From IMG/VR virus record IMGVR_UViG_3300032307_000452, positions 1-53,266 of that record: a DNA stretch of 53,266 bases. One strand, 5' to 3'. The stretch's first letter is position 1; every line of letters begins with the position of its first letter. Shown in pieces: positions 1 through 53,266 of the stretch. The notes below the pieces were generated by a model, which saw only the letters and a program-made list of their open reading frames with translations, ran no database searches and was not told the origin of the DNA. Source of the stretch: a virus (lineage: Duplodnaviria > Caudoviricetes). Position numbers and translations under genes: made by a program.

Positions 1-1053
1 CATAGAAGTTAATTCAGCTTCTGCATCAATTGAGTGGTAAGCGTTAAGGTCTTGCGCTAATTCAGGAGTCCATACTGCTTTCAACTTACGAGTCTTAGCA
101 ACGATAGCCTCTGATTTCAATTCAAGATCGATTTCAGGAATATCTAATTGTAAAGTACCTGTTTCGTATGCATCAGTACCATATCCATTTACTGATTTAT
201 CTTCAAAATCACCTCTATTAGATTCCGCTGGAACTACAGAGTATTTGATAGTGTTTGCAGCAACTGCACCAGCACCAGCACCTAAACCAGTTGTAGGAGA
301 AGCTACAAAGAAGAATGTTGCATTTGTTGCATCACTTCTATGTTGAGAAGGAACAGATGCCGTAAAGTATGCACCAGCATTTACGAAATCAAAAGAACGA
401 ATTGCATCAAAATCAGCTGTTGCTGGTAAGTTTGTTTTTGCAATTGTTACTTTTTTCAATGAACCATTTGCTACAGATGCAGATAATGCTGAATCAAATC
501 CTACATCAGCCCAAGAAGCAGATGCATGAGTTGCATTACCAAATGCTACAGTAGTAGAAAGGTCATTTACTGAATAACCATAACGTCCTTCACCATAAAG
601 ACCGTTTACAGCTGAATCAGTTCTACCAAAGTTAGTAGTAGAACCAGTTACGTTAGTACCACCAAATAATGATTTACCATTAAATTGTGTAGAACCACCT
701 TGTGCAGTACCATATTTGAAGTCTAAGAAGAAGATAAGACCTGAAGGTAAGTTCATTGGTTGTACACTAACGAATTCCTTTGCAGCGATTTCTCCGAAGA
801 TTCTTCTTACTAATGGTAACGCAACACCAGACCATTCTTCTGAACCAGAAGATGTACCAGTTTGAGTTGCCTCATCAAGCAATTGTTTTGCTTGGTTTTC
901 TAACAATACAGCCATGCTGTGTTGTTCTCTTTCTTTCATTCCTTCTAAAAGGCCAGTTTTCTCCCATTTAGCTTTCAATTGGCGAGTTTCTGCCAACATT
1001 ACCGCTTGTGGGTTTTTGCCTTCCATAAGTTTACTTAAATCAAAATTTGCCAT
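1..1053 (-). CDS. gp23: Major capsid protein (T4 gp23 family), 3' end outside window
   Basis: Not in ORF track (no stop in window). Hand translation from ATG at 1053: MANFDLSKLMEGK...KWEKTGLLEG...LLENQAKQL...ALPLVRRIFGEIAAKEFVSVQPMNLPSGLIFFLDFKYG...IPEIDLELKSEAIVAKTRKLKAVWTPELAQDLNAYHSIDAEAELTSM. These are hallmark gp23 motifs. Confidence 0.97.
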   Translation of the reverse strand, partial: MANFDLSKLMEGKNPQAVMLAETRQLKAKWEKTGLLEGMKEREQHSMAVLLENQAKQLLDEATQTGTSSGSEEWSGVALPLVRRIFGEIAAKEFVSVQPMNLPSGLIFFLDFKYGTAQGGSTQFNGKSLFGGTNVTGSTTNFGRTDSAVNGLYGEGRYGYSVNDLSTTVAFGNATHASASWADVGFDSALSASVANGSLKKVTIAKTNLPATADFDAIRSFDFVNAGAYFTASVPSQHRSDATNATFFFVASPTTGLGAGAGAVAANTIKYSVVPAESNRGDFEDKSVNGYGTDAYETGTLQLDIPEIDLELKSEAIVAKTRKLKAVWTPELAQDLNAYHSIDAEAELTSM

Positions 1054-1079
1054 TTTATTTTATTTTTTTTATGGGTTTG

Positions 1080-2174
1080 TTATTTTACGATACCAGCTAA
1101 TTGCTTAAAGCGATTTGCTAATTCGTTGCTTTCAGAAATAATTTCTTTTGCTGGAGCAGTTGATGCTTGTGCTTTAGAAGCGAAACCTTCGGTTACTGTC
1201 TTCTTAGCTGCAACTTTTCTTTCAGTTCCAGTAAATTTCATTGATTCAGATAGTGTAGCGTAAACTAATTTTACTTCTCTTACAGAAGTTGTTCTGTCTA
1301 AATTCTCAACAACTTTAACTTTTTGCTCATTTGTAAGGTTGTAACCTCTGAACAATTTGTTAGCGTATAATAATTTAGCGTTTAATAGGTTTACTTCGTT
1401 GATTGTACCTCTTAAAGATTTGATAGCATCTAATGCTTCTTTCAATTCAGCTTGTAGTCTAGCTACTTCAGCTTTCATTTCAGTTGAATCATCAGCTGGT
1501 GCTTCTTCAGCTTCATCATCTCCGTATCCCATTTCTCTTAGAATTTCGTCTAAGTCGATTTCATCATCAGCCATAGCTGGTTCTTCACCTTCTACTGCTG
1601 GTTCTTCAGTTGGTTCAGCTGCTACTGGTTCTTCAACCGGTGCTTCATCACCTTCCATAGCTGGTTCTTCGATGTGAGCTTCCTCACCTTCTTCACCTGC
1701 AATTTGAGCTTCTAGCTCTCTGATGATAGATTCTAAATCTAATTCATCTTCATCTGATTCCATGTCATCCATGTCATCTTCACCTTCCATAGCTGGTTCT
1801 TCTGCAGGCATTTCTTCTGCACCGAACTCATCTTCGCCTTCTGTAAGGTCTTTAACTTTATCGTAATCTTCAACTTCAGCACCTACTTCAGAGCTTTGGT
1901 TTGCAATTCCGCTTAAGTCAGTGTCATCGTTGTTTGCTTTATCTGCAGGCATTTTGTTATCACCTTTACCAATTTCGCTAGAAACATCGTTATCTTCGTT
2001 AATATCTGCTTCTTCTTCATCACCTTCCATTTCGGCTTGTAATTTCTTAGAAAGAATAGATTGTAAACGAGGAGTAAACGCTTCTTCAAGAGCGATTTTA
2101 GCATTAGCAATAGCAGTTTCTCTAACAGCTTTAGCATCAGCGATGGCTTCTTTCAACAATTTTGAACTTGCCAT
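1080..2174 (-). CDS. Prohead core/scaffold protein (gp22-like)
   Basis: Immediately upstream of gp23. Very acidic, with coiled-coil ends, internal EEPAMEGE repeats, LDLESIIRELE/IDLDEILREM motifs and a C-terminal RFKQLAGI. Confidence 0.8.
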   Translation of the reverse strand: MASSKLLKEAIADAKAVRETAIANAKIALEEAFTPRLQSILSKKLQAEMEGDEEEADINEDNDVSSEIGKGDNKMPADKANNDDTDLSGIANQSSEVGAEVEDYDKVKDLTEGEDEFGAEEMPAEEPAMEGEDDMDDMESDEDELDLESIIRELEAQIAGEEGEEAHIEEPAMEGDEAPVEEPVAAEPTEEPAVEGEEPAMADDEIDLDEILREMGYGDDEAEEAPADDSTEMKAEVARLQAELKEALDAIKSLRGTINEVNLLNAKLLYANKLFRGYNLTNEQKVKVVENLDRTTSVREVKLVYATLSESMKFTGTERKVAAKKTVTEGFASKAQASTAPAKEIISESNELANRFKQLAGIVK

Positions 2175-2193
2175 TTTTTCCTTATTTTATCGG

Positions 2194-2310
2194 ATTTCTG
2201 AAGTCATTAAGATTTTGGGACTTCAATAGAATTTTTTTAATTGGCGTTTTGGTCACTACACATAAAGGTGAGTATTCATTACCAATGTAAAAACGCATAT
2301 AAAATGCGTT
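2194..2310 (-). promoter_or_regulatory. Structured 5' leader of the scaffold-capsid operon
   Basis: Inverted repeats TGAAGTC(2199-2205)/GACTTCA(2219-2225), TTGGT(2249-2253)/ACCAA(2281-2285) and AACGCAT(2292-2298)/ATGCGTT(2304-2310), lying between the promoter motif at 2320-2327 and the ATG at 2174. Confidence 0.45.
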
Positions 2311-2319
2311 ATTGTATCA

Positions 2320-2327
2320 ATAAATAT
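2320..2327 (-). promoter_or_regulatory. Putative late promoter core ATATTTAT
   Basis: Same octamer recurs on the coding strand in 14 intergenic gaps. This copy is upstream of scaffold/capsid. Confidence 0.6.
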
Positions 2328-2366
2328 ATAAAAGTTAGAGAAAACGATAAATTTCTAAAAAAATAT

Positions 2367-3686
2367 TTAGAAAAGATAAATAAAATCAGTATGCTTATTT
2401 GATTTAAGCTTTTGGCGGATACGCTCATCTGAACAACCAAAGTGATTGGCTGCTTCTATGATTGAATAAAATTGAACACCTTCGCATTCTATAATTGGAA
2501 GTTGTAATTGTATCTTTGAATGAGTTTGTTCATCAAACATATCATCATAACTAATATCATTACGATTTACTTTTTTCCAATGACGATATGTAGGATTATT
2601 TGATTCAAAATAATTTCTTGCATCTGATTCGGATATTCCCAATTTATCTGCTACCTGTTTTGGATTCTCAAAAGGAACTCCATCAACTTCGTATTTAATT
2701 TGTGGTTTTGTTTCCTCACCAATGATTTGCCAATCTTTGTATTTGGATTTAGTTGAACGGCATCTTCTTTCAACTTCCGTAGCTACTAATGTATTTGGGT
2801 CTATTGAAATAGCTGCTTCTCTAAATGATTTATAGTTCACACCATCTACCACACATTGATATGTTCCATCAAATTCAATATCTTCTGCGGCAATATCAGG
2901 ATTTCCTTTTACAAATACTAATATGTTTTGATGAACCGATGCTACCTTACGATTTCTTTTGAAGTATGTATCAACTACTCTAGCAGCCTGATGTTGTGAG
3001 TTAAATAAAATCATATCGTTATAGAAGTGTAGTCCAGCTTCCTCACAAGCTTGAATAGTTTTAGATACCAATCCTCTATACTTTCCTATTTTGTAATTAC
3101 CAGTTAAAGATTGTTCTCTTACTTCAGATACAACTACTGCAAAGAATCTATTGTTCTTTAACTTTTTTGCAGCTTTTCCTAAGATACTGAAATACTTTTC
3201 ATCAAACTTATCATCTTCCATAGTTGATATGTCCAATGGATTATCACTATAAACTTCTAAATCATAATAAGGTGGACAAGTGAAAACAAAATCAAATTGG
3301 TCATCTACTAAATAATCCAACATCTCATCACTATCACCAGCTACCCACTTTGGTTTATCGGATTGCTTTCGGTTTTCTTCTATTTGTTGTTTGGATAAAT
3401 CAATACCCATATACTCATAACCCATTTCAGTTGCTACAATACCTCTAACACTTCCGCCGGCAAAAGGGTCTAAAATCTTACCTTCCTTTGGAGTAAACCA
3501 TTGATACATATTCTCACAAAGGGTTGCATCAAATATTGAAATTGTATTATCTTCCCAGAAACGGGCTCTACTTTCGGCATCTTCCCTACCTAATTCAGAT
3601 TGAATATTGTAGGTTTGTATCCAGTACCTTTTACGGTCCTGCCATTCTTTAGTTCGGGTATCTAATATTGAGAAAGGCTTAATCAT
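2367..3686 (-). CDS. Amino (N6A/N4C) DNA methyltransferase with C-terminal NUMOD1-like repeats
   Basis: Motif I LDPFAGGS and motif IV FTCPPYY. Three C-terminal repeats (VDGVNYKSFREAA / VDGVPFENPKQVA / CEGVQFYSIIEAA). ATG at 3686 preferred over TTG at 3692. Confidence 0.8.
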   Translation of the reverse strand: MIKPFSILDTRTKEWQDRKRYWIQTYNIQSELGREDAESRARFWEDNTISIFDATLCENMYQWFTPKEGKILDPFAGGSVRGIVATEMGYEYMGIDLSKQQIEENRKQSDKPKWVAGDSDEMLDYLVDDQFDFVFTCPPYYDLEVYSDNPLDISTMEDDKFDEKYFSILGKAAKKLKNNRFFAVVVSEVREQSLTGNYKIGKYRGLVSKTIQACEEAGLHFYNDMILFNSQHQAARVVDTYFKRNRKVASVHQNILVFVKGNPDIAAEDIEFDGTYQCVVDGVNYKSFREAAISIDPNTLVATEVERRCRSTKSKYKDWQIIGEETKPQIKYEVDGVPFENPKQVADKLGISESDARNYFESNNPTYRHWKKVNRNDISYDDMFDEQTHSKIQLQLPIIECEGVQFYSIIEAANHFGCSDERIRQKLKSNKHTDFIYLF

Positions 3687-3689
3687 ATA

Positions 3690-3726
3690 CAAATATACGA
3701 AAAAAGCTTGGAATAACCAAGCTTTT
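3690..3726 (-). promoter_or_regulatory. Terminator-like hairpin overlapping a Bacteroidota-type promoter (copy 1)
   Basis: Minus strand AAAAGCTTGG-TTATT-CCAAGCTTTTTT-CGTATATTTG: 10-bp stem plus U-tract, and CTTG-N20-TATATTTG. Confidence 0.7.
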
Positions 3727-3736
3727 AATCATATTT

Positions 3737-4015
3737 TTAATCTACTGGATAAAATTTTATACTCAATATCACATTATCCGGCTTTGTAGCCAATAGGGAT
3801 TCTACATAATCATTAGCTCTCTTTCTAGCACCAAAGTGTCCGAACTCCATCACATCGTAATACGCTAATGTAACCTTATAGATGTGAGTAGGAAACTTAC
3901 CACTACCATAATGTACCCTATGTTCAATGTTACTACGTTTTACATTGGGTAGCTTCATTAGAGAAGTGATTCGGTTAGAGGAAGCGTTAACGGTAAAGAA
4001 ATCGAAATCGTTCAT
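3737..4015 (-). CDS. Hypothetical protein (92 aa)
   Basis: ORF between the two hairpin/promoter repeats. ATG at 4015 is preceded by CCCTAAAAAT. Confidence 0.7.
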   Translation of the reverse strand: MNDFDFFTVNASSNRITSLMKLPNVKRSNIEHRVHYGSGKFPTHIYKVTLAYYDVMEFGHFGARKRANDYVESLLATKPDNVILSIKFYPVD

Positions 4016-4050
4016 ATTTTTAGGGGTTAGGTTGAACACTTATTACAGTA

Positions 4051-4087
4051 TAAACATACGAAAAAAGCTTGGAAAATCCAAGCTTTT
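4051..4087 (-). promoter_or_regulatory. Terminator-like hairpin overlapping a promoter (copy 2)
   Basis: Minus strand AAAAGCTTGG-ATTTT-CCAAGCTTTTTT-CGTATGTTTA, near-identical to 3690-3726. Confidence 0.65.
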
Positions 4088-4118
4088 ATCAAAAAATATT
4101 TTATTTTTTTTTTATTTT

Positions 4119-4985
4119 TTATTCACCTTCATATTCTGCATCAGCGTATAATCCAGTAACATATTTATCTTCAATTGCAGCTAAGTTTCTTCTATATGAT
4201 GCTAATTGTTCAGTTCCTTTTTTCAAGTCCTGCAACATTTTTGCTTTTTTATTTAACTCCTTTTCTGCAAAATACTTAGCAGCCATTTCTTTTTGTTTAG
4301 CTTCTAATTCATTAACCTTCTTTTGTACTGCCATATACTTTACATACATCTTAGGAAGTCCTCTTGCTTCTGATACTACTGACTCGGTTGGTACACAATT
4401 TGGAACTTGCTTACCATTCTTATCTTTCATACCAACTTGCTTATATCCTTTCCAACAAGGTGATTCTTCTTTTATTGATTCTATTGCATATTTAGCTTCC
4501 CTCTCATCCCATTGCTTTTTAGTCATTATACCCACACTCTCAACATTAGCACCACCCAATAATTTATCTACATTTTTACTCAAATATTGTTTTGCACCTC
4601 TAGCGGTATTAAAGCTTTTTAATAATTTTTTACCTCGTGTCATTGATAAATATGCTACCCATTCACCAGGTGCAGAAATTGTATTTGCTTCGTTTACTCC
4701 GTATTCGTGATAGTTAGATGATGCTTGTGAAATAAAGTTTTCTGCATTAGTAATATGGTCTTGAATCCAAGCTGGAATATCTTTTTCGTTTTCTCCCATT
4801 TTAGCTTTCAATTCAGTTGCCATCTTAATGATAGTATCCAATGAATTGTTTGCCATAGAAACTTCATGGTCTTCAGAACCTTCAGCTTCATTAACGAATG
4901 CTGTTGCAAATGGATTGGAAATTACTTTACCCATTTCAAATTTACCAAATGCTTTTTGATTTACTAATCCACCTAAACTAATCAT
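4119..4985 (-). CDS. Probable internal head protein
   Basis: In head module. Contains EDHEVSMA...IPAWIQDHIT and CWKGYKQVGMKDKNGKQVPNCVP modules seen in T4-like virion proteins, and several V/I-x-E sites. Confidence 0.55.
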   Translation of the reverse strand: MISLGGLVNQKAFGKFEMGKVISNPFATAFVNEAEGSEDHEVSMANNSLDTIIKMATELKAKMGENEKDIPAWIQDHITNAENFISQASSNYHEYGVNEANTISAPGEWVAYLSMTRGKKLLKSFNTARGAKQYLSKNVDKLLGGANVESVGIMTKKQWDEREAKYAIESIKEESPCWKGYKQVGMKDKNGKQVPNCVPTESVVSEARGLPKMYVKYMAVQKKVNELEAKQKEMAAKYFAEKELNKKAKMLQDLKKGTEQLASYRRNLAAIEDKYVTGLYADAEYEGE

Positions 4986-4986
4986 A

Positions 4987-5535
4987 TTATTTCTTTTTAT
5001 TACCTAATCTTTCGTGCATTGTATCAGTACTGATATCTGCAATTTCATAGTAACGATTTAAGATGTGACCCATATCTTCATATAAAGAATGTAATCTTTC
5101 ATCCATTGCTTTTGCTTCCATAGCAAATTTATCGAATGATTTACCCATCTTATCCAATTCCTGCATATTTCTTTTTACAGTCACCGCATCAAACCAATCT
5201 CCACTCTCTCTTAGGGTCATTTCTTTTGCAGCCTCAACAATAGCACCCAATGTGTTTGCAACCTCTGTCATATCAGATTGTCTTTTCATTTGGTCTTGGA
5301 AAGTGTTGTAAGTAGATATAATTTCTAAGAAGTGTTTTTTAACTTCAGTAGATAATTTTCTATCTTCTAAGTTTTCAGCTAAGCTGAACTTTCCATTTAC
5401 TATCTTTACTTCTTTTAAGTTAGTTTTACGGATATCATTGTAAGCCTTAGCTACATTTGTTCCTTTCGGTCCACTAACATTCAAAGTCATTTTGTTGTTG
5501 TGAACATAATCATATATGTCAAATGGTTTACTCAT
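4987..5535 (-). CDS. Conserved head-module protein
   Basis: Full ORF directly downstream of the prohead protease. Helical, contains LRESGDWFD. Confidence 0.7.
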   Translation of the reverse strand: MSKPFDIYDYVHNNKMTLNVSGPKGTNVAKAYNDIRKTNLKEVKIVNGKFSLAENLEDRKLSTEVKKHFLEIISTYNTFQDQMKRQSDMTEVANTLGAIVEAAKEMTLRESGDWFDAVTVKRNMQELDKMGKSFDKFAMEAKAMDERLHSLYEDMGHILNRYYEIADISTDTMHERLGNKKK

Positions 5536-5537
5536 TA

Positions 5538-6134
5538 TTATGCTATTTCAGTTATTATTTCTCTCATTAAATCCTGTGCTTTGCAGTATTCACCACAAAC
5601 ATCAGTTCCTATTTGTTGTAAACCTCTATTAACAGATTCGTTTACAGGCACCATAAATGCTCCATGTGTTGATGGGTTAGATACAAAATCCCAACCAATC
5701 AATTCAAAGTCATCCTGAACCTTTACTTTGCCTTCTCCAATATTAGTTACAGACCCCATACCTCTTGATGAAATACCTAATAGGATACCAGCTTTTAGTA
5801 ATTCTTTTAAGATATTACCAGATGGTGTTGGCAAAATTTCTACTGTACCACATAAATCATCCCCTTCCCAATGTATTTCCCTTACGTTATGAGATACATT
5901 CTTTAAGTTAATTACAGTAGAATCTGGATGGTCTAATTCACCCAATGCTCTACGTTCCTTAATAAGTACTTCGTATTTCTTAGCTTCCCTCATTAAGATT
6001 TCTTTAGGATATACTCTACCATTTTGGTTTTCTGCAGATGCTCTTTGTAGAATACCTTTTACTAAGGTTCTCCCTCCTTCATCTTCTTTTACCTTACCTT
6101 CAAATAGGTTTGTTTCTATTAAGAGTGATTTCAT
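5538..6134 (-). CDS. gp21: Prohead core protease (T4 gp21 family)
   Basis: NQNGRVYP, ALGELDHP, NVSH, GISSRGMGSV and DFVSNPST motifs. Confidence 0.96.
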   Translation of the reverse strand: MKSLLIETNLFEGKVKEDEGGRTLVKGILQRASAENQNGRVYPKEILMREAKKYEVLIKERRALGELDHPDSTVINLKNVSHNVREIHWEGDDLCGTVEILPTPSGNILKELLKAGILLGISSRGMGSVTNIGEGKVKVQDDFELIGWDFVSNPSTHGAFMVPVNESVNRGLQQIGTDVCGEYCKAQDLMREIITEIA

Positions 6135-6143
6135 TCTATATTC

Positions 6144-7037
6144 TTATTTTTTAGATTCCATTTTGCTTCTAATTCTAGTAGCTATTGTACCTAATTGTGT
6201 TTTATCCACACCCATTGCATCCACAACTTGTGCTACTAATTGTAATTTTTGAACATTACTAAGTTTAGCATCTTTAATTTTATCAATAGCCATTCCCAAC
6301 TTTTGTTTAACAGCAGATGGTATTGTTGCTTTTGGTAGTTCGGTTGAAATATCTTCGGTTGTAATCTTTTTTGATTTAAAATAGTTTATTACATCCTTAC
6401 CAGTATCAAATGCTTTTTGACTTCCTTTAAAAGAAGAATGACTCATCCAATATGAATTACTCCCATCCTCCCAATCAAAATCACCACTAGCTAATTCTTT
6501 ACCTCCATAAGTTAAATATCCTACGCCATTTTTAGAATAGAATCGATATTTACCATCCTTTATATCAACAGCTTCATCTACTCTTTTACCAGCTCTTAAA
6601 TCTGCCAAATCATCCCCTTCAATATCACCATCCTTATCAACATCTAATTTATGCCGACCACCTGTTAGTTCTTCGTTTTTTTCACCTCTACCATTCCAAG
6701 CAGTATCAATTTTGTTAAAGAATGCTTTCTTTTCATCATCATTCATATCATTGATACCCTTACCAGCTTTTTCCAAAGCCTTTTTAAAGAATACTTGGTA
6801 TTCTGCTTCCTCTACCATTACTTCTTTAACTATTTTCTTTAGTCTATTTCTAGTTATCATATTTTCTTTTTTATTTGGTAAACCTTTGTGTGATGTTGAT
6901 GCAAAATCTTTAGCATCTTTATCAGATATTGAATCAGCCGCTTTTTGTACTTCAGGAGATGGATTTTCCATATCACCCTTTTGAGCTGCATGAACCATTC
7001 CCATAAATCTTTGTTGTGCTTTAGATACTGCTGGCAT
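6144..7037 (-). CDS. Probable internal head protein (DUF3008-like N-terminus, EF-hand-like loop)
   Basis: MPAVSKAQQRFMGMVHA...DFASTSHKGLP N-terminus, DVDKDGDIEGDD loop, several x-x-E cleavage-like sites. Confidence 0.55.
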   Translation of the reverse strand: MPAVSKAQQRFMGMVHAAQKGDMENPSPEVQKAADSISDKDAKDFASTSHKGLPNKKENMITRNRLKKIVKEVMVEEAEYQVFFKKALEKAGKGINDMNDDEKKAFFNKIDTAWNGRGEKNEELTGGRHKLDVDKDGDIEGDDLADLRAGKRVDEAVDIKDGKYRFYSKNGVGYLTYGGKELASGDFDWEDGSNSYWMSHSSFKGSQKAFDTGKDVINYFKSKKITTEDISTELPKATIPSAVKQKLGMAIDKIKDAKLSNVQKLQLVAQVVDAMGVDKTQLGTIATRIRSKMESKK

Positions 7038-7038
7038 T

Positions 7039-7602
7039 TTATAAAGTTCTTAATTTTTCAGTTATTCCCATTAACCTTTCTCTGATTTTATATAGGGATG
7101 CGTTTGTTCTTTTCCAATAATCTTCTTTTTTAAGTCCATTTTCGTTCTTAATTTTAGAATACCAGTTTACAAACTTCTCTATTTCAGAAAGTTGTTTTTG
7201 TATATTAGAAACACCTCTACCAACTTTTGCTTTTGGTGAAGATTCTTCTCTTTTCAATTCTAACCAACGATTCTCAGCTACAATCATACCACTAATATCT
7301 GCAATTTTTGCACCATCTATATCTTTAGCCGCTGTTGGTTTTTGTTTTAATGCTTCTTTTTTACTTGCAGGTATATCACCCAATGCCCAATCCTTTTCAC
7401 CTTCTTCTAAGTTATTTACAACAGTACCACCAGTTACACTAGCTAATCTATTGTTTTTCTTTTTAGTTTGGCCGGGTTTTGAAAATGCAGCTGGTGTATT
7501 ATATCCTGCTACATTTGCAGTTACAGACATTTCATCTAATGTCTTTTTCATATTACGCTCTCTAACGTATTTTCTAATAGCCTCTTTTAATCTAGCTTCC
7601 AT
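7039..7602 (-). CDS. Head-module protein
   Basis: Full ORF containing LDEMSVTANVAGYNTPAAF. Translationally coupled to the upstream gene. Confidence 0.7.
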   Translation of the reverse strand: MEARLKEAIRKYVRERNMKKTLDEMSVTANVAGYNTPAAFSKPGQTKKKNNRLASVTGGTVVNNLEEGEKDWALGDIPASKKEALKQKPTAAKDIDGAKIADISGMIVAENRWLELKREESSPKAKVGRGVSNIQKQLSEIEKFVNWYSKIKNENGLKKEDYWKRTNASLYKIRERLMGITEKLRTL

Positions 7603-8471
7603 TATTTTACTTTAGATTTAAGTTCTTTAATTAGCTCATAGGAAAGCATAATTGATGAAACTTGAGAATCGGATACAGTTTTACCCATTTTCATTTTTTC
7701 TAAAACAGAAATAGTTTCTGATAACTTAATAGTAGTAACTTTATCAGCTACTTTTCCTTTGATTGATTTTAATTCTGCTATAATCTTAGGAAGTTCAATA
7801 GAAACATAATCTTTGAACTTAGTAGTATTTGTAATATTATTAATATACTCCTTTAATAAATTCTTTTGAGAATCATCCAAATTTGTATATTTTTTATTAA
7901 AAGTTTCTACAAGGATTTTGTAGGTAAGTAATCTAAGGTCTTTGTCTTGTTGTTTATAGGATTCAATCAACTTTCTATCTTCGGTTGGTTGAACTTTTTG
8001 TGAGGGCTTAGATGTAATATTCTCAATTAAAGTAATTTTAGAATTAAAAATATCTTTAATATCATAGTTAGTTTCTCTCTTAGATTCAAATACTTTATAT
8101 ATCGAAGCTAATACTTTATAGTTAGAAATAGGCGATGATAAGAATTGTTCAATATCAAACTTTGCCGAAACTTCTTTAATAAGATTAAATTTTTCTTTTG
8201 ATAATGCCGATTGATTCAATTTAGCATGTGCATCACACACAGTTTCTACTAATCTATCCGCTTTTGTTTCGGAACTATATTTTTCCTTTAAAAGTATATC
8301 GTAGAGACGTAACTCTTTGTTTAACTCTGTATTTGGAGCAAAGAACTCTCTTACGATGTTTTTAGCGGTTTCTTTCTTATCGCCATTAAGAACTTCCAAT
8401 GTTATTTGTCTTACTAAAAGCTCAAATAACACTCCAGTGTTCTTAAACTTGGAATGTTTAATTTTTTTCAT
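7602..8471 (-). CDS. Conserved protein between portal and protease (possible prohead core component)
   Basis: 289-aa helical ORF starting MKKIKHSKFKNTGVLFELLVRQIT. Position in head module. Confidence 0.7.
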   Translation of the reverse strand: MKKIKHSKFKNTGVLFELLVRQITLEVLNGDKKETAKNIVREFFAPNTELNKELRLYDILLKEKYSSETKADRLVETVCDAHAKLNQSALSKEKFNLIKEVSAKFDIEQFLSSPISNYKVLASIYKVFESKRETNYDIKDIFNSKITLIENITSKPSQKVQPTEDRKLIESYKQQDKDLRLLTYKILVETFNKKYTNLDDSQKNLLKEYINNITNTTKFKDYVSIELPKIIAELKSIKGKVADKVTTIKLSETISVLEKMKMGKTVSDSQVSSIMLSYELIKELKSKVK

Positions 8472-8512
8472 TTAATTACCCTATATTTAATCTACCCTAT
8501 AAACTAACACAT

Positions 8513-8520
8513 ATAAATAT
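8513..8520 (-). promoter_or_regulatory. Putative late promoter core ATATTTAT
   Basis: Recurrent intergenic octamer. Confidence 0.55.
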
Positions 8521-8537
8521 AAACAAATTTTTCTTTA

Positions 8538-10316
8538 TTAAATTTTAGTGTCATCTAATAGGTTTTTTTCATCTAACATATCAGTTTTTTCATTCAAAAT
8601 CTTCTTTTTTGCTGAAATTCCGTTGATATATTCTCTAGCCAACTTTTTTGCGTTAGCATTTAAGTTTCTGTCATCTCTCTTTCTTTCCTTATGATTTTCC
8701 TTATCACCTAATGGGTCTCTACCATAGGGGTGTTTATCTTTACCATAAGTATTACCTTCTCTAGGTCTTCCAACCCCTCTACTTAGTTCAATTTCAGTTT
8801 TTAATTTACTAATTTCCTCCTCCACATTTTGTTGTTGTGGTGGATTTGCTGGGTCTTGTCCTTGTTGTTCAATTGAAGTGTGTCTGAAACGGTCTTTAAG
8901 GTCTAAGATTACTTTAGCTCTTTCAATATCAACTTCATCTTGTGATAATCCAAAGATATTATGGTATGCCCAATCTGATGATAGCATATTAAGTGATTTT
9001 GCATCCGTTGCTAATCTTATTTTTTCAGACCATAAATTAACTTTCTCTTGCTCATAAATTGTAGAAGCGTTAGTAAGAGTTAATTCAAAATTTGTCATTT
9101 CTGAATCTTCTATACCTTGTGCTGCTAAGTGTACAATTGCTATTTTAGTTAATTCACTAACAACTGTACGTTGAATTCTTTCGATAGTTCTTGCAAAACG
9201 AACATCTTCGGCTGCCAATGTAGCTTTACCATTTACGTTTTCATCATAAGAAAGATATGCTTTTGGTACTCTTAATGATGCAAATAATTTATTTCGTAAA
9301 TACTCAATATCTTCAATTGCTGCATATTCTAACCCTTGTAGGTTTTCAATATTTGTACCACTATCACTACCACGAACAGGTAGGAAGAAATCTTCAGTAA
9401 GGTTTTGTATATTATACTTTAAGTTATAATCACCAGTATTTTTATCAACAAATGGAGTTTTTTTCATTTTATTGATAATCTTCTGCATATAGTTGTCCAC
9501 TTCGGTTGGTGGAATATTACCTATATCAATTTTGAATATTCTTTTTTCAGGTGCTCTCATAATACGATGGATTAACATCGCATCTTCCATAAGAGATAAT
9601 TGTTTCCAAATTCTTCTTGCACCTTCTACCATTGATTTACCATAAGGTAGAAAGTTGGTATCCGATAACATACGGAAGTGAGCCATTTCATATTGCTCAT
9701 ATTCTTTTTTACCATATTGGTCCATCTCAACTTTGTATTTTACATAGTTTTGATTATTAGGGTCAGTACCCTCCAATCTTTCTACATTATAAGTTGAATG
9801 TGGCATTACATTTACAACGCCTTTATTTTCTGCAATTTCTAATGCTAAGAAAGCATCACCATATTTTACTAAGTTTCTTACCCAAGGCCATAAATTAAAT
9901 TCTATGTTCATTATATCATAGAATAAATTATGAAGTAATTCTCTTACATTTTCGTTTGTGGATTTAATTTGAAGTACATCACCATATTCATTTTTTGTTG
10001 TACTTTCATCGGCATATATATCTAAAGCAGATGATATAATTGGGTCTTGGTCCATAGCATCATAATCTCTAAAAAGTTCTCTACGAACTTGGTGATATGC
10101 CATTGATTGTGCACCCTGTTGTGTTTCATAATAAGACCTTTGTAATTTAGTATATCTATCTCTAAGATTTACAAAGTTAGTATTATATTGACGGTCTTCA
10201 GTATCTACAACTTTTCTCTTACCATCCTTATCAACCGTTACAATTGCGTTGGTTGAGAATAGTTTTTTAAGTCTACCAAAGAAACTTCTGTCATCTAATT
10301 TTTGTTCTTCTGCCAT
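8538..10316 (-). CDS. gp20: Portal protein (T4 gp20 family)
   Basis: QLSLMEDAMLIHRIMRAPEKRIFKIDIGNIP, EDFFLPVRG, EDIEYLRNKLFASLRVP motifs. Confidence 0.97.
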   Translation of the reverse strand: MAEEQKLDDRSFFGRLKKLFSTNAIVTVDKDGKRKVVDTEDRQYNTNFVNLRDRYTKLQRSYYETQQGAQSMAYHQVRRELFRDYDAMDQDPIISSALDIYADESTTKNEYGDVLQIKSTNENVRELLHNLFYDIMNIEFNLWPWVRNLVKYGDAFLALEIAENKGVVNVMPHSTYNVERLEGTDPNNQNYVKYKVEMDQYGKKEYEQYEMAHFRMLSDTNFLPYGKSMVEGARRIWKQLSLMEDAMLIHRIMRAPEKRIFKIDIGNIPPTEVDNYMQKIINKMKKTPFVDKNTGDYNLKYNIQNLTEDFFLPVRGSDSGTNIENLQGLEYAAIEDIEYLRNKLFASLRVPKAYLSYDENVNGKATLAAEDVRFARTIERIQRTVVSELTKIAIVHLAAQGIEDSEMTNFELTLTNASTIYEQEKVNLWSEKIRLATDAKSLNMLSSDWAYHNIFGLSQDEVDIERAKVILDLKDRFRHTSIEQQGQDPANPPQQQNVEEEISKLKTEIELSRGVGRPREGNTYGKDKHPYGRDPLGDKENHKERKRDDRNLNANAKKLAREYINGISAKKKILNEKTDMLDEKNLLDDTKI

Positions 10317-10323
10317 AATTTAT

Positions 10324-10761
10324 TTACCATTTTCTACAAGACCAATATCTTGCTTTTGTTCTTGGACCAGGATTTTCACAGTTATGTCTTGCTCTGAACG
10401 ATTTTCTTCTTTCAGGATTTGATTTTTTTATTTTTGCTCCCTTTTCACCAAAGTTTACTTTAATTACTTTTCCTGTTTTTGGATTTTTAACATATACCTT
10501 AAACTTCTTAACATCACCCTGCATTGGTTTACCTAATTTAACTTCTCTACCTTGATATTCCGCTTCAAATACACAAGGACAATTAGCCTCATTTAGTTCA
10601 TCTGAATACATTTTAAGATAATTGATAAAATCATCCATATCTTCCTGCTCTACATCCAATTCATCATAATCATCAATTGGGTTGTCTTGTGGTGTATCTC
10701 CGATTGAATACGCTTGGTCAACATACTCATCTTCTTTTAGGATATTTTTTAATTTAATCAT
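10324..10761 (-). CDS. Conserved T4-like virion-associated protein
   Basis: Acidic N-terminal part, then EAEYQGREVKLGKP...VNFG...RRKSFRARHNC...ARYWSCRKW, a basic module common in marine/freshwater T4-like phages. Confidence 0.7.
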   Translation of the reverse strand: MIKLKNILKEDEYVDQAYSIGDTPQDNPIDDYDELDVEQEDMDDFINYLKMYSDELNEANCPCVFEAEYQGREVKLGKPMQGDVKKFKVYVKNPKTGKVIKVNFGEKGAKIKKSNPERRKSFRARHNCENPGPRTKARYWSCRKW

Positions 10762-10791
10762 TTGGCTTTAATTTATATTTTGACATATACC

Positions 10792-10799
10792 ATAAATAT
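10792..10799 (-). promoter_or_regulatory. Putative late promoter core ATATTTAT
   Basis: Recurrent intergenic octamer, upstream of the portal operon. Confidence 0.55.
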
Positions 10800-10825
10800 C
10801 GTAAATTATCAAAACACTACTATTT

Positions 10826-12421
10826 TTATAACCATTGAGATAAATCTTCAAAGCTATCACCCACTCTCATCTTCCAAGGGTTCTCATCCATATTGGCACC
10901 ACCATATACTCCCGAATGTTGCATGTTTGATGAAATACCACCCATTGCTCTTTTAGTAAGGTCTATACCTTCCTGTCTTAAACGTAATGCAGTATCCCTA
11001 ACCCACAATCCAATACAAAATGCCATCACTAAGTCATCGTTATAACCCTTCATAGCCTCAGCTCTACCATTCATAAATATGAAAGTAAACAATTCATCTA
11101 TCAAACGATTAGAACGGACTGTAACAGCTTTTTCCCTAAAATATTCATCTAATTTAGATACAATCAAAGGTCTAGTCTTAGAAGTAGTTGAGAAACCAGC
11201 CACCATTTGCCTTTCATCAGCACGATATTTGTTTCTCATTTGATTTTCAACATCTACATATTTTAAATCCTTACTCATATAGAATAAGTTTTTATACTGT
11301 CTATCGATTACTTGCTGAATTGCTGCCCAACCAATGTTTGCGTTTTCTATCACAAGTAAAGCATCATTATATTGTGTGGATAATTCAACTAAGAAATTTC
11401 CAAAATCCTTTGTATCCACTTTTCCTTTATATTCAGCTACTTGAGTACATGTATTAATTTCCATTACATGAGCTGCTGAATAGTCAGAACCATCACCTCT
11501 AGCCACATCGGCAATTACCATATAAGAACCACCAGGTGATGGATATTCCCATCTCCAAAGGTTACCATCAAATCCAGTCTTCTCTAATGGGTCTTGGCAA
11601 TATGATTCTTTATAGAACATTAATAGTTCTGGGTCTATTACAGTATCACCAGAAGATACGAAGTCACAATCACATTCCTGTGCTGCTTTCTTTGCTCCTA
11701 ATAGTTTTTCTTGTTCTTCTCTCCAAGCATCACCTCTTTCAGGGTGTACTGTCCAATGTAATCTGATTGTATTGAATGGATTTGAACCTTCCTCTGCGGC
11801 TAACCAAGTTTTATGAAACCAATTACCCACACCATTGGGTGTAGAAAGTGCAATACAACTACCACCAGTTGAAAGTGTCGATTGTGCAGATGTCCAAATT
11901 TCATCAATATCACCAATGAAGGCGGCCTCATCAAATATTAGAAGTGATAGGGCTTCGGAACGTCCTGCATCAGGAGATGAAGCAATAGCCTTAATTTGAG
12001 AACCATTTTGTAATTTAAGTGAAAGTTTGTTATCTTCCAATGAACCACCCTTTAACCAAGAAGGAAGTAATTCATGCATTACCCTTACCTTAGTTACTAA
12101 GTTCTTTGCAACATCTTGCTTTGTTGCAATAACTAATACGTTAAAATCGGTATTGAATAACATTCTCCAAAGTGCATATCCAGCTGAAAGAGTTGAGATA
12201 CCAGTTTGACGTGATTTAAGAACTATATTAAAACGATTTCCAGCAAATTGAGTTAAGGTACTCTCTTGAAATGGAAAAAGGTGAAAAGGTATTTTACCTC
12301 TCACCGGATGCTGAATCATACAATATTTTTTCATAAAGTGAATCGGGTCTACCGCACACTTTTTGTATTCTTCTGCAATAATCTCCTTTAGGGATTTTTT
12401 TTGTGTAATTCCAGTACTCAT
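10826..12421 (-). CDS. gp17: Terminase large subunit (T4 gp17 family)
   Basis: Walker A region KSRQTGIST, Walker B LIFDEAAF, STPNG, nuclease ADVARGDGSDYS and NDDLVMA. ATG at 12421. Confidence 0.97.
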   Translation of the reverse strand: MSTGITQKKSLKEIIAEEYKKCAVDPIHFMKKYCMIQHPVRGKIPFHLFPFQESTLTQFAGNRFNIVLKSRQTGISTLSAGYALWRMLFNTDFNVLVIATKQDVAKNLVTKVRVMHELLPSWLKGGSLEDNKLSLKLQNGSQIKAIASSPDAGRSEALSLLIFDEAAFIGDIDEIWTSAQSTLSTGGSCIALSTPNGVGNWFHKTWLAAEEGSNPFNTIRLHWTVHPERGDAWREEQEKLLGAKKAAQECDCDFVSSGDTVIDPELLMFYKESYCQDPLEKTGFDGNLWRWEYPSPGGSYMVIADVARGDGSDYSAAHVMEINTCTQVAEYKGKVDTKDFGNFLVELSTQYNDALLVIENANIGWAAIQQVIDRQYKNLFYMSKDLKYVDVENQMRNKYRADERQMVAGFSTTSKTRPLIVSKLDEYFREKAVTVRSNRLIDELFTFIFMNGRAEAMKGYNDDLVMAFCIGLWVRDTALRLRQEGIDLTKRAMGGISSNMQHSGVYGGANMDENPWKMRVGDSFEDLSQWL

Positions 12422-12422
12422 A

Positions 12423-13106
12423 TTAATCAACAGGAGGTTTTACTAAATCGTAATTCTTATCTTTTAACTTAGCATAAGCTTCGTTTCTTAGTTTTTTTGC
12501 TTGTTGGATTTCTTCTTCAAAACGAGTTATATCAGTTAGGATTTCTGCTTTTAATTCATTTACATCCCTTTCCATACTCCACTTTTCAATCGTACCATCT
12601 TCTTGCACAACTTCATATTCTTGCTTAGCATCGTTATATGCTTGCTGAAATTGGGAAACTATATCTTTACCATAAGAAATCATATTGTTATATATCTTAT
12701 AATCCTCATAGGCTTGCCACAACCCATCTAATTTGATTATAGTTTCTCTCTTTGCTAAGCACGTTGTACAATATCCAGTTTTAGATATTAGTTTCTTATC
12801 AACCCTTCCGTATTTTATAGTTTGACAATCTGAAGCTTTGCAGGTATTTAATGCTGCTAAATAAGCTCTTGTTTCAGCCATAATATCACCCAACTCCGAA
12901 ACTTCTATTTTACCACCTTCATGTTGTTCCCAAGACTTTCCATTTTCATCAGTCCATCTTTCTCCAACTTTTCTTTTTACCTCTTGTTTATCAGCTCCTG
13001 CAAACGATACAAATGCTTCTTTTTGATATTCACCACCGGTTAATACCATATCTACCAACTTTCTACGAGTTGGATGCATAAACTTTTTATTAAATTCCTT
13101 TGCCAT
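12423..13106 (-). CDS. Hypothetical protein with four cysteines and a coiled coil
   Basis: CKASDC...GYCTTC. Directly upstream of gp17. Confidence 0.7.
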   Translation of the reverse strand: MAKEFNKKFMHPTRRKLVDMVLTGGEYQKEAFVSFAGADKQEVKRKVGERWTDENGKSWEQHEGGKIEVSELGDIMAETRAYLAALNTCKASDCQTIKYGRVDKKLISKTGYCTTCLAKRETIIKLDGLWQAYEDYKIYNNMISYGKDIVSQFQQAYNDAKQEYEVVQEDGTIEKWSMERDVNELKAEILTDITRFEEEIQQAKKLRNEAYAKLKDKNYDLVKPPVD

Positions 13107-13121
13107 ATTATATACAATATA

Positions 13122-13140
13122 TTTGTATATATAAGTATAT
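13122..13140 (-). promoter_or_regulatory. Late-type motif variant (ATACTTAT) in a 19-bp element repeated at 16879-16897
   Basis: Plus strand TTTGTATATATAAGTATAT is exact at both positions. Confidence 0.55.
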
Positions 13141-13157
13141 CAAAATTAAGAAAACGA

Positions 13158-16100
13158 TTAACTATCGAAGAAAATACCTAAAATTTGATTTAGTGGTGCG
13201 AATGCTCCTGTTAGTTTGTAAGTATTACCATTATATACAAATACAATACCTTCATTTGGTACAATTTTTTCAAATCCACCCAAAGCGTTTAATCGTTGTA
13301 ATTCTAATTTTAGTTTTTCAACTTTTTTAGGGTCACCACTTGCTTTTACTTGAGATATTGTTGATTGTAAACGAGCTACCATTTGTCTTTTGGCAGAATC
13401 AGGATTTGCCGTAAGTACAGATTCCATAAATGATAAAACATCAGCACCAACACCTAAAAATATCTCCTCAAATCTCATTAGATTTTGTTTTGATATCTTT
13501 TGTTGGTCTTGCTTATCTATTTGTTCAGCCCATGCCCTTAATTTAGGGTCTTGTATTGTTGCTATTCTAAATGATTTATCACCAAATGCCCATCTCTTAA
13601 CTAATCCTATTTTTTCTTGTGCATCCAATTTCTTCCCATCCTTTTCTACAAATTTACTCCACCAAGCCTGATGATATTCAGCTACCCCATCATTATCAGA
13701 TAATCCAAATTCAGATTGTAATTTAGAAATCATTCCCAAATACTTTCCTTGTAATTTAGCTAATTGTTCTGATTTTGGTAACTTAGTCATTGGTGGTCCT
13801 TGTATTGTGTACTTAGATTGAACATGTGCGTTTACCTGCTTAATCATTCCACCTAATATAGATGCAGCTTGTTGATTTTCACCAATTATATTACCAGCAT
13901 CATCATACTCAAACGTACCATGAAATACTAATAGAGGTTGATTGTATGGAATTACATTTACCGAAGTTGGATATATTACTTCCAAATTCATAAAACATGC
14001 ACCATCCTTAAAAATCTTTTGTCTTTGTGGTTCTGATAGGGCTGCTATTGCTTTCGATAAATCTTGCATAGCGAAGTTGTAAGCATCGGTTAATCCACCT
14101 CTACCAGCAAACTTATCTGCTACTTGTCCAATGGTCATAGCACCAGCTCCTTTGCTCTTTAGATGTGATTTGTTACGAGCTGCAACTAATCTACCATTTA
14201 CCCAACTAACTGCCAATGCCTGTCCATCAGTCTTCTCTCTAGTCAATTCCAAATCACCATTAAGTGCTTTAGTTACAATTGTTTTAAGGTCACCAAATGT
14301 AAGGTTCATTTCAATATCAAATGGGTGATTCATGTGACCATAAGCCCCACCTTCTAATAATAAAGATTCATTTATTGATTCTTTTTTCAAACTTCTTTTT
14401 TGAAGAACCAATTGATTAATTTGAGAAAATATATCTGCAATATCTTTATCTAATTTCTTTTCATCTGCACTCATCGGAGATTCGATATCAACATTTGAAT
14501 AAAGTTTTTTCTTTTTTGCAATTAATATCTCTGCTTTTTTAAGTAAATCAGATTTAACTTTATCTAAATCCTTTAAGATTTCAGATGAAGTAGCTTCAGT
14601 TACAGTTTCAAATGCGGATGGCGTTTTGATTTTTCTCCAACCACCACCAGGTGTTCTAAATATTCTAGCAGGTATTGGTAAAGTAGAACCTATTGGCAAT
14701 TGTCTTTCATATCCCTTATCAACGTGTATAATTTTGGTTATGAATTGTTTTGTTTTATTATCAGAACCAACCAATTCAACTTCCACATTTACAGTTCTTC
14801 CACCTACTTTCATTTTACCAGCAAATAATTGTCCTTTTATAAATGCTTCTTTTAAAAAATCAGTTGGAGATTTTAAATCATATTTTCTAATACGATTATA
14901 TTTGTCTACTACATCATTATGTGTATCTATTGGTAAACCTTGGTCTATTGCTTGTTTCTTTTCTCTTTCACTTGGAATTTCATCAAAAAAATCCCAACCG
15001 TCTAATCCATCTAAATAATATTTTTGATTATCATAATCTTCCCAATCGGAGTTCCATATATATCCAGTAGTAGTATTACCATCCAATGGAAATGCACCAT
15101 TGCCAGTAGCTTCCTCTACCGGTTTATATTCTTCACTACCATCACCATTTAATTTAGATTTTAATTTCTTAGTATCTTTTGAATCCGGTGCTCCATTGAT
15201 ATATCCACCAGGTAAAGATACCCCCACACCGGCTCCACCACCCAATCCCATTTCATCTAGCATTTGAGCTTCCACTTCATCTATAATTTCATTTATATCT
15301 TCTTTTGAAATTATTTGTGGTTTTTGATTTTTAGGAAGTTCCCAAAATCTTTTAGGTTTTTTTTCTGGATTTGTTCTATATATTTCTTCCCAATCTTCTA
15401 CCTTATGTGGGTCATCAGCTGGATTTAATGTACTTTGCACTACATTCTTAATCTTATAATACGCTTTTCTAAATTGAGTTTCGGTATCTTTTCCCTTACC
15501 TCTACCTCTCATAGAATCTGCTTTTGGTATATCCAATTGAGTATATCCACCTTGCTTATACCAATTTTCAGGTTTAGCTGTATTTAGTATTCGTTTTTGT
15601 CCATCCCCAACAAATGACATATCGGGCTCATCACCAGCTGTCATACCAGCATTACTAGCAGCTTCTTTTAATTCCTCTTTTTTAGGAATTCTAAATGTTA
15701 CAGCTTTCTTACCATTGATTGTTGGCATTCCCCATTCATCAGTACCAATCGATTTAACAATAACTTTTTTATTTTTAAATTTACCCATTAAAATTTGGTC
15801 ACCAACCTTAACATTCAATTTGATTTCTTCATTAATACACTCTTTTAATTTCTTTAATTTAAGAGTAATTAATTTGAATATTTGGTCATCAAACTTTGGA
15901 TATGCTTTTGTGAAATTCTTTTTTCTTTCTTCTTCACTACCAGCACTCAACCAATAACGAACATCAGTACCACTAATTGCATTAGGTTGAGCAGGTGCAG
16001 CATAGACATATCCTTTATCTAAATAAGGTTCTTCTACTTTACCTTTATATGGAGTGAAATATTTACCACTTAAACGTGATGAATCCTTTTCACCTACAAC

Positions 16101-16439
16101 AGTTATAAAACCAGTTGTATCTGAATCGTATTTATTAAGTATTTCTTGTGGAGCGTATGGGTTTTTGATTTGTACTATCTTATTCGAAGGAATACCAAAC
16201 ATTTTTTGCATGATGGCTTTCTTTTCTTTAAACCCAAATGGAGATTTTTTATTATCGGTTACATCGGAAGTTCCTATATAAACATTATCCCTTCCGAACT
16301 TCTTAACTAAATGGTCATAAGTTGCGTAATGGCCCTTATGAAATGGTTGAAAGCGGCCGGAATAGACAACAACTACTTTGTCCATCTCTGCCGCTTCTCC
16401 CAATATTGTTTCTACCAAAAATTTTGCTAATCCCATCAT
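13158..16439 (-). CDS. Multidomain protein: HxGH nucleotidyltransferase + low-complexity middle + KxDG ligase-like domain
   Basis: N-terminal YSGRFQPFHKGH and ISGTDVR (cytidylyltransferase-like/NMNAT fold). C-terminal EKTDGQ...NLEVIY...EGIVF...YKLTG resembles covalent nucleotidyltransferase motifs I, III, IV and V. Confidence 0.7.
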   Translation of the reverse strand: MMGLAKFLVETILGEAAEMDKVVVVYSGRFQPFHKGHYATYDHLVKKFGRDNVYIGTSDVTDNKKSPFGFKEKKAIMQKMFGIPSNKIVQIKNPYAPQEILNKYDSDTTGFITVVGEKDSSRLSGKYFTPYKGKVEEPYLDKGYVYAAPAQPNAISGTDVRYWLSAGSEEERKKNFTKAYPKFDDQIFKLITLKLKKLKECINEEIKLNVKVGDQILMGKFKNKKVIVKSIGTDEWGMPTINGKKAVTFRIPKKEELKEAASNAGMTAGDEPDMSFVGDGQKRILNTAKPENWYKQGGYTQLDIPKADSMRGRGKGKDTETQFRKAYYKIKNVVQSTLNPADDPHKVEDWEEIYRTNPEKKPKRFWELPKNQKPQIISKEDINEIIDEVEAQMLDEMGLGGGAGVGVSLPGGYINGAPDSKDTKKLKSKLNGDGSEEYKPVEEATGNGAFPLDGNTTTGYIWNSDWEDYDNQKYYLDGLDGWDFFDEIPSEREKKQAIDQGLPIDTHNDVVDKYNRIRKYDLKSPTDFLKEAFIKGQLFAGKMKVGGRTVNVEVELVGSDNKTKQFITKIIHVDKGYERQLPIGSTLPIPARIFRTPGGGWRKIKTPSAFETVTEATSSEILKDLDKVKSDLLKKAEILIAKKKKLYSNVDIESPMSADEKKLDKDIADIFSQINQLVLQKRSLKKESINESLLLEGGAYGHMNHPFDIEMNLTFGDLKTIVTKALNGDLELTREKTDGQALAVSWVNGRLVAARNKSHLKSKGAGAMTIGQVADKFAGRGGLTDAYNFAMQDLSKAIAALSEPQRQKIFKDGACFMNLEVIYPTSVNVIPYNQPLLVFHGTFEYDDAGNIIGENQQAASILGGMIKQVNAHVQSKYTIQGPPMTKLPKSEQLAKLQGKYLGMISKLQSEFGLSDNDGVAEYHQAWWSKFVEKDGKKLDAQEKIGLVKRWAFGDKSFRIATIQDPKLRAWAEQIDKQDQQKISKQNLMRFEEIFLGVGADVLSFMESVLTANPDSAKRQMVARLQSTISQVKASGDPKKVEKLKLELQRLNALGGFEKIVPNEGIVFVYNGNTYKLTGAFAPLNQILGIFFDS

Positions 16440-16455
16440 ATAGTTTTCTTACTAT

Positions 16456-16463
16456 ATAAATAT
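16456..16463 (-). promoter_or_regulatory. Putative late promoter core ATATTTAT
   Basis: Recurrent intergenic octamer. Confidence 0.55.
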
Positions 16464-16469
16464 GAAGGA

Positions 16470-16859
16470 TTATTCTTTTACAACTTTCATCCCTTCAGAT
16501 GATTGCTGCATTTGTTGTTGTGCTAATTGCTTACGTGTTGGTGCACCTGGTTGATATTGAATTGTTCCATTTTGTAAATCAATTCTACCTTGTGGGTATT
16601 TTTCATCCAATGCATCAATTACTTCTTTAAGTTCACCATTTAACATTTTAAATTCATCTTCACCCTTTTCTAAGAAATCATCCATTCTAACAAGTTCTTC
16701 GTTCATTTCTTTTTTACGAATATGAATTTGTCCAAATTCTAAAATTAAATTTTGAATCTTTTGATTAATATCTGTGATAGATTTCAATGTTTCTGCCTCA
16801 ATTTTAGCAGTTTCTATCGTAATTTGTTGTTGTGTAGGTACATTATCTAAACCTGCCAT
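16470..16859 (-). CDS. Small coiled-coil protein (paralog of 21383..21640)
   Basis: Contains LDEKYPQGRIDLQNGTIQYQ. Confidence 0.75.
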   Translation of the reverse strand: MAGLDNVPTQQQITIETAKIEAETLKSITDINQKIQNLILEFGQIHIRKKEMNEELVRMDDFLEKGEDEFKMLNGELKEVIDALDEKYPQGRIDLQNGTIQYQPGAPTRKQLAQQQMQQSSEGMKVVKE

Positions 16860-16878
16860 AGTATTTAAGTTTTATTGT

Positions 16879-16897
16879 TTTGTATATATAAGTATAT
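16879..16897 (-). promoter_or_regulatory. Late-type motif variant (ATACTTAT), 19-bp repeat of 13122-13140
   Basis: Exact repeat located in an intergenic gap. Confidence 0.55.
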
Positions 16898-16903
16898 TCT
16901 TTT

Positions 16904-17644
16904 TTATTTTTTGAACACAGAAACTCCTTTTTGTTTTACAACTTCACCAGCACAATAGTTAGCCCAATCAATCGATATTCCAATATCAGCCGAATCCAAA
17001 TATCGAGCTACAAATCCAGCAACAAAAGTATCACCTGCTCCACTAACATCTGCATTTTCAATAGGTGTAACCGGATATGTTGTATGTTTATATATTGTTC
17101 CCATCTTATCAATTGTGCGTATGATTTTATCAAACAACCAATCGTTATCTCGTATCACATCTTTACTAACTTCCCATTCCAACCGGTTCACCTTAATGAA
17201 TTTCAAATCCTTACACCAATCTCCCAATTTCTTTTTGGTATCTAAAATAACAAATGGATGCATAGATGCTATATGAGATATATCTTCTTCTGTTAAAAAT
17301 CCTTTGCAATAATCTGAAATTATAATCGCATCGTATTGAGATATATCGGATAATTTGGATATATCAATTCTACTAACCGAATCGTTTTCATCCACTCTTA
17401 AATAAAGTTCGTTTGTATCTTTATTAACATAACGAGTCTTCACAATACTACCATTATCAGAAAATATATTTGTTTCAACTCCCATTCCTCTTAAATTGTT
17501 TACAACATTTGATGCCATACCCAATCCATAGGTTTCATTAATTGGAATAAAAACAGGCCCATTTCCTTCCGGAGATTTACGTTTTGATGTACCATATACG
17601 AAAATATCAGTACAACTTTCTCCTATAACTAATACTTTATTCAT
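16904..17644 (-). CDS. rfaE1: PfkB-family sugar kinase, HldE/RfaE domain I-like (heptose-7-phosphate kinase)
   Basis: VLVIGESCTDIFVYGTSKRKSPEGNGPV resembles the HldE RISPEAPVPV segment. Also KTRY, LRVD, IISDYCKGFLT and DVSGAGDTFVAG. Confidence 0.85.
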   Translation of the reverse strand: MNKVLVIGESCTDIFVYGTSKRKSPEGNGPVFIPINETYGLGMASNVVNNLRGMGVETNIFSDNGSIVKTRYVNKDTNELYLRVDENDSVSRIDISKLSDISQYDAIIISDYCKGFLTEEDISHIASMHPFVILDTKKKLGDWCKDLKFIKVNRLEWEVSKDVIRDNDWLFDKIIRTIDKMGTIYKHTTYPVTPIENADVSGAGDTFVAGFVARYLDSADIGISIDWANYCAGEVVKQKGVSVFKK

Positions 17645-18023
17645 CGTCTAAAAGTTTTGTAGTACTAAACCCTTCTATTTTATTGAAAAATTTTATTTCT
17701 TTTGCATGGTTACCACCAATAATAGGTTTATACATATATTCATCTCCAATTACAAATATATCAGGCTTGTAAGTTTCTAAATGTTTTCTTAAAGATTCAT
17801 CACTATCAAATACTACAATTTTATCAACATCCTTTATTTGCAGTAAATTAAATACTCTTTGTCCTTCGGTGTGAAAAGGTCTACCTTCACCTTTCATTTG
17901 TTTAATTCGTTCATCTGAATCAATACCTATCATTAAATCTCCTAAAGATTTTGCATAATCTATTAATTTAAAATGCCCATAGTGTAGAACATCAAAACAA
18001 CCATTTATCCAAACCTTTTTCAT
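17637..18023 (-). CDS. rfaE2: HldE/RfaE domain II-like heptose-1-phosphate nucleotidyltransferase
   Basis: NGCFDVLHYGH, GIDSDERIKQMKGEGRP, GFSTT. Overlaps the kinase gene. Confidence 0.85.
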   Translation of the reverse strand: MKKVWINGCFDVLHYGHFKLIDYAKSLGDLMIGIDSDERIKQMKGEGRPFHTEGQRVFNLLQIKDVDKIVVFDSDESLRKHLETYKPDIFVIGDEYMYKPIIGGNHAKEIKFFNKIEGFSTTKLLDDE

Positions 18024-19171
18024 TATAAGAATTTTTCTAATTCTTTGATTACCATTTCAGATGTAATACTTTTAGTACACTCAAATTGCCTTTCAGTACC
18101 TTTATGGTCAGGACACCAATTCCAATCACCAGGATCCAATCTAAGTCTATTAAAGCAACCTTCACATTTTCCTTTTGGTGCAGCGATTCTTATACAATCT
18201 TGCATTTCAGCCCAATCGTATGAGAATCCACTAATCAATACAGTTGGAACATTTAATCCCCAACTTAACCAACTCAATCCACTACCAATACCAATAAATG
18301 CTTTTGATTTTAGCATTTCATCCATAACTAATTCCAATGGTCCATTTGGATGTTTTATAATACCTGTTGGTAATTTATTACCCATATAGTTATCACCCTC
18401 TTTAGATAATAATTTTACTGTATATCCTCTATTGTTTAACCAATCAACAACATCTTGCCACCCATTTGGATTATTCCAAAATTTAGATTGTGCAGTACCA
18501 TGAATTCCAATACATACTTGTTTATAATTTGGGTCTATAAATGGTGCTCTTTCTTTTAGTTTAGGTTTTATTTCTTTATACTCCAATCCTAAAATATCGG
18601 AACACATTTTTTGCATAGTTTGTGTTTTCGGGTCTATTGGATTTTTATAAATGTTAATTGTATTATCTTCATTATAAAATAAACCTATTGCATACATTGC
18701 ATATAAGTTTTCTACATTTGTGCCAGGAGATACAAATTCTATATCTGGATATCTACTTTCAAACATAGAATTCATAAAAGTAGAAACAACCATTTTACAA
18801 TTATGAACTTTTCCAAATTCTTCAACGTATGGTATCCATGCTAAACTATCTCCCAATGCTTTTGAATCTAATGCAACATAAACTCTTTTATTTTCAGGAT
18901 TATATAAATGTTCAAACCAAAGTTTTCCGTTTTCATATATTTCAATCTTCCATTCTATAAAATATTCTAAACTACATTTAGTCCACATATTATTACATAT
19001 AGAAGTGTTATATAGAATTCTTCCGTTTTTATTATTTATAAATTTAACAACATATTCTGCTTGTCTATTTCCTTTAATTTCAACAAAAGCACCTCTTACA
19101 AAATGAAAATAAACTTTATTATCAATTTCAAATTTATTATTTATATTTTTAATTAAATTATCGTAAATCAT
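18023..19171 (-). CDS. Aah/TibC-family (BAHT) protein O-heptosyltransferase
   Basis: N-terminal beta domain FHFVRGAFVEI, catalytic ALGDSLAW, VCIGIHGTAQSKFWNNPNGW, FIGIGSGLSWLSW, VLISGFS, and iron-finger CEGC-x13-C-x11-C (WCPDHKGTERQFECTKSIT). ATG at 19171 overlaps the upstream TAA (TAATG). Confidence 0.9.
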   Translation of the reverse strand: MIYDNLIKNINNKFEIDNKVYFHFVRGAFVEIKGNRQAEYVVKFINNKNGRILYNTSICNNMWTKCSLEYFIEWKIEIYENGKLWFEHLYNPENKRVYVALDSKALGDSLAWIPYVEEFGKVHNCKMVVSTFMNSMFESRYPDIEFVSPGTNVENLYAMYAIGLFYNEDNTINIYKNPIDPKTQTMQKMCSDILGLEYKEIKPKLKERAPFIDPNYKQVCIGIHGTAQSKFWNNPNGWQDVVDWLNNRGYTVKLLSKEGDNYMGNKLPTGIIKHPNGPLELVMDEMLKSKAFIGIGSGLSWLSWGLNVPTVLISGFSYDWAEMQDCIRIAAPKGKCEGCFNRLRLDPGDWNWCPDHKGTERQFECTKSITSEMVIKELEKFL

Positions 19172-21342
19172 TAATTCCAAGTTTTAACTGTTAAATCCAA
19201 TAGTGAGTATCCTTCTGCCTGTTTACTATACATTTTATTTGTAGTATATCGTTTCATAGGATGGTGATAGAATACATGATTAAACCAAAGGTCACCAACA
19301 TCCCAACCACAATCGTTCAATCGGTCCATCCACCATCCTTTAGTTCGGTTTGGTATTAGATAACAATGTGCAAGGTCTTGATTGTGTGCAGTTTGTGAAA
19401 ATAACTCATCAACTTTTATTTTTTCTCTTGATGGGTTATCTGCTAATGAAATAAAATACACATCATCTCTTTCTGATATGAAACATGCTTTGTGTACTAT
19501 ATTAACAAACTCCTCTAAACCAGTGTAAATAAATGCATCAGCTTCGAATATTAAAGTGTAATCATAATTTTCTTCATCTATGGTTTCTAATGCATTTCTA
19601 TGTGCCAAATAACATCCATAATGTCTACCAGTCATCCAACCCAAACCAGCACCAGGGTATAATTCACCTGGTTTATTATCTTTACTAATATGTTCAGGTC
19701 TTCTACAATTTTCAGCAGGTGCTAATCCTTCATAAACCTCATTTACAATTGGTTGATAATCTATTCCGTATTTTGATAATTGTTGTAATGATTGTATAGA
19801 AACCCTTTCCCTCATATCATCAGGTCTAGTCAGCATGTGTTTTACTTGTATTCTTGGTTTTTTTCTTACAAATGAACGAAACCCTTGCTGAAATTGTCCA
19901 TAAAAATATTCGTTTGCTGCTCTCGTAACTCCTTCAAATACACCATAATCATCACCACTAATAATACCACCCGGCTTTACTTTATTATACCAAACTTGCA
20001 AGTCTTCCATTAAGGCATCGTATGAATGCCCAGCATCAATCATAATAAAATCAATACTACTATTTGTAAAATTATTAGATGCGTTTTTGGATGTATCTTT
20101 TATTGTATTAAATTTATTATAGTTATCAGATAATACTGTGTTATCTACGAACTCATAAAATATATCACCATTAAAAGTATTAACTATATTTTGATGTAAT
20201 TGTTCATCATCAGTCCCTTTCCACGTATCAATAGATGTGAAATTAATATCCTTACCAGATTCTTTTATTTTTGTTGCTAAATGATTTGTAGATTTACCAA
20301 ACCATGCCCCAACTTCTACAAATGTTTCACCACCAACTGCCGAATCAACTACATTATTATATAATTCAGAATACGCAAACCAACCAGGTATTTCGTTAAA
20401 TTCAGGTTGTAACTTCTCTAAAATAATTCTTTTAGTTAATTTCAAATCATCATCTATATAAGTAACTAATTCATTATTATCGTATGTATCTAAATAAGTG
20501 TGTAATTTTCTGAATATAGATGGTAGTTTGTAACTCAATGCTTCTTTAACTGATAATGGATTTAATTCTAACTTAGAACTAAAATAAAACATATCACTTG
20601 CTGCATAAAACGTATCTACATCATTTCGTTCACCCCATATAATACAATTATCAGGTTTGAATTCCATCAATGGTTTCCAATAGTTTTCAAAGTTCATAGC
20701 TTGGTTTCCCACAAAATGAAATTTAATTTTATATTTTTCCAATTGCCTAGCTATTTGAAATATTTCAGCTTGATTCTTACCAGGTGAAAATAATCCAACC
20801 ATCAATATATGTTTCCAATCGGATTCAAACCCTAATTCAGTTTTAGCCAATTGCTTATCAAATTCATATTCTTCTATTGGATATTCCCATATTTGAGTTT
20901 CAATTCCCAATGTATCAAATCTTTGCTTACTCCATTCGGATACTAATACATATCTATCAGGATGATATACTATTTCGGATGGATTTGTAAACGAACCATG
21001 TGTTGATGCTACTATAAAATAGTTTCTATCTTTTGAAAATAATTTTTCAACTATATCAATTGGTAAGTCAAATTCAGGTATTTCTTGAAAGTGAATAATA
21101 TTTGGTTGAAATGTTCTAATAACATCAAATATTGCACGTTTGTTATCACCTAAAGTATGAACAGGTACTAATGATTTAATTCTATTTTTTTGAACTACAT
21201 ACGCATCTCCACCACTATTATTTATTTCAACAACTTCTATTTCAAAATCGTTTATAAAGTGTTTTATTTGTTTGTATGTGTATTGTGGTTGTCCGCCCGT
21301 AGAAAGATGTGGACAGACATAAAGTAACTTTTTCTTTGCCAT
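19171..21342 (-). CDS. GT-B (GT4-like) glycosyltransferase / class I SAM methyltransferase / GT25-like fusion
   Basis: PHLSTGGQPQY...GKNQ...ELNPLSVKEAL (GT4-like); FVEVGAWFGKST...IDAGHSY...KPGGIISGDDY (Methyltransf_24-like); YGCYLAH...IFEADA...AHCYLI (GT25-like). ATG at 21342. Confidence 0.8.
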   Translation of the reverse strand: MAKKKLLYVCPHLSTGGQPQYTYKQIKHFINDFEIEVVEINNSGGDAYVVQKNRIKSLVPVHTLGDNKRAIFDVIRTFQPNIIHFQEIPEFDLPIDIVEKLFSKDRNYFIVASTHGSFTNPSEIVYHPDRYVLVSEWSKQRFDTLGIETQIWEYPIEEYEFDKQLAKTELGFESDWKHILMVGLFSPGKNQAEIFQIARQLEKYKIKFHFVGNQAMNFENYWKPLMEFKPDNCIIWGERNDVDTFYAASDMFYFSSKLELNPLSVKEALSYKLPSIFRKLHTYLDTYDNNELVTYIDDDLKLTKRIILEKLQPEFNEIPGWFAYSELYNNVVDSAVGGETFVEVGAWFGKSTNHLATKIKESGKDINFTSIDTWKGTDDEQLHQNIVNTFNGDIFYEFVDNTVLSDNYNKFNTIKDTSKNASNNFTNSSIDFIMIDAGHSYDALMEDLQVWYNKVKPGGIISGDDYGVFEGVTRAANEYFYGQFQQGFRSFVRKKPRIQVKHMLTRPDDMRERVSIQSLQQLSKYGIDYQPIVNEVYEGLAPAENCRRPEHISKDNKPGELYPGAGLGWMTGRHYGCYLAHRNALETIDEENYDYTLIFEADAFIYTGLEEFVNIVHKACFISERDDVYFISLADNPSREKIKVDELFSQTAHNQDLAHCYLIPNRTKGWWMDRLNDCGWDVGDLWFNHVFYHHPMKRYTTNKMYSKQAEGYSLLDLTVKTWN

Positions 21343-21349
21343 ATTGTAA

Positions 21350-21381
21350 CAAATATACGAATTTATTTTTGAATTACCAAA
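21350..21381 (-). promoter_or_regulatory. Bacteroidota sigma70-type promoter for the glycosylation cassette
   Basis: TTTG-N20-TATATTTG (-33/-7 consensus TTTG / TAnnTTTG). Confidence 0.75.
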
Positions 21382-21382
21382 T

Positions 21383-21640
21383 TTATTTTTGATAAACCAC
21401 TGTACCCTCAACCAAATCAATTTCTCCGTTTGGATATTTTTGATTTAAATCCGCTAATATTGAATTTAATTCTTTATTTGCAGTAGAGTATTCAGATTCA
21501 ACAACTGCTATAATTTTTTTTATTTCAGCTATATCTAAATTCAATTGCCCAGCATTTACAATTAATTCGTTTTTGCGATTATTAAGTTCTTTTATTTTAG
21601 ATAAAACGCTTTCTTCTAATTTTTCGGTTTGTAATTCCAT
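21383..21640 (-). CDS. Small coiled-coil protein (paralog of 16470..16859), possible fibre-associated chaperone
   Basis: Contains LNQKYPNGEIDLVEGTVVYQK. ATG at 21640. Follows the tail fibre gene. Confidence 0.75.
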   Translation of the reverse strand: MELQTEKLEESVLSKIKELNNRKNELIVNAGQLNLDIAEIKKIIAVVESEYSTANKELNSILADLNQKYPNGEIDLVEGTVVYQK

Positions 21641-21664
21641 AATTTTATTATTTATTGTTTGTAT

Positions 21665-21672
21665 ATAAATAT
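21665..21672 (-). promoter_or_regulatory. Putative late promoter core ATATTTAT
   Basis: Recurrent intergenic octamer. Confidence 0.55.
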
Positions 21673-21680
21673 ATAAAAAT

Positions 21681-24600
21681 TTATAAAGAACCACTTATTT
21701 GTGCTTCTAATTGGTTTACTTTTTGAGATAATTCTTGCACAGCTTTCCACAATACAAATACTAATTCGGTTTTAGCAATACCAGATGTCATCCATTGTTT
21801 AGGTCCTTCTGGATTCTCTGGGTCTTCGAACCAATCATAATCTACGAATTCTTCAAATCCACCTGCTTCTAATTCTTCCGCAATTATACCTATTTGTTGA
21901 GGTCTTACTTCCGCATCCTTATCTACTTTCCAATAATAAGTTCGTATTGGTACATTATTTATACAATCTAATACAGATGGATGTTCCCAATTTTCAATTT
22001 CTTCCTTATATCTTCTTGCTGAAGTATTTCTACCCACCCTCCAAGTAGATAATGATATTTCCATACCTCTAATAGTACCACCACCAGGACCACTAACATT
22101 TGTTAATATAACAGCCGGTCTAAGTCCACCATCATTATAGGTTGTTATGTAACCAGGGCTACCAGTTGCAGTATTCCAAGAAAATTGACCCGTACCCATC
22201 TCAATATTATTACCATTGGTTACAAGCTTACCTGCTCCACTTGCAATATCAATAGCAGTACCTCCAGATGTTCCTGTTAATTGTATTGTGGTATTTGCTG
22301 TATCACCTTCTAGTGTAATAAATCCTTTTCCATTTAAAATTGGTATAGATGCAGAGTCCTCTCTCCTTAATCTAATAAATCTATTTTGTGATGTTGCTAT
22401 CTGAATACCTTTATTTGTTAATTCAACAACGTTTACGTTTGTAGCTGCTACAATTGCCGGAGTTGGTATGTATGCGTTTACAGCGAAAGAATATCCAGAC
22501 CCTAAGCTATATTGATATCCCTGAATTTTTACAAATAATTTAAAAACATAATCAGTAGCTGATGGATTTGGTGCACTAAATTGGAAGCTTCCTACATATC
22601 CATAAAAATTTGCATAACTTTCATCGAACCCACCATTCCAATAATCTGCAGCTACTGTAACCTCTTGTAGTATAGTTGTGGAAGTAGAATCATAAATTCG
22701 GTAACCCCAATAAATGTTTGCATATCCTTCTGCATTAAATGCTTGTATAACAGAATAAACGGATGGCCAAGAAACAGAAGAATCGGTATATGTACCAGCC
22801 GATACGTTGATTGTTTGACCTGAACTTTCCCATACTTCATCCAACGCATTTGGTAGAGATGGAGATGAATCATACGCAGATACAGCATCACTACTAAGGT
22901 TTATACCCGTTCCAGCCAAATCCGTTAATTCACCGAAGTTTACTTTAAGACGAGTTTCTCCACTTTCTCTAATTGCTATACCAGGAAGTGATGGGTCAAG
23001 GAAAATTCTACTACTAGCATCTCTAAGAATATTATTTTCAACAGTCCAACTACCAATAGAACCACCAGTTGCGTTAATTTGTCCAGATATAGTTGCATTA
23101 GAAACAACTAAACCACTAGCACCCAATGAAAAGTTAGGTCCTATTAAACTACCAGTTCCGTTTGCATCAGCTGTCAGAGAAATAGCAACAGCCGGACTTG
23201 TTCCAACCGTTACCGTATCGGTAAATGTACCAGTTGCTGCGGATATATTTCCTGCAAATGAACCATTAGCACCACTTATATCTCCCTTAAAGAATGCATT
23301 ACCAGATGTGTCTATGTAGAAATTTTTAGAGTGTATAGAACCTACTGCAGCTAATGTAATACCAGCTCCAGCATTAAAGCCTGAAGTATTTTTTGTACCA
23401 CTATAAATTGCATCACCTGCCAATTCCCAACCCCCAACAGTTCCATCATTGTGGTCATCTCCATTATCAAATGCACCAATCTTACCACCATCTCTAGCAG
23501 TTGCTACGTTTTTAATTCGTATGTTACCAGCAATTTCTAAAGCAGAACCATCCCACTTAAGATATCTATCACCTCCAGTATTTACAATAGAAAATCTACC
23601 AGTTGTACCACTTGCACCAGCTTCATATATTCCTAAGAAAATACCAGGTCTTTCATACCCAATAACAGCTCCACCAGGATTCAATGTTGTACCAGATGTA
23701 CCAGATGTTCCTACCGTTGCACTTTGTCCGATTGCAATATATGGGTCAGGTCTACCACCAGAAATTACAATGTTTGCAAATGCCCCAGTTCCATCTTTTG
23801 TACCAACATTAATTGTATTTTTAACATAAGACTCTTCAAATATTGCAATTTTAGCTGCTACGAAGAATTCTTGGTCACCTAAATATTCCCACCAATCATT
23901 AGTACCATCAACAGTTGGAGCATGGTAGTTTACTAACACACCATTTTGGTCATAAGTTGCAGGACCTGAACCACTAATTGCTGCATAATATTTTACAGTA
24001 TCTTGTGTTGCTAAATAAGTAACCGCATCTCTACGATTATTAGTAGTTTCAACTTGCCCTATATAATTAATAGTAGGGCTCCATTCACCTCTCATCACAA
24101 TACCAGGTCCAACTGCTCCTTCAAATTGAACTGATAAAGATTGTGTTTTAAAGAAAGTTTGTCTACCTTCACAATTTATCGCATATACTATTTCAGCTGT
24201 TGTGTTTGTTTCAGGATCATCCCATGCGGTAATACCAGGCATTGATGCAGGTGAGCCGGTTAATTTACTTCCTACAATTATATTATCATTATCTAAATGT
24301 ACATAATTTGGTTTTGATGTTACCTCTACTTGATATTGATATTCATAAGATGAACTACCATACGCATCTATTTGTACACCAGTAAATCCAGAAGGTTTAT
24401 TTGTTAATTCATAAGTACCTCTATATGCTCTTATTATATTTGAAGTAGTTCCCAATTCAACTTCACCAGACACTCTATATACAACAGATGAATTTTCATT
24501 TTGCATCTTAACATCATAAGGAGCAGGTTCGGTAAATTGAACTGCAAATGATTGTGTTATAAATTGAGTTTGTCTACTTGGAGGTCTACTAATAAAATCC

Positions 24601-27600
24601 GTTGCTACTTGATTTGAATAACCTTCGAAATCAATTTTATACACAATCTCACCTGTTTTATTAATAGCTGGTTTCTCCCAACCACTAATATCAGCCATAC
24701 CAGCAGGAGTTGTTGTTACTCTATTAGTTGGTAATGAAATCCAAGGTGATTTATAAAAAATAGATGCAGATGAATATCCTAAAATACCAATTAAGTTTTG
24801 TAAATAATCATAATCCGTATCTTGTGGTGCTGGATAATTTCCTGTTGTTACATTTATTAAAGATGTTGTACCTTTATATGTTGGTAATTTAATAGATGTT
24901 CCAGACAAATCAGTATCAAACAATTCTGCTTTAATCGATGTATTTTCATTTGTTGCTGCTATTTTATATGCATCAGCTCCAGCTTTAATACCGGCAATCG
25001 TTAATTGTCCTTCTGCTCTATATGGATTTAAAATAGAAGATGTATATGGATTACCATCGGTTATTTTTACTTTCCAAGTTTTATTTTCTTCAGGACCAGC
25101 AGCATCGGTACCTGGTATAAAGAATACTTTTTCAGTTATACCAGCTCCTTCAAAATAAGGTCCATCGTATAATGTTTCAGAACCATCAGTATCAACAAAA
25201 AATAAACTAAACCATGCAGAACCTGTTGTGTTAAATGCAGTTGCTTTTAATTCAACATCTCCTTCAGGTGAAACTCTATACCCATCCCTATCATAATTTA
25301 TTGTATATGGATTAGCTTTTAATTCTACAGTTCTAGCATTAGGTACTGATACATTCTTTGTAAACGTTTGAGTACGTGTATAGATAGATGATGTATATTC
25401 ATGCCCACTTCCTAATGCAAATGGATAAACTTGAATTGTATATACTGCACTTGCTGATACATACGGATAATCAAATCTATTGTAATTTATAGTTGCCGTA
25501 CTTAATGAAGATGACGAAAGTGAACCAGTTCTTATATTCCAAATAGAACCACCTCTAGTTTCAATTGAATTAATTCTCCAAGTACCAGGTGCTATCGATT
25601 GGGTTGTAAATCTTAAAAAATCTTCCCCTTCTTTTACTTGTATTGTTGTATTAGTTGGTGCATATCCCACAGGTGTTACAAATCCAACCTCATCCGCAGT
25701 TAATGTTGCATTTTGAGGTGTTATTAATATTTGAATTGGTGGAGGTCCTTCTAATACTTTAGTATAGTTTACAATTACACTTGCTGTATAAATCGAAGAT
25801 GTGTAATATGGATGAATAATTAATGGATACTCAATACTTCCACTCAAATCTGTCATATTTGATGAAGCACTTACGATTAATGATGCTGTGTATGGCGTTC
25901 CAAAGGATGATGTAAAATGTACATTACCTGCTTTAACTCTATTTTCTATTATTGAAGATGTTGCTATATAGAATGTACCATGTGTATCTAAATTATCCAA
26001 AACACCAGCACTAGAACTAAATGCTAAATACCTTGAACCCTGCTTTAATTTAATATCAGTTATAGATGGTACATAATCATTAACAATACCTCTTGAATTT
26101 GCACCTAAAGTTACAGCTATTGGATTTACTTCAAATACGATACTTTCATCACCTTGCTTACCTTCAGGAACAATTGTAAATGTTTTATCAATAGTAACCG
26201 ATGCCGATGTCCAAGGTTCAGTATATGTAAATGCTAATGTTAAAGTTTTAGTTTGATTTAAAGCACTTCGTACATTACCACTTATTACTTGTGATGGTAT
26301 TATATTTTTATTTTCATCAGTTGCAGAAACAGTTATGGTTGGATGTAAACTTTGTGTGTGATAATACATCCAATATTCAGGAACCCAATCTTTGTTGATT
26401 GACATTGATGGATATACCTGAAATGATGCTGTTACGGATTCGATTTCAGATGCCGCCGTTCCTCTTTTTGCAAAAGATGCCGTAGCAAATGCAAATGATG
26501 GTCTAAATGTTTTTTCTGTTCTTGGATTAATTGTGAATGAATCTACATTATATGTTATAATACCACTATCCAATCCATCCTGCAAATCTTCTAATATAAT
26601 AGATGCTACAACAGAGCCTGATGTTAAGTATGCAGGTCCACTTGCTGCAGATTGTGATGAAATCAAATATATTGTTCTTCTAAAATCAATCGAATCTCTA
26701 TTAAAAGTTGCGTTATAATTTATTTCCCCACTACCCAACGAACCAGTACTTAATCCATATATGTATCTACTTGATGATGCGTATTCTAAGTTTACAAACT
26801 TCTCAGCTCCATCTGCTGAGCGTGATATGATATGTAGTTGCTTATCAGGCCAACCCTTTTCAGGTTTTGTTGTACTACTTAATTCGATATCGTTTACACC
26901 ATCTATGCGAACTGCTTGTAATTCTAATGAAGCAGTACTACTATTTCTAATTTGAGTTCCTCTATAAGGTCTAATCAAATAGTTTACACCACCAAACCCA
27001 TCCAATACTCTACTGAATATTATTGTATCTGTAAAGCCTTCAACTTCACCAGTAATTTTAATTAATTGTACAGTCTTATCAGTTCTTGAACCTGTAAAGT
27101 TACCAACTGTCATTGTTGGTGCATCGGATGTAATATCACTAAGTAAGCCCGGATATCTTTGACCTGTAAATGATGCAGTATAATCAGAGCCAGATAATTC
27201 ATTTCCATCAAAATCAAAAGATTGAGATGTATATGTTACAGAACCAGTTAATAAATTTTTTGTTACTGTAAATCCTACCACAGTTGGTGGAACAGGTTGA
27301 GAACCAGAATCAAATTGAAATTGTAAAGAACGAGGAGTAAATACCAATCCTTTTTGTATTCTTTGTATATTACCTCCATTAAATGTTTTACTTTCTTCAA
27401 CTAAAACCGGAATGTAATTATTATTTATATCATAAAATTCAAATCTATAATCAAAAGTTTCTTCTGGTAAAGTTCTTGGAACAGTCTGAATAAATGTAAT
27501 TTCATCAGGTGAATATGCTGTTTCTTGTGAAGCTCTTAAACTAACATCCGATATATACCAATCGTTACCTTTAACTTCAAAATATAATTTTGTATTGTTA

Positions 27601-29024
27601 GATTCTTCAGCTTTGAAATTTGCAGTTATTTGATTTTTTTGTAATAAAGAATTATCAGATGTTACAGTTACAATATTTTTTTCTACTTGAACAATTGTAG
27701 GAGAACCATTAACACTACTGTTTTTAGAACCACTTAAAAATGCTCTTATATAATTATTTGGATTTACAGCACTAGTTCCAATACGTGTATTAAACGTAAG
27801 TGTATATTCTATATTTTTAGTAACACCTAAAGAAGCTGTTGTGTGGAAGTAATTAGAATCAATACTATCTAATTTTACTGAATTATATAAATAATTTTGA
27901 TTAAATGCAGTTGTAATATTATTTGATGCAGTAATCCAATAATTTTTAAAATTACTTGTATCAAAAATACCATAAAATTCTTCATTTTTTACTTGAGATT
28001 CCAAATCCCTAAGTATTTCATTTGATTCAAGTCTTATTTCTTGAATAAATTGATAATCTGCTAAATCCGATTGTGATTTTCTAAATATTTTTACCCTAGA
28101 AACATCTCCAACAAATGTAGTTAAATCGGAAAGTACAATTTTAGCAAATGAACCAGTCAATGCTGTTTTTAAATTGTTTACACCTTCTATATAATTAAAT
28201 GAGGCAGTATATCCTTCATCTAAAAAGTTTGCAACAATTGATGAACCAAGTGATGATGCTTCGGTATATGGATTTCTAACTAATACCTGTTTATTGTTTA
28301 TTACACTATCAACTACTGCATTATATCCTAATGCTGGTACATTAATACTATTACCAACTATTGAACCAGTCCAATTTGTTGAATCTTCAATTTCTAATAA
28401 ATACGTTGTTGGTGCATTGTAATCATTTATGGATTCTCCAAGCCTTGGTGCTTGTGCTTGACCACTTAATGAACCTGTTTGTACAACAATAGTTGTTACA
28501 TTATTAAAAATAGGTTTTACTATTTCGGTTATGGTAACTTCAGGTCTTCTGTAAAATCTTACTTTATCTTCATTTGATAATAATCTGTTTACTTTAAATT
28601 CCTTTTCCCATTTAACGTTGTAAACGTTTTTCCATTCTTCTGGTATTGGTAGTACTACACCACCTTCATCAATATAGGTTTTTAATTCACCTAATACCGT
28701 TATTTTAGCAGTACCAATTGGAGTATCTTCATAAACATAAACAGCAACTAATTTTGATGTACCTTCATAATATTCAGGAACACCATTACCTGGCTCATAA
28801 TAAATTGGATTGCCATTAACATCTAATATTTGAATCTTTATTTCAGTAGATTCCATAAGATGCTCCGAACCTTCAATCAAAAACCCATTTTTACCACCAG
28901 TGAATGTATCTTTAAATTCAGTTATTTTAAAATATGTTGAATTTGGATTAGTATCCACCAAAAATGTGCCAAACGATGTAAGTGGTTGGGTAAGATTTTC
29001 TGCGAATTTTTTTATTATTGCCAT
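21681..29024 (-). CDS. Giant tail fibre/spike with C-terminal peptidase S74 intramolecular chaperone
   Basis: 2447 aa, beta-rich and S/T/G-rich. Fibre-type segments (ISGQINATGGSIGSW). C-terminal TSARRYKEEI...IGIIAEEL...LWKAVQELSQKVNQLE. Confidence 0.85.
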   Translation of the reverse strand: MAIIKKFAENLTQPLTSFGTFLVDTNPNSTYFKITEFKDTFTGGKNGFLIEGSEHLMESTEIKIQILDVNGNPIYYEPGNGVPEYYEGTSKLVAVYVYEDTPIGTAKITVLGELKTYIDEGGVVLPIPEEWKNVYNVKWEKEFKVNRLLSNEDKVRFYRRPEVTITEIVKPIFNNVTTIVVQTGSLSGQAQAPRLGESINDYNAPTTYLLEIEDSTNWTGSIVGNSINVPALGYNAVVDSVINNKQVLVRNPYTEASSLGSSIVANFLDEGYTASFNYIEGVNNLKTALTGSFAKIVLSDLTTFVGDVSRVKIFRKSQSDLADYQFIQEIRLESNEILRDLESQVKNEEFYGIFDTSNFKNYWITASNNITTAFNQNYLYNSVKLDSIDSNYFHTTASLGVTKNIEYTLTFNTRIGTSAVNPNNYIRAFLSGSKNSSVNGSPTIVQVEKNIVTVTSDNSLLQKNQITANFKAEESNNTKLYFEVKGNDWYISDVSLRASQETAYSPDEITFIQTVPRTLPEETFDYRFEFYDINNNYIPVLVEESKTFNGGNIQRIQKGLVFTPRSLQFQFDSGSQPVPPTVVGFTVTKNLLTGSVTYTSQSFDFDGNELSGSDYTASFTGQRYPGLLSDITSDAPTMTVGNFTGSRTDKTVQLIKITGEVEGFTDTIIFSRVLDGFGGVNYLIRPYRGTQIRNSSTASLELQAVRIDGVNDIELSSTTKPEKGWPDKQLHIISRSADGAEKFVNLEYASSSRYIYGLSTGSLGSGEINYNATFNRDSIDFRRTIYLISSQSAASGPAYLTSGSVVASIILEDLQDGLDSGIITYNVDSFTINPRTEKTFRPSFAFATASFAKRGTAASEIESVTASFQVYPSMSINKDWVPEYWMYYHTQSLHPTITVSATDENKNIIPSQVISGNVRSALNQTKTLTLAFTYTEPWTSASVTIDKTFTIVPEGKQGDESIVFEVNPIAVTLGANSRGIVNDYVPSITDIKLKQGSRYLAFSSSAGVLDNLDTHGTFYIATSSIIENRVKAGNVHFTSSFGTPYTASLIVSASSNMTDLSGSIEYPLIIHPYYTSSIYTASVIVNYTKVLEGPPPIQILITPQNATLTADEVGFVTPVGYAPTNTTIQVKEGEDFLRFTTQSIAPGTWRINSIETRGGSIWNIRTGSLSSSSLSTATINYNRFDYPYVSASAVYTIQVYPFALGSGHEYTSSIYTRTQTFTKNVSVPNARTVELKANPYTINYDRDGYRVSPEGDVELKATAFNTTGSAWFSLFFVDTDGSETLYDGPYFEGAGITEKVFFIPGTDAAGPEENKTWKVKITDGNPYTSSILNPYRAEGQLTIAGIKAGADAYKIAATNENTSIKAELFDTDLSGTSIKLPTYKGTTSLINVTTGNYPAPQDTDYDYLQNLIGILGYSSASIFYKSPWISLPTNRVTTTPAGMADISGWEKPAINKTGEIVYKIDFEGYSNQVATDFISRPPSRQTQFITQSFAVQFTEPAPYDVKMQNENSSVVYRVSGEVELGTTSNIIRAYRGTYELTNKPSGFTGVQIDAYGSSSYEYQYQVEVTSKPNYVHLDNDNIIVGSKLTGSPASMPGITAWDDPETNTTAEIVYAINCEGRQTFFKTQSLSVQFEGAVGPGIVMRGEWSPTINYIGQVETTNNRRDAVTYLATQDTVKYYAAISGSGPATYDQNGVLVNYHAPTVDGTNDWWEYLGDQEFFVAAKIAIFEESYVKNTINVGTKDGTGAFANIVISGGRPDPYIAIGQSATVGTSGTSGTTLNPGGAVIGYERPGIFLGIYEAGASGTTGRFSIVNTGGDRYLKWDGSALEIAGNIRIKNVATARDGGKIGAFDNGDDHNDGTVGGWELAGDAIYSGTKNTSGFNAGAGITLAAVGSIHSKNFYIDTSGNAFFKGDISGANGSFAGNISAATGTFTDTVTVGTSPAVAISLTADANGTGSLIGPNFSLGASGLVVSNATISGQINATGGSIGSWTVENNILRDASSRIFLDPSLPGIAIRESGETRLKVNFGELTDLAGTGINLSSDAVSAYDSSPSLPNALDEVWESSGQTINVSAGTYTDSSVSWPSVYSVIQAFNAEGYANIYWGYRIYDSTSTTILQEVTVAADYWNGGFDESYANFYGYVGSFQFSAPNPSATDYVFKLFVKIQGYQYSLGSGYSFAVNAYIPTPAIVAATNVNVVELTNKGIQIATSQNRFIRLRREDSASIPILNGKGFITLEGDTANTTIQLTGTSGGTAIDIASGAGKLVTNGNNIEMGTGQFSWNTATGSPGYITTYNDGGLRPAVILTNVSGPGGGTIRGMEISLSTWRVGRNTSARRYKEEIENWEHPSVLDCINNVPIRTYYWKVDKDAEVRPQQIGIIAEELEAGGFEEFVDYDWFEDPENPEGPKQWMTSGIAKTELVFVLWKAVQELSQKVNQLEAQISGSL

Positions 29025-29047
29025 AGTTTTGCGTATATTATTCTATG

Positions 29048-29112
29048 ATAAATATTTACATAATTTTTTTATGTTGATATTTATTTTAGAATTCTAAAGA
29101 AAACTAAAGAAA
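29048..29112. promoter_or_regulatory. Divergent promoter region with candidate operator
   Basis: ATATTTAT on minus (29048-29055) and on plus (29077-29084). Perfect palindrome TTTAGAATTCTAAA at 29085-29098. CTAAAGAAA direct repeats at 29094 and 29104. Confidence 0.6.
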
Positions 29113-29116
29113 CGTT

Positions 29117-29290
29117 ATGAAGAAATATGCAATGATACAAATTGATGCGGATGTGCATCAGATGTTAAAAGAATTTTGTAAAGATAAAGGATATAAAATA
29201 AGCGGATTAATTGAAACGCTTATAAAAGAAAAGGTGGAGTCCTCAAAGAAGACCCCACCCAAAAATATACTACCAGTTGTTAAAAATTAA
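29117..29290 (+). CDS. Ribbon-helix-helix (CopG/Arc-like) DNA-binding protein, 57 aa
   Basis: Below the ORF-track cutoff. Hand translation MKKYAMIQIDADVHQMLKEFCKDKGYKISGLIETLIKEKVESSKKTPPKNILPVVKN fits a strand-helix-G-x-x-x-S-helix pattern. Confidence 0.75.
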   Translation: MKKYAMIQIDADVHQMLKEFCKDKGYKISGLIETLIKEKVESSKKTPPKNILPVVKN

Positions 29291-32200
29291 TCTTAGAGAA
29301 ACCATCTACTTTCTTAATTTCAATAAGACCATCCACAATATCTCTCATTTGTTCTAAGTGAGAAATTACCCAAATAAAATCAAATTGAGTTTTAAGATAT
29401 TGCATCATCATAAATAAAGATGATAGGTTATCTGCATCCAATGTACCAAATCCTTCATCGATTACTAAGAAGTTTGGTCTAGGTAGGTTACAAATGTTAA
29501 TTAGAGCCACTCTAATCGCTAATCCACTAATGAACTTCTCCATACCACTACACATCTCTAAAGCCCATTCCTGGTCTTCGTAAACGATTCTAGCGTTAAT
29601 GTTCTTTCCATCAGTATCCATTGAGATTGAGAAATCAACTACCTGTCCCAATATGTTGTTCACTTCATTTTCAATTGCTGGAAGTGCTTTAGATATTAAT
29701 TCGTAAGGTACTCCATCTTTCTTAACTGCATCTAAGTAGAATGTATATAATTGATTTTTAGTTTCCAATTCCTTTACTTCTTCCATCTTAGCCTTCATAT
29801 TGTCAATGTAGGTTTTTGTTGCACCTACATCTGACATTAATTTCAACATAAGTTTGTTTACATCTGATATTTGGGTTTCCACACCTTGCTTTAATCTACG
29901 AACATTTTGAATTTGGATATCTAATGCCTGATTTTTAGTGATTGTTTCTTCGTTATCATTGTATCTTTGAATATCAGCGTTTACACTATCTCTTTGAGTT
30001 TGTAATAATTCAATTTTAGAATCTGCTGTTCTGATGTCTCCTTCTAATCTTTCTCTAACTACAATCAATCTCTTATGTTCATCATTCCACTCTTTCCATT
30101 GAAGGAATTGTTCTTCAATACCTTCCCAAGAATCTAAAGTTTGTTGGATACCCACACATTGAATAGTTGCATTTTCAACAAACCTTTTTAGTTCAGGTAA
30201 TGCTTCTTTTGCTCTCATTGCATCTTTAACAAACTCATTATCACAACAAAATTTACAATTTGGGTCATATTCATGTTTATCCAAATGGTTAATTTTTTCT
30301 TCAGCAGAAGTCAATTGAGATTTTAATGTTGAATACACTTTCTCTGCTTCAATTAAACTCTTTTGCTCTCTCTGATAATTAGAATATGCAACATCTATAC
30401 CTATATCGTTTATAGTAGCTTTAGAATCAATCGTTTCCTTAGCCTTTCTAACCAATTCAGTTGCTTCGGTAAGTTTTTGTGTTTTAACAACCTTAGAATC
30501 TTCCCAAGTACTTAATTCACTATCAATCTTTGTTAGTTTACGATTTAATTCATCAATATCTAAATTACCTTGAATTGGAACTATTTGTTGAGATAATCCT
30601 ACTATTTGTTCTTCCAAATCACTCTTACGATTTTCTAATTCCGTTTTTTCAGAATCCAATTCACCATACTCAATCTTCTTCTCATTCAAGTCGGTTTCTT
30701 TTTGGGCTAATTCTGTCGTAAAATCAGTACGCTTGAAATTTCTGATAAGAGCGTTCACATCTTTTATGTCATTCGTTGCCGTTTCATACAACTTATCAAA
30801 CATATCCAATCCCATAAATTGAGCAAGGAGGTCTTTCCTTTCCGATTGTGATTTATCAATGAATAAGGCATTGTTTCCTTGCAAACTTAAAGCTGTCATT
30901 ACGAAATCCTCATAACGGCCAACGTATTGTTCGATGATTTGATTTGTATCCCTTCTTTCCGTTCCATTTAGTGATTCCCTTCCACTATCACCATCTCTCC
31001 AAAAGTCCACATCCACTTTTACGTTTCTTCCCTTATTAATAGTTCTACCTTCTCTACGGATGTGATACAACACACCATCAATAGTGAAATCTAATTGGCA
31101 ATGGAAATCCTGCTTCCTATTATTCATAATTGCAGCTGCTTTGTATGCTCTACTACATTTATCAAATAAACAAAATGAGATTGCATCAAATAGACTGGAT
31201 TTACCTTGTGCGTTTGGTGCGAATAATCCCATCAGTCCGTTTACCTTATCAAACTTAATGATATTATCTTCACCATAGCTGAACATATTAGAGAAGTCAA
31301 ACTTTACAGGCTTCCAGCTAATATTTCTTTGTAGTTCCGATGGTTGTACTCTACTATTAATGTCACGATTGATTTTCTCTATCCCAGCTAAGTCCTCCTT
31401 TGTAACGAATGGTAGCATACGTTCAATATACTCCCCTATTAAAGAGTTTTGATGGTTTATATCACCCACACTATCTACTTCCAGCCTTGCTTCTCTATCG
31501 TTGGTTTTTTTGGTATTGAATGTATCCGTTCTAATAATTGTAAAATCATCTACACCATATTTTGCCGTAATATCAGCCATCATCCTCTTAGTATCTGCGG
31601 TATCCGTATTCTTTACCCTCACTCTCAAACGAGGGTATAACGGCATATCAGTTACATCGGGTACAATACCACCATCAACATCTAAAGTGTAATATCCATA
31701 ATCGTTTTTGATATCAACTTCTTCGTAAGTCATTGTATCCAAATCCCAAACTAAGAATCCGTGCTTATCAAGGGTTTCACCAAAGTTTTGTTGTACTAAA
31801 GAACCAGCATATACCACCTTACATCCGCTTGACGATATCATCTCTTGTCTTTTATGGATATCTCCCAATAGAGCTAAATCGTATCCATCAAATATATCAG
31901 TTGTAAAGTGTCTACTACTAACTACATACCCTACATCGGTTGTAGAGTTATCAACAGGTCCGTGAAATAGTGCAATCTTTTTGTTTCCAAATAAAGTATT
32001 TGCTTTAGGCCAATTATCTTTGTTATCAAATATACTGAATACTGCAAAATCAACATCTCCAATTGCATAAACCTGTGTATCTCTTAGGTATGTTAAGTTT
32101 GGTAGTTTTAATGCCTCTACAATTGGAGTAAGTACATCCAATCTATCGGCATTATTCATATTACAATCGTGATTACCAGCAATCATAATAGTTTCACAAT

Positions 32201-32426
32201 GGTTTGTACATTCTGTCAACAGCCAACTAATCTCTTTCACCAATTCAGGACTCATTTCCAACTTAGCATGTGCAATATCACCTGCTAAATAAATAATTGA
32301 ATCTTCCGTTCCTCTTTTCTTAATTTCATCAAACATAGCATAGAATACTTCTCTAAACTCTTTATGTCTTTTGATGTTACGGATGTGTATATCCGCAATG
32401 TGATAAATCCTTTTTAATTTACTCAT
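29280..32426 (-). CDS. Fused Mre11/SbcD nuclease - Rad50/SbcC ATPase (gp47-gp46 fusion)
   Basis: Phosphoesterase motifs ADIH, AGD, GNHD, FHG, GDIH. Walker A APNAQGKSS, coiled coil with CKFC zinc hook, signature CSGME, Walker B LVIDEG, ISH. Confidence 0.93.
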   Translation of the reverse strand: MSKLKRIYHIADIHIRNIKRHKEFREVFYAMFDEIKKRGTEDSIIYLAGDIAHAKLEMSPELVKEISWLLTECTNHCETIMIAGNHDCNMNNADRLDVLTPIVEALKLPNLTYLRDTQVYAIGDVDFAVFSIFDNKDNWPKANTLFGNKKIALFHGPVDNSTTDVGYVVSSRHFTTDIFDGYDLALLGDIHKRQEMISSSGCKVVYAGSLVQQNFGETLDKHGFLVWDLDTMTYEEVDIKNDYGYYTLDVDGGIVPDVTDMPLYPRLRVRVKNTDTADTKRMMADITAKYGVDDFTIIRTDTFNTKKTNDREARLEVDSVGDINHQNSLIGEYIERMLPFVTKEDLAGIEKINRDINSRVQPSELQRNISWKPVKFDFSNMFSYGEDNIIKFDKVNGLMGLFAPNAQGKSSLFDAISFCLFDKCSRAYKAAAIMNNRKQDFHCQLDFTIDGVLYHIRREGRTINKGRNVKVDVDFWRDGDSGRESLNGTERRDTNQIIEQYVGRYEDFVMTALSLQGNNALFIDKSQSERKDLLAQFMGLDMFDKLYETATNDIKDVNALIRNFKRTDFTTELAQKETDLNEKKIEYGELDSEKTELENRKSDLEEQIVGLSQQIVPIQGNLDIDELNRKLTKIDSELSTWEDSKVVKTQKLTEATELVRKAKETIDSKATINDIGIDVAYSNYQREQKSLIEAEKVYSTLKSQLTSAEEKINHLDKHEYDPNCKFCCDNEFVKDAMRAKEALPELKRFVENATIQCVGIQQTLDSWEGIEEQFLQWKEWNDEHKRLIVVRERLEGDIRTADSKIELLQTQRDSVNADIQRYNDNEETITKNQALDIQIQNVRRLKQGVETQISDVNKLMLKLMSDVGATKTYIDNMKAKMEEVKELETKNQLYTFYLDAVKKDGVPYELISKALPAIENEVNNILGQVVDFSISMDTDGKNINARIVYEDQEWALEMCSGMEKFISGLAIRVALINICNLPRPNFLVIDEGFGTLDADNLSSLFMMMQYLKTQFDFIWVISHLEQMRDIVDGLIEIKKVDGFSKINF

Positions 32427-33358
32427 ATATTGTTTAGTTTCGAAAGTACTAAATCATCCCATCCGGTTTCTTTAGCATCTTTCAATAGTTCGTTTACTTT
32501 TTTAAATCCCATTTCACCAGCATCTTTATCAGTTGGTATAATATTTCTTACCTTTATTCCGTTCTTTAAAAACCATTCGGTGTGTTTAGTAGAATCATCT
32601 AACGCATCAGAGTCTAACATAATAGTTACTTCCTTAACACCATTCTCCATAATTTTGTTTTTCAATTTGCTAAGTAAGAATTTACCCAACAATGGAATTA
32701 CATTTCTCTTTACTGAAAATGAATCGAATACACCCTCTACTAATGTGATAGGTTCTTTCCAATTGATTTGATTTTCAAATACAATTACATCCCTACTAAC
32801 AGGTGGATTCTTATATTTCATCTTTTCATCTTGATAAAAAGAACGAGCTACAAAATAATTCAATTCACCATTTTCATCATACGATGGAATAATAACTCTA
32901 CCACCATATAATCCATCTTCACAATATCCGATATTATACTTTACAATATCGGCTTGAGTAATACCTCTTTGAGAAAGATAGTACATAGCTTGATTGTAGT
33001 ATGGATTTGTACGATTTGGTTTAAAATGTAATTGTTTGAATTCCTTTGGTAATTGTAACTTTGCTACAAACTCCTCCTTTGAATCATATTCAGGCTCATC
33101 CCCATATATATCTTTAACCTTTGATAGGTCTCTTAAATCTACATTTAGTTTACGAAGAAGTGATGCTATACTTCTACCTTTAGAATCACATACCCAACAA
33201 TGCCATCTTTGAGTATCTAAATTGATTTGGAGTTTCTTTTTATGGTGATTACAAAATGGACAATGATGTGCCTGCTCATTTCCTTTTAGAGATGAACCCA
33301 CACCCAACGCAGTGTCTAATATTGTAATTATTTGTAATTTGTTTCTACCAGATAGCAT
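32423..33358 (-). CDS. DNA primase (zinc finger + TOPRIM)
   Basis: CPFC...HCWVC zinc finger, RVIIP, YFVARS, KYKNP, VEGVFD, LDSDA, KDAGE. Confidence 0.92.
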   Translation of the reverse strand: MLSGRNKLQIITILDTALGVGSSLKGNEQAHHCPFCNHHKKKLQINLDTQRWHCWVCDSKGRSIASLLRKLNVDLRDLSKVKDIYGDEPEYDSKEEFVAKLQLPKEFKQLHFKPNRTNPYYNQAMYYLSQRGITQADIVKYNIGYCEDGLYGGRVIIPSYDENGELNYFVARSFYQDEKMKYKNPPVSRDVIVFENQINWKEPITLVEGVFDSFSVKRNVIPLLGKFLLSKLKNKIMENGVKEVTIMLDSDALDDSTKHTEWFLKNGIKVRNIIPTDKDAGEMGFKKVNELLKDAKETGWDDLVLSKLNNI

Positions 33359-33376
33359 AATTTAGATATTCGTACA

Positions 33377-33408
33377 CAAATATACGAAAATTATCTGATA
33401 TAACCAAA
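33377..33408 (-). promoter_or_regulatory. Bacteroidota sigma70-type promoter for primase/recombination genes
   Basis: TTTG-N20-TATATTTG. Confidence 0.75.
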
Positions 33409-33409
33409 C

Positions 33410-33610
33410 CTAGTAGTTAGAATTTTTACAATCGTATAAAAAATCTGCTAAGAATTGTAATTTGTTAGCTATTTGTTCTCTTGGTATATTACCATTTACC
33501 ATTCCTTTTAAATCTACTAGAGAAGCTGCTGCTATCGATAATGCATCATCTTTTGAATTAAGATATGCTTCGGAGATTCCGTACTTTTTTGCGATTTCAG
33601 GTATTGTCAT
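33410..33610 (-). CDS. Small hypothetical protein (HTH-like N-terminus)
   Basis: MTIPEIAKKYGISEAYL. Fits the gap tightly. Confidence 0.65.
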   Translation of the reverse strand: MTIPEIAKKYGISEAYLNSKDDALSIAAASLVDLKGMVNGNIPREQIANKLQFLADFLYDCKNSNY

Positions 33611-33614
33611 AACT

Positions 33615-34025
33615 TTAGTTTATAATATCCCTACGGAAGAACTTTCCCATAAGGTTTTCGTTTATTGCTTGTTCATTGGCAAGTACATCGTAATGAAACT
33701 GCCATTTAATTTCGTAATATGATAAGGATTTCTTTGAGAAGCAGAATTGAATGATTTCTCTTTCAAAATGTTCAGCGTTTCCAGCTTTAACTTCTGATTT
33801 AATCCATTCGTTTGATGAATAGTACTTCTCCCAATCGGATGCTTTCTTAACAACCCGTCTACGAGTCTTTCCCTTAAGGGGTTTTAATCTTCGAGTTTGT
33901 GTAAGTTGCTTTTTACCTATATAGAATTTCCCAGTTGGTATATGTATCATTTTATAGACAAACCCAACCGCACCTTCAGGTGTGTTTTCTTCTGTAACAA
34001 TATTTCCATTAAATTTCCAGCTCAC
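33615..34025 (-). CDS. GIY-YIG nuclease family protein (stand-alone, Seg-like)
   Basis: GFVYKMIHIPTGKFYIGKK...WEKYYSS...FEREI...YYE...N. Confidence 0.85.
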   Translation of the reverse strand: MSWKFNGNIVTEENTPEGAVGFVYKMIHIPTGKFYIGKKQLTQTRRLKPLKGKTRRRVVKKASDWEKYYSSNEWIKSEVKAGNAEHFEREIIQFCFSKKSLSYYEIKWQFHYDVLANEQAINENLMGKFFRRDIIN

Positions 34026-34256
34026 TTATTTATTTTTTGCAGTATTAACCGAATCTGCGTATTTTTTAGATGGGTTGAATCCTCCAGTTGTGTTTCCCAA
34101 CTGTCCACCTCTTGGTTTTGATAAATCAGTTTTCATCAAATCCTTTGAATTTTGGAATGGTTGTTCTATACCAATCGGAGTTTTATCGATACCCTTAGTA
34201 TTCGCTTGAGAATCTTTTGGTTTTTTAGTTAATAATAATTCTACTATTTTAGACAT
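34026..34256 (-). CDS. Small basic hypothetical protein
   Basis: 76-aa ORF with the late-type motif upstream. Confidence 0.65.
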   Translation of the reverse strand: MSKIVELLLTKKPKDSQANTKGIDKTPIGIEQPFQNSKDLMKTDLSKPRGGQLGNTTGGFNPSKKYADSVNTAKNK

Positions 34257-34279
34257 TTTTCTTAGTTATTTAATTACCT

Positions 34280-34287
34280 ATAAATAT
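34280..34287 (-). promoter_or_regulatory. Putative late promoter core ATATTTAT
   Basis: Recurrent intergenic octamer. Confidence 0.55.
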
Positions 34288-34291
34288 AACA

Positions 34292-35149
34292 CTATGTATC
34301 GAAACGAATAATAAAGTTTACTGGATAGTCTGGTAATGACTTTATTGGTTGTGGTAATTTTGCCACAGCAACCATATTTAATTCGTCATCATATAATCCT
34401 ATTGTTGTGATATATGGTGCTAAATATGAACCAGTTCTATCCAACGATGAACTATATTCATAATCAGCAAACCCACCTGTTTTTGTTGGGTCTAAAGAAG
34501 AAGTAATTGTGTGTAATTTTATCTTACCGTAATCAGACCCATTAAACTCAACCGCAGATGGGTTTTGTGATACATTAAATTCATTTTCTAAAACTGAAAT
34601 AAAAATTTCATTTTCATATATGGTTTTTGTAGAACGATAATTTAATGTAAATTGATTTAAAACAGAACCACTAACTACATCTTTTGTTACAACAACCAAA
34701 CCTCTATCATAGAATATATTACCTTTTATATTACTACCAGAATCTAATAAATTAGAGTATCCATCATCTCTATATGTTCTGCTCAATGTCTCATCTTCTA
34801 AAATAACTGTACCTACCTTTATACCTTCTCCATAATATTGTTGTGGAATTGAAATTATAGCCATTTCATTTTCCAAAACTCTTTCATCGGTAGATGCATA
34901 AGACTTTCTTAAACCAACTTCAAATAAAGCAGATGCTGTTGCTGGGTTTGTGTAAAATTGTGCTTTAATTGATTCGTAAATTACTTTTTTATTAAATCCT
35001 TGACTTTTAGCATCAGAATCTACATCAATAAAAGTATTATTTGGGTTTTCACCAAAAATAGGAAATATATCATTTTCATCCAAAGTCCATTCTTTATAAA
35101 CTTTAATTGGTCTTGTTATAATATCCGATTTAGAAATTTCCTTTAACAT
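34292..35149 (-). CDS. Virion structural protein (paralog of 35234..36472)
   Basis: GNIFYDRGLVVV, NEFNVSQNPS, YITTIGLYDDELNMVAVAKLPQPIKS. Confidence 0.7.
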   Translation of the reverse strand: MLKEISKSDIITRPIKVYKEWTLDENDIFPIFGENPNNTFIDVDSDAKSQGFNKKVIYESIKAQFYTNPATASALFEVGLRKSYASTDERVLENEMAIISIPQQYYGEGIKVGTVILEDETLSRTYRDDGYSNLLDSGSNIKGNIFYDRGLVVVTKDVVSGSVLNQFTLNYRSTKTIYENEIFISVLENEFNVSQNPSAVEFNGSDYGKIKLHTITSSLDPTKTGGFADYEYSSSLDRTGSYLAPYITTIGLYDDELNMVAVAKLPQPIKSLPDYPVNFIIRFDT

Positions 35150-35166
35150 CTAAGTTTTGATTTTAT

Positions 35167-35174
35167 ATAAATAT
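35167..35174 (-). promoter_or_regulatory. Putative late promoter core ATATTTAT
   Basis: Immediately downstream of the terminator. Confidence 0.55.
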
Positions 35175-35180
35175 TCTTTA

Positions 35181-35210
35181 AATAAAAAACCCCCATTATA
35201 TGTGGGGGTC
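35181..35210 (-). terminator. Rho-independent terminator
   Basis: Minus strand ACCCCCA-CATATAA-TGGGGGT followed by TTTTTATTT, after the stop at 35234. Confidence 0.85.
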
Positions 35211-35233
35211 TTTCATATTATATTATTTTCTAA

Positions 35234-36472
35234 TTAGAATGATAATTTAACTTTTATTAAAACTTCCTTATCAAAAGATTTTACAATTGGTTGTGATGTT
35301 TTAGCCACCGCAATCAATTCGTTTGCATCGTTTAATAAACCTACAGTTGTAATAAATGTTTGTGGGTCAGTTTCAAATGTACCTTCTACAAAGAAACCAT
35401 CCGCATCAATATATGTAGGATTGTTAGAGTAGTTAAATTCTCTATTTGTTGCTCTTACAAAGAAGTGTTGAGTAGAAATGTTTTCAGTTCTACGTGCTTC
35501 AAAATCACCACCTCTTTGGATTGCTTGTAATAATCTATATTGATTAAACATTTCAGCTCCAGTTGAGTGAGATGGAGTTACACTACCACTTTGAATGATA
35601 GTACCATCTTTTGTGTAAATTGTTTGGTTCGCAATAGCACCTAATGTAGCACCAATTGCTTCAGCGTTTAGAACAATAATACCTCTATCAGGATAGAATA
35701 ATCCAAATCCTTGTCCATTTGATGAAGTTGTTGTATTGATTGTTGCTGCGTTTTCAGTTCCTAAATTTAAAGAACCAGAAACAACTTTAAATGTTCTACC
35801 ACTTAATCCTAAATCATCACCAAATTTCTTACCACTGTTATCAATGAATGTAAATGTTCCGTTACCAGCTGTTAATTTTAAAGACCAGTTACCAGCATCC
35901 ATTTTTTCTCTATATCTACCTCTAGCTACATTGATTATGTAAACAGCATTACAATCTTCCAATGTACCTGCTGAATTTTCAAATGAGAATTTGGTATCAG
36001 TTGGGTCTAACAACATTGCTCTATATTGAGCGTAAGTTGCTTTAGTTGCAAGAAGTGCAGAATCATTAACATCTAATGTCATAGAACCACTTCCATGTAC
36101 ATGTCCATACGCAATTGCAAATTGTACCTCTGCTGAATCGGAGTATGTTGTTGGATTATAATCATATACATTAGCGTAATAGTATCCGCTAGTTGCTGTT
36201 GTTTGTGCAGATGCTGTAAAGAATTGTGCTAAAGAACCAGAATCACCAGTCCATAAACCAGTAGTTACTACTTCCGTTTTTGCATTAACTTTATCAAAAT
36301 CACCAAATCTTTTGTAAATACCAGTAGTTACACCACTTGTGTTTGAAGCGATTTGCTGACCAGCTGGTAATACGCTATTTAAAATAGATACAATTTGGTT
36401 TGTATCAACCGTACCAGAGTTTGCTAATGCTGCAATCTGGGCGGTTACGTTAGGGTCATTTATTAGTGCCAT
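35234..36472 (-). CDS. Virion structural protein (baseplate/fibre attachment)
   Basis: GLFYPDRGIIVL, REFNYSNNPT, FITTVGLLNDANELIAVAKTSQPIVKS. Codon usage looks like a highly expressed gene. Confidence 0.7.
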   Translation of the reverse strand: MALINDPNVTAQIAALANSGTVDTNQIVSILNSVLPAGQQIASNTSGVTTGIYKRFGDFDKVNAKTEVVTTGLWTGDSGSLAQFFTASAQTTATSGYYYANVYDYNPTTYSDSAEVQFAIAYGHVHGSGSMTLDVNDSALLATKATYAQYRAMLLDPTDTKFSFENSAGTLEDCNAVYIINVARGRYREKMDAGNWSLKLTAGNGTFTFIDNSGKKFGDDLGLSGRTFKVVSGSLNLGTENAATINTTTSSNGQGFGLFYPDRGIIVLNAEAIGATLGAIANQTIYTKDGTIIQSGSVTPSHSTGAEMFNQYRLLQAIQRGGDFEARRTENISTQHFFVRATNREFNYSNNPTYIDADGFFVEGTFETDPQTFITTVGLLNDANELIAVAKTSQPIVKSFDKEVLIKVKLSF

Positions 36473-36485
36473 TATTTATGTCTTT

Positions 36486-37109
36486 TTATGCTTTATATGT
36501 TACTGTTACAGGTATAGTTTGAGAACCTCCAGTTTCGTTTCCATAAACTGTCAATGTAGTTGCTACATCAATTGTTAAATTTGGATTTGGAGTGAATCTG
36601 AATTCTAAACCACTTACTACCTGTGCAGTTGTTGTTATTTCTTCTCCCAAGAATACAGGAACACTACCTACTGCAGTTGCTCCTCTAGTCACAGTCAATG
36701 TACCGGCTCTTTGGTCGGTTAATACCACAGTGTATCCTGCGTTTGCGTTTCCAGCAGGAGAAGTTGTTGGTGTTAATCCAACACCACCTTCTAACTGATT
36801 TACAGCGATTGAAGGTACACCCAATCTTACAGTTGGGATTTGTGTAGTTCCTTTTGGTAAAGTTACTAATTTATATCTTAATACTTGTGTTTCATCAGGA
36901 GATGCTTCCGTAATAGGAATAGCTCTGATTGCTGAATCATAGTATGCAGAACCCTTTGGATGTGCTGGTTCGTACAATGTATAATCAATCTCGTCATCAC
37001 CCAAAGCGAACTTTGAAATGTTTAAAGATTGACCAGATGCTAATTTTTGTCTTCCTTTTTTGGTAAGAATTGCATCTACTGTTATTTCGGTATTATCTAA
37101 ATATGCCAT
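36486..37109 (-). CDS. Virion structural protein (tail-collar-like N-terminus)
   Basis: DAILTKKGRQKLASGQSLNISKFALGDDEIDY. Confidence 0.7.
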   Translation of the reverse strand: MAYLDNTEITVDAILTKKGRQKLASGQSLNISKFALGDDEIDYTLYEPAHPKGSAYYDSAIRAIPITEASPDETQVLRYKLVTLPKGTTQIPTVRLGVPSIAVNQLEGGVGLTPTTSPAGNANAGYTVVLTDQRAGTLTVTRGATAVGSVPVFLGEEITTTAQVVSGLEFRFTPNPNLTIDVATTLTVYGNETGGSQTIPVTVTYKA

Positions 37110-37142
37110 TTGATATTGTTTTTTAATTCTTTATTATCTAAA

Positions 37143-37150
37143 ATAAATAT
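37143..37150 (-). promoter_or_regulatory. Putative late promoter core ATATTTAT
   Basis: Recurrent intergenic octamer. Confidence 0.55.
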
Positions 37151-37171
37151 AACCAATTAATATTTTCAATC

Positions 37172-40100
37172 TTAATCAACTTCAAGTATTGGTTCACCAC
37201 TACCTCTACCAGTCTTAGCCACTCTAAGTATGTTAGGATTAGTTGTAAATGTTTCAACAGGACTTAATCCATCAGGTGTAGTTGCTAAAGTTTGTTGAGA
37301 ACCTTTCCAAAATGAACGTTGCATTCCTTCACCTAATCCATTTACAAATTTATAGTGAGTTGGGAGATATCCGTTGATAGGTGTTACCTGCACTATATCG
37401 TTTCCAATGGATATACTTCCACTAAAAGGCAGTAATGATACATAGTACTTATCTTCAAATGTAGTTGTTGTACTATATTTAACAGGACCTGATGTTGTTG
37501 CTGGATATCCGCCTGTTTGTACTTTTTTCTTTTTAGATTTAGTTTCTTTTACTAAAAATGCGCTAACTCTACTTCCCGTAGTTTCAACGTTTCCAAATAT
37601 ACCATCAATAGTTCTATATACGGAATTACCACGTTTTGCATATAATCCATAACCTAAATTAGCTAATGAATTTTTATCCATTCCAATTTGGGTTGATGAA
37701 AATGAATCAACTTCTCCATATAAGCTTTCCCCAGTAGGACATTCTATATTAACAGAACCCTGCTGTGGATATGTAGGATATTCTGTTTCTAATATATCTA
37801 CGAAGTTATAATCGATTGATGATTCGTATGTTGGATTTGTACTTTCTAAAATAACACCATCATTTGCATCAACTACACCATCATAATTATTTAAGTTACT
37901 TTCCAATGTTGCTATTTCTTGTGCATCCAATTCACCTTCATTGTAATTAAATGTAGAATCAATCGCAACATCATCAAATGTTGGTATGGTTGTATCAAAA
38001 TCATTTTTAGATGATTCTGGTTTTGTCCATTTTACTTTGCTTCTTTCTAAATAGTGAGGTTCGATTAATAATCCTTTAGATACCTTTGCTCTAGCAGGTG
38101 CTAAATCATCAAGTACATCAAAAAGAGATTTATCTATATATCTCACCAACTGAATGTATTCGTATATGTTTCTATCAAGCCTTTCAAAGTAATAATTTCT
38201 AAGAGTACTTAATTCTTTGTAATTATCTTTATATTCATCTGATGGGTTACCAATATAGTTATCAATATTAAAATCACCAAACGCTTTTAAAATATCCATA
38301 TTCAACTCCTTAATTGGAGAGAAGAATAATCCTAAACGATTTGAATCTATTGGAGCTCTATCAAATGATTTTTTAGTGGCTCTTACCTTATGAGATAAAT
38401 CAGTTATTAATGTTTGTTCTTCAAAACGAATTTTATTAGAAACATTAAATCCTAATGATGGAACAGTAGCTGTTACTGTTCTATCGTATGGTGTGTATTG
38501 ATATGGGTAAGCAGATGCAGAATACATATTGCTTGCAGATGCAAATGGTTCTCCATAACTTTCATTTATAGCAACATTTTTAATAAACGAATCTTTAGTT
38601 CTATCTTTTGGATATTCAAAATCTAAACGGAATAATAAATCCGATGTTGATGCTGTATATGAGTTTCCGTTTATTGCATCAGGAAATAAACTATGATTTT
38701 CAAATTTACTTCTTTGTAAAGGAACAGTCCATAAACGAACCTCATCAACATTACCCGAAAATCCGTTACCGCCAATTTGTAAAGATGAACCACTTTCCCA
38801 TTGATTATCAGATGTCAATAAAGACATGCTAACAAATGTATTTATTCTAATACCATCAGATGTTGCCATCCATATTTCATATTGTGACTGAGAACCGCCA
38901 TAGTTATACCTATTGATAGCTATGTTTGTATAATTCTCTAATGATAGTGGAATATTAATACTACCTGTTTTATATTCAGGACCAAATACATATTCTTCAC
39001 TCGTCACATCGATATAAGGAGTACCAACCCCACTAGTCATAAAATAACTACTCTCACCAACATCACCTCCAAAGTTTAATTCCAAAGAAACGAATGACCC
39101 AGTTGTTTTAACAAAATCAACTTTCCACTCACTACCAGAAATTAAAGTATATGATGGATTTGGTAATTCATCCGGCTTTACTCTAAATTCAATACACGCC
39201 GGATAGTTTCCAGTTGTTGGTGCTACTTTCCAAGGTATTTTAATATTAGAACTACCATTTTGATTTAAACTACCCGTCAAATGAATTGCAGCCGTTCTAT
39301 CATCAAACGTAAATTTGGTTGTTGCATCAGTAGTTGGGTCTTGTGGACCACCAAATTCCATTATTGTCAACATGGATTGTGGTACACCATAACAAGCCAT
39401 AATAGCTTTCATAGCTCTACCAGTTCCTTTATGTTTTAAAATATATGGAAGGTTATTTAATATTCTTCTCCAAACTTGATTGTTTGCTTCTTCAAGAGGC
39501 ATTGAATATATTTGGTATCCTTCTCGATTAGTACCATATACGTGCTCCCATAAGAAATTAGAATTAAATGCTTTTTTCGTGTCCCATCCTAGTGATTGTA
39601 ACACAGGCCCAACAACAGTATTTATTATATTTTTTGATTGAACTTCTCCTATTTTTTTATTATCCCTTAGTGAAGTTATATAAGTCCAAATTATATCAAA
39701 ATGCTGACCTATCATATCCAAAAATACAATAAAATCATTATTATCATAATCTTCTTGAATAAACAATGGAAGATTATTTACTAAATAGTTTGTATTATAT
39801 TTGTCATAGTATTCTGCAGATGCAACAATTGTATTGTACCATATAGTTGCTTCATTTGTTGTTGTTAGGTAATTTACTTTTCTAGTAATACCGTCAGAAA
39901 ATGTATTATCAAATTTTGGATATGCTAAACTATTTGTTGATGTATATAAAAATTTCTCAAATCCATCAAAATTTTGTATTATATTATTTATTTTATTTAA
40001 TAGAACACCAGATTCATCAATTGAATATTGACCATATTTTATGGATGTTTCAAATTGCATATCCAAAGAATCTTCTGTATTTAATATTTCATTTCCTTCT

Positions 40101-42406
40101 ATTTCAGGTGTAAAAATTCCTAACGAATCTTCAGTTAATACATAGCCAATATTGAATGTTTGTTCTGTTAATTGTTGGTATTCTTGAATGTATTTTTCAA
40201 GTATTCCAAGTTTATAAATAAAATTATTTACTCTTTCTTCAGCTGAACCAAAGTTTACATAGTTTTCCCAAGCATAATATGAACTACTGACATATTCTAT
40301 ATTCAATTTACTTGTATCTATACCTTTTGATTGAACATATTTATTAATTAATAAATTAGATGAATATGAACCGCTTGATATTAAATCATCAAAAATTTGA
40401 TACCCAATTCCATTATCAACTTCTAATCCAAAATTAGGTCCTTTTAATGGAGGACAATTTTGTGTAGTATCTCCAATTAATCTTATAGTATCAATAATAG
40501 GATTTGCTAATATTTTAGAAATCCAAACTTGTTGATTTTCTTGGACTGATGTTGGTAGTGGTTCGTATAATTTTAATATTAATGAATTTTGACTACCAGT
40601 CCAAGTTGTAATTAATTTATTATCACCATTATCAAAATGTAATAAATGAGTCAAATATTTTGAAGGAGATTCTCTTAATAAACTTCTATCAAATTGATTT
40701 ATAAATCCTTCAGCTATTCTATTGATAGCTACATTTCTTGGAATTGTATAATTACTCTTTACAAATTTAATAGTAATAAATTCTTCTTTACCACTAACAG
40801 TTTCAATACCGCTAATATTATATGGTATTAATTTTAAATTTAATACAATATTATTAGTATCTTCAGCTACATTATCTCCCGATAATTCTAATAATTTTTT
40901 TACATTTAAAGATATATCTCCACTGGATTGTATTTGAGTAAAATTACTACCATTGTATAATCTAACATAATCCGTATTAATTGATTCGTATGATATTTTA
41001 AAATTAACATCAGTTCCGGCAAAATCCGGTCCAAATAATTCAGATGGATATGATATATTTCTTATATCAGGTATACCAACATAAGCTTCGTTTACAACAT
41101 TTAGAGTAAACTCAATAGGATTACCATCACCCTGCACTCCTCCTAACCCTGCCAATGTTCTTTTTGTTGTAGATGGTACTAATACTACTCTATATTTTCC
41201 TATATTTTGTATAGCTGCTGCTGGTATTGCTACAATAGCTGAATTTGAATCATCTCTTAAGTTAGAATATTTGTAAACGTTATCTCCTATATAAATTGAT
41301 ATATCGGATACCGCTCTATTTTTAAATACACCAATTGGTATATCTATCTTTTCGTTTATATTGTATTTTTTAACTCCTTCCTTATTTACAAAATCAATTA
41401 ATGGTATTATTTGTCTTGTAGGAGTATCTATTGTAGTTATTGATATTTTTTTATTAGACTCCGCTTCAAATGTTAGAAATACACTGTTAGGCCTTACTGA
41501 AATACCATTCGGAGAATCTTCTAATTCAGGTAATATTTCTTCGGATGTTCCATCTGCATTAAGTACCAATATTTTTGATATTATATATTGTGTTATGTCA
41601 GCTGATGAAATTGATAATTGCGTTCCAATTTTTTCTGTGTAAGTATATACTTTTTGAACCGTTAATGTATCGCTTGCTGTTCCATTTGAGTATAAAACAG
41701 AATCACCTATACCATCTACTTCAATTGTAATAGTTACATTATCTTCCAATACAGGTATATCGATAATTGCATTAGATTTTTCTAAATTAAAATCAACATC
41801 AATTATTTGATTTGATGCATTATATGGAAACGTTTGTATTACATCATCTTTATAATATTCAACTATTACTTCAAATGGAGGTGTATTTGTATATATTGGT
41901 TCATTATTTCCAACCAAAGGTTCATTATAGTTTGGTAACAATCTATTTTGATAACCAATTAAACTATCTGCTAAGTTTATATTAAAGTTTAAATTACTAA
42001 AATTAAAATTTAAATTAGGTACAGCTCTAAATACATATTTTTCATTTGATTTAAATCCAATTTTATCAACAGTTATAACTTTACTTCCAAATTTTAATAA
42101 ATCATTTAATGATATATCTAATTTATCTGTTGTTGTTTTGAATGTATTTTCTGCGTTTACATATATCTGAGCTTCATGATTTGCCTTAATGTTTACTATT
42201 AAATTAGTATTTGCATTTATTGTACCATACGCATTTGGATTCGTTGTAATCGGAATTATTACATCGTTTGGAGTTGACACTACACCACCACCACCCCCAC
42301 CGCCAAAGGACACAGAGGAATCACTAATACCATTAAGTACACTTGCAGGGTTTGTTCCCTCTAACGAAAAATCATCCCCGAATATTCCATAATTTGCTTC
42401 TGCCAT
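37172..42406 (-). CDS. Large baseplate wedge-like protein with LamG-like domain
   Basis: FLDMIGQHFD...ILNNLPYILKHKGTGRAMKAIMACYG (gp7/P2 gpI-like KGT motif) and LQIGGNGFSGNVDEVRLW (LamG/concanavalin-like). Confidence 0.7.
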   Translation of the reverse strand: MAEANYGIFGDDFSLEGTNPASVLNGISDSSVSFGGGGGGGVVSTPNDVIIPITTNPNAYGTINANTNLIVNIKANHEAQIYVNAENTFKTTTDKLDISLNDLLKFGSKVITVDKIGFKSNEKYVFRAVPNLNFNFSNLNFNINLADSLIGYQNRLLPNYNEPLVGNNEPIYTNTPPFEVIVEYYKDDVIQTFPYNASNQIIDVDFNLEKSNAIIDIPVLEDNVTITIEVDGIGDSVLYSNGTASDTLTVQKVYTYTEKIGTQLSISSADITQYIISKILVLNADGTSEEILPELEDSPNGISVRPNSVFLTFEAESNKKISITTIDTPTRQIIPLIDFVNKEGVKKYNINEKIDIPIGVFKNRAVSDISIYIGDNVYKYSNLRDDSNSAIVAIPAAAIQNIGKYRVVLVPSTTKRTLAGLGGVQGDGNPIEFTLNVVNEAYVGIPDIRNISYPSELFGPDFAGTDVNFKISYESINTDYVRLYNGSNFTQIQSSGDISLNVKKLLELSGDNVAEDTNNIVLNLKLIPYNISGIETVSGKEEFITIKFVKSNYTIPRNVAINRIAEGFINQFDRSLLRESPSKYLTHLLHFDNGDNKLITTWTGSQNSLILKLYEPLPTSVQENQQVWISKILANPIIDTIRLIGDTTQNCPPLKGPNFGLEVDNGIGYQIFDDLISSGSYSSNLLINKYVQSKGIDTSKLNIEYVSSSYYAWENYVNFGSAEERVNNFIYKLGILEKYIQEYQQLTEQTFNIGYVLTEDSLGIFTPEIEGNEILNTEDSLDMQFETSIKYGQYSIDESGVLLNKINNIIQNFDGFEKFLYTSTNSLAYPKFDNTFSDGITRKVNYLTTTNEATIWYNTIVASAEYYDKYNTNYLVNNLPLFIQEDYDNNDFIVFLDMIGQHFDIIWTYITSLRDNKKIGEVQSKNIINTVVGPVLQSLGWDTKKAFNSNFLWEHVYGTNREGYQIYSMPLEEANNQVWRRILNNLPYILKHKGTGRAMKAIMACYGVPQSMLTIMEFGGPQDPTTDATTKFTFDDRTAAIHLTGSLNQNGSSNIKIPWKVAPTTGNYPACIEFRVKPDELPNPSYTLISGSEWKVDFVKTTGSFVSLELNFGGDVGESSYFMTSGVGTPYIDVTSEEYVFGPEYKTGSINIPLSLENYTNIAINRYNYGGSQSQYEIWMATSDGIRINTFVSMSLLTSDNQWESGSSLQIGGNGFSGNVDEVRLWTVPLQRSKFENHSLFPDAINGNSYTASTSDLLFRLDFEYPKDRTKDSFIKNVAINESYGEPFASASNMYSASAYPYQYTPYDRTVTATVPSLGFNVSNKIRFEEQTLITDLSHKVRATKKSFDRAPIDSNRLGLFFSPIKELNMDILKAFGDFNIDNYIGNPSDEYKDNYKELSTLRNYYFERLDRNIYEYIQLVRYIDKSLFDVLDDLAPARAKVSKGLLIEPHYLERSKVKWTKPESSKNDFDTTIPTFDDVAIDSTFNYNEGELDAQEIATLESNLNNYDGVVDANDGVILESTNPTYESSIDYNFVDILETEYPTYPQQGSVNIECPTGESLYGEVDSFSSTQIGMDKNSLANLGYGLYAKRGNSVYRTIDGIFGNVETTGSRVSAFLVKETKSKKKKVQTGGYPATTSGPVKYSTTTTFEDKYYVSLLPFSGSISIGNDIVQVTPINGYLPTHYKFVNGLGEGMQRSFWKGSQQTLATTPDGLSPVETFTTNPNILRVAKTGRGSGEPILEVD

Positions 42407-42412
42407 TACTTA

Positions 42413-42420
42413 ATAAATAT
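42413..42420 (-). promoter_or_regulatory. Putative late promoter core ATATTTAT
   Basis: Fills a 15-bp gap, 6 nt upstream of the ATG. Confidence 0.5.
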
Positions 42421-42421
42421 T

Positions 42422-43711
42422 TTATTGTATATTTTCTCTTTGCCTTTCATAAATTATATCTCTATTTCTGCCCAATCCACCACCAGTATCAATTTCAGTA
42501 AAATTACCACCACCTCCACCACCACCAGTAGGTGTTTCTATTATAATAGGTAATTCATCACGTTTATTATCAACCGAAGGCTGCTCTATTGTTATTATTT
42601 CACCAGTTTTTGGATTTTCTCTTTCAACCGGAAATGTAATTTTAGGTTCAGGTTCTGTTACTGGAGTTTCTCCTTTTAGTTTTTTTATGAATCCTAATTT
42701 CTTTTCACTTTGCTCTGGCTTCTCTATCGTTACTATTTTTAATTCAGGTATTTTTGTTTCAATTTGTATATCAGATGATTTAGATTGTAATATATTTGCT
42801 GCATCATCTAAACTTGTAATTCTTGAATTTACAGAAGTTGAATTCAATTGCTCATCTTTTTGAGTTAGATAAAAATTAACAGAATTCACAATTAATTCTG
42901 ACAATCTTTGTATTATTTTATCTTCTGATAATTGTAATCTTGGTTTAGTTCTTCTTGGTTTTCCGTAATTAAGGTCTTTTATATCTGATATTCTATTTGT
43001 AAATTCATAGTATGCTGATTCTACAAATTTTTTATGAACCGCTACACTAAATGAATCAAAATTAGAAATTTTATATTCAGTTTTTAATTTTTCATACCAA
43101 CCAGGTCCATAAGTATTTTTTACAAAGTCATCTATTACACTTGAATTAATCGATTCTACTAATTTTAATGCGTTATATATTATATCACTTCTAAAATCAC
43201 CATTGTTATATAATATTCCAAATCTTTCTTTTATATCATCAATATTCCCACTTCTTTCCAACGGAAATAATCTAACTTCTGTTCTTGATGGCGATATTTC
43301 ACCAATCCAAATTTTATCATCTTTTTTATATGAACCAACTCTTTTATTTAATAATGATATTTGAGTTTTAAATAATCCATTAGCGTATCCAGCTTCGGTT
43401 ATTAATCGTTCAACATCTATAAAATACTCAGCAGGTAAATTATTTTTTGTCATAAATGTACCTTCTGCTATTAAAAAATAATCTTTTATATTTTCACTTG
43501 TAAGCGAAATATATCTAACCAAACCATGACCTTTTTGTGGAAGTTGATTTTCCGAAACATCATATACAATAAATTCAATAATATCATCCTCACTCAACCC
43601 AAAAAAAGACTGAAGGTCTCCTTCCTCAAATAATTTCCTATCATTTGGGTTGATTCGATACGCTTTATTTTGTATTATTTCTTTAAAATTTTTTATTCCA
43701 GCTGCTGCCAT
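42422..43711 (-). CDS. Putative baseplate/virion protein
   Basis: Contains IGEISPSRTEVRL. Lies in the baseplate cluster. Confidence 0.65.
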   Translation of the reverse strand: MAAAGIKNFKEIIQNKAYRINPNDRKLFEEGDLQSFFGLSEDDIIEFIVYDVSENQLPQKGHGLVRYISLTSENIKDYFLIAEGTFMTKNNLPAEYFIDVERLITEAGYANGLFKTQISLLNKRVGSYKKDDKIWIGEISPSRTEVRLFPLERSGNIDDIKERFGILYNNGDFRSDIIYNALKLVESINSSVIDDFVKNTYGPGWYEKLKTEYKISNFDSFSVAVHKKFVESAYYEFTNRISDIKDLNYGKPRRTKPRLQLSEDKIIQRLSELIVNSVNFYLTQKDEQLNSTSVNSRITSLDDAANILQSKSSDIQIETKIPELKIVTIEKPEQSEKKLGFIKKLKGETPVTEPEPKITFPVERENPKTGEIITIEQPSVDNKRDELPIIIETPTGGGGGGGNFTEIDTGGGLGRNRDIIYERQRENIQ

Positions 43712-43725
43712 AATTTATTTTTTTA

Positions 43726-44754
43726 TTAACCACTCCAACTAGTTCCAACTTGCTTTTGAATTGCCACTGCTAATGTTACACTTGATTTTTGTGATTTTAC
43801 GTTTAAACTACCTTTATATGCAGTATCGCCTAAAAGTGTAACACCAGCTGAAGGTCTGAAATCATCTATTTTTGATGGAATTGTTTTTACCGTTAGTAAT
43901 TTAGTTTGTTTTGGTTGTAAAGTAAACGATGGTATCTTTTCAAACGAACCTAATGTTTGACCTGCTTCTTCAAATGTTATTGTTATAGGTTCTTTTGAGA
44001 AATTATAAACTTCAAGATCAGGTCCATTAATCCATTGACCATTACCATCATCTTTAGCCCTAGCTCTATAAGTTAAATCACCATATTGAGGTTCTCCTTT
44101 TTGAACACTCTTTACAGAGAAATCCATACCAACTTTTGCACCTTCTGCAATTTTAGCTTGCTTACCTTCTAATATTTCTCTATACTGGTCGTTTTGTTCT
44201 TTTAATGATTGATTACGAGCAGTAAGAGAAACTCTTTGTATAGCTTCAGCAGTTCCTTTTTGAATTGAGTTTTGTAAATCAACAACTACGTTAGATATTT
44301 TTATATTTGCTTGGTTTAATTGATTTTCAAATGATGCTACTAATATTTTTTGTGCATCCACATCCACTCTTAAACTTTCGGAAACTATTTCAAGCTCACT
44401 AACTTTAGCTGTCAAATCAACAACAATTGTATTAAGTCTAATAACTTCTTCTGTTAAATCGATTACGGATTGAGTTACTTCATTATATACAGGTCTTGGT
44501 ACATCATCATTTGGTGGAGGTGGTGTTGTTGGTATTAATTCAAATATTCTAGTATCAACGGACTTTACCAAATCCGTTTCGTTATATTTTGGTTTTGATA
44601 ATTTACCAAAAACTACACCATCCGAATCTATACCTTCTTCAAAAGTATAATTTGTATTTACACCTCCTTGTATTGACAAAGAGCCGCTCCTACTTATATT
44701 TTCAAGTAAAGGTTCGTATCGTAATCCAGTTTTTGCTAATTTTGAATCTGCCAT
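43726..44754 (-). CDS. Coiled-coil virion protein with C-terminal Ig-like beta domain
   Basis: Long heptad region followed by a beta-rich C-terminus. Confidence 0.6.
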   Translation of the reverse strand: MADSKLAKTGLRYEPLLENISRSGSLSIQGGVNTNYTFEEGIDSDGVVFGKLSKPKYNETDLVKSVDTRIFELIPTTPPPPNDDVPRPVYNEVTQSVIDLTEEVIRLNTIVVDLTAKVSELEIVSESLRVDVDAQKILVASFENQLNQANIKISNVVVDLQNSIQKGTAEAIQRVSLTARNQSLKEQNDQYREILEGKQAKIAEGAKVGMDFSVKSVQKGEPQYGDLTYRARAKDDGNGQWINGPDLEVYNFSKEPITITFEEAGQTLGSFEKIPSFTLQPKQTKLLTVKTIPSKIDDFRPSAGVTLLGDTAYKGSLNVKSQKSSVTLAVAIQKQVGTSWSG

Positions 44755-44755
44755 A

Positions 44756-45844
44756 TTAATTATCTAAAACAGTAAATGTTATTTTATTATCGTAATATTT
44801 TACATCACCATCCATATCAACTTTGAATTCAATTTTATAAACTCTACCAACTTCCCAATTAGAAAGATTTAATTTAATATAGTTTCCTTCCAAATCACAA
44901 CTAATTTTTGAATATTCACTAAAAGGAATTATAACATCATCAGATGCAAAATCTTTAATTTGATAATATGTTGTTTGTGGAAGATATTTCACATCATTAT
45001 ATGCAAATTGATTTGTAAATGTTTTTAATGGATATAGTTCTCTACCAAATATTCTTATTTTTGGATTAGTATCTTTTTTATATTCATTTTTGAAATGCTT
45101 AACATCAACTTTTATATCAGAAGATGTTAATGGTAGTAATGAACCAGTAATATAAGATTGGTCATCCCATCCTACTCTAATTTTTGGCTGATATATTGTA
45201 AAAGTTTCTTTACTAAATAATCTTAATATTCCATATTCTTGTGTATCGCTTTCTATGTTTTCAGGAAATAAAGTTGAATTAGCAAATTTTAGCATTAACC
45301 CATCATTAGGAATAGAACCACTCATCCATACTTTTAAAAATGGTTTAATATCCATATTAATATCACCCCTTTCATAATTGAAATTTTGAGATGCGCTGTA
45401 TTGAGTCCACCAAGTACCACCGCTACCATCATTTATACTTGCTGTGGTGTATGAATTAAAATCGTTATCTAACCAATTTATTTTAGTATCACCTTCTCTA
45501 TAATTCCAAGTAACGCCTTTAGTGGTTATAGCATCGAATCTAGTACCAATTCCCATTTCCCAACTTCCAGATATTGGGTTAGCATGTATAGTATATTCTA
45601 AAGGTATTTCTTCAGTTTGAGATTCTTTTAATAATAATCTAGCGTCAGTCATACCAATACTTCCATTTGTCAATGAAGCTGATAAGTAACCTAAATCAAA
45701 TTTTAATAATGCATGAGAAACATCTTTTACATTACCATAGTAAACCTTACTTACTTCTAATATCTCATCAAGCCCAGTATTTTGATTGGGTTGTTGTAAA
45801 TAAATTGATGCGTCTTTTGATGCTGTTAAAAAATAGTATGCCAT
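44756..45844 (-). CDS. Virion protein with DNRLRE-like domain
   Basis: ASKDASIY...NTGLDEILEV...ALLKFDL...W.SGSIPNDGLMLK...FSKE...PKIRV. Confidence 0.6.
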   Translation of the reverse strand: MAYYFLTASKDASIYLQQPNQNTGLDEILEVSKVYYGNVKDVSHALLKFDLGYLSASLTNGSIGMTDARLLLKESQTEEIPLEYTIHANPISGSWEMGIGTRFDAITTKGVTWNYREGDTKINWLDNDFNSYTTASINDGSGGTWWTQYSASQNFNYERGDINMDIKPFLKVWMSGSIPNDGLMLKFANSTLFPENIESDTQEYGILRLFSKETFTIYQPKIRVGWDDQSYITGSLLPLTSSDIKVDVKHFKNEYKKDTNPKIRIFGRELYPLKTFTNQFAYNDVKYLPQTTYYQIKDFASDDVIIPFSEYSKISCDLEGNYIKLNLSNWEVGRVYKIEFKVDMDGDVKYYDNKITFTVLDN

Positions 45845-47880
45845 TATTTTGCCCTCCCTTTTATGTCTGAATCAGGAAACTTAATTTCAAAAACGGAAGG
45901 GTCTAATGATGGATATACCACTTTATTTTTAGTTGCCGCTTCTATATTATATGAATTTGGAGAATATTGTCCTCCGCATTTATTTACAATTTGAACCATA
46001 GGAACTGATGATACACCTTCTACATTTGCCAATAACAATTCAACTTCACTTAAGTTAATTGTTTGATTAAATGACCAGTTATCTATATTAAAATAATTTT
46101 TTAAATCCAAAATACAATTTGTTATCACTTCCGATTTGTTATAATTTTCATAACATACAATTTCAAAATTAACTCCTATGTTTATTATAAATCCATCGGA
46201 AAAATTCACACCATCGGTAAGGATTTTATATTCATTTAAATATGTTCTTAAATTTTCTTTAACAGCTCTATTAATTTGAGTTAATCTACCAGTACCATCT
46301 AATCCTAACATATATAAATTTATAGCAAATGGATTATTTTTCTCATATTCATTAGTTGTTTTTCCAACTAAAAAGCTTGTAATTGAATTTGATATTGTTG
46401 CTGTACTTGGTTTGGCATCTTCTGGTGTATTAACAAAATCCAAAACCAAATCCGTAAATTCTTGCAATGCCTTTGGTGATGCTAATATTGATGATGGTGA
46501 ATTGTTATCCAACTTACCATCCGCTGTAGCAAAACATTTAGAAACAGACCCATATTTACTTGGCATTGATAGAGCTCTTATTTGATAATCTTTTGTAGTT
46601 ACCGCTCTATTTTGTGCACCAAAATTTGCTAATGCGTTTTGTCTAATTTCTTCAATTGTTTCCGAACCACGTCCACCAGTTGCTGGCATTTCATTTGTAA
46701 CTGCTACTGAATTTTTTAAGCTATTATATGTTCCTATTTGAGATGCATTTAAATCCCCATAATCATCATCATATACAATAGATGTTATTCTTGTCAATTG
46801 TCCAGCTTCTACATTAGAAAGTACACCACCCCCAACGTAATATTTAACAGTAATTGTTGTATTCGATGGAGATGTCCCATAAGTTTTTGTTTTTAAAAAA
46901 TTAGTAGGGTCAAATGATTCTTCCAATCTACCAATGGAATTCGGCAATCCCAATCCTACATTTTTAAGATTTGGTATTAATTGTTCATCTGAAGCGGATG
47001 GGTCCCCTGCTCCAAACTGAATTGTAGTAGTTAAATCAGAATTTACTTTTGCAACAAATCTTTTTGATGTTTTTAAAGTTTTTAAAATATAAGGTACACT
47101 ATCTTTAAATTGTACAAGATCTGGGTCATTTAATTCAGTATTTGGATAATCCAAAAATACCATTTCTTGCGCCAAATATGGTACTTCATAATATTTGTTT
47201 CCATTAGAATCTCTTACATCGTATATTTGTATAATATTGGTATCTGGTAAATTTATAGTTTGAAATGGTGTATATGACCCAAATTCAAAAGTAGCTTCTT
47301 CGATTGTAGCTGATATTACATCTACATATTTTTTAATAAGGTATAAAGTTGGGTCACCTGTGTTAGCATCTCTTTGATATACCGTAACTACTCTATCGGT
47401 TGTATCTGCAAAATCCACTATATCAGTAGTTATGAATTTGATAGAATCATTTTGAGATTCTATTTCCATCCCCTGTCTTATTCTAAGTAAATACCTAGCA
47501 TCCAATATATTTGATATACCACTTCCAATTGCTGGTACTATTTGGTAAACTGACAATTTTGTTGTAGATGGTGCTGTTACTTTTGGTTTGTATCCTAAAA
47601 AATGAGATAAAGCAACTACGTTTTCTAAATCTTCTGCAGTTGTTATTAGTGACTCTTTAAATGTATCATCCACATAATAAGAAAGTACATCCCCTATATA
47701 AGATGCCATTTCGATGAACATCATACCTGGCGAAGCTTCTGTAAAATCTGTATTTGTTTTTGGAAAATACGTTTTTGCAAATTCAATAAGATTATCTTTA
47801 AAAGCTGTAAAATCTTTATTAAGATATTTTATATCCTTTCCTTTATTTCTAAATGTTTTATTTATAGGTGTTAAACTCAT
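45844..47880 (-). CDS. gp6: Baseplate wedge subunit (T4 gp6 / baseplate J family)
   Basis: YLNKDFTAFKDNL...ASPGMMFIEMASYIGDVLSYYVD...LGYKP...IQFGAG...ATGGRGSETIEEIR...AQNRAVTTKDY. Confidence 0.92.
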   Translation of the reverse strand: MSLTPINKTFRNKGKDIKYLNKDFTAFKDNLIEFAKTYFPKTNTDFTEASPGMMFIEMASYIGDVLSYYVDDTFKESLITTAEDLENVVALSHFLGYKPKVTAPSTTKLSVYQIVPAIGSGISNILDARYLLRIRQGMEIESQNDSIKFITTDIVDFADTTDRVVTVYQRDANTGDPTLYLIKKYVDVISATIEEATFEFGSYTPFQTINLPDTNIIQIYDVRDSNGNKYYEVPYLAQEMVFLDYPNTELNDPDLVQFKDSVPYILKTLKTSKRFVAKVNSDLTTTIQFGAGDPSASDEQLIPNLKNVGLGLPNSIGRLEESFDPTNFLKTKTYGTSPSNTTITVKYYVGGGVLSNVEAGQLTRITSIVYDDDYGDLNASQIGTYNSLKNSVAVTNEMPATGGRGSETIEEIRQNALANFGAQNRAVTTKDYQIRALSMPSKYGSVSKCFATADGKLDNNSPSSILASPKALQEFTDLVLDFVNTPEDAKPSTATISNSITSFLVGKTTNEYEKNNPFAINLYMLGLDGTGRLTQINRAVKENLRTYLNEYKILTDGVNFSDGFIINIGVNFEIVCYENYNKSEVITNCILDLKNYFNIDNWSFNQTINLSEVELLLANVEGVSSVPMVQIVNKCGGQYSPNSYNIEAATKNKVVYPSLDPSVFEIKFPDSDIKGRAK

Positions 47881-47881
47881 A

Positions 47882-48319
47882 TTATGGTGCTATTTGTTGT
47901 ACGTTAAATGATACCAACCCAGAATTACCAGTACTTCTACTTCTAAATTTCAATGATATGTTTACCGAATTTTTATCTTTATTTTCATTACTCATATCAA
48001 CATTAATTTCATCAATACTTACATTTGGTATATATCTTTCAACAGATTTTGTTATTATATCTTGAATTTTGTCTTCAAATTCATCAGTAATTGGTTCGAA
48101 TAATACAGTTTCTACTCCGGCACCAAAAAATGGATTCATTAATCGTTCTCCTCTTTTTGTTAATAATAGATTTTTTATATTAGTTTTAAGTTGTTCTATT
48201 TCCGTATAATTTTGCTTAAAAGCAACATTACTTATTTGGATTGGCAATGCCAATCCAACTGCGTAATCTTCATATTCTTTTGTTTCTATTATAGGTTTTT
48301 TTCCTAATATAATTGCCAT
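47882..48319 (-). CDS. gp25: Baseplate wedge subunit gp25/GPW family
   Basis: NIKNLLLTKRGERLMNPFFG...LFEP...YIPNV. Confidence 0.93.
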   Translation of the reverse strand: MAIILGKKPIIETKEYEDYAVGLALPIQISNVAFKQNYTEIEQLKTNIKNLLLTKRGERLMNPFFGAGVETVLFEPITDEFEDKIQDIITKSVERYIPNVSIDEINVDMSNENKDKNSVNISLKFRSRSTGNSGLVSFNVQQIAP

Positions 48320-48816
48320 TACTTCTTAAATCTTTTTACTAATTCGGAATAATCTCTGTTAAAAGCCTTATCCAATTCAGCTACTCCGGTATTTACACCC
48401 AATCCAGTTGGTTGAGGTCCTTTTGCTAAATCACCATAACCCATTTTTTCAGCAATTGCCGTTCTACCCACTATTGAACCCATATCACCTTGCCCAAAAC
48501 TCATAGTTCTAAATCCACCATCACCTTGAGGTATGCCACCACGCGTTTCATTAAGGATTTGGTTAATCATTGGGTTTTTACTAAATTGCTTTTGAGGAGC
48601 TGTATTTGTAGATGCCGATTCTTCAATGATATCATCATCTAGCATAGCCTTAGCCATTGATAATCCAGTAGTTTTTGGTTTAGTAGGTTGTTTACCCTCT
48701 GCTAACATTTTTTTCATCTCAGCCTTCACACCTTCCTTAATTAAAGCAGGTAATTGTTCTTTAAGTTCCTCTTTAATAAGAATCTGAATGGCTTTTAATA
48801 ATTTGTCCGTATTCAT
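48319..48816 (-). CDS. Hypothetical protein
   Basis: Full ORF coupled to gp25. Contains FSKNPMINQILNET and RDYSELVK. Confidence 0.7.
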   Translation of the reverse strand: MNTDKLLKAIQILIKEELKEQLPALIKEGVKAEMKKMLAEGKQPTKPKTTGLSMAKAMLDDDIIEESASTNTAPQKQFSKNPMINQILNETRGGIPQGDGGFRTMSFGQGDMGSIVGRTAIAEKMGYGDLAKGPQPTGLGVNTGVAELDKAFNRDYSELVKRFKK

Positions 48817-48837
48817 ACTTTATTATTTGTTATGTTT

Positions 48838-48845
48838 ATAAATAT
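48838..48845 (-). promoter_or_regulatory. Putative late promoter core ATATTTAT
   Basis: Recurrent intergenic octamer, upstream of the baseplate operon. Confidence 0.55.
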
Positions 48846-48866
48846 TTGAATTGTTATTTTTGAAAA

Positions 48867-49883
48867 TTATGCAGAAAACAAAGAAGCTTCTTCATTTCTT
48901 CTTCTTTGTAAACCAGCACGATATTTTTCTGGGGTTACTGGTCCAGCTTGTATTTGTGCTACAGCTGAACTTAAATTTCCTGCTTTAAGAGCCGTTGCTA
49001 TACCTACTCTCAAACTACCAACATTATAAACATAACTTATTAATGCAGCTTTTTGTCTATCATTTAAAGAGTTAAAAGTTGCTTCTGGTATTTGATAATC
49101 GGCGTTTCCTACTAATCTATTTTTAAATGTTGTACTAACTTCATATTGCAGCATCTTAAGGGCTGCTTCAACAGTAGTTGTATCACCATTAGCTGGTACT
49201 TTTTCACCAGTTTGTTTATAATATGATTTGTCAGGTAATACTTTGCGTACTTTACCATCACTTCCAATAATGTTTTCAGTACCAAACCCTAATCGATATG
49301 CGTTCACATCCCAAGTTGCTCTTTCCGTAAATCCTTCATTTTTTCCTATAAATTTAGCAGCTATTGTAATCCAATCAGCGCTTAAATCTAAATCTCCCAA
49401 ATCTACACTTACTGCTCCACTAAAACCAGACGAAAATCCACCACTTCCACCACCTTTGAATCCAGTTACAAATGGTTTACCTTGATTGAATTTAATTTCA
49501 CCTGTTTGTATATCTGATTCCTCTATATCTAATACAGAAAAATCACCTTCTTCTTCTATTTTTTTATCTATTTCTTCTTCAGTAGTTCCAGTTTGAATAT
49601 TTTCTTCTTGTGTTGGTCTTGCTGAGTTATGGTCTTCTACATCCTCTTTTGGTTTAAAATCATCTTGAGTTACTATTGTACTTTTAGTTGATGGTGAAAT
49701 AAAATATCCTTTCCAATTTATAATACCAGGTCCAGGTACTTGAATTGGTGATGGTGGAGGCCCTGCTGCATATAAAGATACAGTAGATATAACACCTTCC
49801 ACACTATTCAAATGATTGGTTGCGTATGATATAAATTCATCTACGATTAAACCTGTGTTATTTGTTGGATTTATTGCTGCCAT
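48867..49883 (-). CDS. GH24 lysozyme with N-terminal structural domain
   Basis: IGKNEGF...WDVNAYRLGFGT...LNDRQKAALISYVYNVG...GLQRRRNEEASLF. Confidence 0.88.
   Translation of the reverse strand: MAAINPTNNTGLIVDEFISYATNHLNSVEGVISTVSLYAAGPPPSPIQVPGPGIINWKGYFISPSTKSTIVTQDDFKPKEDVEDHNSARPTQEENIQTGTTEEEIDKKIEEEGDFSVLDIEESDIQTGEIKFNQGKPFVTGFKGGGSGGFSSGFSGAVSVDLGDLDLSADWITIAAKFIGKNEGFTERATWDVNAYRLGFGTENIIGSDGKVRKVLPDKSYYKQTGEKVPANGDTTTVEAALKMLQYEVSTTFKNRLVGNADYQIPEATFNSLNDRQKAALISYVYNVGSLRVGIATALKAGNLSSAVAQIQAGPVTPEKYRAGLQRRRNEEASLFSA
49462..49545. repeat. 84-bp direct repeat, copy A (copy B at 50513-50596)
   Basis: 78 of 84 nt identical by hand alignment. Encodes DFSVLDIEESDIQTG(E/Q)IKFNQGKPFVTG. 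Confidence 0.9.
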
Positions 49884-49887
49884 ATTA

Positions 49888-51345
49888 TTAAATTCTTACT
49901 ATCGCTTGAACACATGCCATATTTTTAATACAATGTGATTTTATTCCTCCACTTTTATTACCATCAACACCCCACCAAAATCCTCCATCTATTTTCCAAA
50001 ATATTCCTATATGATTTGATGCACCATCATTATCACCCTGCCAATCATAAATTATAGCATCTCCAGGTTTAGGTACATAGTTTTTATTTTCAGGAGCTGT
50101 CATATCTACATATCTGCCTGAATCAATTGCCCATAATGTCCATTGAGGTACACCAGGCCAATAAAAATGTCTTGCTGTGGTTGATAATTTTCCTTTATAA
50201 TTAGGGCTAAATTTAAGTACGTTTTCAACATCAAATCCAGCTTCAGCCCACCAAGTTGTAACCGTACACGCACACCAAGCAAATCCAGTACCACCACCCC
50301 ATTTTCCATTTCCAAATGCCTGTATTGCTTCTATACGAGGATGTCCCCTATCTAGTCCAACTTCTTTTACATTCTGAGAAGCGTCATATAATGCAATTTC
50401 TACAACTCTTTCACCTATTGTAGCATTACCACTAAAATTGTTAAATGGTACATAAGGTGCACCTGAATAGGAGCCTCCTCCTCCACCCCCACCACCTTCA
50501 TCACCTCTAAACCCAGTTACAAATGGTTTACCTTGGTTGAATTTAATTTGTCCAGTTTGTATATCTGATTCTTCGATATCTAATACAGAAAAATCATCAT
50601 CAGATACAGGGGTAGTTGAAACAGGGGTAGTTGGGGTAGTTGAAACAGGAGTAGTTAGGGTAGTTGAAACAGGGGTAGTTGGGGTAGTTGAAACAGGGGT
50701 AGTTGGAGTTGTCGATATTGATACACCAGGAACCCTACCTAATATTGCATCTGCAACAGGAACTTCTGTATTATAATCTTTATTTTCATCTAATATACCT
50801 GTAAATTTATTTATTGCATCCAACGATGTTGTTGCAAGTAATTCTTTACCATCTGCGATAAATTGATTATATTGCTCTATTTGTTTTTCTAATCTTTCTT
50901 GATATTCTATTCTTTTTTCAGGAGTTAATTCTTCTGAAACATCCACATTGGGAGATGATGTTGGTTGTTGCCAAATTCCAGGATTTGTAACTATATTTTG
51001 TGTTACACTTAAATTTACAGTTGCTTGTATAGCAGGTGTGATTGGTAATGGTGCAGTTGCCATTGTTGCACCAGACCAATATGCTTTAACACCAGCACCC
51101 ATTTCTCCAACTAAATCGTATGGAGTTGGAGAATTCACTCCTTTTTGTAAAGCAGAAATAAATAATTGTTTCATCATTTCTACATTTCCACTTACTAATG
51201 GTATTTTATGTTGTGTATCAAATCCTCTCTTTACCGCTGCATCGTATTCTTTTGCATACAATTCAGCAATAACATTTATATCCGAAATTCCTTCTGGATT
51301 ATTTGCTACTCTTAATATATTTTGTTTGAATGTTTCCCAAGACAT
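49888..51345 (-). CDS. CHAP-domain peptidoglycan hydrolase with N-terminal structural domain and Thr/Pro linker
   Basis: AWCACTVTTWW...PKPGDAIIYDW...NHIGIF...VDGN (Cys/His dyad). Confidence 0.85.
   Translation of the reverse strand: MSWETFKQNILRVANNPEGISDINVIAELYAKEYDAAVKRGFDTQHKIPLVSGNVEMMKQLFISALQKGVNSPTPYDLVGEMGAGVKAYWSGATMATAPLPITPAIQATVNLSVTQNIVTNPGIWQQPTSSPNVDVSEELTPEKRIEYQERLEKQIEQYNQFIADGKELLATTSLDAINKFTGILDENKDYNTEVPVADAILGRVPGVSISTTPTTPVSTTPTTPVSTTLTTPVSTTPTTPVSTTPVSDDDFSVLDIEESDIQTGQIKFNQGKPFVTGFRGDEGGGGGGGGSYSGAPYVPFNNFSGNATIGERVVEIALYDASQNVKEVGLDRGHPRIEAIQAFGNGKWGGGTGFAWCACTVTTWWAEAGFDVENVLKFSPNYKGKLSTTARHFYWPGVPQWTLWAIDSGRYVDMTAPENKNYVPKPGDAIIYDWQGDNDGASNHIGIFWKIDGGFWWGVDGNKSGGIKSHCIKNMACVQAIVRI
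50513..50596. repeat. 84-bp direct repeat, copy B
   Basis: See copy A at 49462-49545. Confidence 0.9.
50606..50714. repeat. 24-bp coding tandem repeat (STTPTTPV, about 4.5 copies)
   Basis: Plus-strand unit ACAGGGGTAGTTGGGGTAGTTGAA with minor variants. Confidence 0.9.
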
Positions 51346-51346
51346 T

Positions 51347-51895
51347 TTATAAACTTGATAATTTACTTATACGAGAATCTATTGCATCTTTTTCATATTT
51401 CAATAATTCAGCATCTGATGCGCTTCTACTTTCAGGTCCTGTGCGGACTATCCTTTCACCATATTTTGAAAAAAATTGTACAAAAGGGCCTTGTTGTTTT
51501 TTAAAGATTTGGTATCCTTTATAAGTTTCTACTAAAACAGGTTCAGGTGGAGCTGGTTTAGGAGCTGGTGTTGTTACTGGAGCTGCTTTTCCAAACTCAA
51601 ATTTCTTTTCTTCTTTTTGGAACGCTTTTGGCTCTGGTGGAGTTTTTGGTTTAAACTTTTTAAGTTCTTTAAATGCTGGCTTTTTTGGAAATTTTGGTAA
51701 ATCCGGAATACCTAAAGAATCTTTAAGTCCTTTTAATAATGCGGCCGCATCTCCTTTTAAATCTGAAAAAGCTGCTGCAAGTTTTCCAGCTGCCGCATTA
51801 GCTTGACCTTCGGCGGCATTTGCGGCTCCCTTTGCTGCTGCTTTTCCTTCTTCCGCTTTACCAGCCGCTACTCTTTTATCTGTATTATCTATCAT
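51347..51895 (-). CDS. Ala/Lys/Pro-rich hypothetical protein
   Basis: Full ORF translationally coupled to the gp5-like gene. Confidence 0.7.
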   Translation of the reverse strand: MIDNTDKRVAAGKAEEGKAAAKGAANAAEGQANAAAGKLAAAFSDLKGDAAALLKGLKDSLGIPDLPKFPKKPAFKELKKFKPKTPPEPKAFQKEEKKFEFGKAAPVTTPAPKPAPPEPVLVETYKGYQIFKKQQGPFVQFFSKYGERIVRTGPESRSASDAELLKYEKDAIDSRISKLSSL

Positions 51896-53130
51896 TAGGC
51901 TGTTTGATTTAATTTACTAAGTATATCATTTAGTTTCGAGTGTATCTTTCCAAAATCAGGTTTGTTTTTAGGTCCTATTGCGGTTGGTCCCGATGGTGTT
52001 AGAAATTGCATATCACCAATAGCTTGTATTAACTCACTTAGGATTTCAACTAACTTTTGTCCTTTAACTAGCGGTTCTAAATCCTTACTACCTAAAAATA
52101 CAGAACCATTTCCAGAAAATATTTGAAAATCTCTATCATTTGTTACAAAACTAATATTATCATTTACACTAACATTCATACCAAGTCTTGTATCTATTGA
52201 AAATTGCTCATCCGATATAAACCCAACATTTCCCTTTGAATAAAACATCATCTCCGCATTTTTAGATGATAATATTATTCTTCCGGAATTTATTAAAATT
52301 TGGTCACCTTTTAATTTATCAGGATAAGGTTTAAAGGATTTTGGTTGAGTTTGAAAGTTAGTACTTCCTTTATCATCTATAACTCCAGGAATGAAAGGTA
52401 AAATATATTCACCAGAACTTAATACTATCGTTGAACCGTCTCTGTTTATATCTTCGTTAATACTACCAGATGATGCAGGTGTTATTTGTGTTAGCGGAGA
52501 CTCGTTATTTCTGATTATTAAATTTGGAGAAAATATACGTTGTGGGTTATTATAAGCTGAAAATCTGATACTCTGTCCGAATCTAGATTCAATTAAAGTA
52601 TCACCTTCATTAAGAGTTAATTTATGTATATTTACAGGTCTAAAATATGAACCATATCCATCGGTAACTGTTGATGATTTACCTTCTTCGTTACTTCTTG
52701 GAGTTTGTGTTTTTTCTACCTTATCATAGTGTTGGGCTTTATTTTGTTCAGGTATGTGAGGAGCCTCTTTATTTATTCTACCAAACTTTTTTGAAATAGT
52801 ATCATACGCTCCACTTAAATTTTTATTACCAGCAACATCCGATTCTATTCGTTTGTATGTAATATTCATTCCATCTTTATATATTGCAACTATTTCATTT
52901 TTTACAGGCAAATCTATAAAGTTTTTTTCAAAGGGATATGCAATTGGTAAAGCATTATCCGATACAACTAATGATGCATCTGTTCCAGAAATCATTCTAT
53001 AAGTAATGGCTCCAATATCACTTGCTGTTTTATATTTTGGATGAGTACTATTCAATATCACACTATAAACAACTGCATTGGCTGATTCTATGCTTGTTCC
53101 CGATTGTTGTGTTGATTCAAATTTAGGCAT
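51895..53130 (-). CDS. Baseplate hub/central spike protein (gp5/gpV-like)
   Basis: OB-fold-like N-terminus (LPVKNEIV), EGDTLIESRFGQSIRFS, beta-helical GDQILINSGRIILSSK, C-terminal EPLVKGQKL...TPSGPT. Confidence 0.7.
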   Translation of the reverse strand: MPKFESTQQSGTSIESANAVVYSVILNSTHPKYKTASDIGAITYRMISGTDASLVVSDNALPIAYPFEKNFIDLPVKNEIVAIYKDGMNITYKRIESDVAGNKNLSGAYDTISKKFGRINKEAPHIPEQNKAQHYDKVEKTQTPRSNEEGKSSTVTDGYGSYFRPVNIHKLTLNEGDTLIESRFGQSIRFSAYNNPQRIFSPNLIIRNNESPLTQITPASSGSINEDINRDGSTIVLSSGEYILPFIPGVIDDKGSTNFQTQPKSFKPYPDKLKGDQILINSGRIILSSKNAEMMFYSKGNVGFISDEQFSIDTRLGMNVSVNDNISFVTNDRDFQIFSGNGSVFLGSKDLEPLVKGQKLVEILSELIQAIGDMQFLTPSGPTAIGPKNKPDFGKIHSKLNDILSKLNQTA

Positions 53131-53131
53131 A

Positions 53132-53266
53132 TTACTTCATTTTCTTTTTTAAATCCTCCAACTCAAATTCCAAATCATCTACTCTCTCAACTTCTTGCTT
53201 AGTTTCTTCTAATTCTTTAAGTAATTGATTCTTTTCAAATTCAGTAAGGAATCCATCTTGTCCTTC
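53132..53266 (-). CDS. C-terminal fragment of a coiled-coil protein (start outside window)
   Basis: Hand translation EGQDGFLTEFEKNQLLKELEETKQEVERVDDLEFELEDLKKKMK*. Confidence 0.75.
   Translation of the reverse strand, partial: EGQDGFLTEFEKNQLLKELEETKQEVERVDDLEFELEDLKKKMK

Follow-up and report, generated by a model that had tools for sequence, protein, structure and literature searches.

What would a phage glycosylate with an enzyme of the kind that modifies bacterial autotransporter adhesins? The question is raised by a 53,266-nucleotide stretch of an uncultured lake phage, a Caudoviricetes virus record (IMG/VR IMGVR_UViG_3300032307_000452; here called the window), in which four minus-strand genes form a cassette close to a giant tail fibre gene (Table 1). 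A sequence-only reading of this locus had proposed that the phage makes its own ADP-heptose and O-heptosylates the neighbouring fibre. This proposal was supported in part: the transferase of the BAHT family, the fusion enzyme and the promoter stood, but the independent heptose supply, the adjacent fibre as acceptor and ADP-heptose as donor did not. On balance we consider it probable, from sequence comparison, that the cassette encodes a cytoplasmic system for protein O-glycosylation which acts on the phage's own fibrous proteins and prefers proline-free (Gly-Thr/Ser-Ser)n segments.

Table 1. Features of the glycosylation cassette and its surroundings (positions in the window)
Feature	Position	Strand	Length	Description
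Short PfkB-fold sugar kinase	16904..17644	-	246 aa	Closest to heptose-7-phosphate kinase HldA
Nucleotidyltransferase	17637..18023	-	128 aa	Cytidylyltransferase fold; top profile RfaE domain II (heptose-1-P adenylyltransferase)
TibC/Aah-family (BAHT) O-glycosyltransferase	18023..19171	-	382 aa	Phage/collagen-associated subclade; from TIGR04414, TibC PDB match, tree and key residues
Fusion enzyme	19171..21342	-	723 aa	N-terminal GT4 (GT-B), central TylF/Methyltransf_24-type methyltransferase, C-terminal GT-A nearest GT25
Bacteroidota-type promoter-like motif	21350..21381	-		TTTG-N20-TAtaTTTG, exact match; ends 7 nt before the fusion ATG
Coiled-coil-like protein	21383..21640	-	85 aa	Upstream flank of the cassette; late-type motif ATATTTATA at 21664-21672
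Paralogue of the 21383..21640 protein	16470..16859	-	129 aa	Downstream flank of the cassette; late-type motif ATACTTATA at 16887-16895
Tail fibre	21681..29024	-	2447 aa	C-terminal Peptidase_S74 intramolecular chaperone (Pfam); candidate acceptor
GTSGTSGTT	23685..23711	-		Fibre residues 1772-1780; Gly-Ser/Thr triplet run

The four overlapping genes of the cassette were confirmed as real. As first described, successive genes overlap, by 1, 1 and 8 nt (TAATG, TAATG and ATGAATAA). The fusion gene most plausibly starts at the ATG at 21342; the longest ORF, from a TTG at 21420, was rejected because it overlaps the upstream gene. The transferase was shown to be translationally coupled to the GT4-methyltransferase-GT-A fusion, and the two genes directly abut in 70 of 75 related loci. 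The small proteins on either flank of the cassette resemble one another (BLASTP E 3e-14, 30% identity), and the gene of the downstream one directly follows the transferase gene in those relatives that are without the kinase pair. Close relatives of the window transferase are present on at least 134 IMG/VR contigs; a TibC-family protein was found in only 4 of 50,697 phage records. No near-identical DNA was found among isolated phages, and no tRNA genes that might have hinted at a host were found.

Identification of the central enzyme as an Aah/TibC-type transferase was upheld. In a whole-protein profile search it scored 277.3 bits against TIGR04414 (cut-off 200, E 1.8e-82), a match confirmed on the DNA, compared with only 25.3 bits against the LPS heptosyltransferase I model, and a PDB sequence search matched it to TibC (4rap) with an E value of 2.6e-52 across residues 21-374. 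Judged by these matches it is a true member of the BAHT family and stands apart from the LPS enzymes of GT9. The LGD, AQSKFWNNPNGW and four-cysteine motifs that had been pointed out were all found, and align with TibC Asp-110, Thr-226/Lys-230 and Cys-339/342/358/370. In the window enzyme the aligned counterparts of TibC Asp-110, Thr-226, Lys-230 and Trp-305 are D108, T226, K230 and W301, the roles of the TibC residues as catalytic base and donor contacts being those given in PMC4358343, and the aligned cysteines (C336, C339, C353 and C365) predict an iron finger. Across 63 aligned rows the equivalents of Asp-110, Lys-230 and the four iron-binding cysteines are present in all, Thr-226 in 61 (with Ser in the other two) and Trp-305 in 62. 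The earlier statement that no characterised phage BAHT was known agrees with our literature search of main texts, which turned up no paper on one.

The systems nearest to this enzyme are TibC-TibA and Aah-AIDA-I of E. coli (TIGR04414; 4RAP/4RB4; PMC4358343), to which the curated HMM and the sequence of the solved structure assign it as a member of the same family. The catalytic Asp, the contacts to the beta-phosphate and heptose and the four-cysteine finger are common to them, and all are soluble and encoded beside genes for fibrous surface proteins. Unlike TibC and Aah, however, the window enzyme is viral, is coupled to the fusion enzyme and has no autotransporter nearby: none with AIDA-type repeats was found beside it in the window, its neighbours being the Peptidase_S74 fibre and small coiled-coil genes. 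It also belongs to a separate clade, is without Arg-286 and carries Gly at the Pro-300/Ser-294 position. In a tree obtained by a quick LG+G4 search and rooted arbitrarily, this clade comprises 46 rows, phage enzymes together with bacterial enzymes encoded beside collagen-like genes (SH-aLRT 100), and is separate from the E. coli and Salmonella enzymes, whose genes adjoin AIDA genes. A proline-free (G-T/S-S/A)n ORF was located within 1.2 kb in 22 of 30 genome loci of the clade as against none of 15 loci from other clades; the eight clade loci in which no collagen-like neighbour was seen include several short contigs. The partners of the window clade are thus (Gly-Thr-Ser)n collagen-like proteins, whereas those of TibC and Aah are AIDA-type beta-helices.

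The fusion enzyme had been read as GT4-methyltransferase-GT25, and its first two parts are borne out by Pfam scores above the cut-offs (Glycos_transf_1, 42.1 bits against 26.4; Methyltransf_24, 65.5 bits against 26.3); the methyltransferase part also matches TylF. The third part resembles GT25 at the level of the fold only. It scored 18 bits against the GT25 profile PF01755, below the gathering cut-off of 24, and a model of the C-terminal 224 residues (pLDDT 84.6) found COLGALT1 (GT25; 9evj, 8zgc) as its best PDB neighbour with E of about 2e-6, TMq of 0.60-0.64 and 12-14% identity, Mimivirus R655 also being among the fold matches. Since the HMM score lies below the cut-off and COLGALT1 is nearest by fold, the modelled C-terminal domain is called GT-A and no more than GT25-like. 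An E-x-D motif (FEADAF) is conserved in it. The whole fusion protein gave a single marginal match among PDB sequences, to a methyltransferase (E 0.081). The structural likeness to the human enzyme of collagen glycosylation has its limits, as COLGALT1 modifies hydroxylysine whereas the first sugar of the phage glycan would be placed on Thr/Ser by a GT-B enzyme.

The promoter of the cassette appears to differ in kind from those of its flanks. The motif upstream of the fusion gene is an exact match to the consensus TTTG/TAnnTTTG, which we take to be that of Bacteroidota-type promoters, and the full motif is kept at this position in 42 of 47 distinct relatives. Its class differs from the late-type motif of the flanking genes, and the host-type promoter proposed here is in these respects supported. 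Across the window the pattern TTTG-N20-TAtaTTTG is not enriched (five found against 3.8 expected), so that the argument leans on its position and its conservation among relatives. The 12-mer core TTCGTATATTTG occurs in the window in three exact copies, each just upstream of a gene, namely the fusion gene, a primase gene (33377) and a DNA methylase gene (3690). A scan for sigma-70-type promoters was uninformative, with 29 sites and thus fewer than the 38.3 in shuffles, and one terminator-like site inside the transferase gene is at chance level.

The two small genes at the end of the cassette, which had been labelled RfaE-I and RfaE-II, bear on the supply of the sugar. These labels hold in so far as the corresponding profiles are the best NCBIfam matches, but both scores are below the cut-offs. 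The kinase scored 91.4 bits against rfaE_dom_I (TIGR02198; cut-off 345), a profile about 70 residues longer than the protein, and the nucleotidyltransferase 95.6 bits against rfaE_dom_II (TIGR02199; cut-off 181.5), with TagD next at 51.6. The kinase model (pLDDT 88.9) retrieved HldA as all of its top seven PDB chains (E 5e-18 to 2e-16), the next-best chain following five orders of magnitude behind at 1e-11. The GAGD motif is present, and all 13 aligned sequences share the string 'SGAGDT'; on its model the kinase is closest to HldA. The nucleotidyltransferase carries HYGH and GFSTT motifs, matches phrog_7878 and has ethanolamine-phosphate and glycerol-3-phosphate cytidylyltransferases as its best PDB sequence matches. 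Compared with HldE or HldA plus HldC, the phage has the same two folds split into separate kinase and nucleotidyltransferase, but its pair scores far below the equivalog cut-offs, comes with no isomerase or phosphatase that could be found and is optional in the lineage.

This pair is an all-or-none unit: among 77 related loci both genes are present in 35 and neither in 42, with no locus holding a single one, and contigs from two runs pass directly from 16904 or 16910 to 18023/18024, with exactly the kinase pair missing. Many relatives manage without the two enzymes. GmhA was found in none of the records of four relatives and GmhB in none of five (the window and the same four), among them a 100%-complete 266-kb relative; no SIS/GmhA-type domain was found among the window ORFs and no match to HldD exceeded the cut-off. 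As neither GmhA nor GmhB was found in the complete relative, the phage would not make activated heptose by itself, and of the claim that it has its own NDP-heptose enzymes there remain the kinase and nucleotidyltransferase steps, in those loci that encode them. T4-like cyanophages (P-SSM2, S-SM2, S-CAM1, P-TIM68 and others) have a homologous short kinase (32-44% identity) beside a nucleotidyltransferase, and 34 records from cyanophages and marine viruses contain the pair. No cyanophage was matched when the TibC-type transferase served as query, and cyanophage heptose would therefore feed other transferases. Heptose biosynthetic enzymes of viruses are mentioned in a 2024 commentary, which calls their role unsolved (PMC11573728).

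The clade departs from TibC in residues that bear on the donor. According to PMC4358343, TibC Arg-286 contacts adenine N1, a contact linked to ADP specificity, and its replacement by Ala abolished or largely diminished activity. The position is Val in the window enzyme and V, I, L, M or T in all 46 rows of its clade, as opposed to Arg in 17 of 17 rows outside it, and the column of the stereo-determinant (the Pro-300/Ser-294 position) is Gly in 45 of the 46. Because Arg-286 is replaced clade-wide, the donor may differ from ADP-heptose, and the ADP-heptose originally proposed is not favoured. It is conceivable, though we regard it as somewhat unlikely, that a protein is glycosylated with a different sugar altogether or from another NDP-heptose (CDP, UDP), an explanation that cuts across the others discussed here. 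The absence of the heptose genes from more than half of the related loci and the cytidylyltransferases nearest to the nucleotidyltransferase are consistent with this, as is the existence of CDP- and UDP-heptose, whose roles are reported as unknown (PMC11573728). However, the beta-phosphate and heptose contacts (Lys-230, Thr-226 and Trp-305) are kept almost throughout the alignment and the sugar-activating genes, where present, are HldA-like and RfaE-II-like. In addition, the sequences depart from the STTR5 motif that marks promiscuous heptose nucleotidyltransferases, since all 15 readable ones have F, I, L or V at position 5, and the bacterial genomes with a BAHT-collagen pair encode HldE-type kinases (rfaE_dom_I over the cut-off in all three proteobacterial genomes).

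As to the acceptor, the proposed Ser/Thr-rich fibre next to the cassette is not the candidate that comparisons favour. Its Ser+Thr content of 19.7% is among the highest in the window, and the only two Gly-Ser/Thr runs of at least three triplets in the window lie within it (GTSGTSGTT at residues 1772-1780 and GASGTTGRF at 1803). Of 19 homologous fibres that were aligned, 15 retain the GTS site and four have a deletion there. No long (GTS)n gene was found inside the window. In two relatives (G008 and G007), (GTS)n genes of 655, 1086 and 898 aa follow the capsid gene, and from these relatives only we infer such a fibre gene past the capsid gene of the present phage, beyond the left edge of the window. 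At two other phage loci (L053/L054) a 976-aa (GTS)n fibre with Peptidase_S74 lies directly upstream of the enzyme, and in the cultured Microcystis phage Mel-JY01 a (GTS)n ORF lies 1.7 kb upstream of the BAHT fusion. A DNA pattern for GTS repeats matched seven of nine BAHT-bearing viral records, with no matches for a reversed control. Among 60 contigs chosen by this pattern alone the enzyme was within 10 kb in only six, and the search was for this reason widened to whole records; after removal of ten contigs of 14.8 kb or less, 48 of the remaining 50 were searched. A TibC-family protein is encoded in 14 of the 48, as against the 4 of 50,697 phage records in general, and absent from 34, including three of the six records that are at least 80% complete; many (GTS)n fibres are thus found without the enzyme. 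Flavobacterium phage immuto was found to have neither the (GTS)n pattern nor the enzyme.

These data bear on the possibility, which we consider unlikely, that the main acceptor is after all the adjacent fibre or another protein of the virion, and that the enzyme recognises beta-structure motifs, as it does in autotransporters, and not GTS repeats. Related loci share the gene order fibre, small gene, fusion, transferase, aah and tibC adjoin the genes of their substrates, and the enzyme is retained beside the four fibres that have lost the GTS mini-site. Against this, the closest bacterial relatives are paired with small collagen-like genes and not with large beta-helical proteins, the neighbour of the enzyme in some other phages is a (GTS)n fibre, and Pfam showed no AIDA-type repeat in the giant fibre.

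A role in which the cassette modifies not the virion but a host component, for example capsule, lipopolysaccharide or a protein of the surface, so as to exclude superinfection or take over the host, seems to us very unlikely. The promoter, which is of host-sigma type, looks early and recurs at the genes for primase and DNA methylase, would suit such a role. GT4 and GT25 enzymes are frequent in LPS and glycolipid synthesis (NCBIfam matches), and the homologous cyanophage pairs are annotated as of carbohydrate-kinase or ADP-heptose-synthase type; cyanophage genes of this kind have been read as LPS genes. However, none of the four cassette proteins has a hydrophobic, potentially membrane-spanning segment (maximum KD19 ≤1.13), the phage is of the virulent, T4-like type and the window showed no genes for lysogeny, and the enzyme recurs beside fibre or collagen-like genes in unrelated phages and bacteria. 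The BAHT family is moreover protein-directed, according to PMC4358343. For the same reason, and with no base-modification pathway seen in the window (about 29% of the genome), DNA glycosylation was rejected.

In the preferred reading, that of a protein O-glycosylation system for the phage's own fibres, the TibC-like enzyme would put the first sugar, most likely D-glycero-D-manno-heptose given by an NDP-heptose, on Thr/Ser of these proteins. Its preferred acceptor would be a proline-free (Gly-Thr/Ser-Ser)n collagen-like segment, whereas the giant fibre has a single short GTS site to offer. Further sugars would be added by the GT4 and GT-A domains and the methyltransferase would O-methylate it. 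The kinase and nucleotidyltransferase may boost two steps of NDP-heptose supply, for which host GmhA and GmhB would be needed, and the donor nucleotide may be other than ADP given the replacement of Arg-286. A precedent for phages whose own glycosyltransferases are proposed or shown to modify virion proteins is found in mycobacteriophages (Freeman et al., 2023, as cited in PMC12619734), where capsid and tail-tube subunits are described as targets at their C-termini; the citing text mentions no BAHT or heptose genes.

A bolder and rather doubtful extension is that the virus- and collagen-associated TibC branch as a whole represents a new form of protein glycosylation, in which triple-helical fibres with proline-free (Gly-Thr-Ser)n repeats would be modified on Thr/Ser, possibly from a non-ADP NDP-heptose through the altered donor pocket (loss of Arg-286, Gly at the stereo-determinant). 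The glycan would replace hydroxyproline and stabilise or shield the fibre in its stead, and the organisms with such fibres would be phages and some Methylococcales and Burkholderiales. BclA of the Bacillus exosporium, a glycosylated collagen-like protein, offers a parallel for sugars on collagen-like triple helices. If these proposals were true, abundant freshwater phages would coat their own fibres with a methylated glycan built on heptose, and virion glycosylation would reach beyond the mycobacteriophages by way of an enzyme family known only from the glycosylation of bacterial adhesins. The heptose-activating genes of viruses would have a function, and CDP- or UDP-heptose, together with the viral heptose enzymes, would gain a first physiological role. 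The small collagen-like (GTS)n proteins that accompany the enzyme in bacteria would constitute an unrecognised class of glycoproteins, and an O-glycosyltransferase that is soluble and cytoplasmic and takes a simple repeat as acceptor would be of use in glycoengineering. Microcystis phage Mel-JY01 appears to be a cultured system in which these proposals could be tested.

Most of the evidence fits a reading in which the cassette is a predicted cytoplasmic system, encoded by the phage, that would O-glycosylate the phage's own fibrous proteins. The first sugar would be added by the TibC-type enzyme and the glycan extended by the GT4 and GT-A domains of the fusion enzyme, with methylation by a TylF-like domain and a supply of donor topped up by the kinase and nucleotidyltransferase (the kinase pair). 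The four genes described in the sequence-only reading are present, and their coordinates and overlaps were confirmed, with successive genes sharing 1, 1 and 8 nt. The first had been called a GT4-methyltransferase-GT25 fusion, of which the GT4 and methyltransferase domains are borne out above the Pfam threshold, whereas the GT25 domain falls below it, scoring 18 bits where 24 are needed. The last 224 residues were modelled (pLDDT 84.6) as a GT-A fold, and the PDB structures nearest to it are those of human collagen galactosyltransferase COLGALT1 and of Mimivirus R655 (E ~2e-6, TMq ~0.6); 'GT25-like' is therefore a fair label for this region despite the weak Pfam score. Every cassette protein is without hydrophobic segments. 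The cassette is flanked by two small coiled-coil-like paralogues (30% identity, E 3e-14) for which a family search gave no match. Both terminate in ..KYPxGxIDLxxGTxxYQ and have the late-type motif ATAYTTATA upstream, and in relatives lacking the kinase pair the second lies directly after the transferase gene.

Positions of the cassette genes and other features in the window
Feature	Window position	Strand	Remarks
Fusion gene	21342..19171	-	723 aa counted from first ATG
Transferase gene	19171..18023	-	Aah/TibC-type
Nucleotidyltransferase gene	18023..17637	-	RfaE domain II best NCBIfam match
Kinase gene	17644..16904	-	HldA-like fold
Triplet run GTSGTSGTT	23685-23711	-	fibre residues 1772-1780
Triplet run GASGTTGRF		-	fibre residue 1803
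First flanking paralogue	21383-21640	-
Second flanking paralogue	16470-16859	-
1048-aa ORF	29280-32426	-
SegE-type homing endonuclease gene	33615-34025	-
DNA methylase gene	2367-3692	-
1093-aa protein	13158-16439	-
TTCGTATATTTG class of motif	3690, 21350, 33377
ATAYTTATR class of motif	e.g. 8512, 10791, 13130, 16455, 16887, 21664, 35166, 48837		precedes structural and flanking genes

The assignment of the transferase to the Aah/TibC type (bacterial autotransporter heptosyltransferases, BAHT), made at first from sequence alone, was upheld. The protein scores 277.3 bits against the curated NCBIfam Aah/TibC model (cut-off 200) and 25.3 bits against that for LPS heptosyltransferase I, and so does not group with WaaC/WaaF. 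Its alignment with TibC spans residues 21-374 (E 2.6e-52). With residue roles as given in the TibC study (PMC4358343), the equivalents of the catalytic Asp-110, the beta-phosphate contacts Thr-226 and Lys-230, the heptose O4 contact Trp-305 and all four iron-binding cysteines are kept. According to the same study, Arg-286 of TibC reads adenine N1 and its mutation to alanine removes most or all activity; in the window transferase Val is aligned to this residue and the defining contact is not kept.

Relatives of the transferase were sampled as 80 viral loci, from at least 134 confirmed relatives, together with 45 genome or MAG loci and three plasmid loci. A quick maximum-likelihood tree (63 rows de-replicated at 85% identity, LG+G4, SH-aLRT support only), rooted arbitrarily on an AIDA-adjacent pair, places the window enzyme inside a phage clade (support 99) nested in a clade of 46 rows (support 100) on a long branch (0.59). 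This larger clade holds 28 phage enzymes, four from MAG contigs with an adjacent GT4 gene and 14 bacterial enzymes from Methylococcales, Burkholderiales and others. The 17 rows outside it are AIDA-adjacent E. coli and Salmonella enzymes, an alphaproteobacterial/Pandoraea group and tandem pairs from Selenomonadales. At the Arg-286 column all 46 clade rows have V, I, L, M or T and all 17 others have Arg; at the Pro-300/Ser-294 stereo-determinant column 45 of the 46 carry Gly. Judged by these columns the clade is a distinct subfamily with a re-tooled donor pocket. A donor other than ADP-heptose is accordingly retained as an alternative beside the heptose contacts that the enzyme keeps. In Selenomonadales and relatives (loci L117-L127 and L132) two diverged TibC-family genes stand in tandem, forming two sister subclades, and a collagen-like neighbour is absent from these pairs.

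The link to fibrous proteins comes from gene neighbourhoods. On genuine bacterial chromosomes the enzyme gene lies among housekeeping genes beside a small ORF that is a collagen repeat by Pfam. When all 45 genome loci were scored for an ORF within 1.2 kb with at least six consecutive G-X-Y triplets, 22 of the 30 loci in the window enzyme's clade had such a neighbour and the 15 loci belonging to other clades had none; loci were assigned to the clade either from the tree or from an identity of 37-59% to the window's transferase. In these triplets X is almost invariably Thr or Ser, Y can be Ser, Ala or Thr, and the neighbours are essentially proline-free. Two-gene islands amid housekeeping genes, consisting of a TibC-family enzyme and a small (100-330 aa) proline-free collagen-like protein of Gly-Thr-Ser repeats, (GTS)n, were seen in Methylococcales, Polaromonas, Burkholderiaceae and other genomes (loci L090-L116, L126 and L131) and may represent an unrecognised bacterial glycoprotein system.

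The same pairing is seen in phages. At two phage loci (L053 and L054) the gene directly upstream of the enzyme encodes a 976-aa (GTS)n protein carrying Peptidase_S74, the same C-terminal chaperone as the window's fibre, and in Microcystis phage Mel-JY01 a 1226-aa GT4-methyltransferase-BAHT fusion is preceded by a long same-strand (GTS)n ORF at a distance of 1.7 kb. Phage immuto has neither a BAHT enzyme nor the GTS pattern. In the reverse direction, a degenerate (Gly-Thr-Ser)4 DNA pattern was searched in IMG/VR. Among the matches listed, the enzyme lies within 10 kb in 6 of 60 distinct contigs and somewhere in the record in 14 of 48 whole records (13 over cut-off), compared with a baseline of 4 in 50,697 phage records overall. 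The pattern occurs in 7 of 9 BAHT-bearing viral records, and a reversed control pattern gave 0 matches. Though strong, the association is not obligatory: among the matches listed, three of the six records at least 80% complete have (GTS)n fibres and lack the enzyme. The Mel-JY01 ORF (PP395634.1, L002:2-3052), a plus-strand (Gly-Thr/Ser-Ser)n collagen-like frame with a globular C-terminus, continues beyond the start of this linear record and is not annotated as such, GenBank giving reverse-strand ORFs (PEVP-type repeats in translation) and a short 3' CDS over it.

Which protein of this phage is modified may be considered in the same terms. Window ORFs of at least 100 aa contain just two runs of G-(S/T)-(S/T) triplets, both in the giant 2447-aa tail fibre, and this fibre is retained as an alternative main acceptor. 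The GTSGTSGTT site is kept in 15 of 19 aligned homologous fibres and deleted in four; since the phages of all four retain the enzyme, it is hardly the sole target. Where the contigs of relatives extend beyond the capsid gene, it is followed on the same strand by large proline-free (GTS)n genes: contig G008 has one of 655 aa with 79 triplets, and contig G007 has two, one of 1086 aa (173 triplets) and one of 898 aa (109 triplets). The window's capsid gene is truncated by the left record end, and an equivalent (GTS)n gene would probably lie just beyond that edge. A host component as target is kept as a further alternative to modification of the phage's own fibres.

The claim that the phage has its own NDP-heptose enzymes stood in part: an HldA-like kinase and an RfaE-II-like nucleotidyltransferase are encoded, while GmhA and GmhB were not found in the records searched, including a complete 266-kb relative, and no HldD scored over its cut-off. 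The seven best PDB chains for the kinase model (pLDDT 88.9) are Burkholderia HldA (E 5e-18 to 2e-16; next family 1e-11), although the protein is short and its NCBIfam score is far under the cut-off. The nucleotidyltransferase is likewise under the cut-off of its best model, matches cytidylyltransferases best among solved sequences and lacks the Arg that belongs to the STTR5 motif reported for promiscuous heptose nucleotidyltransferases (PMC11573728). The two genes form an all-or-none accessory: of 77 loci with sufficient DNA (three being left out as too short), 35 have both genes, 42 neither and none one alone, and in contigs from two runs, each belonging to a different study, 16904/16910 is joined to 18023/18024 with exactly the pair left out. 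Homologues of the pair were found in 34 cyanophage and marine virus records and the transferase search gave no cyanophage match, so that the pair looks like a general heptose-supply module, which by its gene content must presumably depend on a host isomerase and phosphatase. Among 121 sampled Bacteroidota genomes 60 score over the cut-off of rfaE_dom_I and 77 have a match at E <=1e-40, and all three proteobacterial genomes with an enzyme-collagen pair are over the cut-off; host heptose supply thus appears plausible, if patchy.

Two motif classes look like putative early/middle and late promoters. The 12-mer TTCGTATATTTG has three exact copies in the window, just upstream of the fusion, primase and DNA methylase genes, and 42 of 47 distinct relatives have TTTG-N17-21-TAnnTTTG, which we take to be the Bacteroidota primary-sigma consensus, ahead of their fusion gene. 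The second motif, ATAYTTATR, has 12 copies, all on the coding strand and nine in short gaps between genes, among them the gaps that precede the two small flanking genes. No terminator-like site was found between the upstream late-type motif and the cassette, and therefore read-through late expression of the cassette would also be possible.

A full-text literature search returned no paper on phage-encoded BAHT, on a collagen-like protein paired with a heptosyltransferase, on glycosylated collagen-like phage fibres or on Mel-JY01. Virion glycosylation as such is already known in mycobacteriophages, as cited in PMC12619734.

The window, a complete IMG/VR virus record, is about 29% of the genome by CheckV estimate. 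All its genes are on the minus strand, and T4-like head, portal, terminase and baseplate proteins are encoded. The nearest cultured relatives by large terminase are Flavobacterium phage immuto (56%) and Mel-JY01 (54%), and contigs from freshwater and lake runs hold near-identical DNA, with no RNA run among those listed. The 1048-aa ORF combines an SbcD-like phosphoesterase domain and an SbcC/SMC-like ATPase, usually two genes. The homing endonuclease gene is of the GIY-YIG family, and the C-terminus of the DNA methylase weakly matches the I-TevI DNA-binding domain. The 1093-aa protein has an NMN-adenylyltransferase-like nucleotidyltransferase domain at its N-terminus (Pfam, NCBIfam) and, further along, a 'KTDGQA' stretch resembling a putative ligase/capping-enzyme KxDG motif; its homologues precede the terminase gene in immuto and Mel-JY01.

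Follow-up and report, generated by a model that had tools for sequence, protein, structure and literature searches.

A serine motif enriched in the peripheral tail proteins of distant T4-like phages, with and without a neighbouring BAHT heptosyltransferase gene

We analysed a 53,266-nucleotide stretch of phage DNA (the whole of it is called the window here), and found that the tripeptide [ST][GASQ]S is enriched in its 2447-aa tail fibre or spike protein; this enrichment is confirmed as real. The initial annotation had read the tripeptide as the acceptor sequon of the neighbouring heptosyltransferase (BAHT). The enrichment, its restriction to peripheral proteins and the true BAHT next door all hold up, and the tripeptide as a BAHT sequon does not, as relatives free of BAHT are enriched too. 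Since the motif is common to members with and without BAHT, it does not depend on BAHT, and the tripeptide is probably not the private target site of the neighbouring enzyme. The account we prefer, with about even confidence, is a real, selected, lineage-wide motif of tail proteins that is independent of BAHT and most simply would be a surface-strand feature. The motif reads hydrophobic-[S/T]-[G/A/S/Q]-S-hydrophobic and is under selection in the fibre, spikes, outer baseplate and, weakly, the sheath and capsid. The group that carries it consists of distant T4-like phages, namely the window's clade, Microcystis phage Mel-JY01, Flavobacterium phage immuto, the uncultured phage LR756508 and Rhodothermus phage RM378 (immuto, Mel-JY01 and RM378 are the cultured members).

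The serine motif in the fibre and other tail proteins

The fibre gene has the following features:

21681..29024, minus strand: tail fibre or spike gene, 2447 aa, 49 sites (shuffle counts; C-terminal Peptidase_S74)
23925..29024, minus strand: motif-dense part, fibre residues 1-1700, holding 45 of the 49 sites (site positions)
21849..22022, minus strand: predicted intramolecular chaperone domain, fibre residues 2335-2392 (PF13884 Peptidase_S74, E 4.2e-07, 30.6 bits, cut-off 22)
23688..23711, minus strand: GTSGTSGT run, fibre residues 1772-1779 (sequence; period-9 tandem repeat at 23688-23708)

All motif counts below are given as observed vs expected. The fibre contains 49 sites vs 13.3 +/- 3.4 in 1000 whole-protein shuffles (z 10.6; 0/1000 shuffles reach 49), and shuffling within 40-residue blocks gives nearly the same expectation (13.6; again 0/1000 reach 49). 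The earlier hand count of about 45 sites, with an expectation of about a third of that, was thus close (the expectation is 27% of the observed count), and the enrichment over shuffled controls that it called for is present. Its other remarks on the fibre were also borne out: 45 of the 49 sites lie at residues 183-1684, within the N-terminal ~1700 aa (the remaining four are at 1957, 2224, 2287 and 2444), the flanks are usually hydrophobic, and the short GTSGTSGT run is there. A hydrophobic residue directly follows 33 of the 49 sites (4.3 expected) and directly precedes 25 (4.2 expected), and 15 sites have one on both sides (1.3 expected).

The third position must be Ser. The Thr variant [ST][GASQ]T is flat in the fibre (16 vs 13.8, against 49 vs 13.1-13.3 for the Ser form), and with both hydrophobic flanks it is not seen at all (0 vs 1.5). 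The motif is also directional, with T-x-S at 29 vs 7.0 and S-x-T at 10 vs 6.8; the reversed pattern S[GASQ][ST] is raised too (30 vs 13.3), partly since S-x-S counts both ways. At the middle position the enrichment is about 4.4-4.7x for each of G, A and Q and 2.3x for S; N, E, F, K and Y have zero occurrences. For a simple turn this would be an unusual choice of middle residues, G/A/S/Q being used and N and D missing or scarce. The pattern N[^P][ST] shows no excess in the fibre (36 vs 31.4).

Internal duplication was ruled out as a cause of the enrichment, as self-BLASTP of the fibre (E<=10) finds no internal repeats; Tandem Repeats Finder reports only five short arrays. A DNA word or codon cause was ruled out as well: the 49 sites draw on 42 different 9-mers (Ser codon families are used 41/8 at the motif vs 116/50 elsewhere).

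The motif also recurs in the other tail proteins that the initial annotation listed, and all four are enriched over shuffles; the last line adds a capsid protein fragment that it had not listed:

34292..35149, minus strand: 285-aa tail-module protein (6 vs 0.9; 0/1000 block shuffles reach the observed count; orthologues in Mel-JY01, immuto and LR756508)
35234..36472, minus strand: 412-aa tail-module protein (6 vs 1.8; 5/1000 block shuffles)
37172..42406, minus strand: 1744-aa large protein, assigned to the baseplate periphery by synteny only (15 vs 5.7; 1/1000 block shuffles)
44756..45844, minus strand: 362-aa protein adjoining a gp6-like wedge gene (8 vs 0.9; 0/1000 block shuffles)
1..1053, minus strand: fragment of the major capsid protein, truncated at the window edge (mild enrichment, 6 vs 1.8; 47% identity to the Mel-JY01 capsid protein)

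Orthologues of the 412-aa protein show 10 vs 2.6 (Mel-JY01), 5 vs 1.9 (immuto) and 4 vs 1.4 (LR756508), and there is also one in RM378; those of the 1744-aa protein, which has no Pfam or PHROG family, show 18 vs 6.6, 10 vs 5.4 and 7 vs 3.0, in the same order, and those of the 362-aa protein 8 vs 1.5 (Mel-JY01) and 8 vs 1.6 (immuto). Mre11-Rad50 (29280..32426), credited earlier with about two motifs, has exactly that number (2 vs 1.2), and across the 19 complete ORFs between 1080 and 21694 there is a single site. The enrichment is confined to peripheral virion proteins. In a PHROG search the fibre received no name, and of 8 tail-module proteins tested 7 received none.

The sites are conserved. 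Across 30 fibre orthologues (46-96% identity; 17-30 sites each), the third-position Ser is kept at 0.90 (other Ser 0.61, all residues 0.70); Thr is found in 1.7% (vs 7.4%) of third-position Ser cells, and 182 of 285 replacements at the middle position remain A/S/G/Q. The 61 orthologues of the 362-aa protein have 5-10 sites each, with the third-position Ser at 0.80 vs 0.63 for other Ser. Of 89 site columns, 7 are common to the window, Mel-JY01 and immuto, and 73 are lineage-specific. The motif turns over with its density kept, and the middle residue drifts inside G/A/S/Q. Judged from these alignments, the motif is kept by selection.

Residues 560-1240 of the fibre were modelled with AlphaFold as all-beta (mean pLDDT 68.7, pTM 0.33), and Foldseek matches it best to strings of Ig-like/cadherin-like domains and to SbsB and Sap, which are S-layer proteins (E 7e-12, TM 0.1-0.25). 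The model suggests an Ig-like domain string, not a β-helix. The C-terminal part of the fibre has a weak homologue in Mel-JY01 and LR756508. In this moderate model 12 of 24 third-position Ser are in strands. The initial annotation expected exposed turns; in the model the sites have no preferred position relative to strands: motif Ser lie near a strand start in 7/24 cases and all residues in 180/577, and within -1..+3 of a strand end, at moderate confidence, in 3/24 and 179/577 cases, respectively. An impression by eye that the Ser sit at strand starts, in a strand-loop-strand placement, disagrees with these counts (other Ser: 9/36). The AlphaFold model of the 362-aa protein is too weak to build on (mean pLDDT 65.4, with 92 residues under 50).

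The BAHT gene and the sugar cassette

The heptosyltransferase that the initial annotation saw next to the fibre is a genuine family member. The genes concerned are listed in the order in which they follow the fibre gene:

19171..21420, minus strand: 749-aa fusion of GT1, TylF/Methyltransf_24 methyltransferase and a GT25-like segment (Pfam; PHROG glycosyltransferase match)
18023..19180, minus strand: BAHT, TibC/Aah-family protein O-heptosyltransferase, 385 aa (TIGR04414; TibC 4RAP)
17637..18023, minus strand: HldE domain II-like heptose-1-phosphate adenylyltransferase, 128 aa (95.6 bits with TIGR02199, whose cut-off is 181.5; PF01467 E 2.4e-19)
16904..17644, minus strand: HldE domain I-like heptose-7-phosphate kinase, 246 aa (91.4 bits with TIGR02198, whose cut-off is 345; PfkB E 1.8e-11)

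BAHT is two genes downstream of the fibre gene, and the fusion gene overlaps its start by 10 bases. It matches TIGR04414 with 277.3 bits (cut-off 200) over profile positions 9-373 of 374, and the TibC structure 4RAP with E 2.7e-52 over residues 24-377. The phage stretch lgdslaw aligns with TibC LGDLLGW, and Asp is present at the position of TibC Asp-110, which we take to be the catalytic base (this position differs, D versus A, between two deposited TibC sequences). In the HMMER alignment, all four Cys of the TibC iron finger (339, 342, 358 and 370, as described in PMC4358343) align with Cys of the phage protein. By homology the phage ORF is a TibC/Aah-type family member, for which a ring dodecamer and heptosyl transfer from ADP-heptose to Ser would be predicted.

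No autotransporter substrate gene is found in the window, where the neighbours of BAHT are the tail fibre gene and sugar genes. Of the ADP-heptose pathway (GmhA, HldE kinase, GmhB and HldE adenylyltransferase), only the kinase-like and adenylyltransferase-like genes are present, both below equivalog cut-offs, in a search that covered GmhA and the two HldE steps; GmhA is absent from 5/5 related records, including the complete Mel-JY01 genome, and the adenylyltransferase is present in 1/5.

BAHT was found in at least 134 IMG/VR contigs. It is present in 5/5 clade contigs that reach the terminase; the 8 of 13 clade contigs without BAHT are also without the terminase, so that the region is not spanned, and no BAHT-negative close relative was found among the 13. 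A fibre homologue occurs in 53 ORFs of 80 BAHT loci (orthologues pooled from these loci are not independent of one another). Throughout the clade, BAHT and the fibre gene remain together. In Mel-JY01, a GT1 domain and BAHT are fused in one 1226-aa protein (annotated only as 'methyltransferase FkbM'), and the structural protein encoded immediately upstream has 25 vs 8.2 motifs. The huge phages LR756501 and LR756504 have no motif-rich ORF within +/-20 kb of BAHT, which in genomes of 636-735 kb is uninformative. Our literature searches turned up no report of a BAHT in a phage or of virions that carry heptose.

Relatives and known glycosylation systems

The initial annotation proposed to see whether enrichment tracks BAHT in related phages. 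It does not: the motif is up in 2/2 BAHT-bearing lineages and in 3/3 BAHT-free relatives (immuto, LR756508 and RM378 by HMM search; for immuto neither tblastn nor HMM finds a BAHT). The immuto tail spike has 51 vs 19.4 sites, with the Thr variant at 8 vs 14.2, and two further immuto ORFs are enriched (135075..136196, 18 vs 3.4; 84179..85288, 8 vs 1.6). This Ser preference in a BAHT-free phage means that Ser specificity does not discriminate for a BAHT acceptor. Motif contexts in immuto are the same as in the window, and tandem TAS[YF] arrays are present. For peripheral tail proteins pooled, [ST][GASQ]S-hydrophobic is found at 122/17.4 (7.0x) in immuto, 54/9.0 (6.0x) in the window and 51/11.2 (4.6x) in BAHT-bearing Mel-JY01. 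Summed over four orthologous baseplate families, the counts are 35/9.3 (window), 47/13.0 (Mel-JY01), 30/11.4 (immuto) and 14/5.4 (LR756508), i.e. somewhat higher enrichment with BAHT (3.8x and 3.6x) than without (2.6x and 2.6x) at n=4. RM378 has 134/76.8 genome-wide (Thr variant 65/62.0).

The motif is not a general property of tails, as three of three unrelated myoviruses are without enrichment: T4 (virion modules 65/59.9; gp34 6/4.9, gp37 8/5.5), LIS04 (117/117.3) and Slicko01 (50/51.7), for which BAHT absence was established by HMM in T4 and by tblastn only in the other two. Motif avoidance in cytoplasmic proteins, which would mark a promiscuous cytoplasmic enzyme, is inconsistent (non-virion proteins: window 3/7.0, Mel-JY01 60/56.6, immuto 32/45.8, T4 19/15.5). 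Pooled TerL orthologues, a set of non-independent sequences, have 1/79.9, and a 2255-aa protein of Mel-JY01 has 1 vs 7.5.

Every motif-rich genome screened (the window, Mel-JY01, immuto and RM378) has several glycosyltransferases; BAHT-free relatives do carry other glycosyltransferases, so glycosylation in general is not refuted. The cassette proteins of the window have no immuto homologue (phmmer, E<=0.01). A candidate for a shared enzyme, a 1093-aa cytidylyltransferase-like protein, was rejected, matching an immuto NadR-like protein only at the nucleotide-binding motif.

The closest known systems are Aah/AIDA-I and TibC/TibA. The phage enzyme is a member of this family, TibC-like over 354 residues, and its gene likewise lies beside the gene of a very large surface protein; in the bacterial case the BAHT gene adjoins its substrate gene, according to PMC4358343. 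Among three plasmid loci compared, two have BAHT followed by AIDA-I, and a Pandoraea plasmid locus without an adjacent autotransporter was set aside. As in these systems, modification would be cytoplasmic, with ADP-heptose and Ser-specific as the motif is, TibC modifying Ser and not Thr (PMC4358343). The phage partner, by contrast, is a fibre modelled as Ig-like strings and not a beta-helical autotransporter passenger, and the phage motif also occurs without the enzyme. The site contexts differ as well. AIDA-I, an established BAHT substrate, is enriched in S[GA][GA] (37 vs 7.3; its enriched context being hydrophobic-S-G-G) and depleted in [ST][GASQ]S (2 vs 11.5), whereas the phage motif is [ST][GASQ]S-hydrophobic and the fibre has S[GA][GA] at 8 vs 5.8. 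Canonical AIDA-type sites were discarded as an option for the phage proteins, as S[GA][GA] shows no excess in any ORF of the window, Mel-JY01 or immuto. The mapped TibA sites are N-S-GG and T-S-AA. PMC3835316 describes Aah as lacking a consensus sequence and as modifying the residue with which a short loop connecting two strands begins.

The HMW1C/HMW1 pair is similar in that one glycosyltransferase acts in the cytoplasm on a large adhesin whose gene adjoins its own, at numerous sites that follow a true sequon (PMC3012730), and different in being N-linked at N-x-S/T with another enzyme family. The immuto TAS[YF] arrays superficially resemble serine-rich repeat adhesins, whereas phage sites are mostly single, hydrophobic-flanked and scattered in folded beta domains. 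Those Gram-positive adhesins form a surface fibre and have dense S-x-S-x arrays in long, low-complexity, probably disordered repeats and are O-glycosylated in the cytoplasm by GtfA/GtfB, which are GT-B enzymes. In mycobacteriophage virions, phage-encoded glycosyltransferases act on capsid and tail proteins; we know of no heptosyltransferase and no comparable tetrapeptide motif there. The likeness is that phage glycosyltransferases lie beside structural genes and are thought to decorate the virion (e.g. two putative glycosyltransferases suggest capsid glycosylation, as reported in the abstract of PMC11256854), and the difference lies in the enzyme families and the phage group.

Explanations for the motif

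In the preferred account, the motif would most simply be an intrinsic surface-strand feature of the lineage's beta-rich tail proteins: in a beta-strand, the two hydroxyls would be on one face and the hydrophobic-small-hydrophobic residues on the other. Some motif sites are conserved between BAHT-bearing and BAHT-free members. Separately, the cassette (BAHT, the GT1-methyltransferase-GT25-like fusion and the two HldE-like genes) probably O-glycosylates the adjacent fibre in the cytoplasm, to judge from bacteria, where a BAHT gene adjoins its substrate gene. The conserved motif serines are candidate acceptors, with BAHT neither having created the motif nor being specific to it, and virion glycosylation is plausible.

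Several observations count against a structural motif. Such a motif usually belongs to one fold and fixed positions; here it is spread over non-homologous proteins, most columns are lineage-specific and immuto has tandem arrays, traits that together rather resemble those of a site recognised by a factor acting in trans. The choice of middle residues is unusual too. Also, the two moderate AlphaFold models (pLDDT 65.4 and 68.7) show no consistent secondary-structure position for the motif.

A possible alternative, which we hold only tentatively, is that the motif generally marks where peripheral tail proteins throughout the group are O-modified (most likely O-glycosylated), either by interchangeable cassettes or by one shared enzyme. 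The cassettes would be BAHT and GT1 in the window and Mel-JY01, amino-sugar and GT genes in immuto, and a GT with a UDP-galactopyranose-mutase-like gene in RM378. The spread over non-homologous proteins and positions, with density kept while sites turn over, agrees with this, as do the strict need for Ser, the unusual middle-residue set, the immuto tandem arrays, the restriction to external virion parts (with the poor 2255-aa protein of Mel-JY01), the glycosyltransferase genes in each motif-rich genome screened and the three motif-free outgroups. However, with no homologue of the window cassette in immuto, enzymes unrelated to each other would need to recognise one and the same tetrapeptide; motif depletion in non-virion proteins is not consistent, and glycosyltransferases are common in large phages, which makes the co-occurrence weak. 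Slightly more doubtful is the specific version in which hydrophobic-[ST]-[GASQ]-S-hydrophobic would serve as a common code for O-glycosylation of the outer tail in aquatic and thermophilic T4-distant phages, where ancient acceptors would be conserved and enzymes swapped (TibC-type fused or coupled to GT1; other cassettes in immuto and RM378).

It is unlikely that the tripeptide is the BAHT acceptor sequon, with the third-position Ser heptosylated at dozens of sites and fibre and baseplate densely glycosylated. A genuine BAHT with its four Cys and Asp kept, two genes from the fibre and beside ADP-heptose genes, speaks for it, together with the bacterial adjacency of enzyme and substrate genes, the shared Ser specificity of TibC and motif, the strong conservation of motif Ser in the BAHT-bearing clade and the motif-rich gene directly upstream of the Mel-JY01 GT1-BAHT fusion. 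Against it, three relatives free of BAHT show the same Ser-specific bias, which in immuto is no weaker, the AIDA-I and mapped TibA contexts are different, the fibre model has Ig-like strings rather than a beta-helix and no fixed strand-loop position for the motif, and non-virion proteins of BAHT-bearing Mel-JY01 do not avoid the motif; the lack of motif-rich ORFs within 20 kb of BAHT in LR756501 and LR756504 says little at their genome size. That the enrichment is a functionless result of composition, low complexity, duplication inside the proteins or a DNA word is hardly credible. These proteins are indeed rich in S, T, G and A and S[GASQ][ST] is raised (partly by S-x-S double counting), but local-composition block shuffles leave the same excess, the Thr variant and mirror S-x-T are flat, internal repeats are missing, the encoding 9-mers are diverse and motif Ser are conserved above average.

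TibC/Aah-type protein heptosyltransferases have so far been described as partners of bacterial virulence autotransporters; here such an enzyme belongs to the fixed gene set of a common clade of metagenomic phages and is encoded beside the tail fibre. In five phage lineages the serine motif is a strong signature under selection, and three unrelated myoviruses lack it. If the shared O-glycosylation code were true, fibres and baseplates would carry lineage-specific glycans at dozens of sites per chain. As a modification site, the motif would provide a readable sequence code for glycan coats of phage tails, bearing on host recognition, protease resistance and immune recognition; if structural, it would be a building principle of tail proteins specific to this group.

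A serine tripeptide in the tail fibre and other proteins of the window

All long ORFs of the window lie on the minus strand, and the genome behind it is known as a 53,266-base contig only. Using Pfam and PHROGs, we recognised a T4-type portal, a prohead protease, a large terminase, baseplate wedge proteins like gp6 and gp25, and a homing endonuclease of the SegE type. Among named phages, portal similarity is highest to Microcystis phage Mel-JY01 (49.5%), the uncultured phage LR756508 (46.5%) and the Flavobacterium 'immuto' phages (45.3%), Rhodothermus phage RM378 being more distant (34.3%). Mel-JY01, immuto and RM378 are available in culture. The 1048-aa ORF at 29280-32426 encodes a Mre11-like phosphoesterase fused to a Rad50-like SMC ATPase (the homologous region of LR756508 is split into two ORFs of 243 and 861 aa), and the ORF at 2367-3692 shows an unusual combination of a DNA N6/N4 methylase with a C-terminal I-TevI-type/NUMOD1 DNA-binding segment (weak matches).

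The tail fibre (2447 aa; 21681..29024, minus strand) carries a C-terminal Peptidase_S74 chaperone domain. The initial annotation had reported an excess of the tripeptide [ST][GASQ]S in this protein, and shuffling upholds it: the fibre has 49 sites, as compared to 13.3 ± 3.4 expected (1000 shuffles), and with shuffling in 40-residue blocks (13.6 expected) a count of 49 was reached in 0 of 1000 trials. Residues 183-1684 hold 45 of the 49 sites. The four other ORFs named as sharing the motif are all enriched (observed vs expected: 6 vs 0.9, 6 vs 1.8, 15 vs 5.7 and 8 vs 0.9), the Mre11-Rad50 protein has only 2 sites (1.2 expected), in agreement with its described near-absence there, and between 1080 and 21694 the 19 complete ORFs have one site among them. 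Serine is required at position three, as the threonine form [ST][GASQ]T is found 16 times in the fibre (13.8 expected). The motif has a direction (T-x-S, 29 vs 7.0; S-x-T, 10 vs 6.8), its middle residue is enriched about 4.5-fold for each of G, A and Q and 2.3-fold for S, and a hydrophobic residue directly follows it at 33 fibre sites (4.3 expected). Hydrophobic residues on both flanks are found at 15 serine-form sites (1.3 expected) and at none of the threonine form (1.5 expected). The original observation is thus confirmed and strengthened, with a motif sharper than first described. Internal repeats were ruled out as the source of the excess by repeat searches, and so was a DNA word, since the 49 sites use 42 distinct 9-mers.

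Across 30 fibre segments from orthologues (46-96% identity), serine at position three of the motif is kept at a rate of 0.90; the rates for serines elsewhere and for residues in general are 0.61 and 0.70. Threonine occupies the third position in 1.7% of cells (vs 7.4%), of 285 replacements at the middle position 182 are again A, S, G or Q, and each of the 30 orthologues retains 17-30 motif sites. The 61-member family of a 362-aa protein behaves similarly (serine kept 0.80 vs 0.63). Summed over 53 fibre homologues, which share ancestry and therefore do not give independent counts, the motif followed by a hydrophobic residue is found 1077 times in the serine form (205.7 expected) and 274 times in the threonine form (212.7 expected). 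To judge from these alignments, the motif is under selection.

Residues 560-1240 of the fibre, modelled with AlphaFold from a 30-sequence alignment, come out as all-beta, with a mean pLDDT of 68.7; the model most resembles chains of cadherin-like or Ig-like domains, along with SbsB and Sap, two S-layer proteins (E-values down to 7e-12, TM 0.1-0.25), and is not a beta-helix. Among the 24 confident sites in this model, no strand position is favoured by the motif serine: 12 lie inside a strand (293 of 577 for all residues) and 7 near a strand start (180 of 577). The model of the 362-aa protein is weaker (mean pLDDT 65.4).

The heptosyltransferase and its sugar cassette

Downstream of the fibre, the genes are found in the following order (coordinates where assigned):

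21383-21694: ORF of 103 aa
second gene downstream of the fibre: 749-aa fusion of a GT1 glycosyltransferase, a TylF/Methyltransf_24 methyltransferase and a GT25-like segment
18023..19180, minus strand: 385-aa TibC/Aah-type O-heptosyltransferase (BAHT), TIGR04414 'autotransporter strand-loop-strand O-heptosyltransferase', 277 bits (cut-off 200)
after the BAHT gene: HldE-domain-II-like adenylyltransferase, below the equivalog cut-off
after the adenylyltransferase-like gene: HldE-domain-I-like kinase, below the equivalog cut-off

The heptosyltransferase noted next to the fibre is therefore genuine: in addition to its TIGR04414 score, it can be aligned to the solved structure of TibC (E-value 2.7e-52) and retains the four iron-finger cysteines, as well as an Asp matching TibC Asp-110. 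BAHT is a stable gene of the clade, being found at 68-90% identity in at least 134 IMG/VR contigs and in all five related contigs that extend to the terminase; the eight contigs without it have no terminase either. GT1 and BAHT are separate overlapping genes in the window, whereas in Mel-JY01 BAHT forms the C-terminal part (TIGR04414, 320.6 bits) of a 1226-aa protein with a GT1 domain, which links the two activities. The corresponding CDS (PP395634.1, 4750-8430), labelled 'methyltransferase FkbM', contains GT1 at about residues 123-302 and a complete C-terminal TibC-type heptosyltransferase. The ADP-heptose genes are accessory to the cassette: their homologues are found in 27-28 of 80 BAHT loci, the adenylyltransferase in one of five long related records, and GmhA in none of these five.

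Two small ORFs (16470-16859, 129 aa; and the 103-aa ORF) bracket the cassette, and look like paralogues flanking an inserted cassette because a single 104-aa Mel-JY01 protein (31641-31955) is matched by the two of them (E-values 3e-08 and 2e-06, respectively); of the 80 BAHT loci, 77 contain the 129-aa ORF. The 1093-aa protein at 13158-16439 begins with a cytidylyl/adenylyl-transferase-like domain, followed by about 900 residues without assigned function. A conserved counterpart is encoded next to the small and the large terminase gene in both Mel-JY01 and LR756508; the Mel-JY01 protein is 639 aa long and lacks roughly residues 197-677, and in LR756508 the gene comes straight after the fibre homologue, without an intervening sugar cassette. 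A BAHT gene is also found on a Pandoraea plasmid (NZ_CP011808.2, 96620-98077), with no autotransporter gene inside 9 kb and an FkbM-family methyltransferase about 5 kb upstream, recalling the methyltransferase link in the phage cassettes.

The motif in phages with and without BAHT

In BAHT-bearing Mel-JY01, the motif bias is found in the baseplate and fibre module, with flat threonine forms; the structural protein immediately upstream of the BAHT fusion has 25 sites (8.2 expected) and the sheath 11 (3.6 expected). A 2255-aa protein whose gene (40571-47338) lies downstream of that for the tail tube is depleted (1 vs 7.5), opposite to the outer tail proteins, and its 1348-aa neighbour has 3 sites (5.5 expected). 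An 805-aa plus-strand open frame (635-3052) of extreme S and T content ([ST][GASQ]T, 76 vs 27.5) lies a short way upstream of the BAHT fusion and the motif-rich structural protein; it overlaps the annotated minus-strand CDS 739-2298 and extends into CDS 2519-3052, and either strand may be the coding one.

The enrichment was expected to track BAHT across related phages, and it does not. Immuto lacks BAHT by tblastn and by whole-genome HMM search, and has no detectable homologue of any window cassette protein. Its tail spike has 51 serine forms (19.4 expected) and 8 threonine forms (14.2 expected), ORFs 135075..136196 and 84179..85288 have 18 (3.4 expected) and 8 (1.6 expected) sites, and the sites stand in identical contexts, with tandem TAS[YF] arrays in immuto. 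BAHT is likewise absent from RM378, where the genome-wide serine form is in excess (134/76.8, observed/expected; threonine form 65/62.0), focused on ORFs at 64-78 kb with the same contexts. The table lists these ratios for pooled proteins, including BAHT-free LR756508.

Observed/expected motif counts in tail proteins (peripheral tail proteins pooled, serine form plus hydrophobic residue; four orthologous baseplate families summed)
Window (BAHT): peripheral 54/9.0; baseplate 35/9.3
Mel-JY01 (BAHT): peripheral 51/11.2; baseplate 47/13.0
Immuto (no BAHT): peripheral 122/17.4; baseplate 30/11.4
LR756508 (no BAHT): baseplate 14/5.4

No excess was found in the T4 virion modules (65/59.9; gp34 6/4.9, gp37 8/5.5), Listeria phage LIS04 (117/117.3; its 3567-aa protein 22/29.0) or Alishewanella phage Slicko01 (50/51.7). 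The bias is therefore a trait of this phage group, neither general to tails nor bound to BAHT. In a three-way ortholog alignment, 7 of 89 site columns are common to the window, Mel-JY01 and immuto, 9 are common to two of them, and the remainder are lineage-specific. Avoidance of the motif in non-virion proteins is inconsistent (window 3/7.0, Mel-JY01 60/56.6, immuto 32/45.8, T4 19/15.5). The BAHT neighbourhoods of two huge phages contain no enriched ORFs, which says little given the size of these phages. In immuto, about ten genes at 49-60 kb form a cassette with several glycosyltransferases, two aminotransferases of the WecE type, an epimerase, a methyltransferase and a 'pilin glycosylation protein', suggesting that an amino-dideoxy sugar is made and transferred.

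Acceptor context and readings of the motif

On two plasmids, the AIDA-I gene directly follows a heptosyltransferase gene. The main serine context of these adhesins is S[GA][GA] (37 vs 7.3 in L094, 8134-11997; 37 vs 7.7 in L096, 7747-11778), with T[GA][GA] found 3 times in each (5.4 and 7.0 expected); one adhesin is depleted in [ST][GASQ]S (2 vs 11.5), and the count in the other is close to that expected (15 vs 10.1). The S[GA][GA] bias is consistent with the heptosylation sites mapped in TibA, Ser-313 and Ser-322 (PMC4358343), and in the passenger region is a simple sequence correlate of such sites, although for Aah a consensus sequence is reported to be absent (PMC3835316). The phage fibre differs in using the [ST][GASQ]S context, its S[GA][GA] count being at the expected level (8 vs 5.8), and S[GA][GA] enrichment was found in no ORF of the window, Mel-JY01 or immuto. 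In the literature searched, neither a phage BAHT nor Mel-JY01 nor the [ST][GASQ]S motif was found described.

We put at about even the chances that selection keeps the motif in peripheral tail proteins throughout the lineage, independently of BAHT. The chief rival, which we hold more tentatively, is a shared O-modification site read across the phage group by different or still unrecognised enzymes; a trans-acting reader would fit the spread of the motif over non-homologous proteins, the turnover of sites at constant density and the G/A/S/Q set at the middle position. That the tripeptide is the acceptor sequon of the neighbouring BAHT, as first proposed, is improbable and unsupported, because the motif is equally strong and Ser-specific in BAHT-free phages and is unlike the known acceptor context of the BAHT family. 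Alongside a BAHT-independent lineage feature, the BAHT-GT1 cassette, by analogy, probably glycosylates the adjacent fibre, and some motif serines are possibly among its targets.
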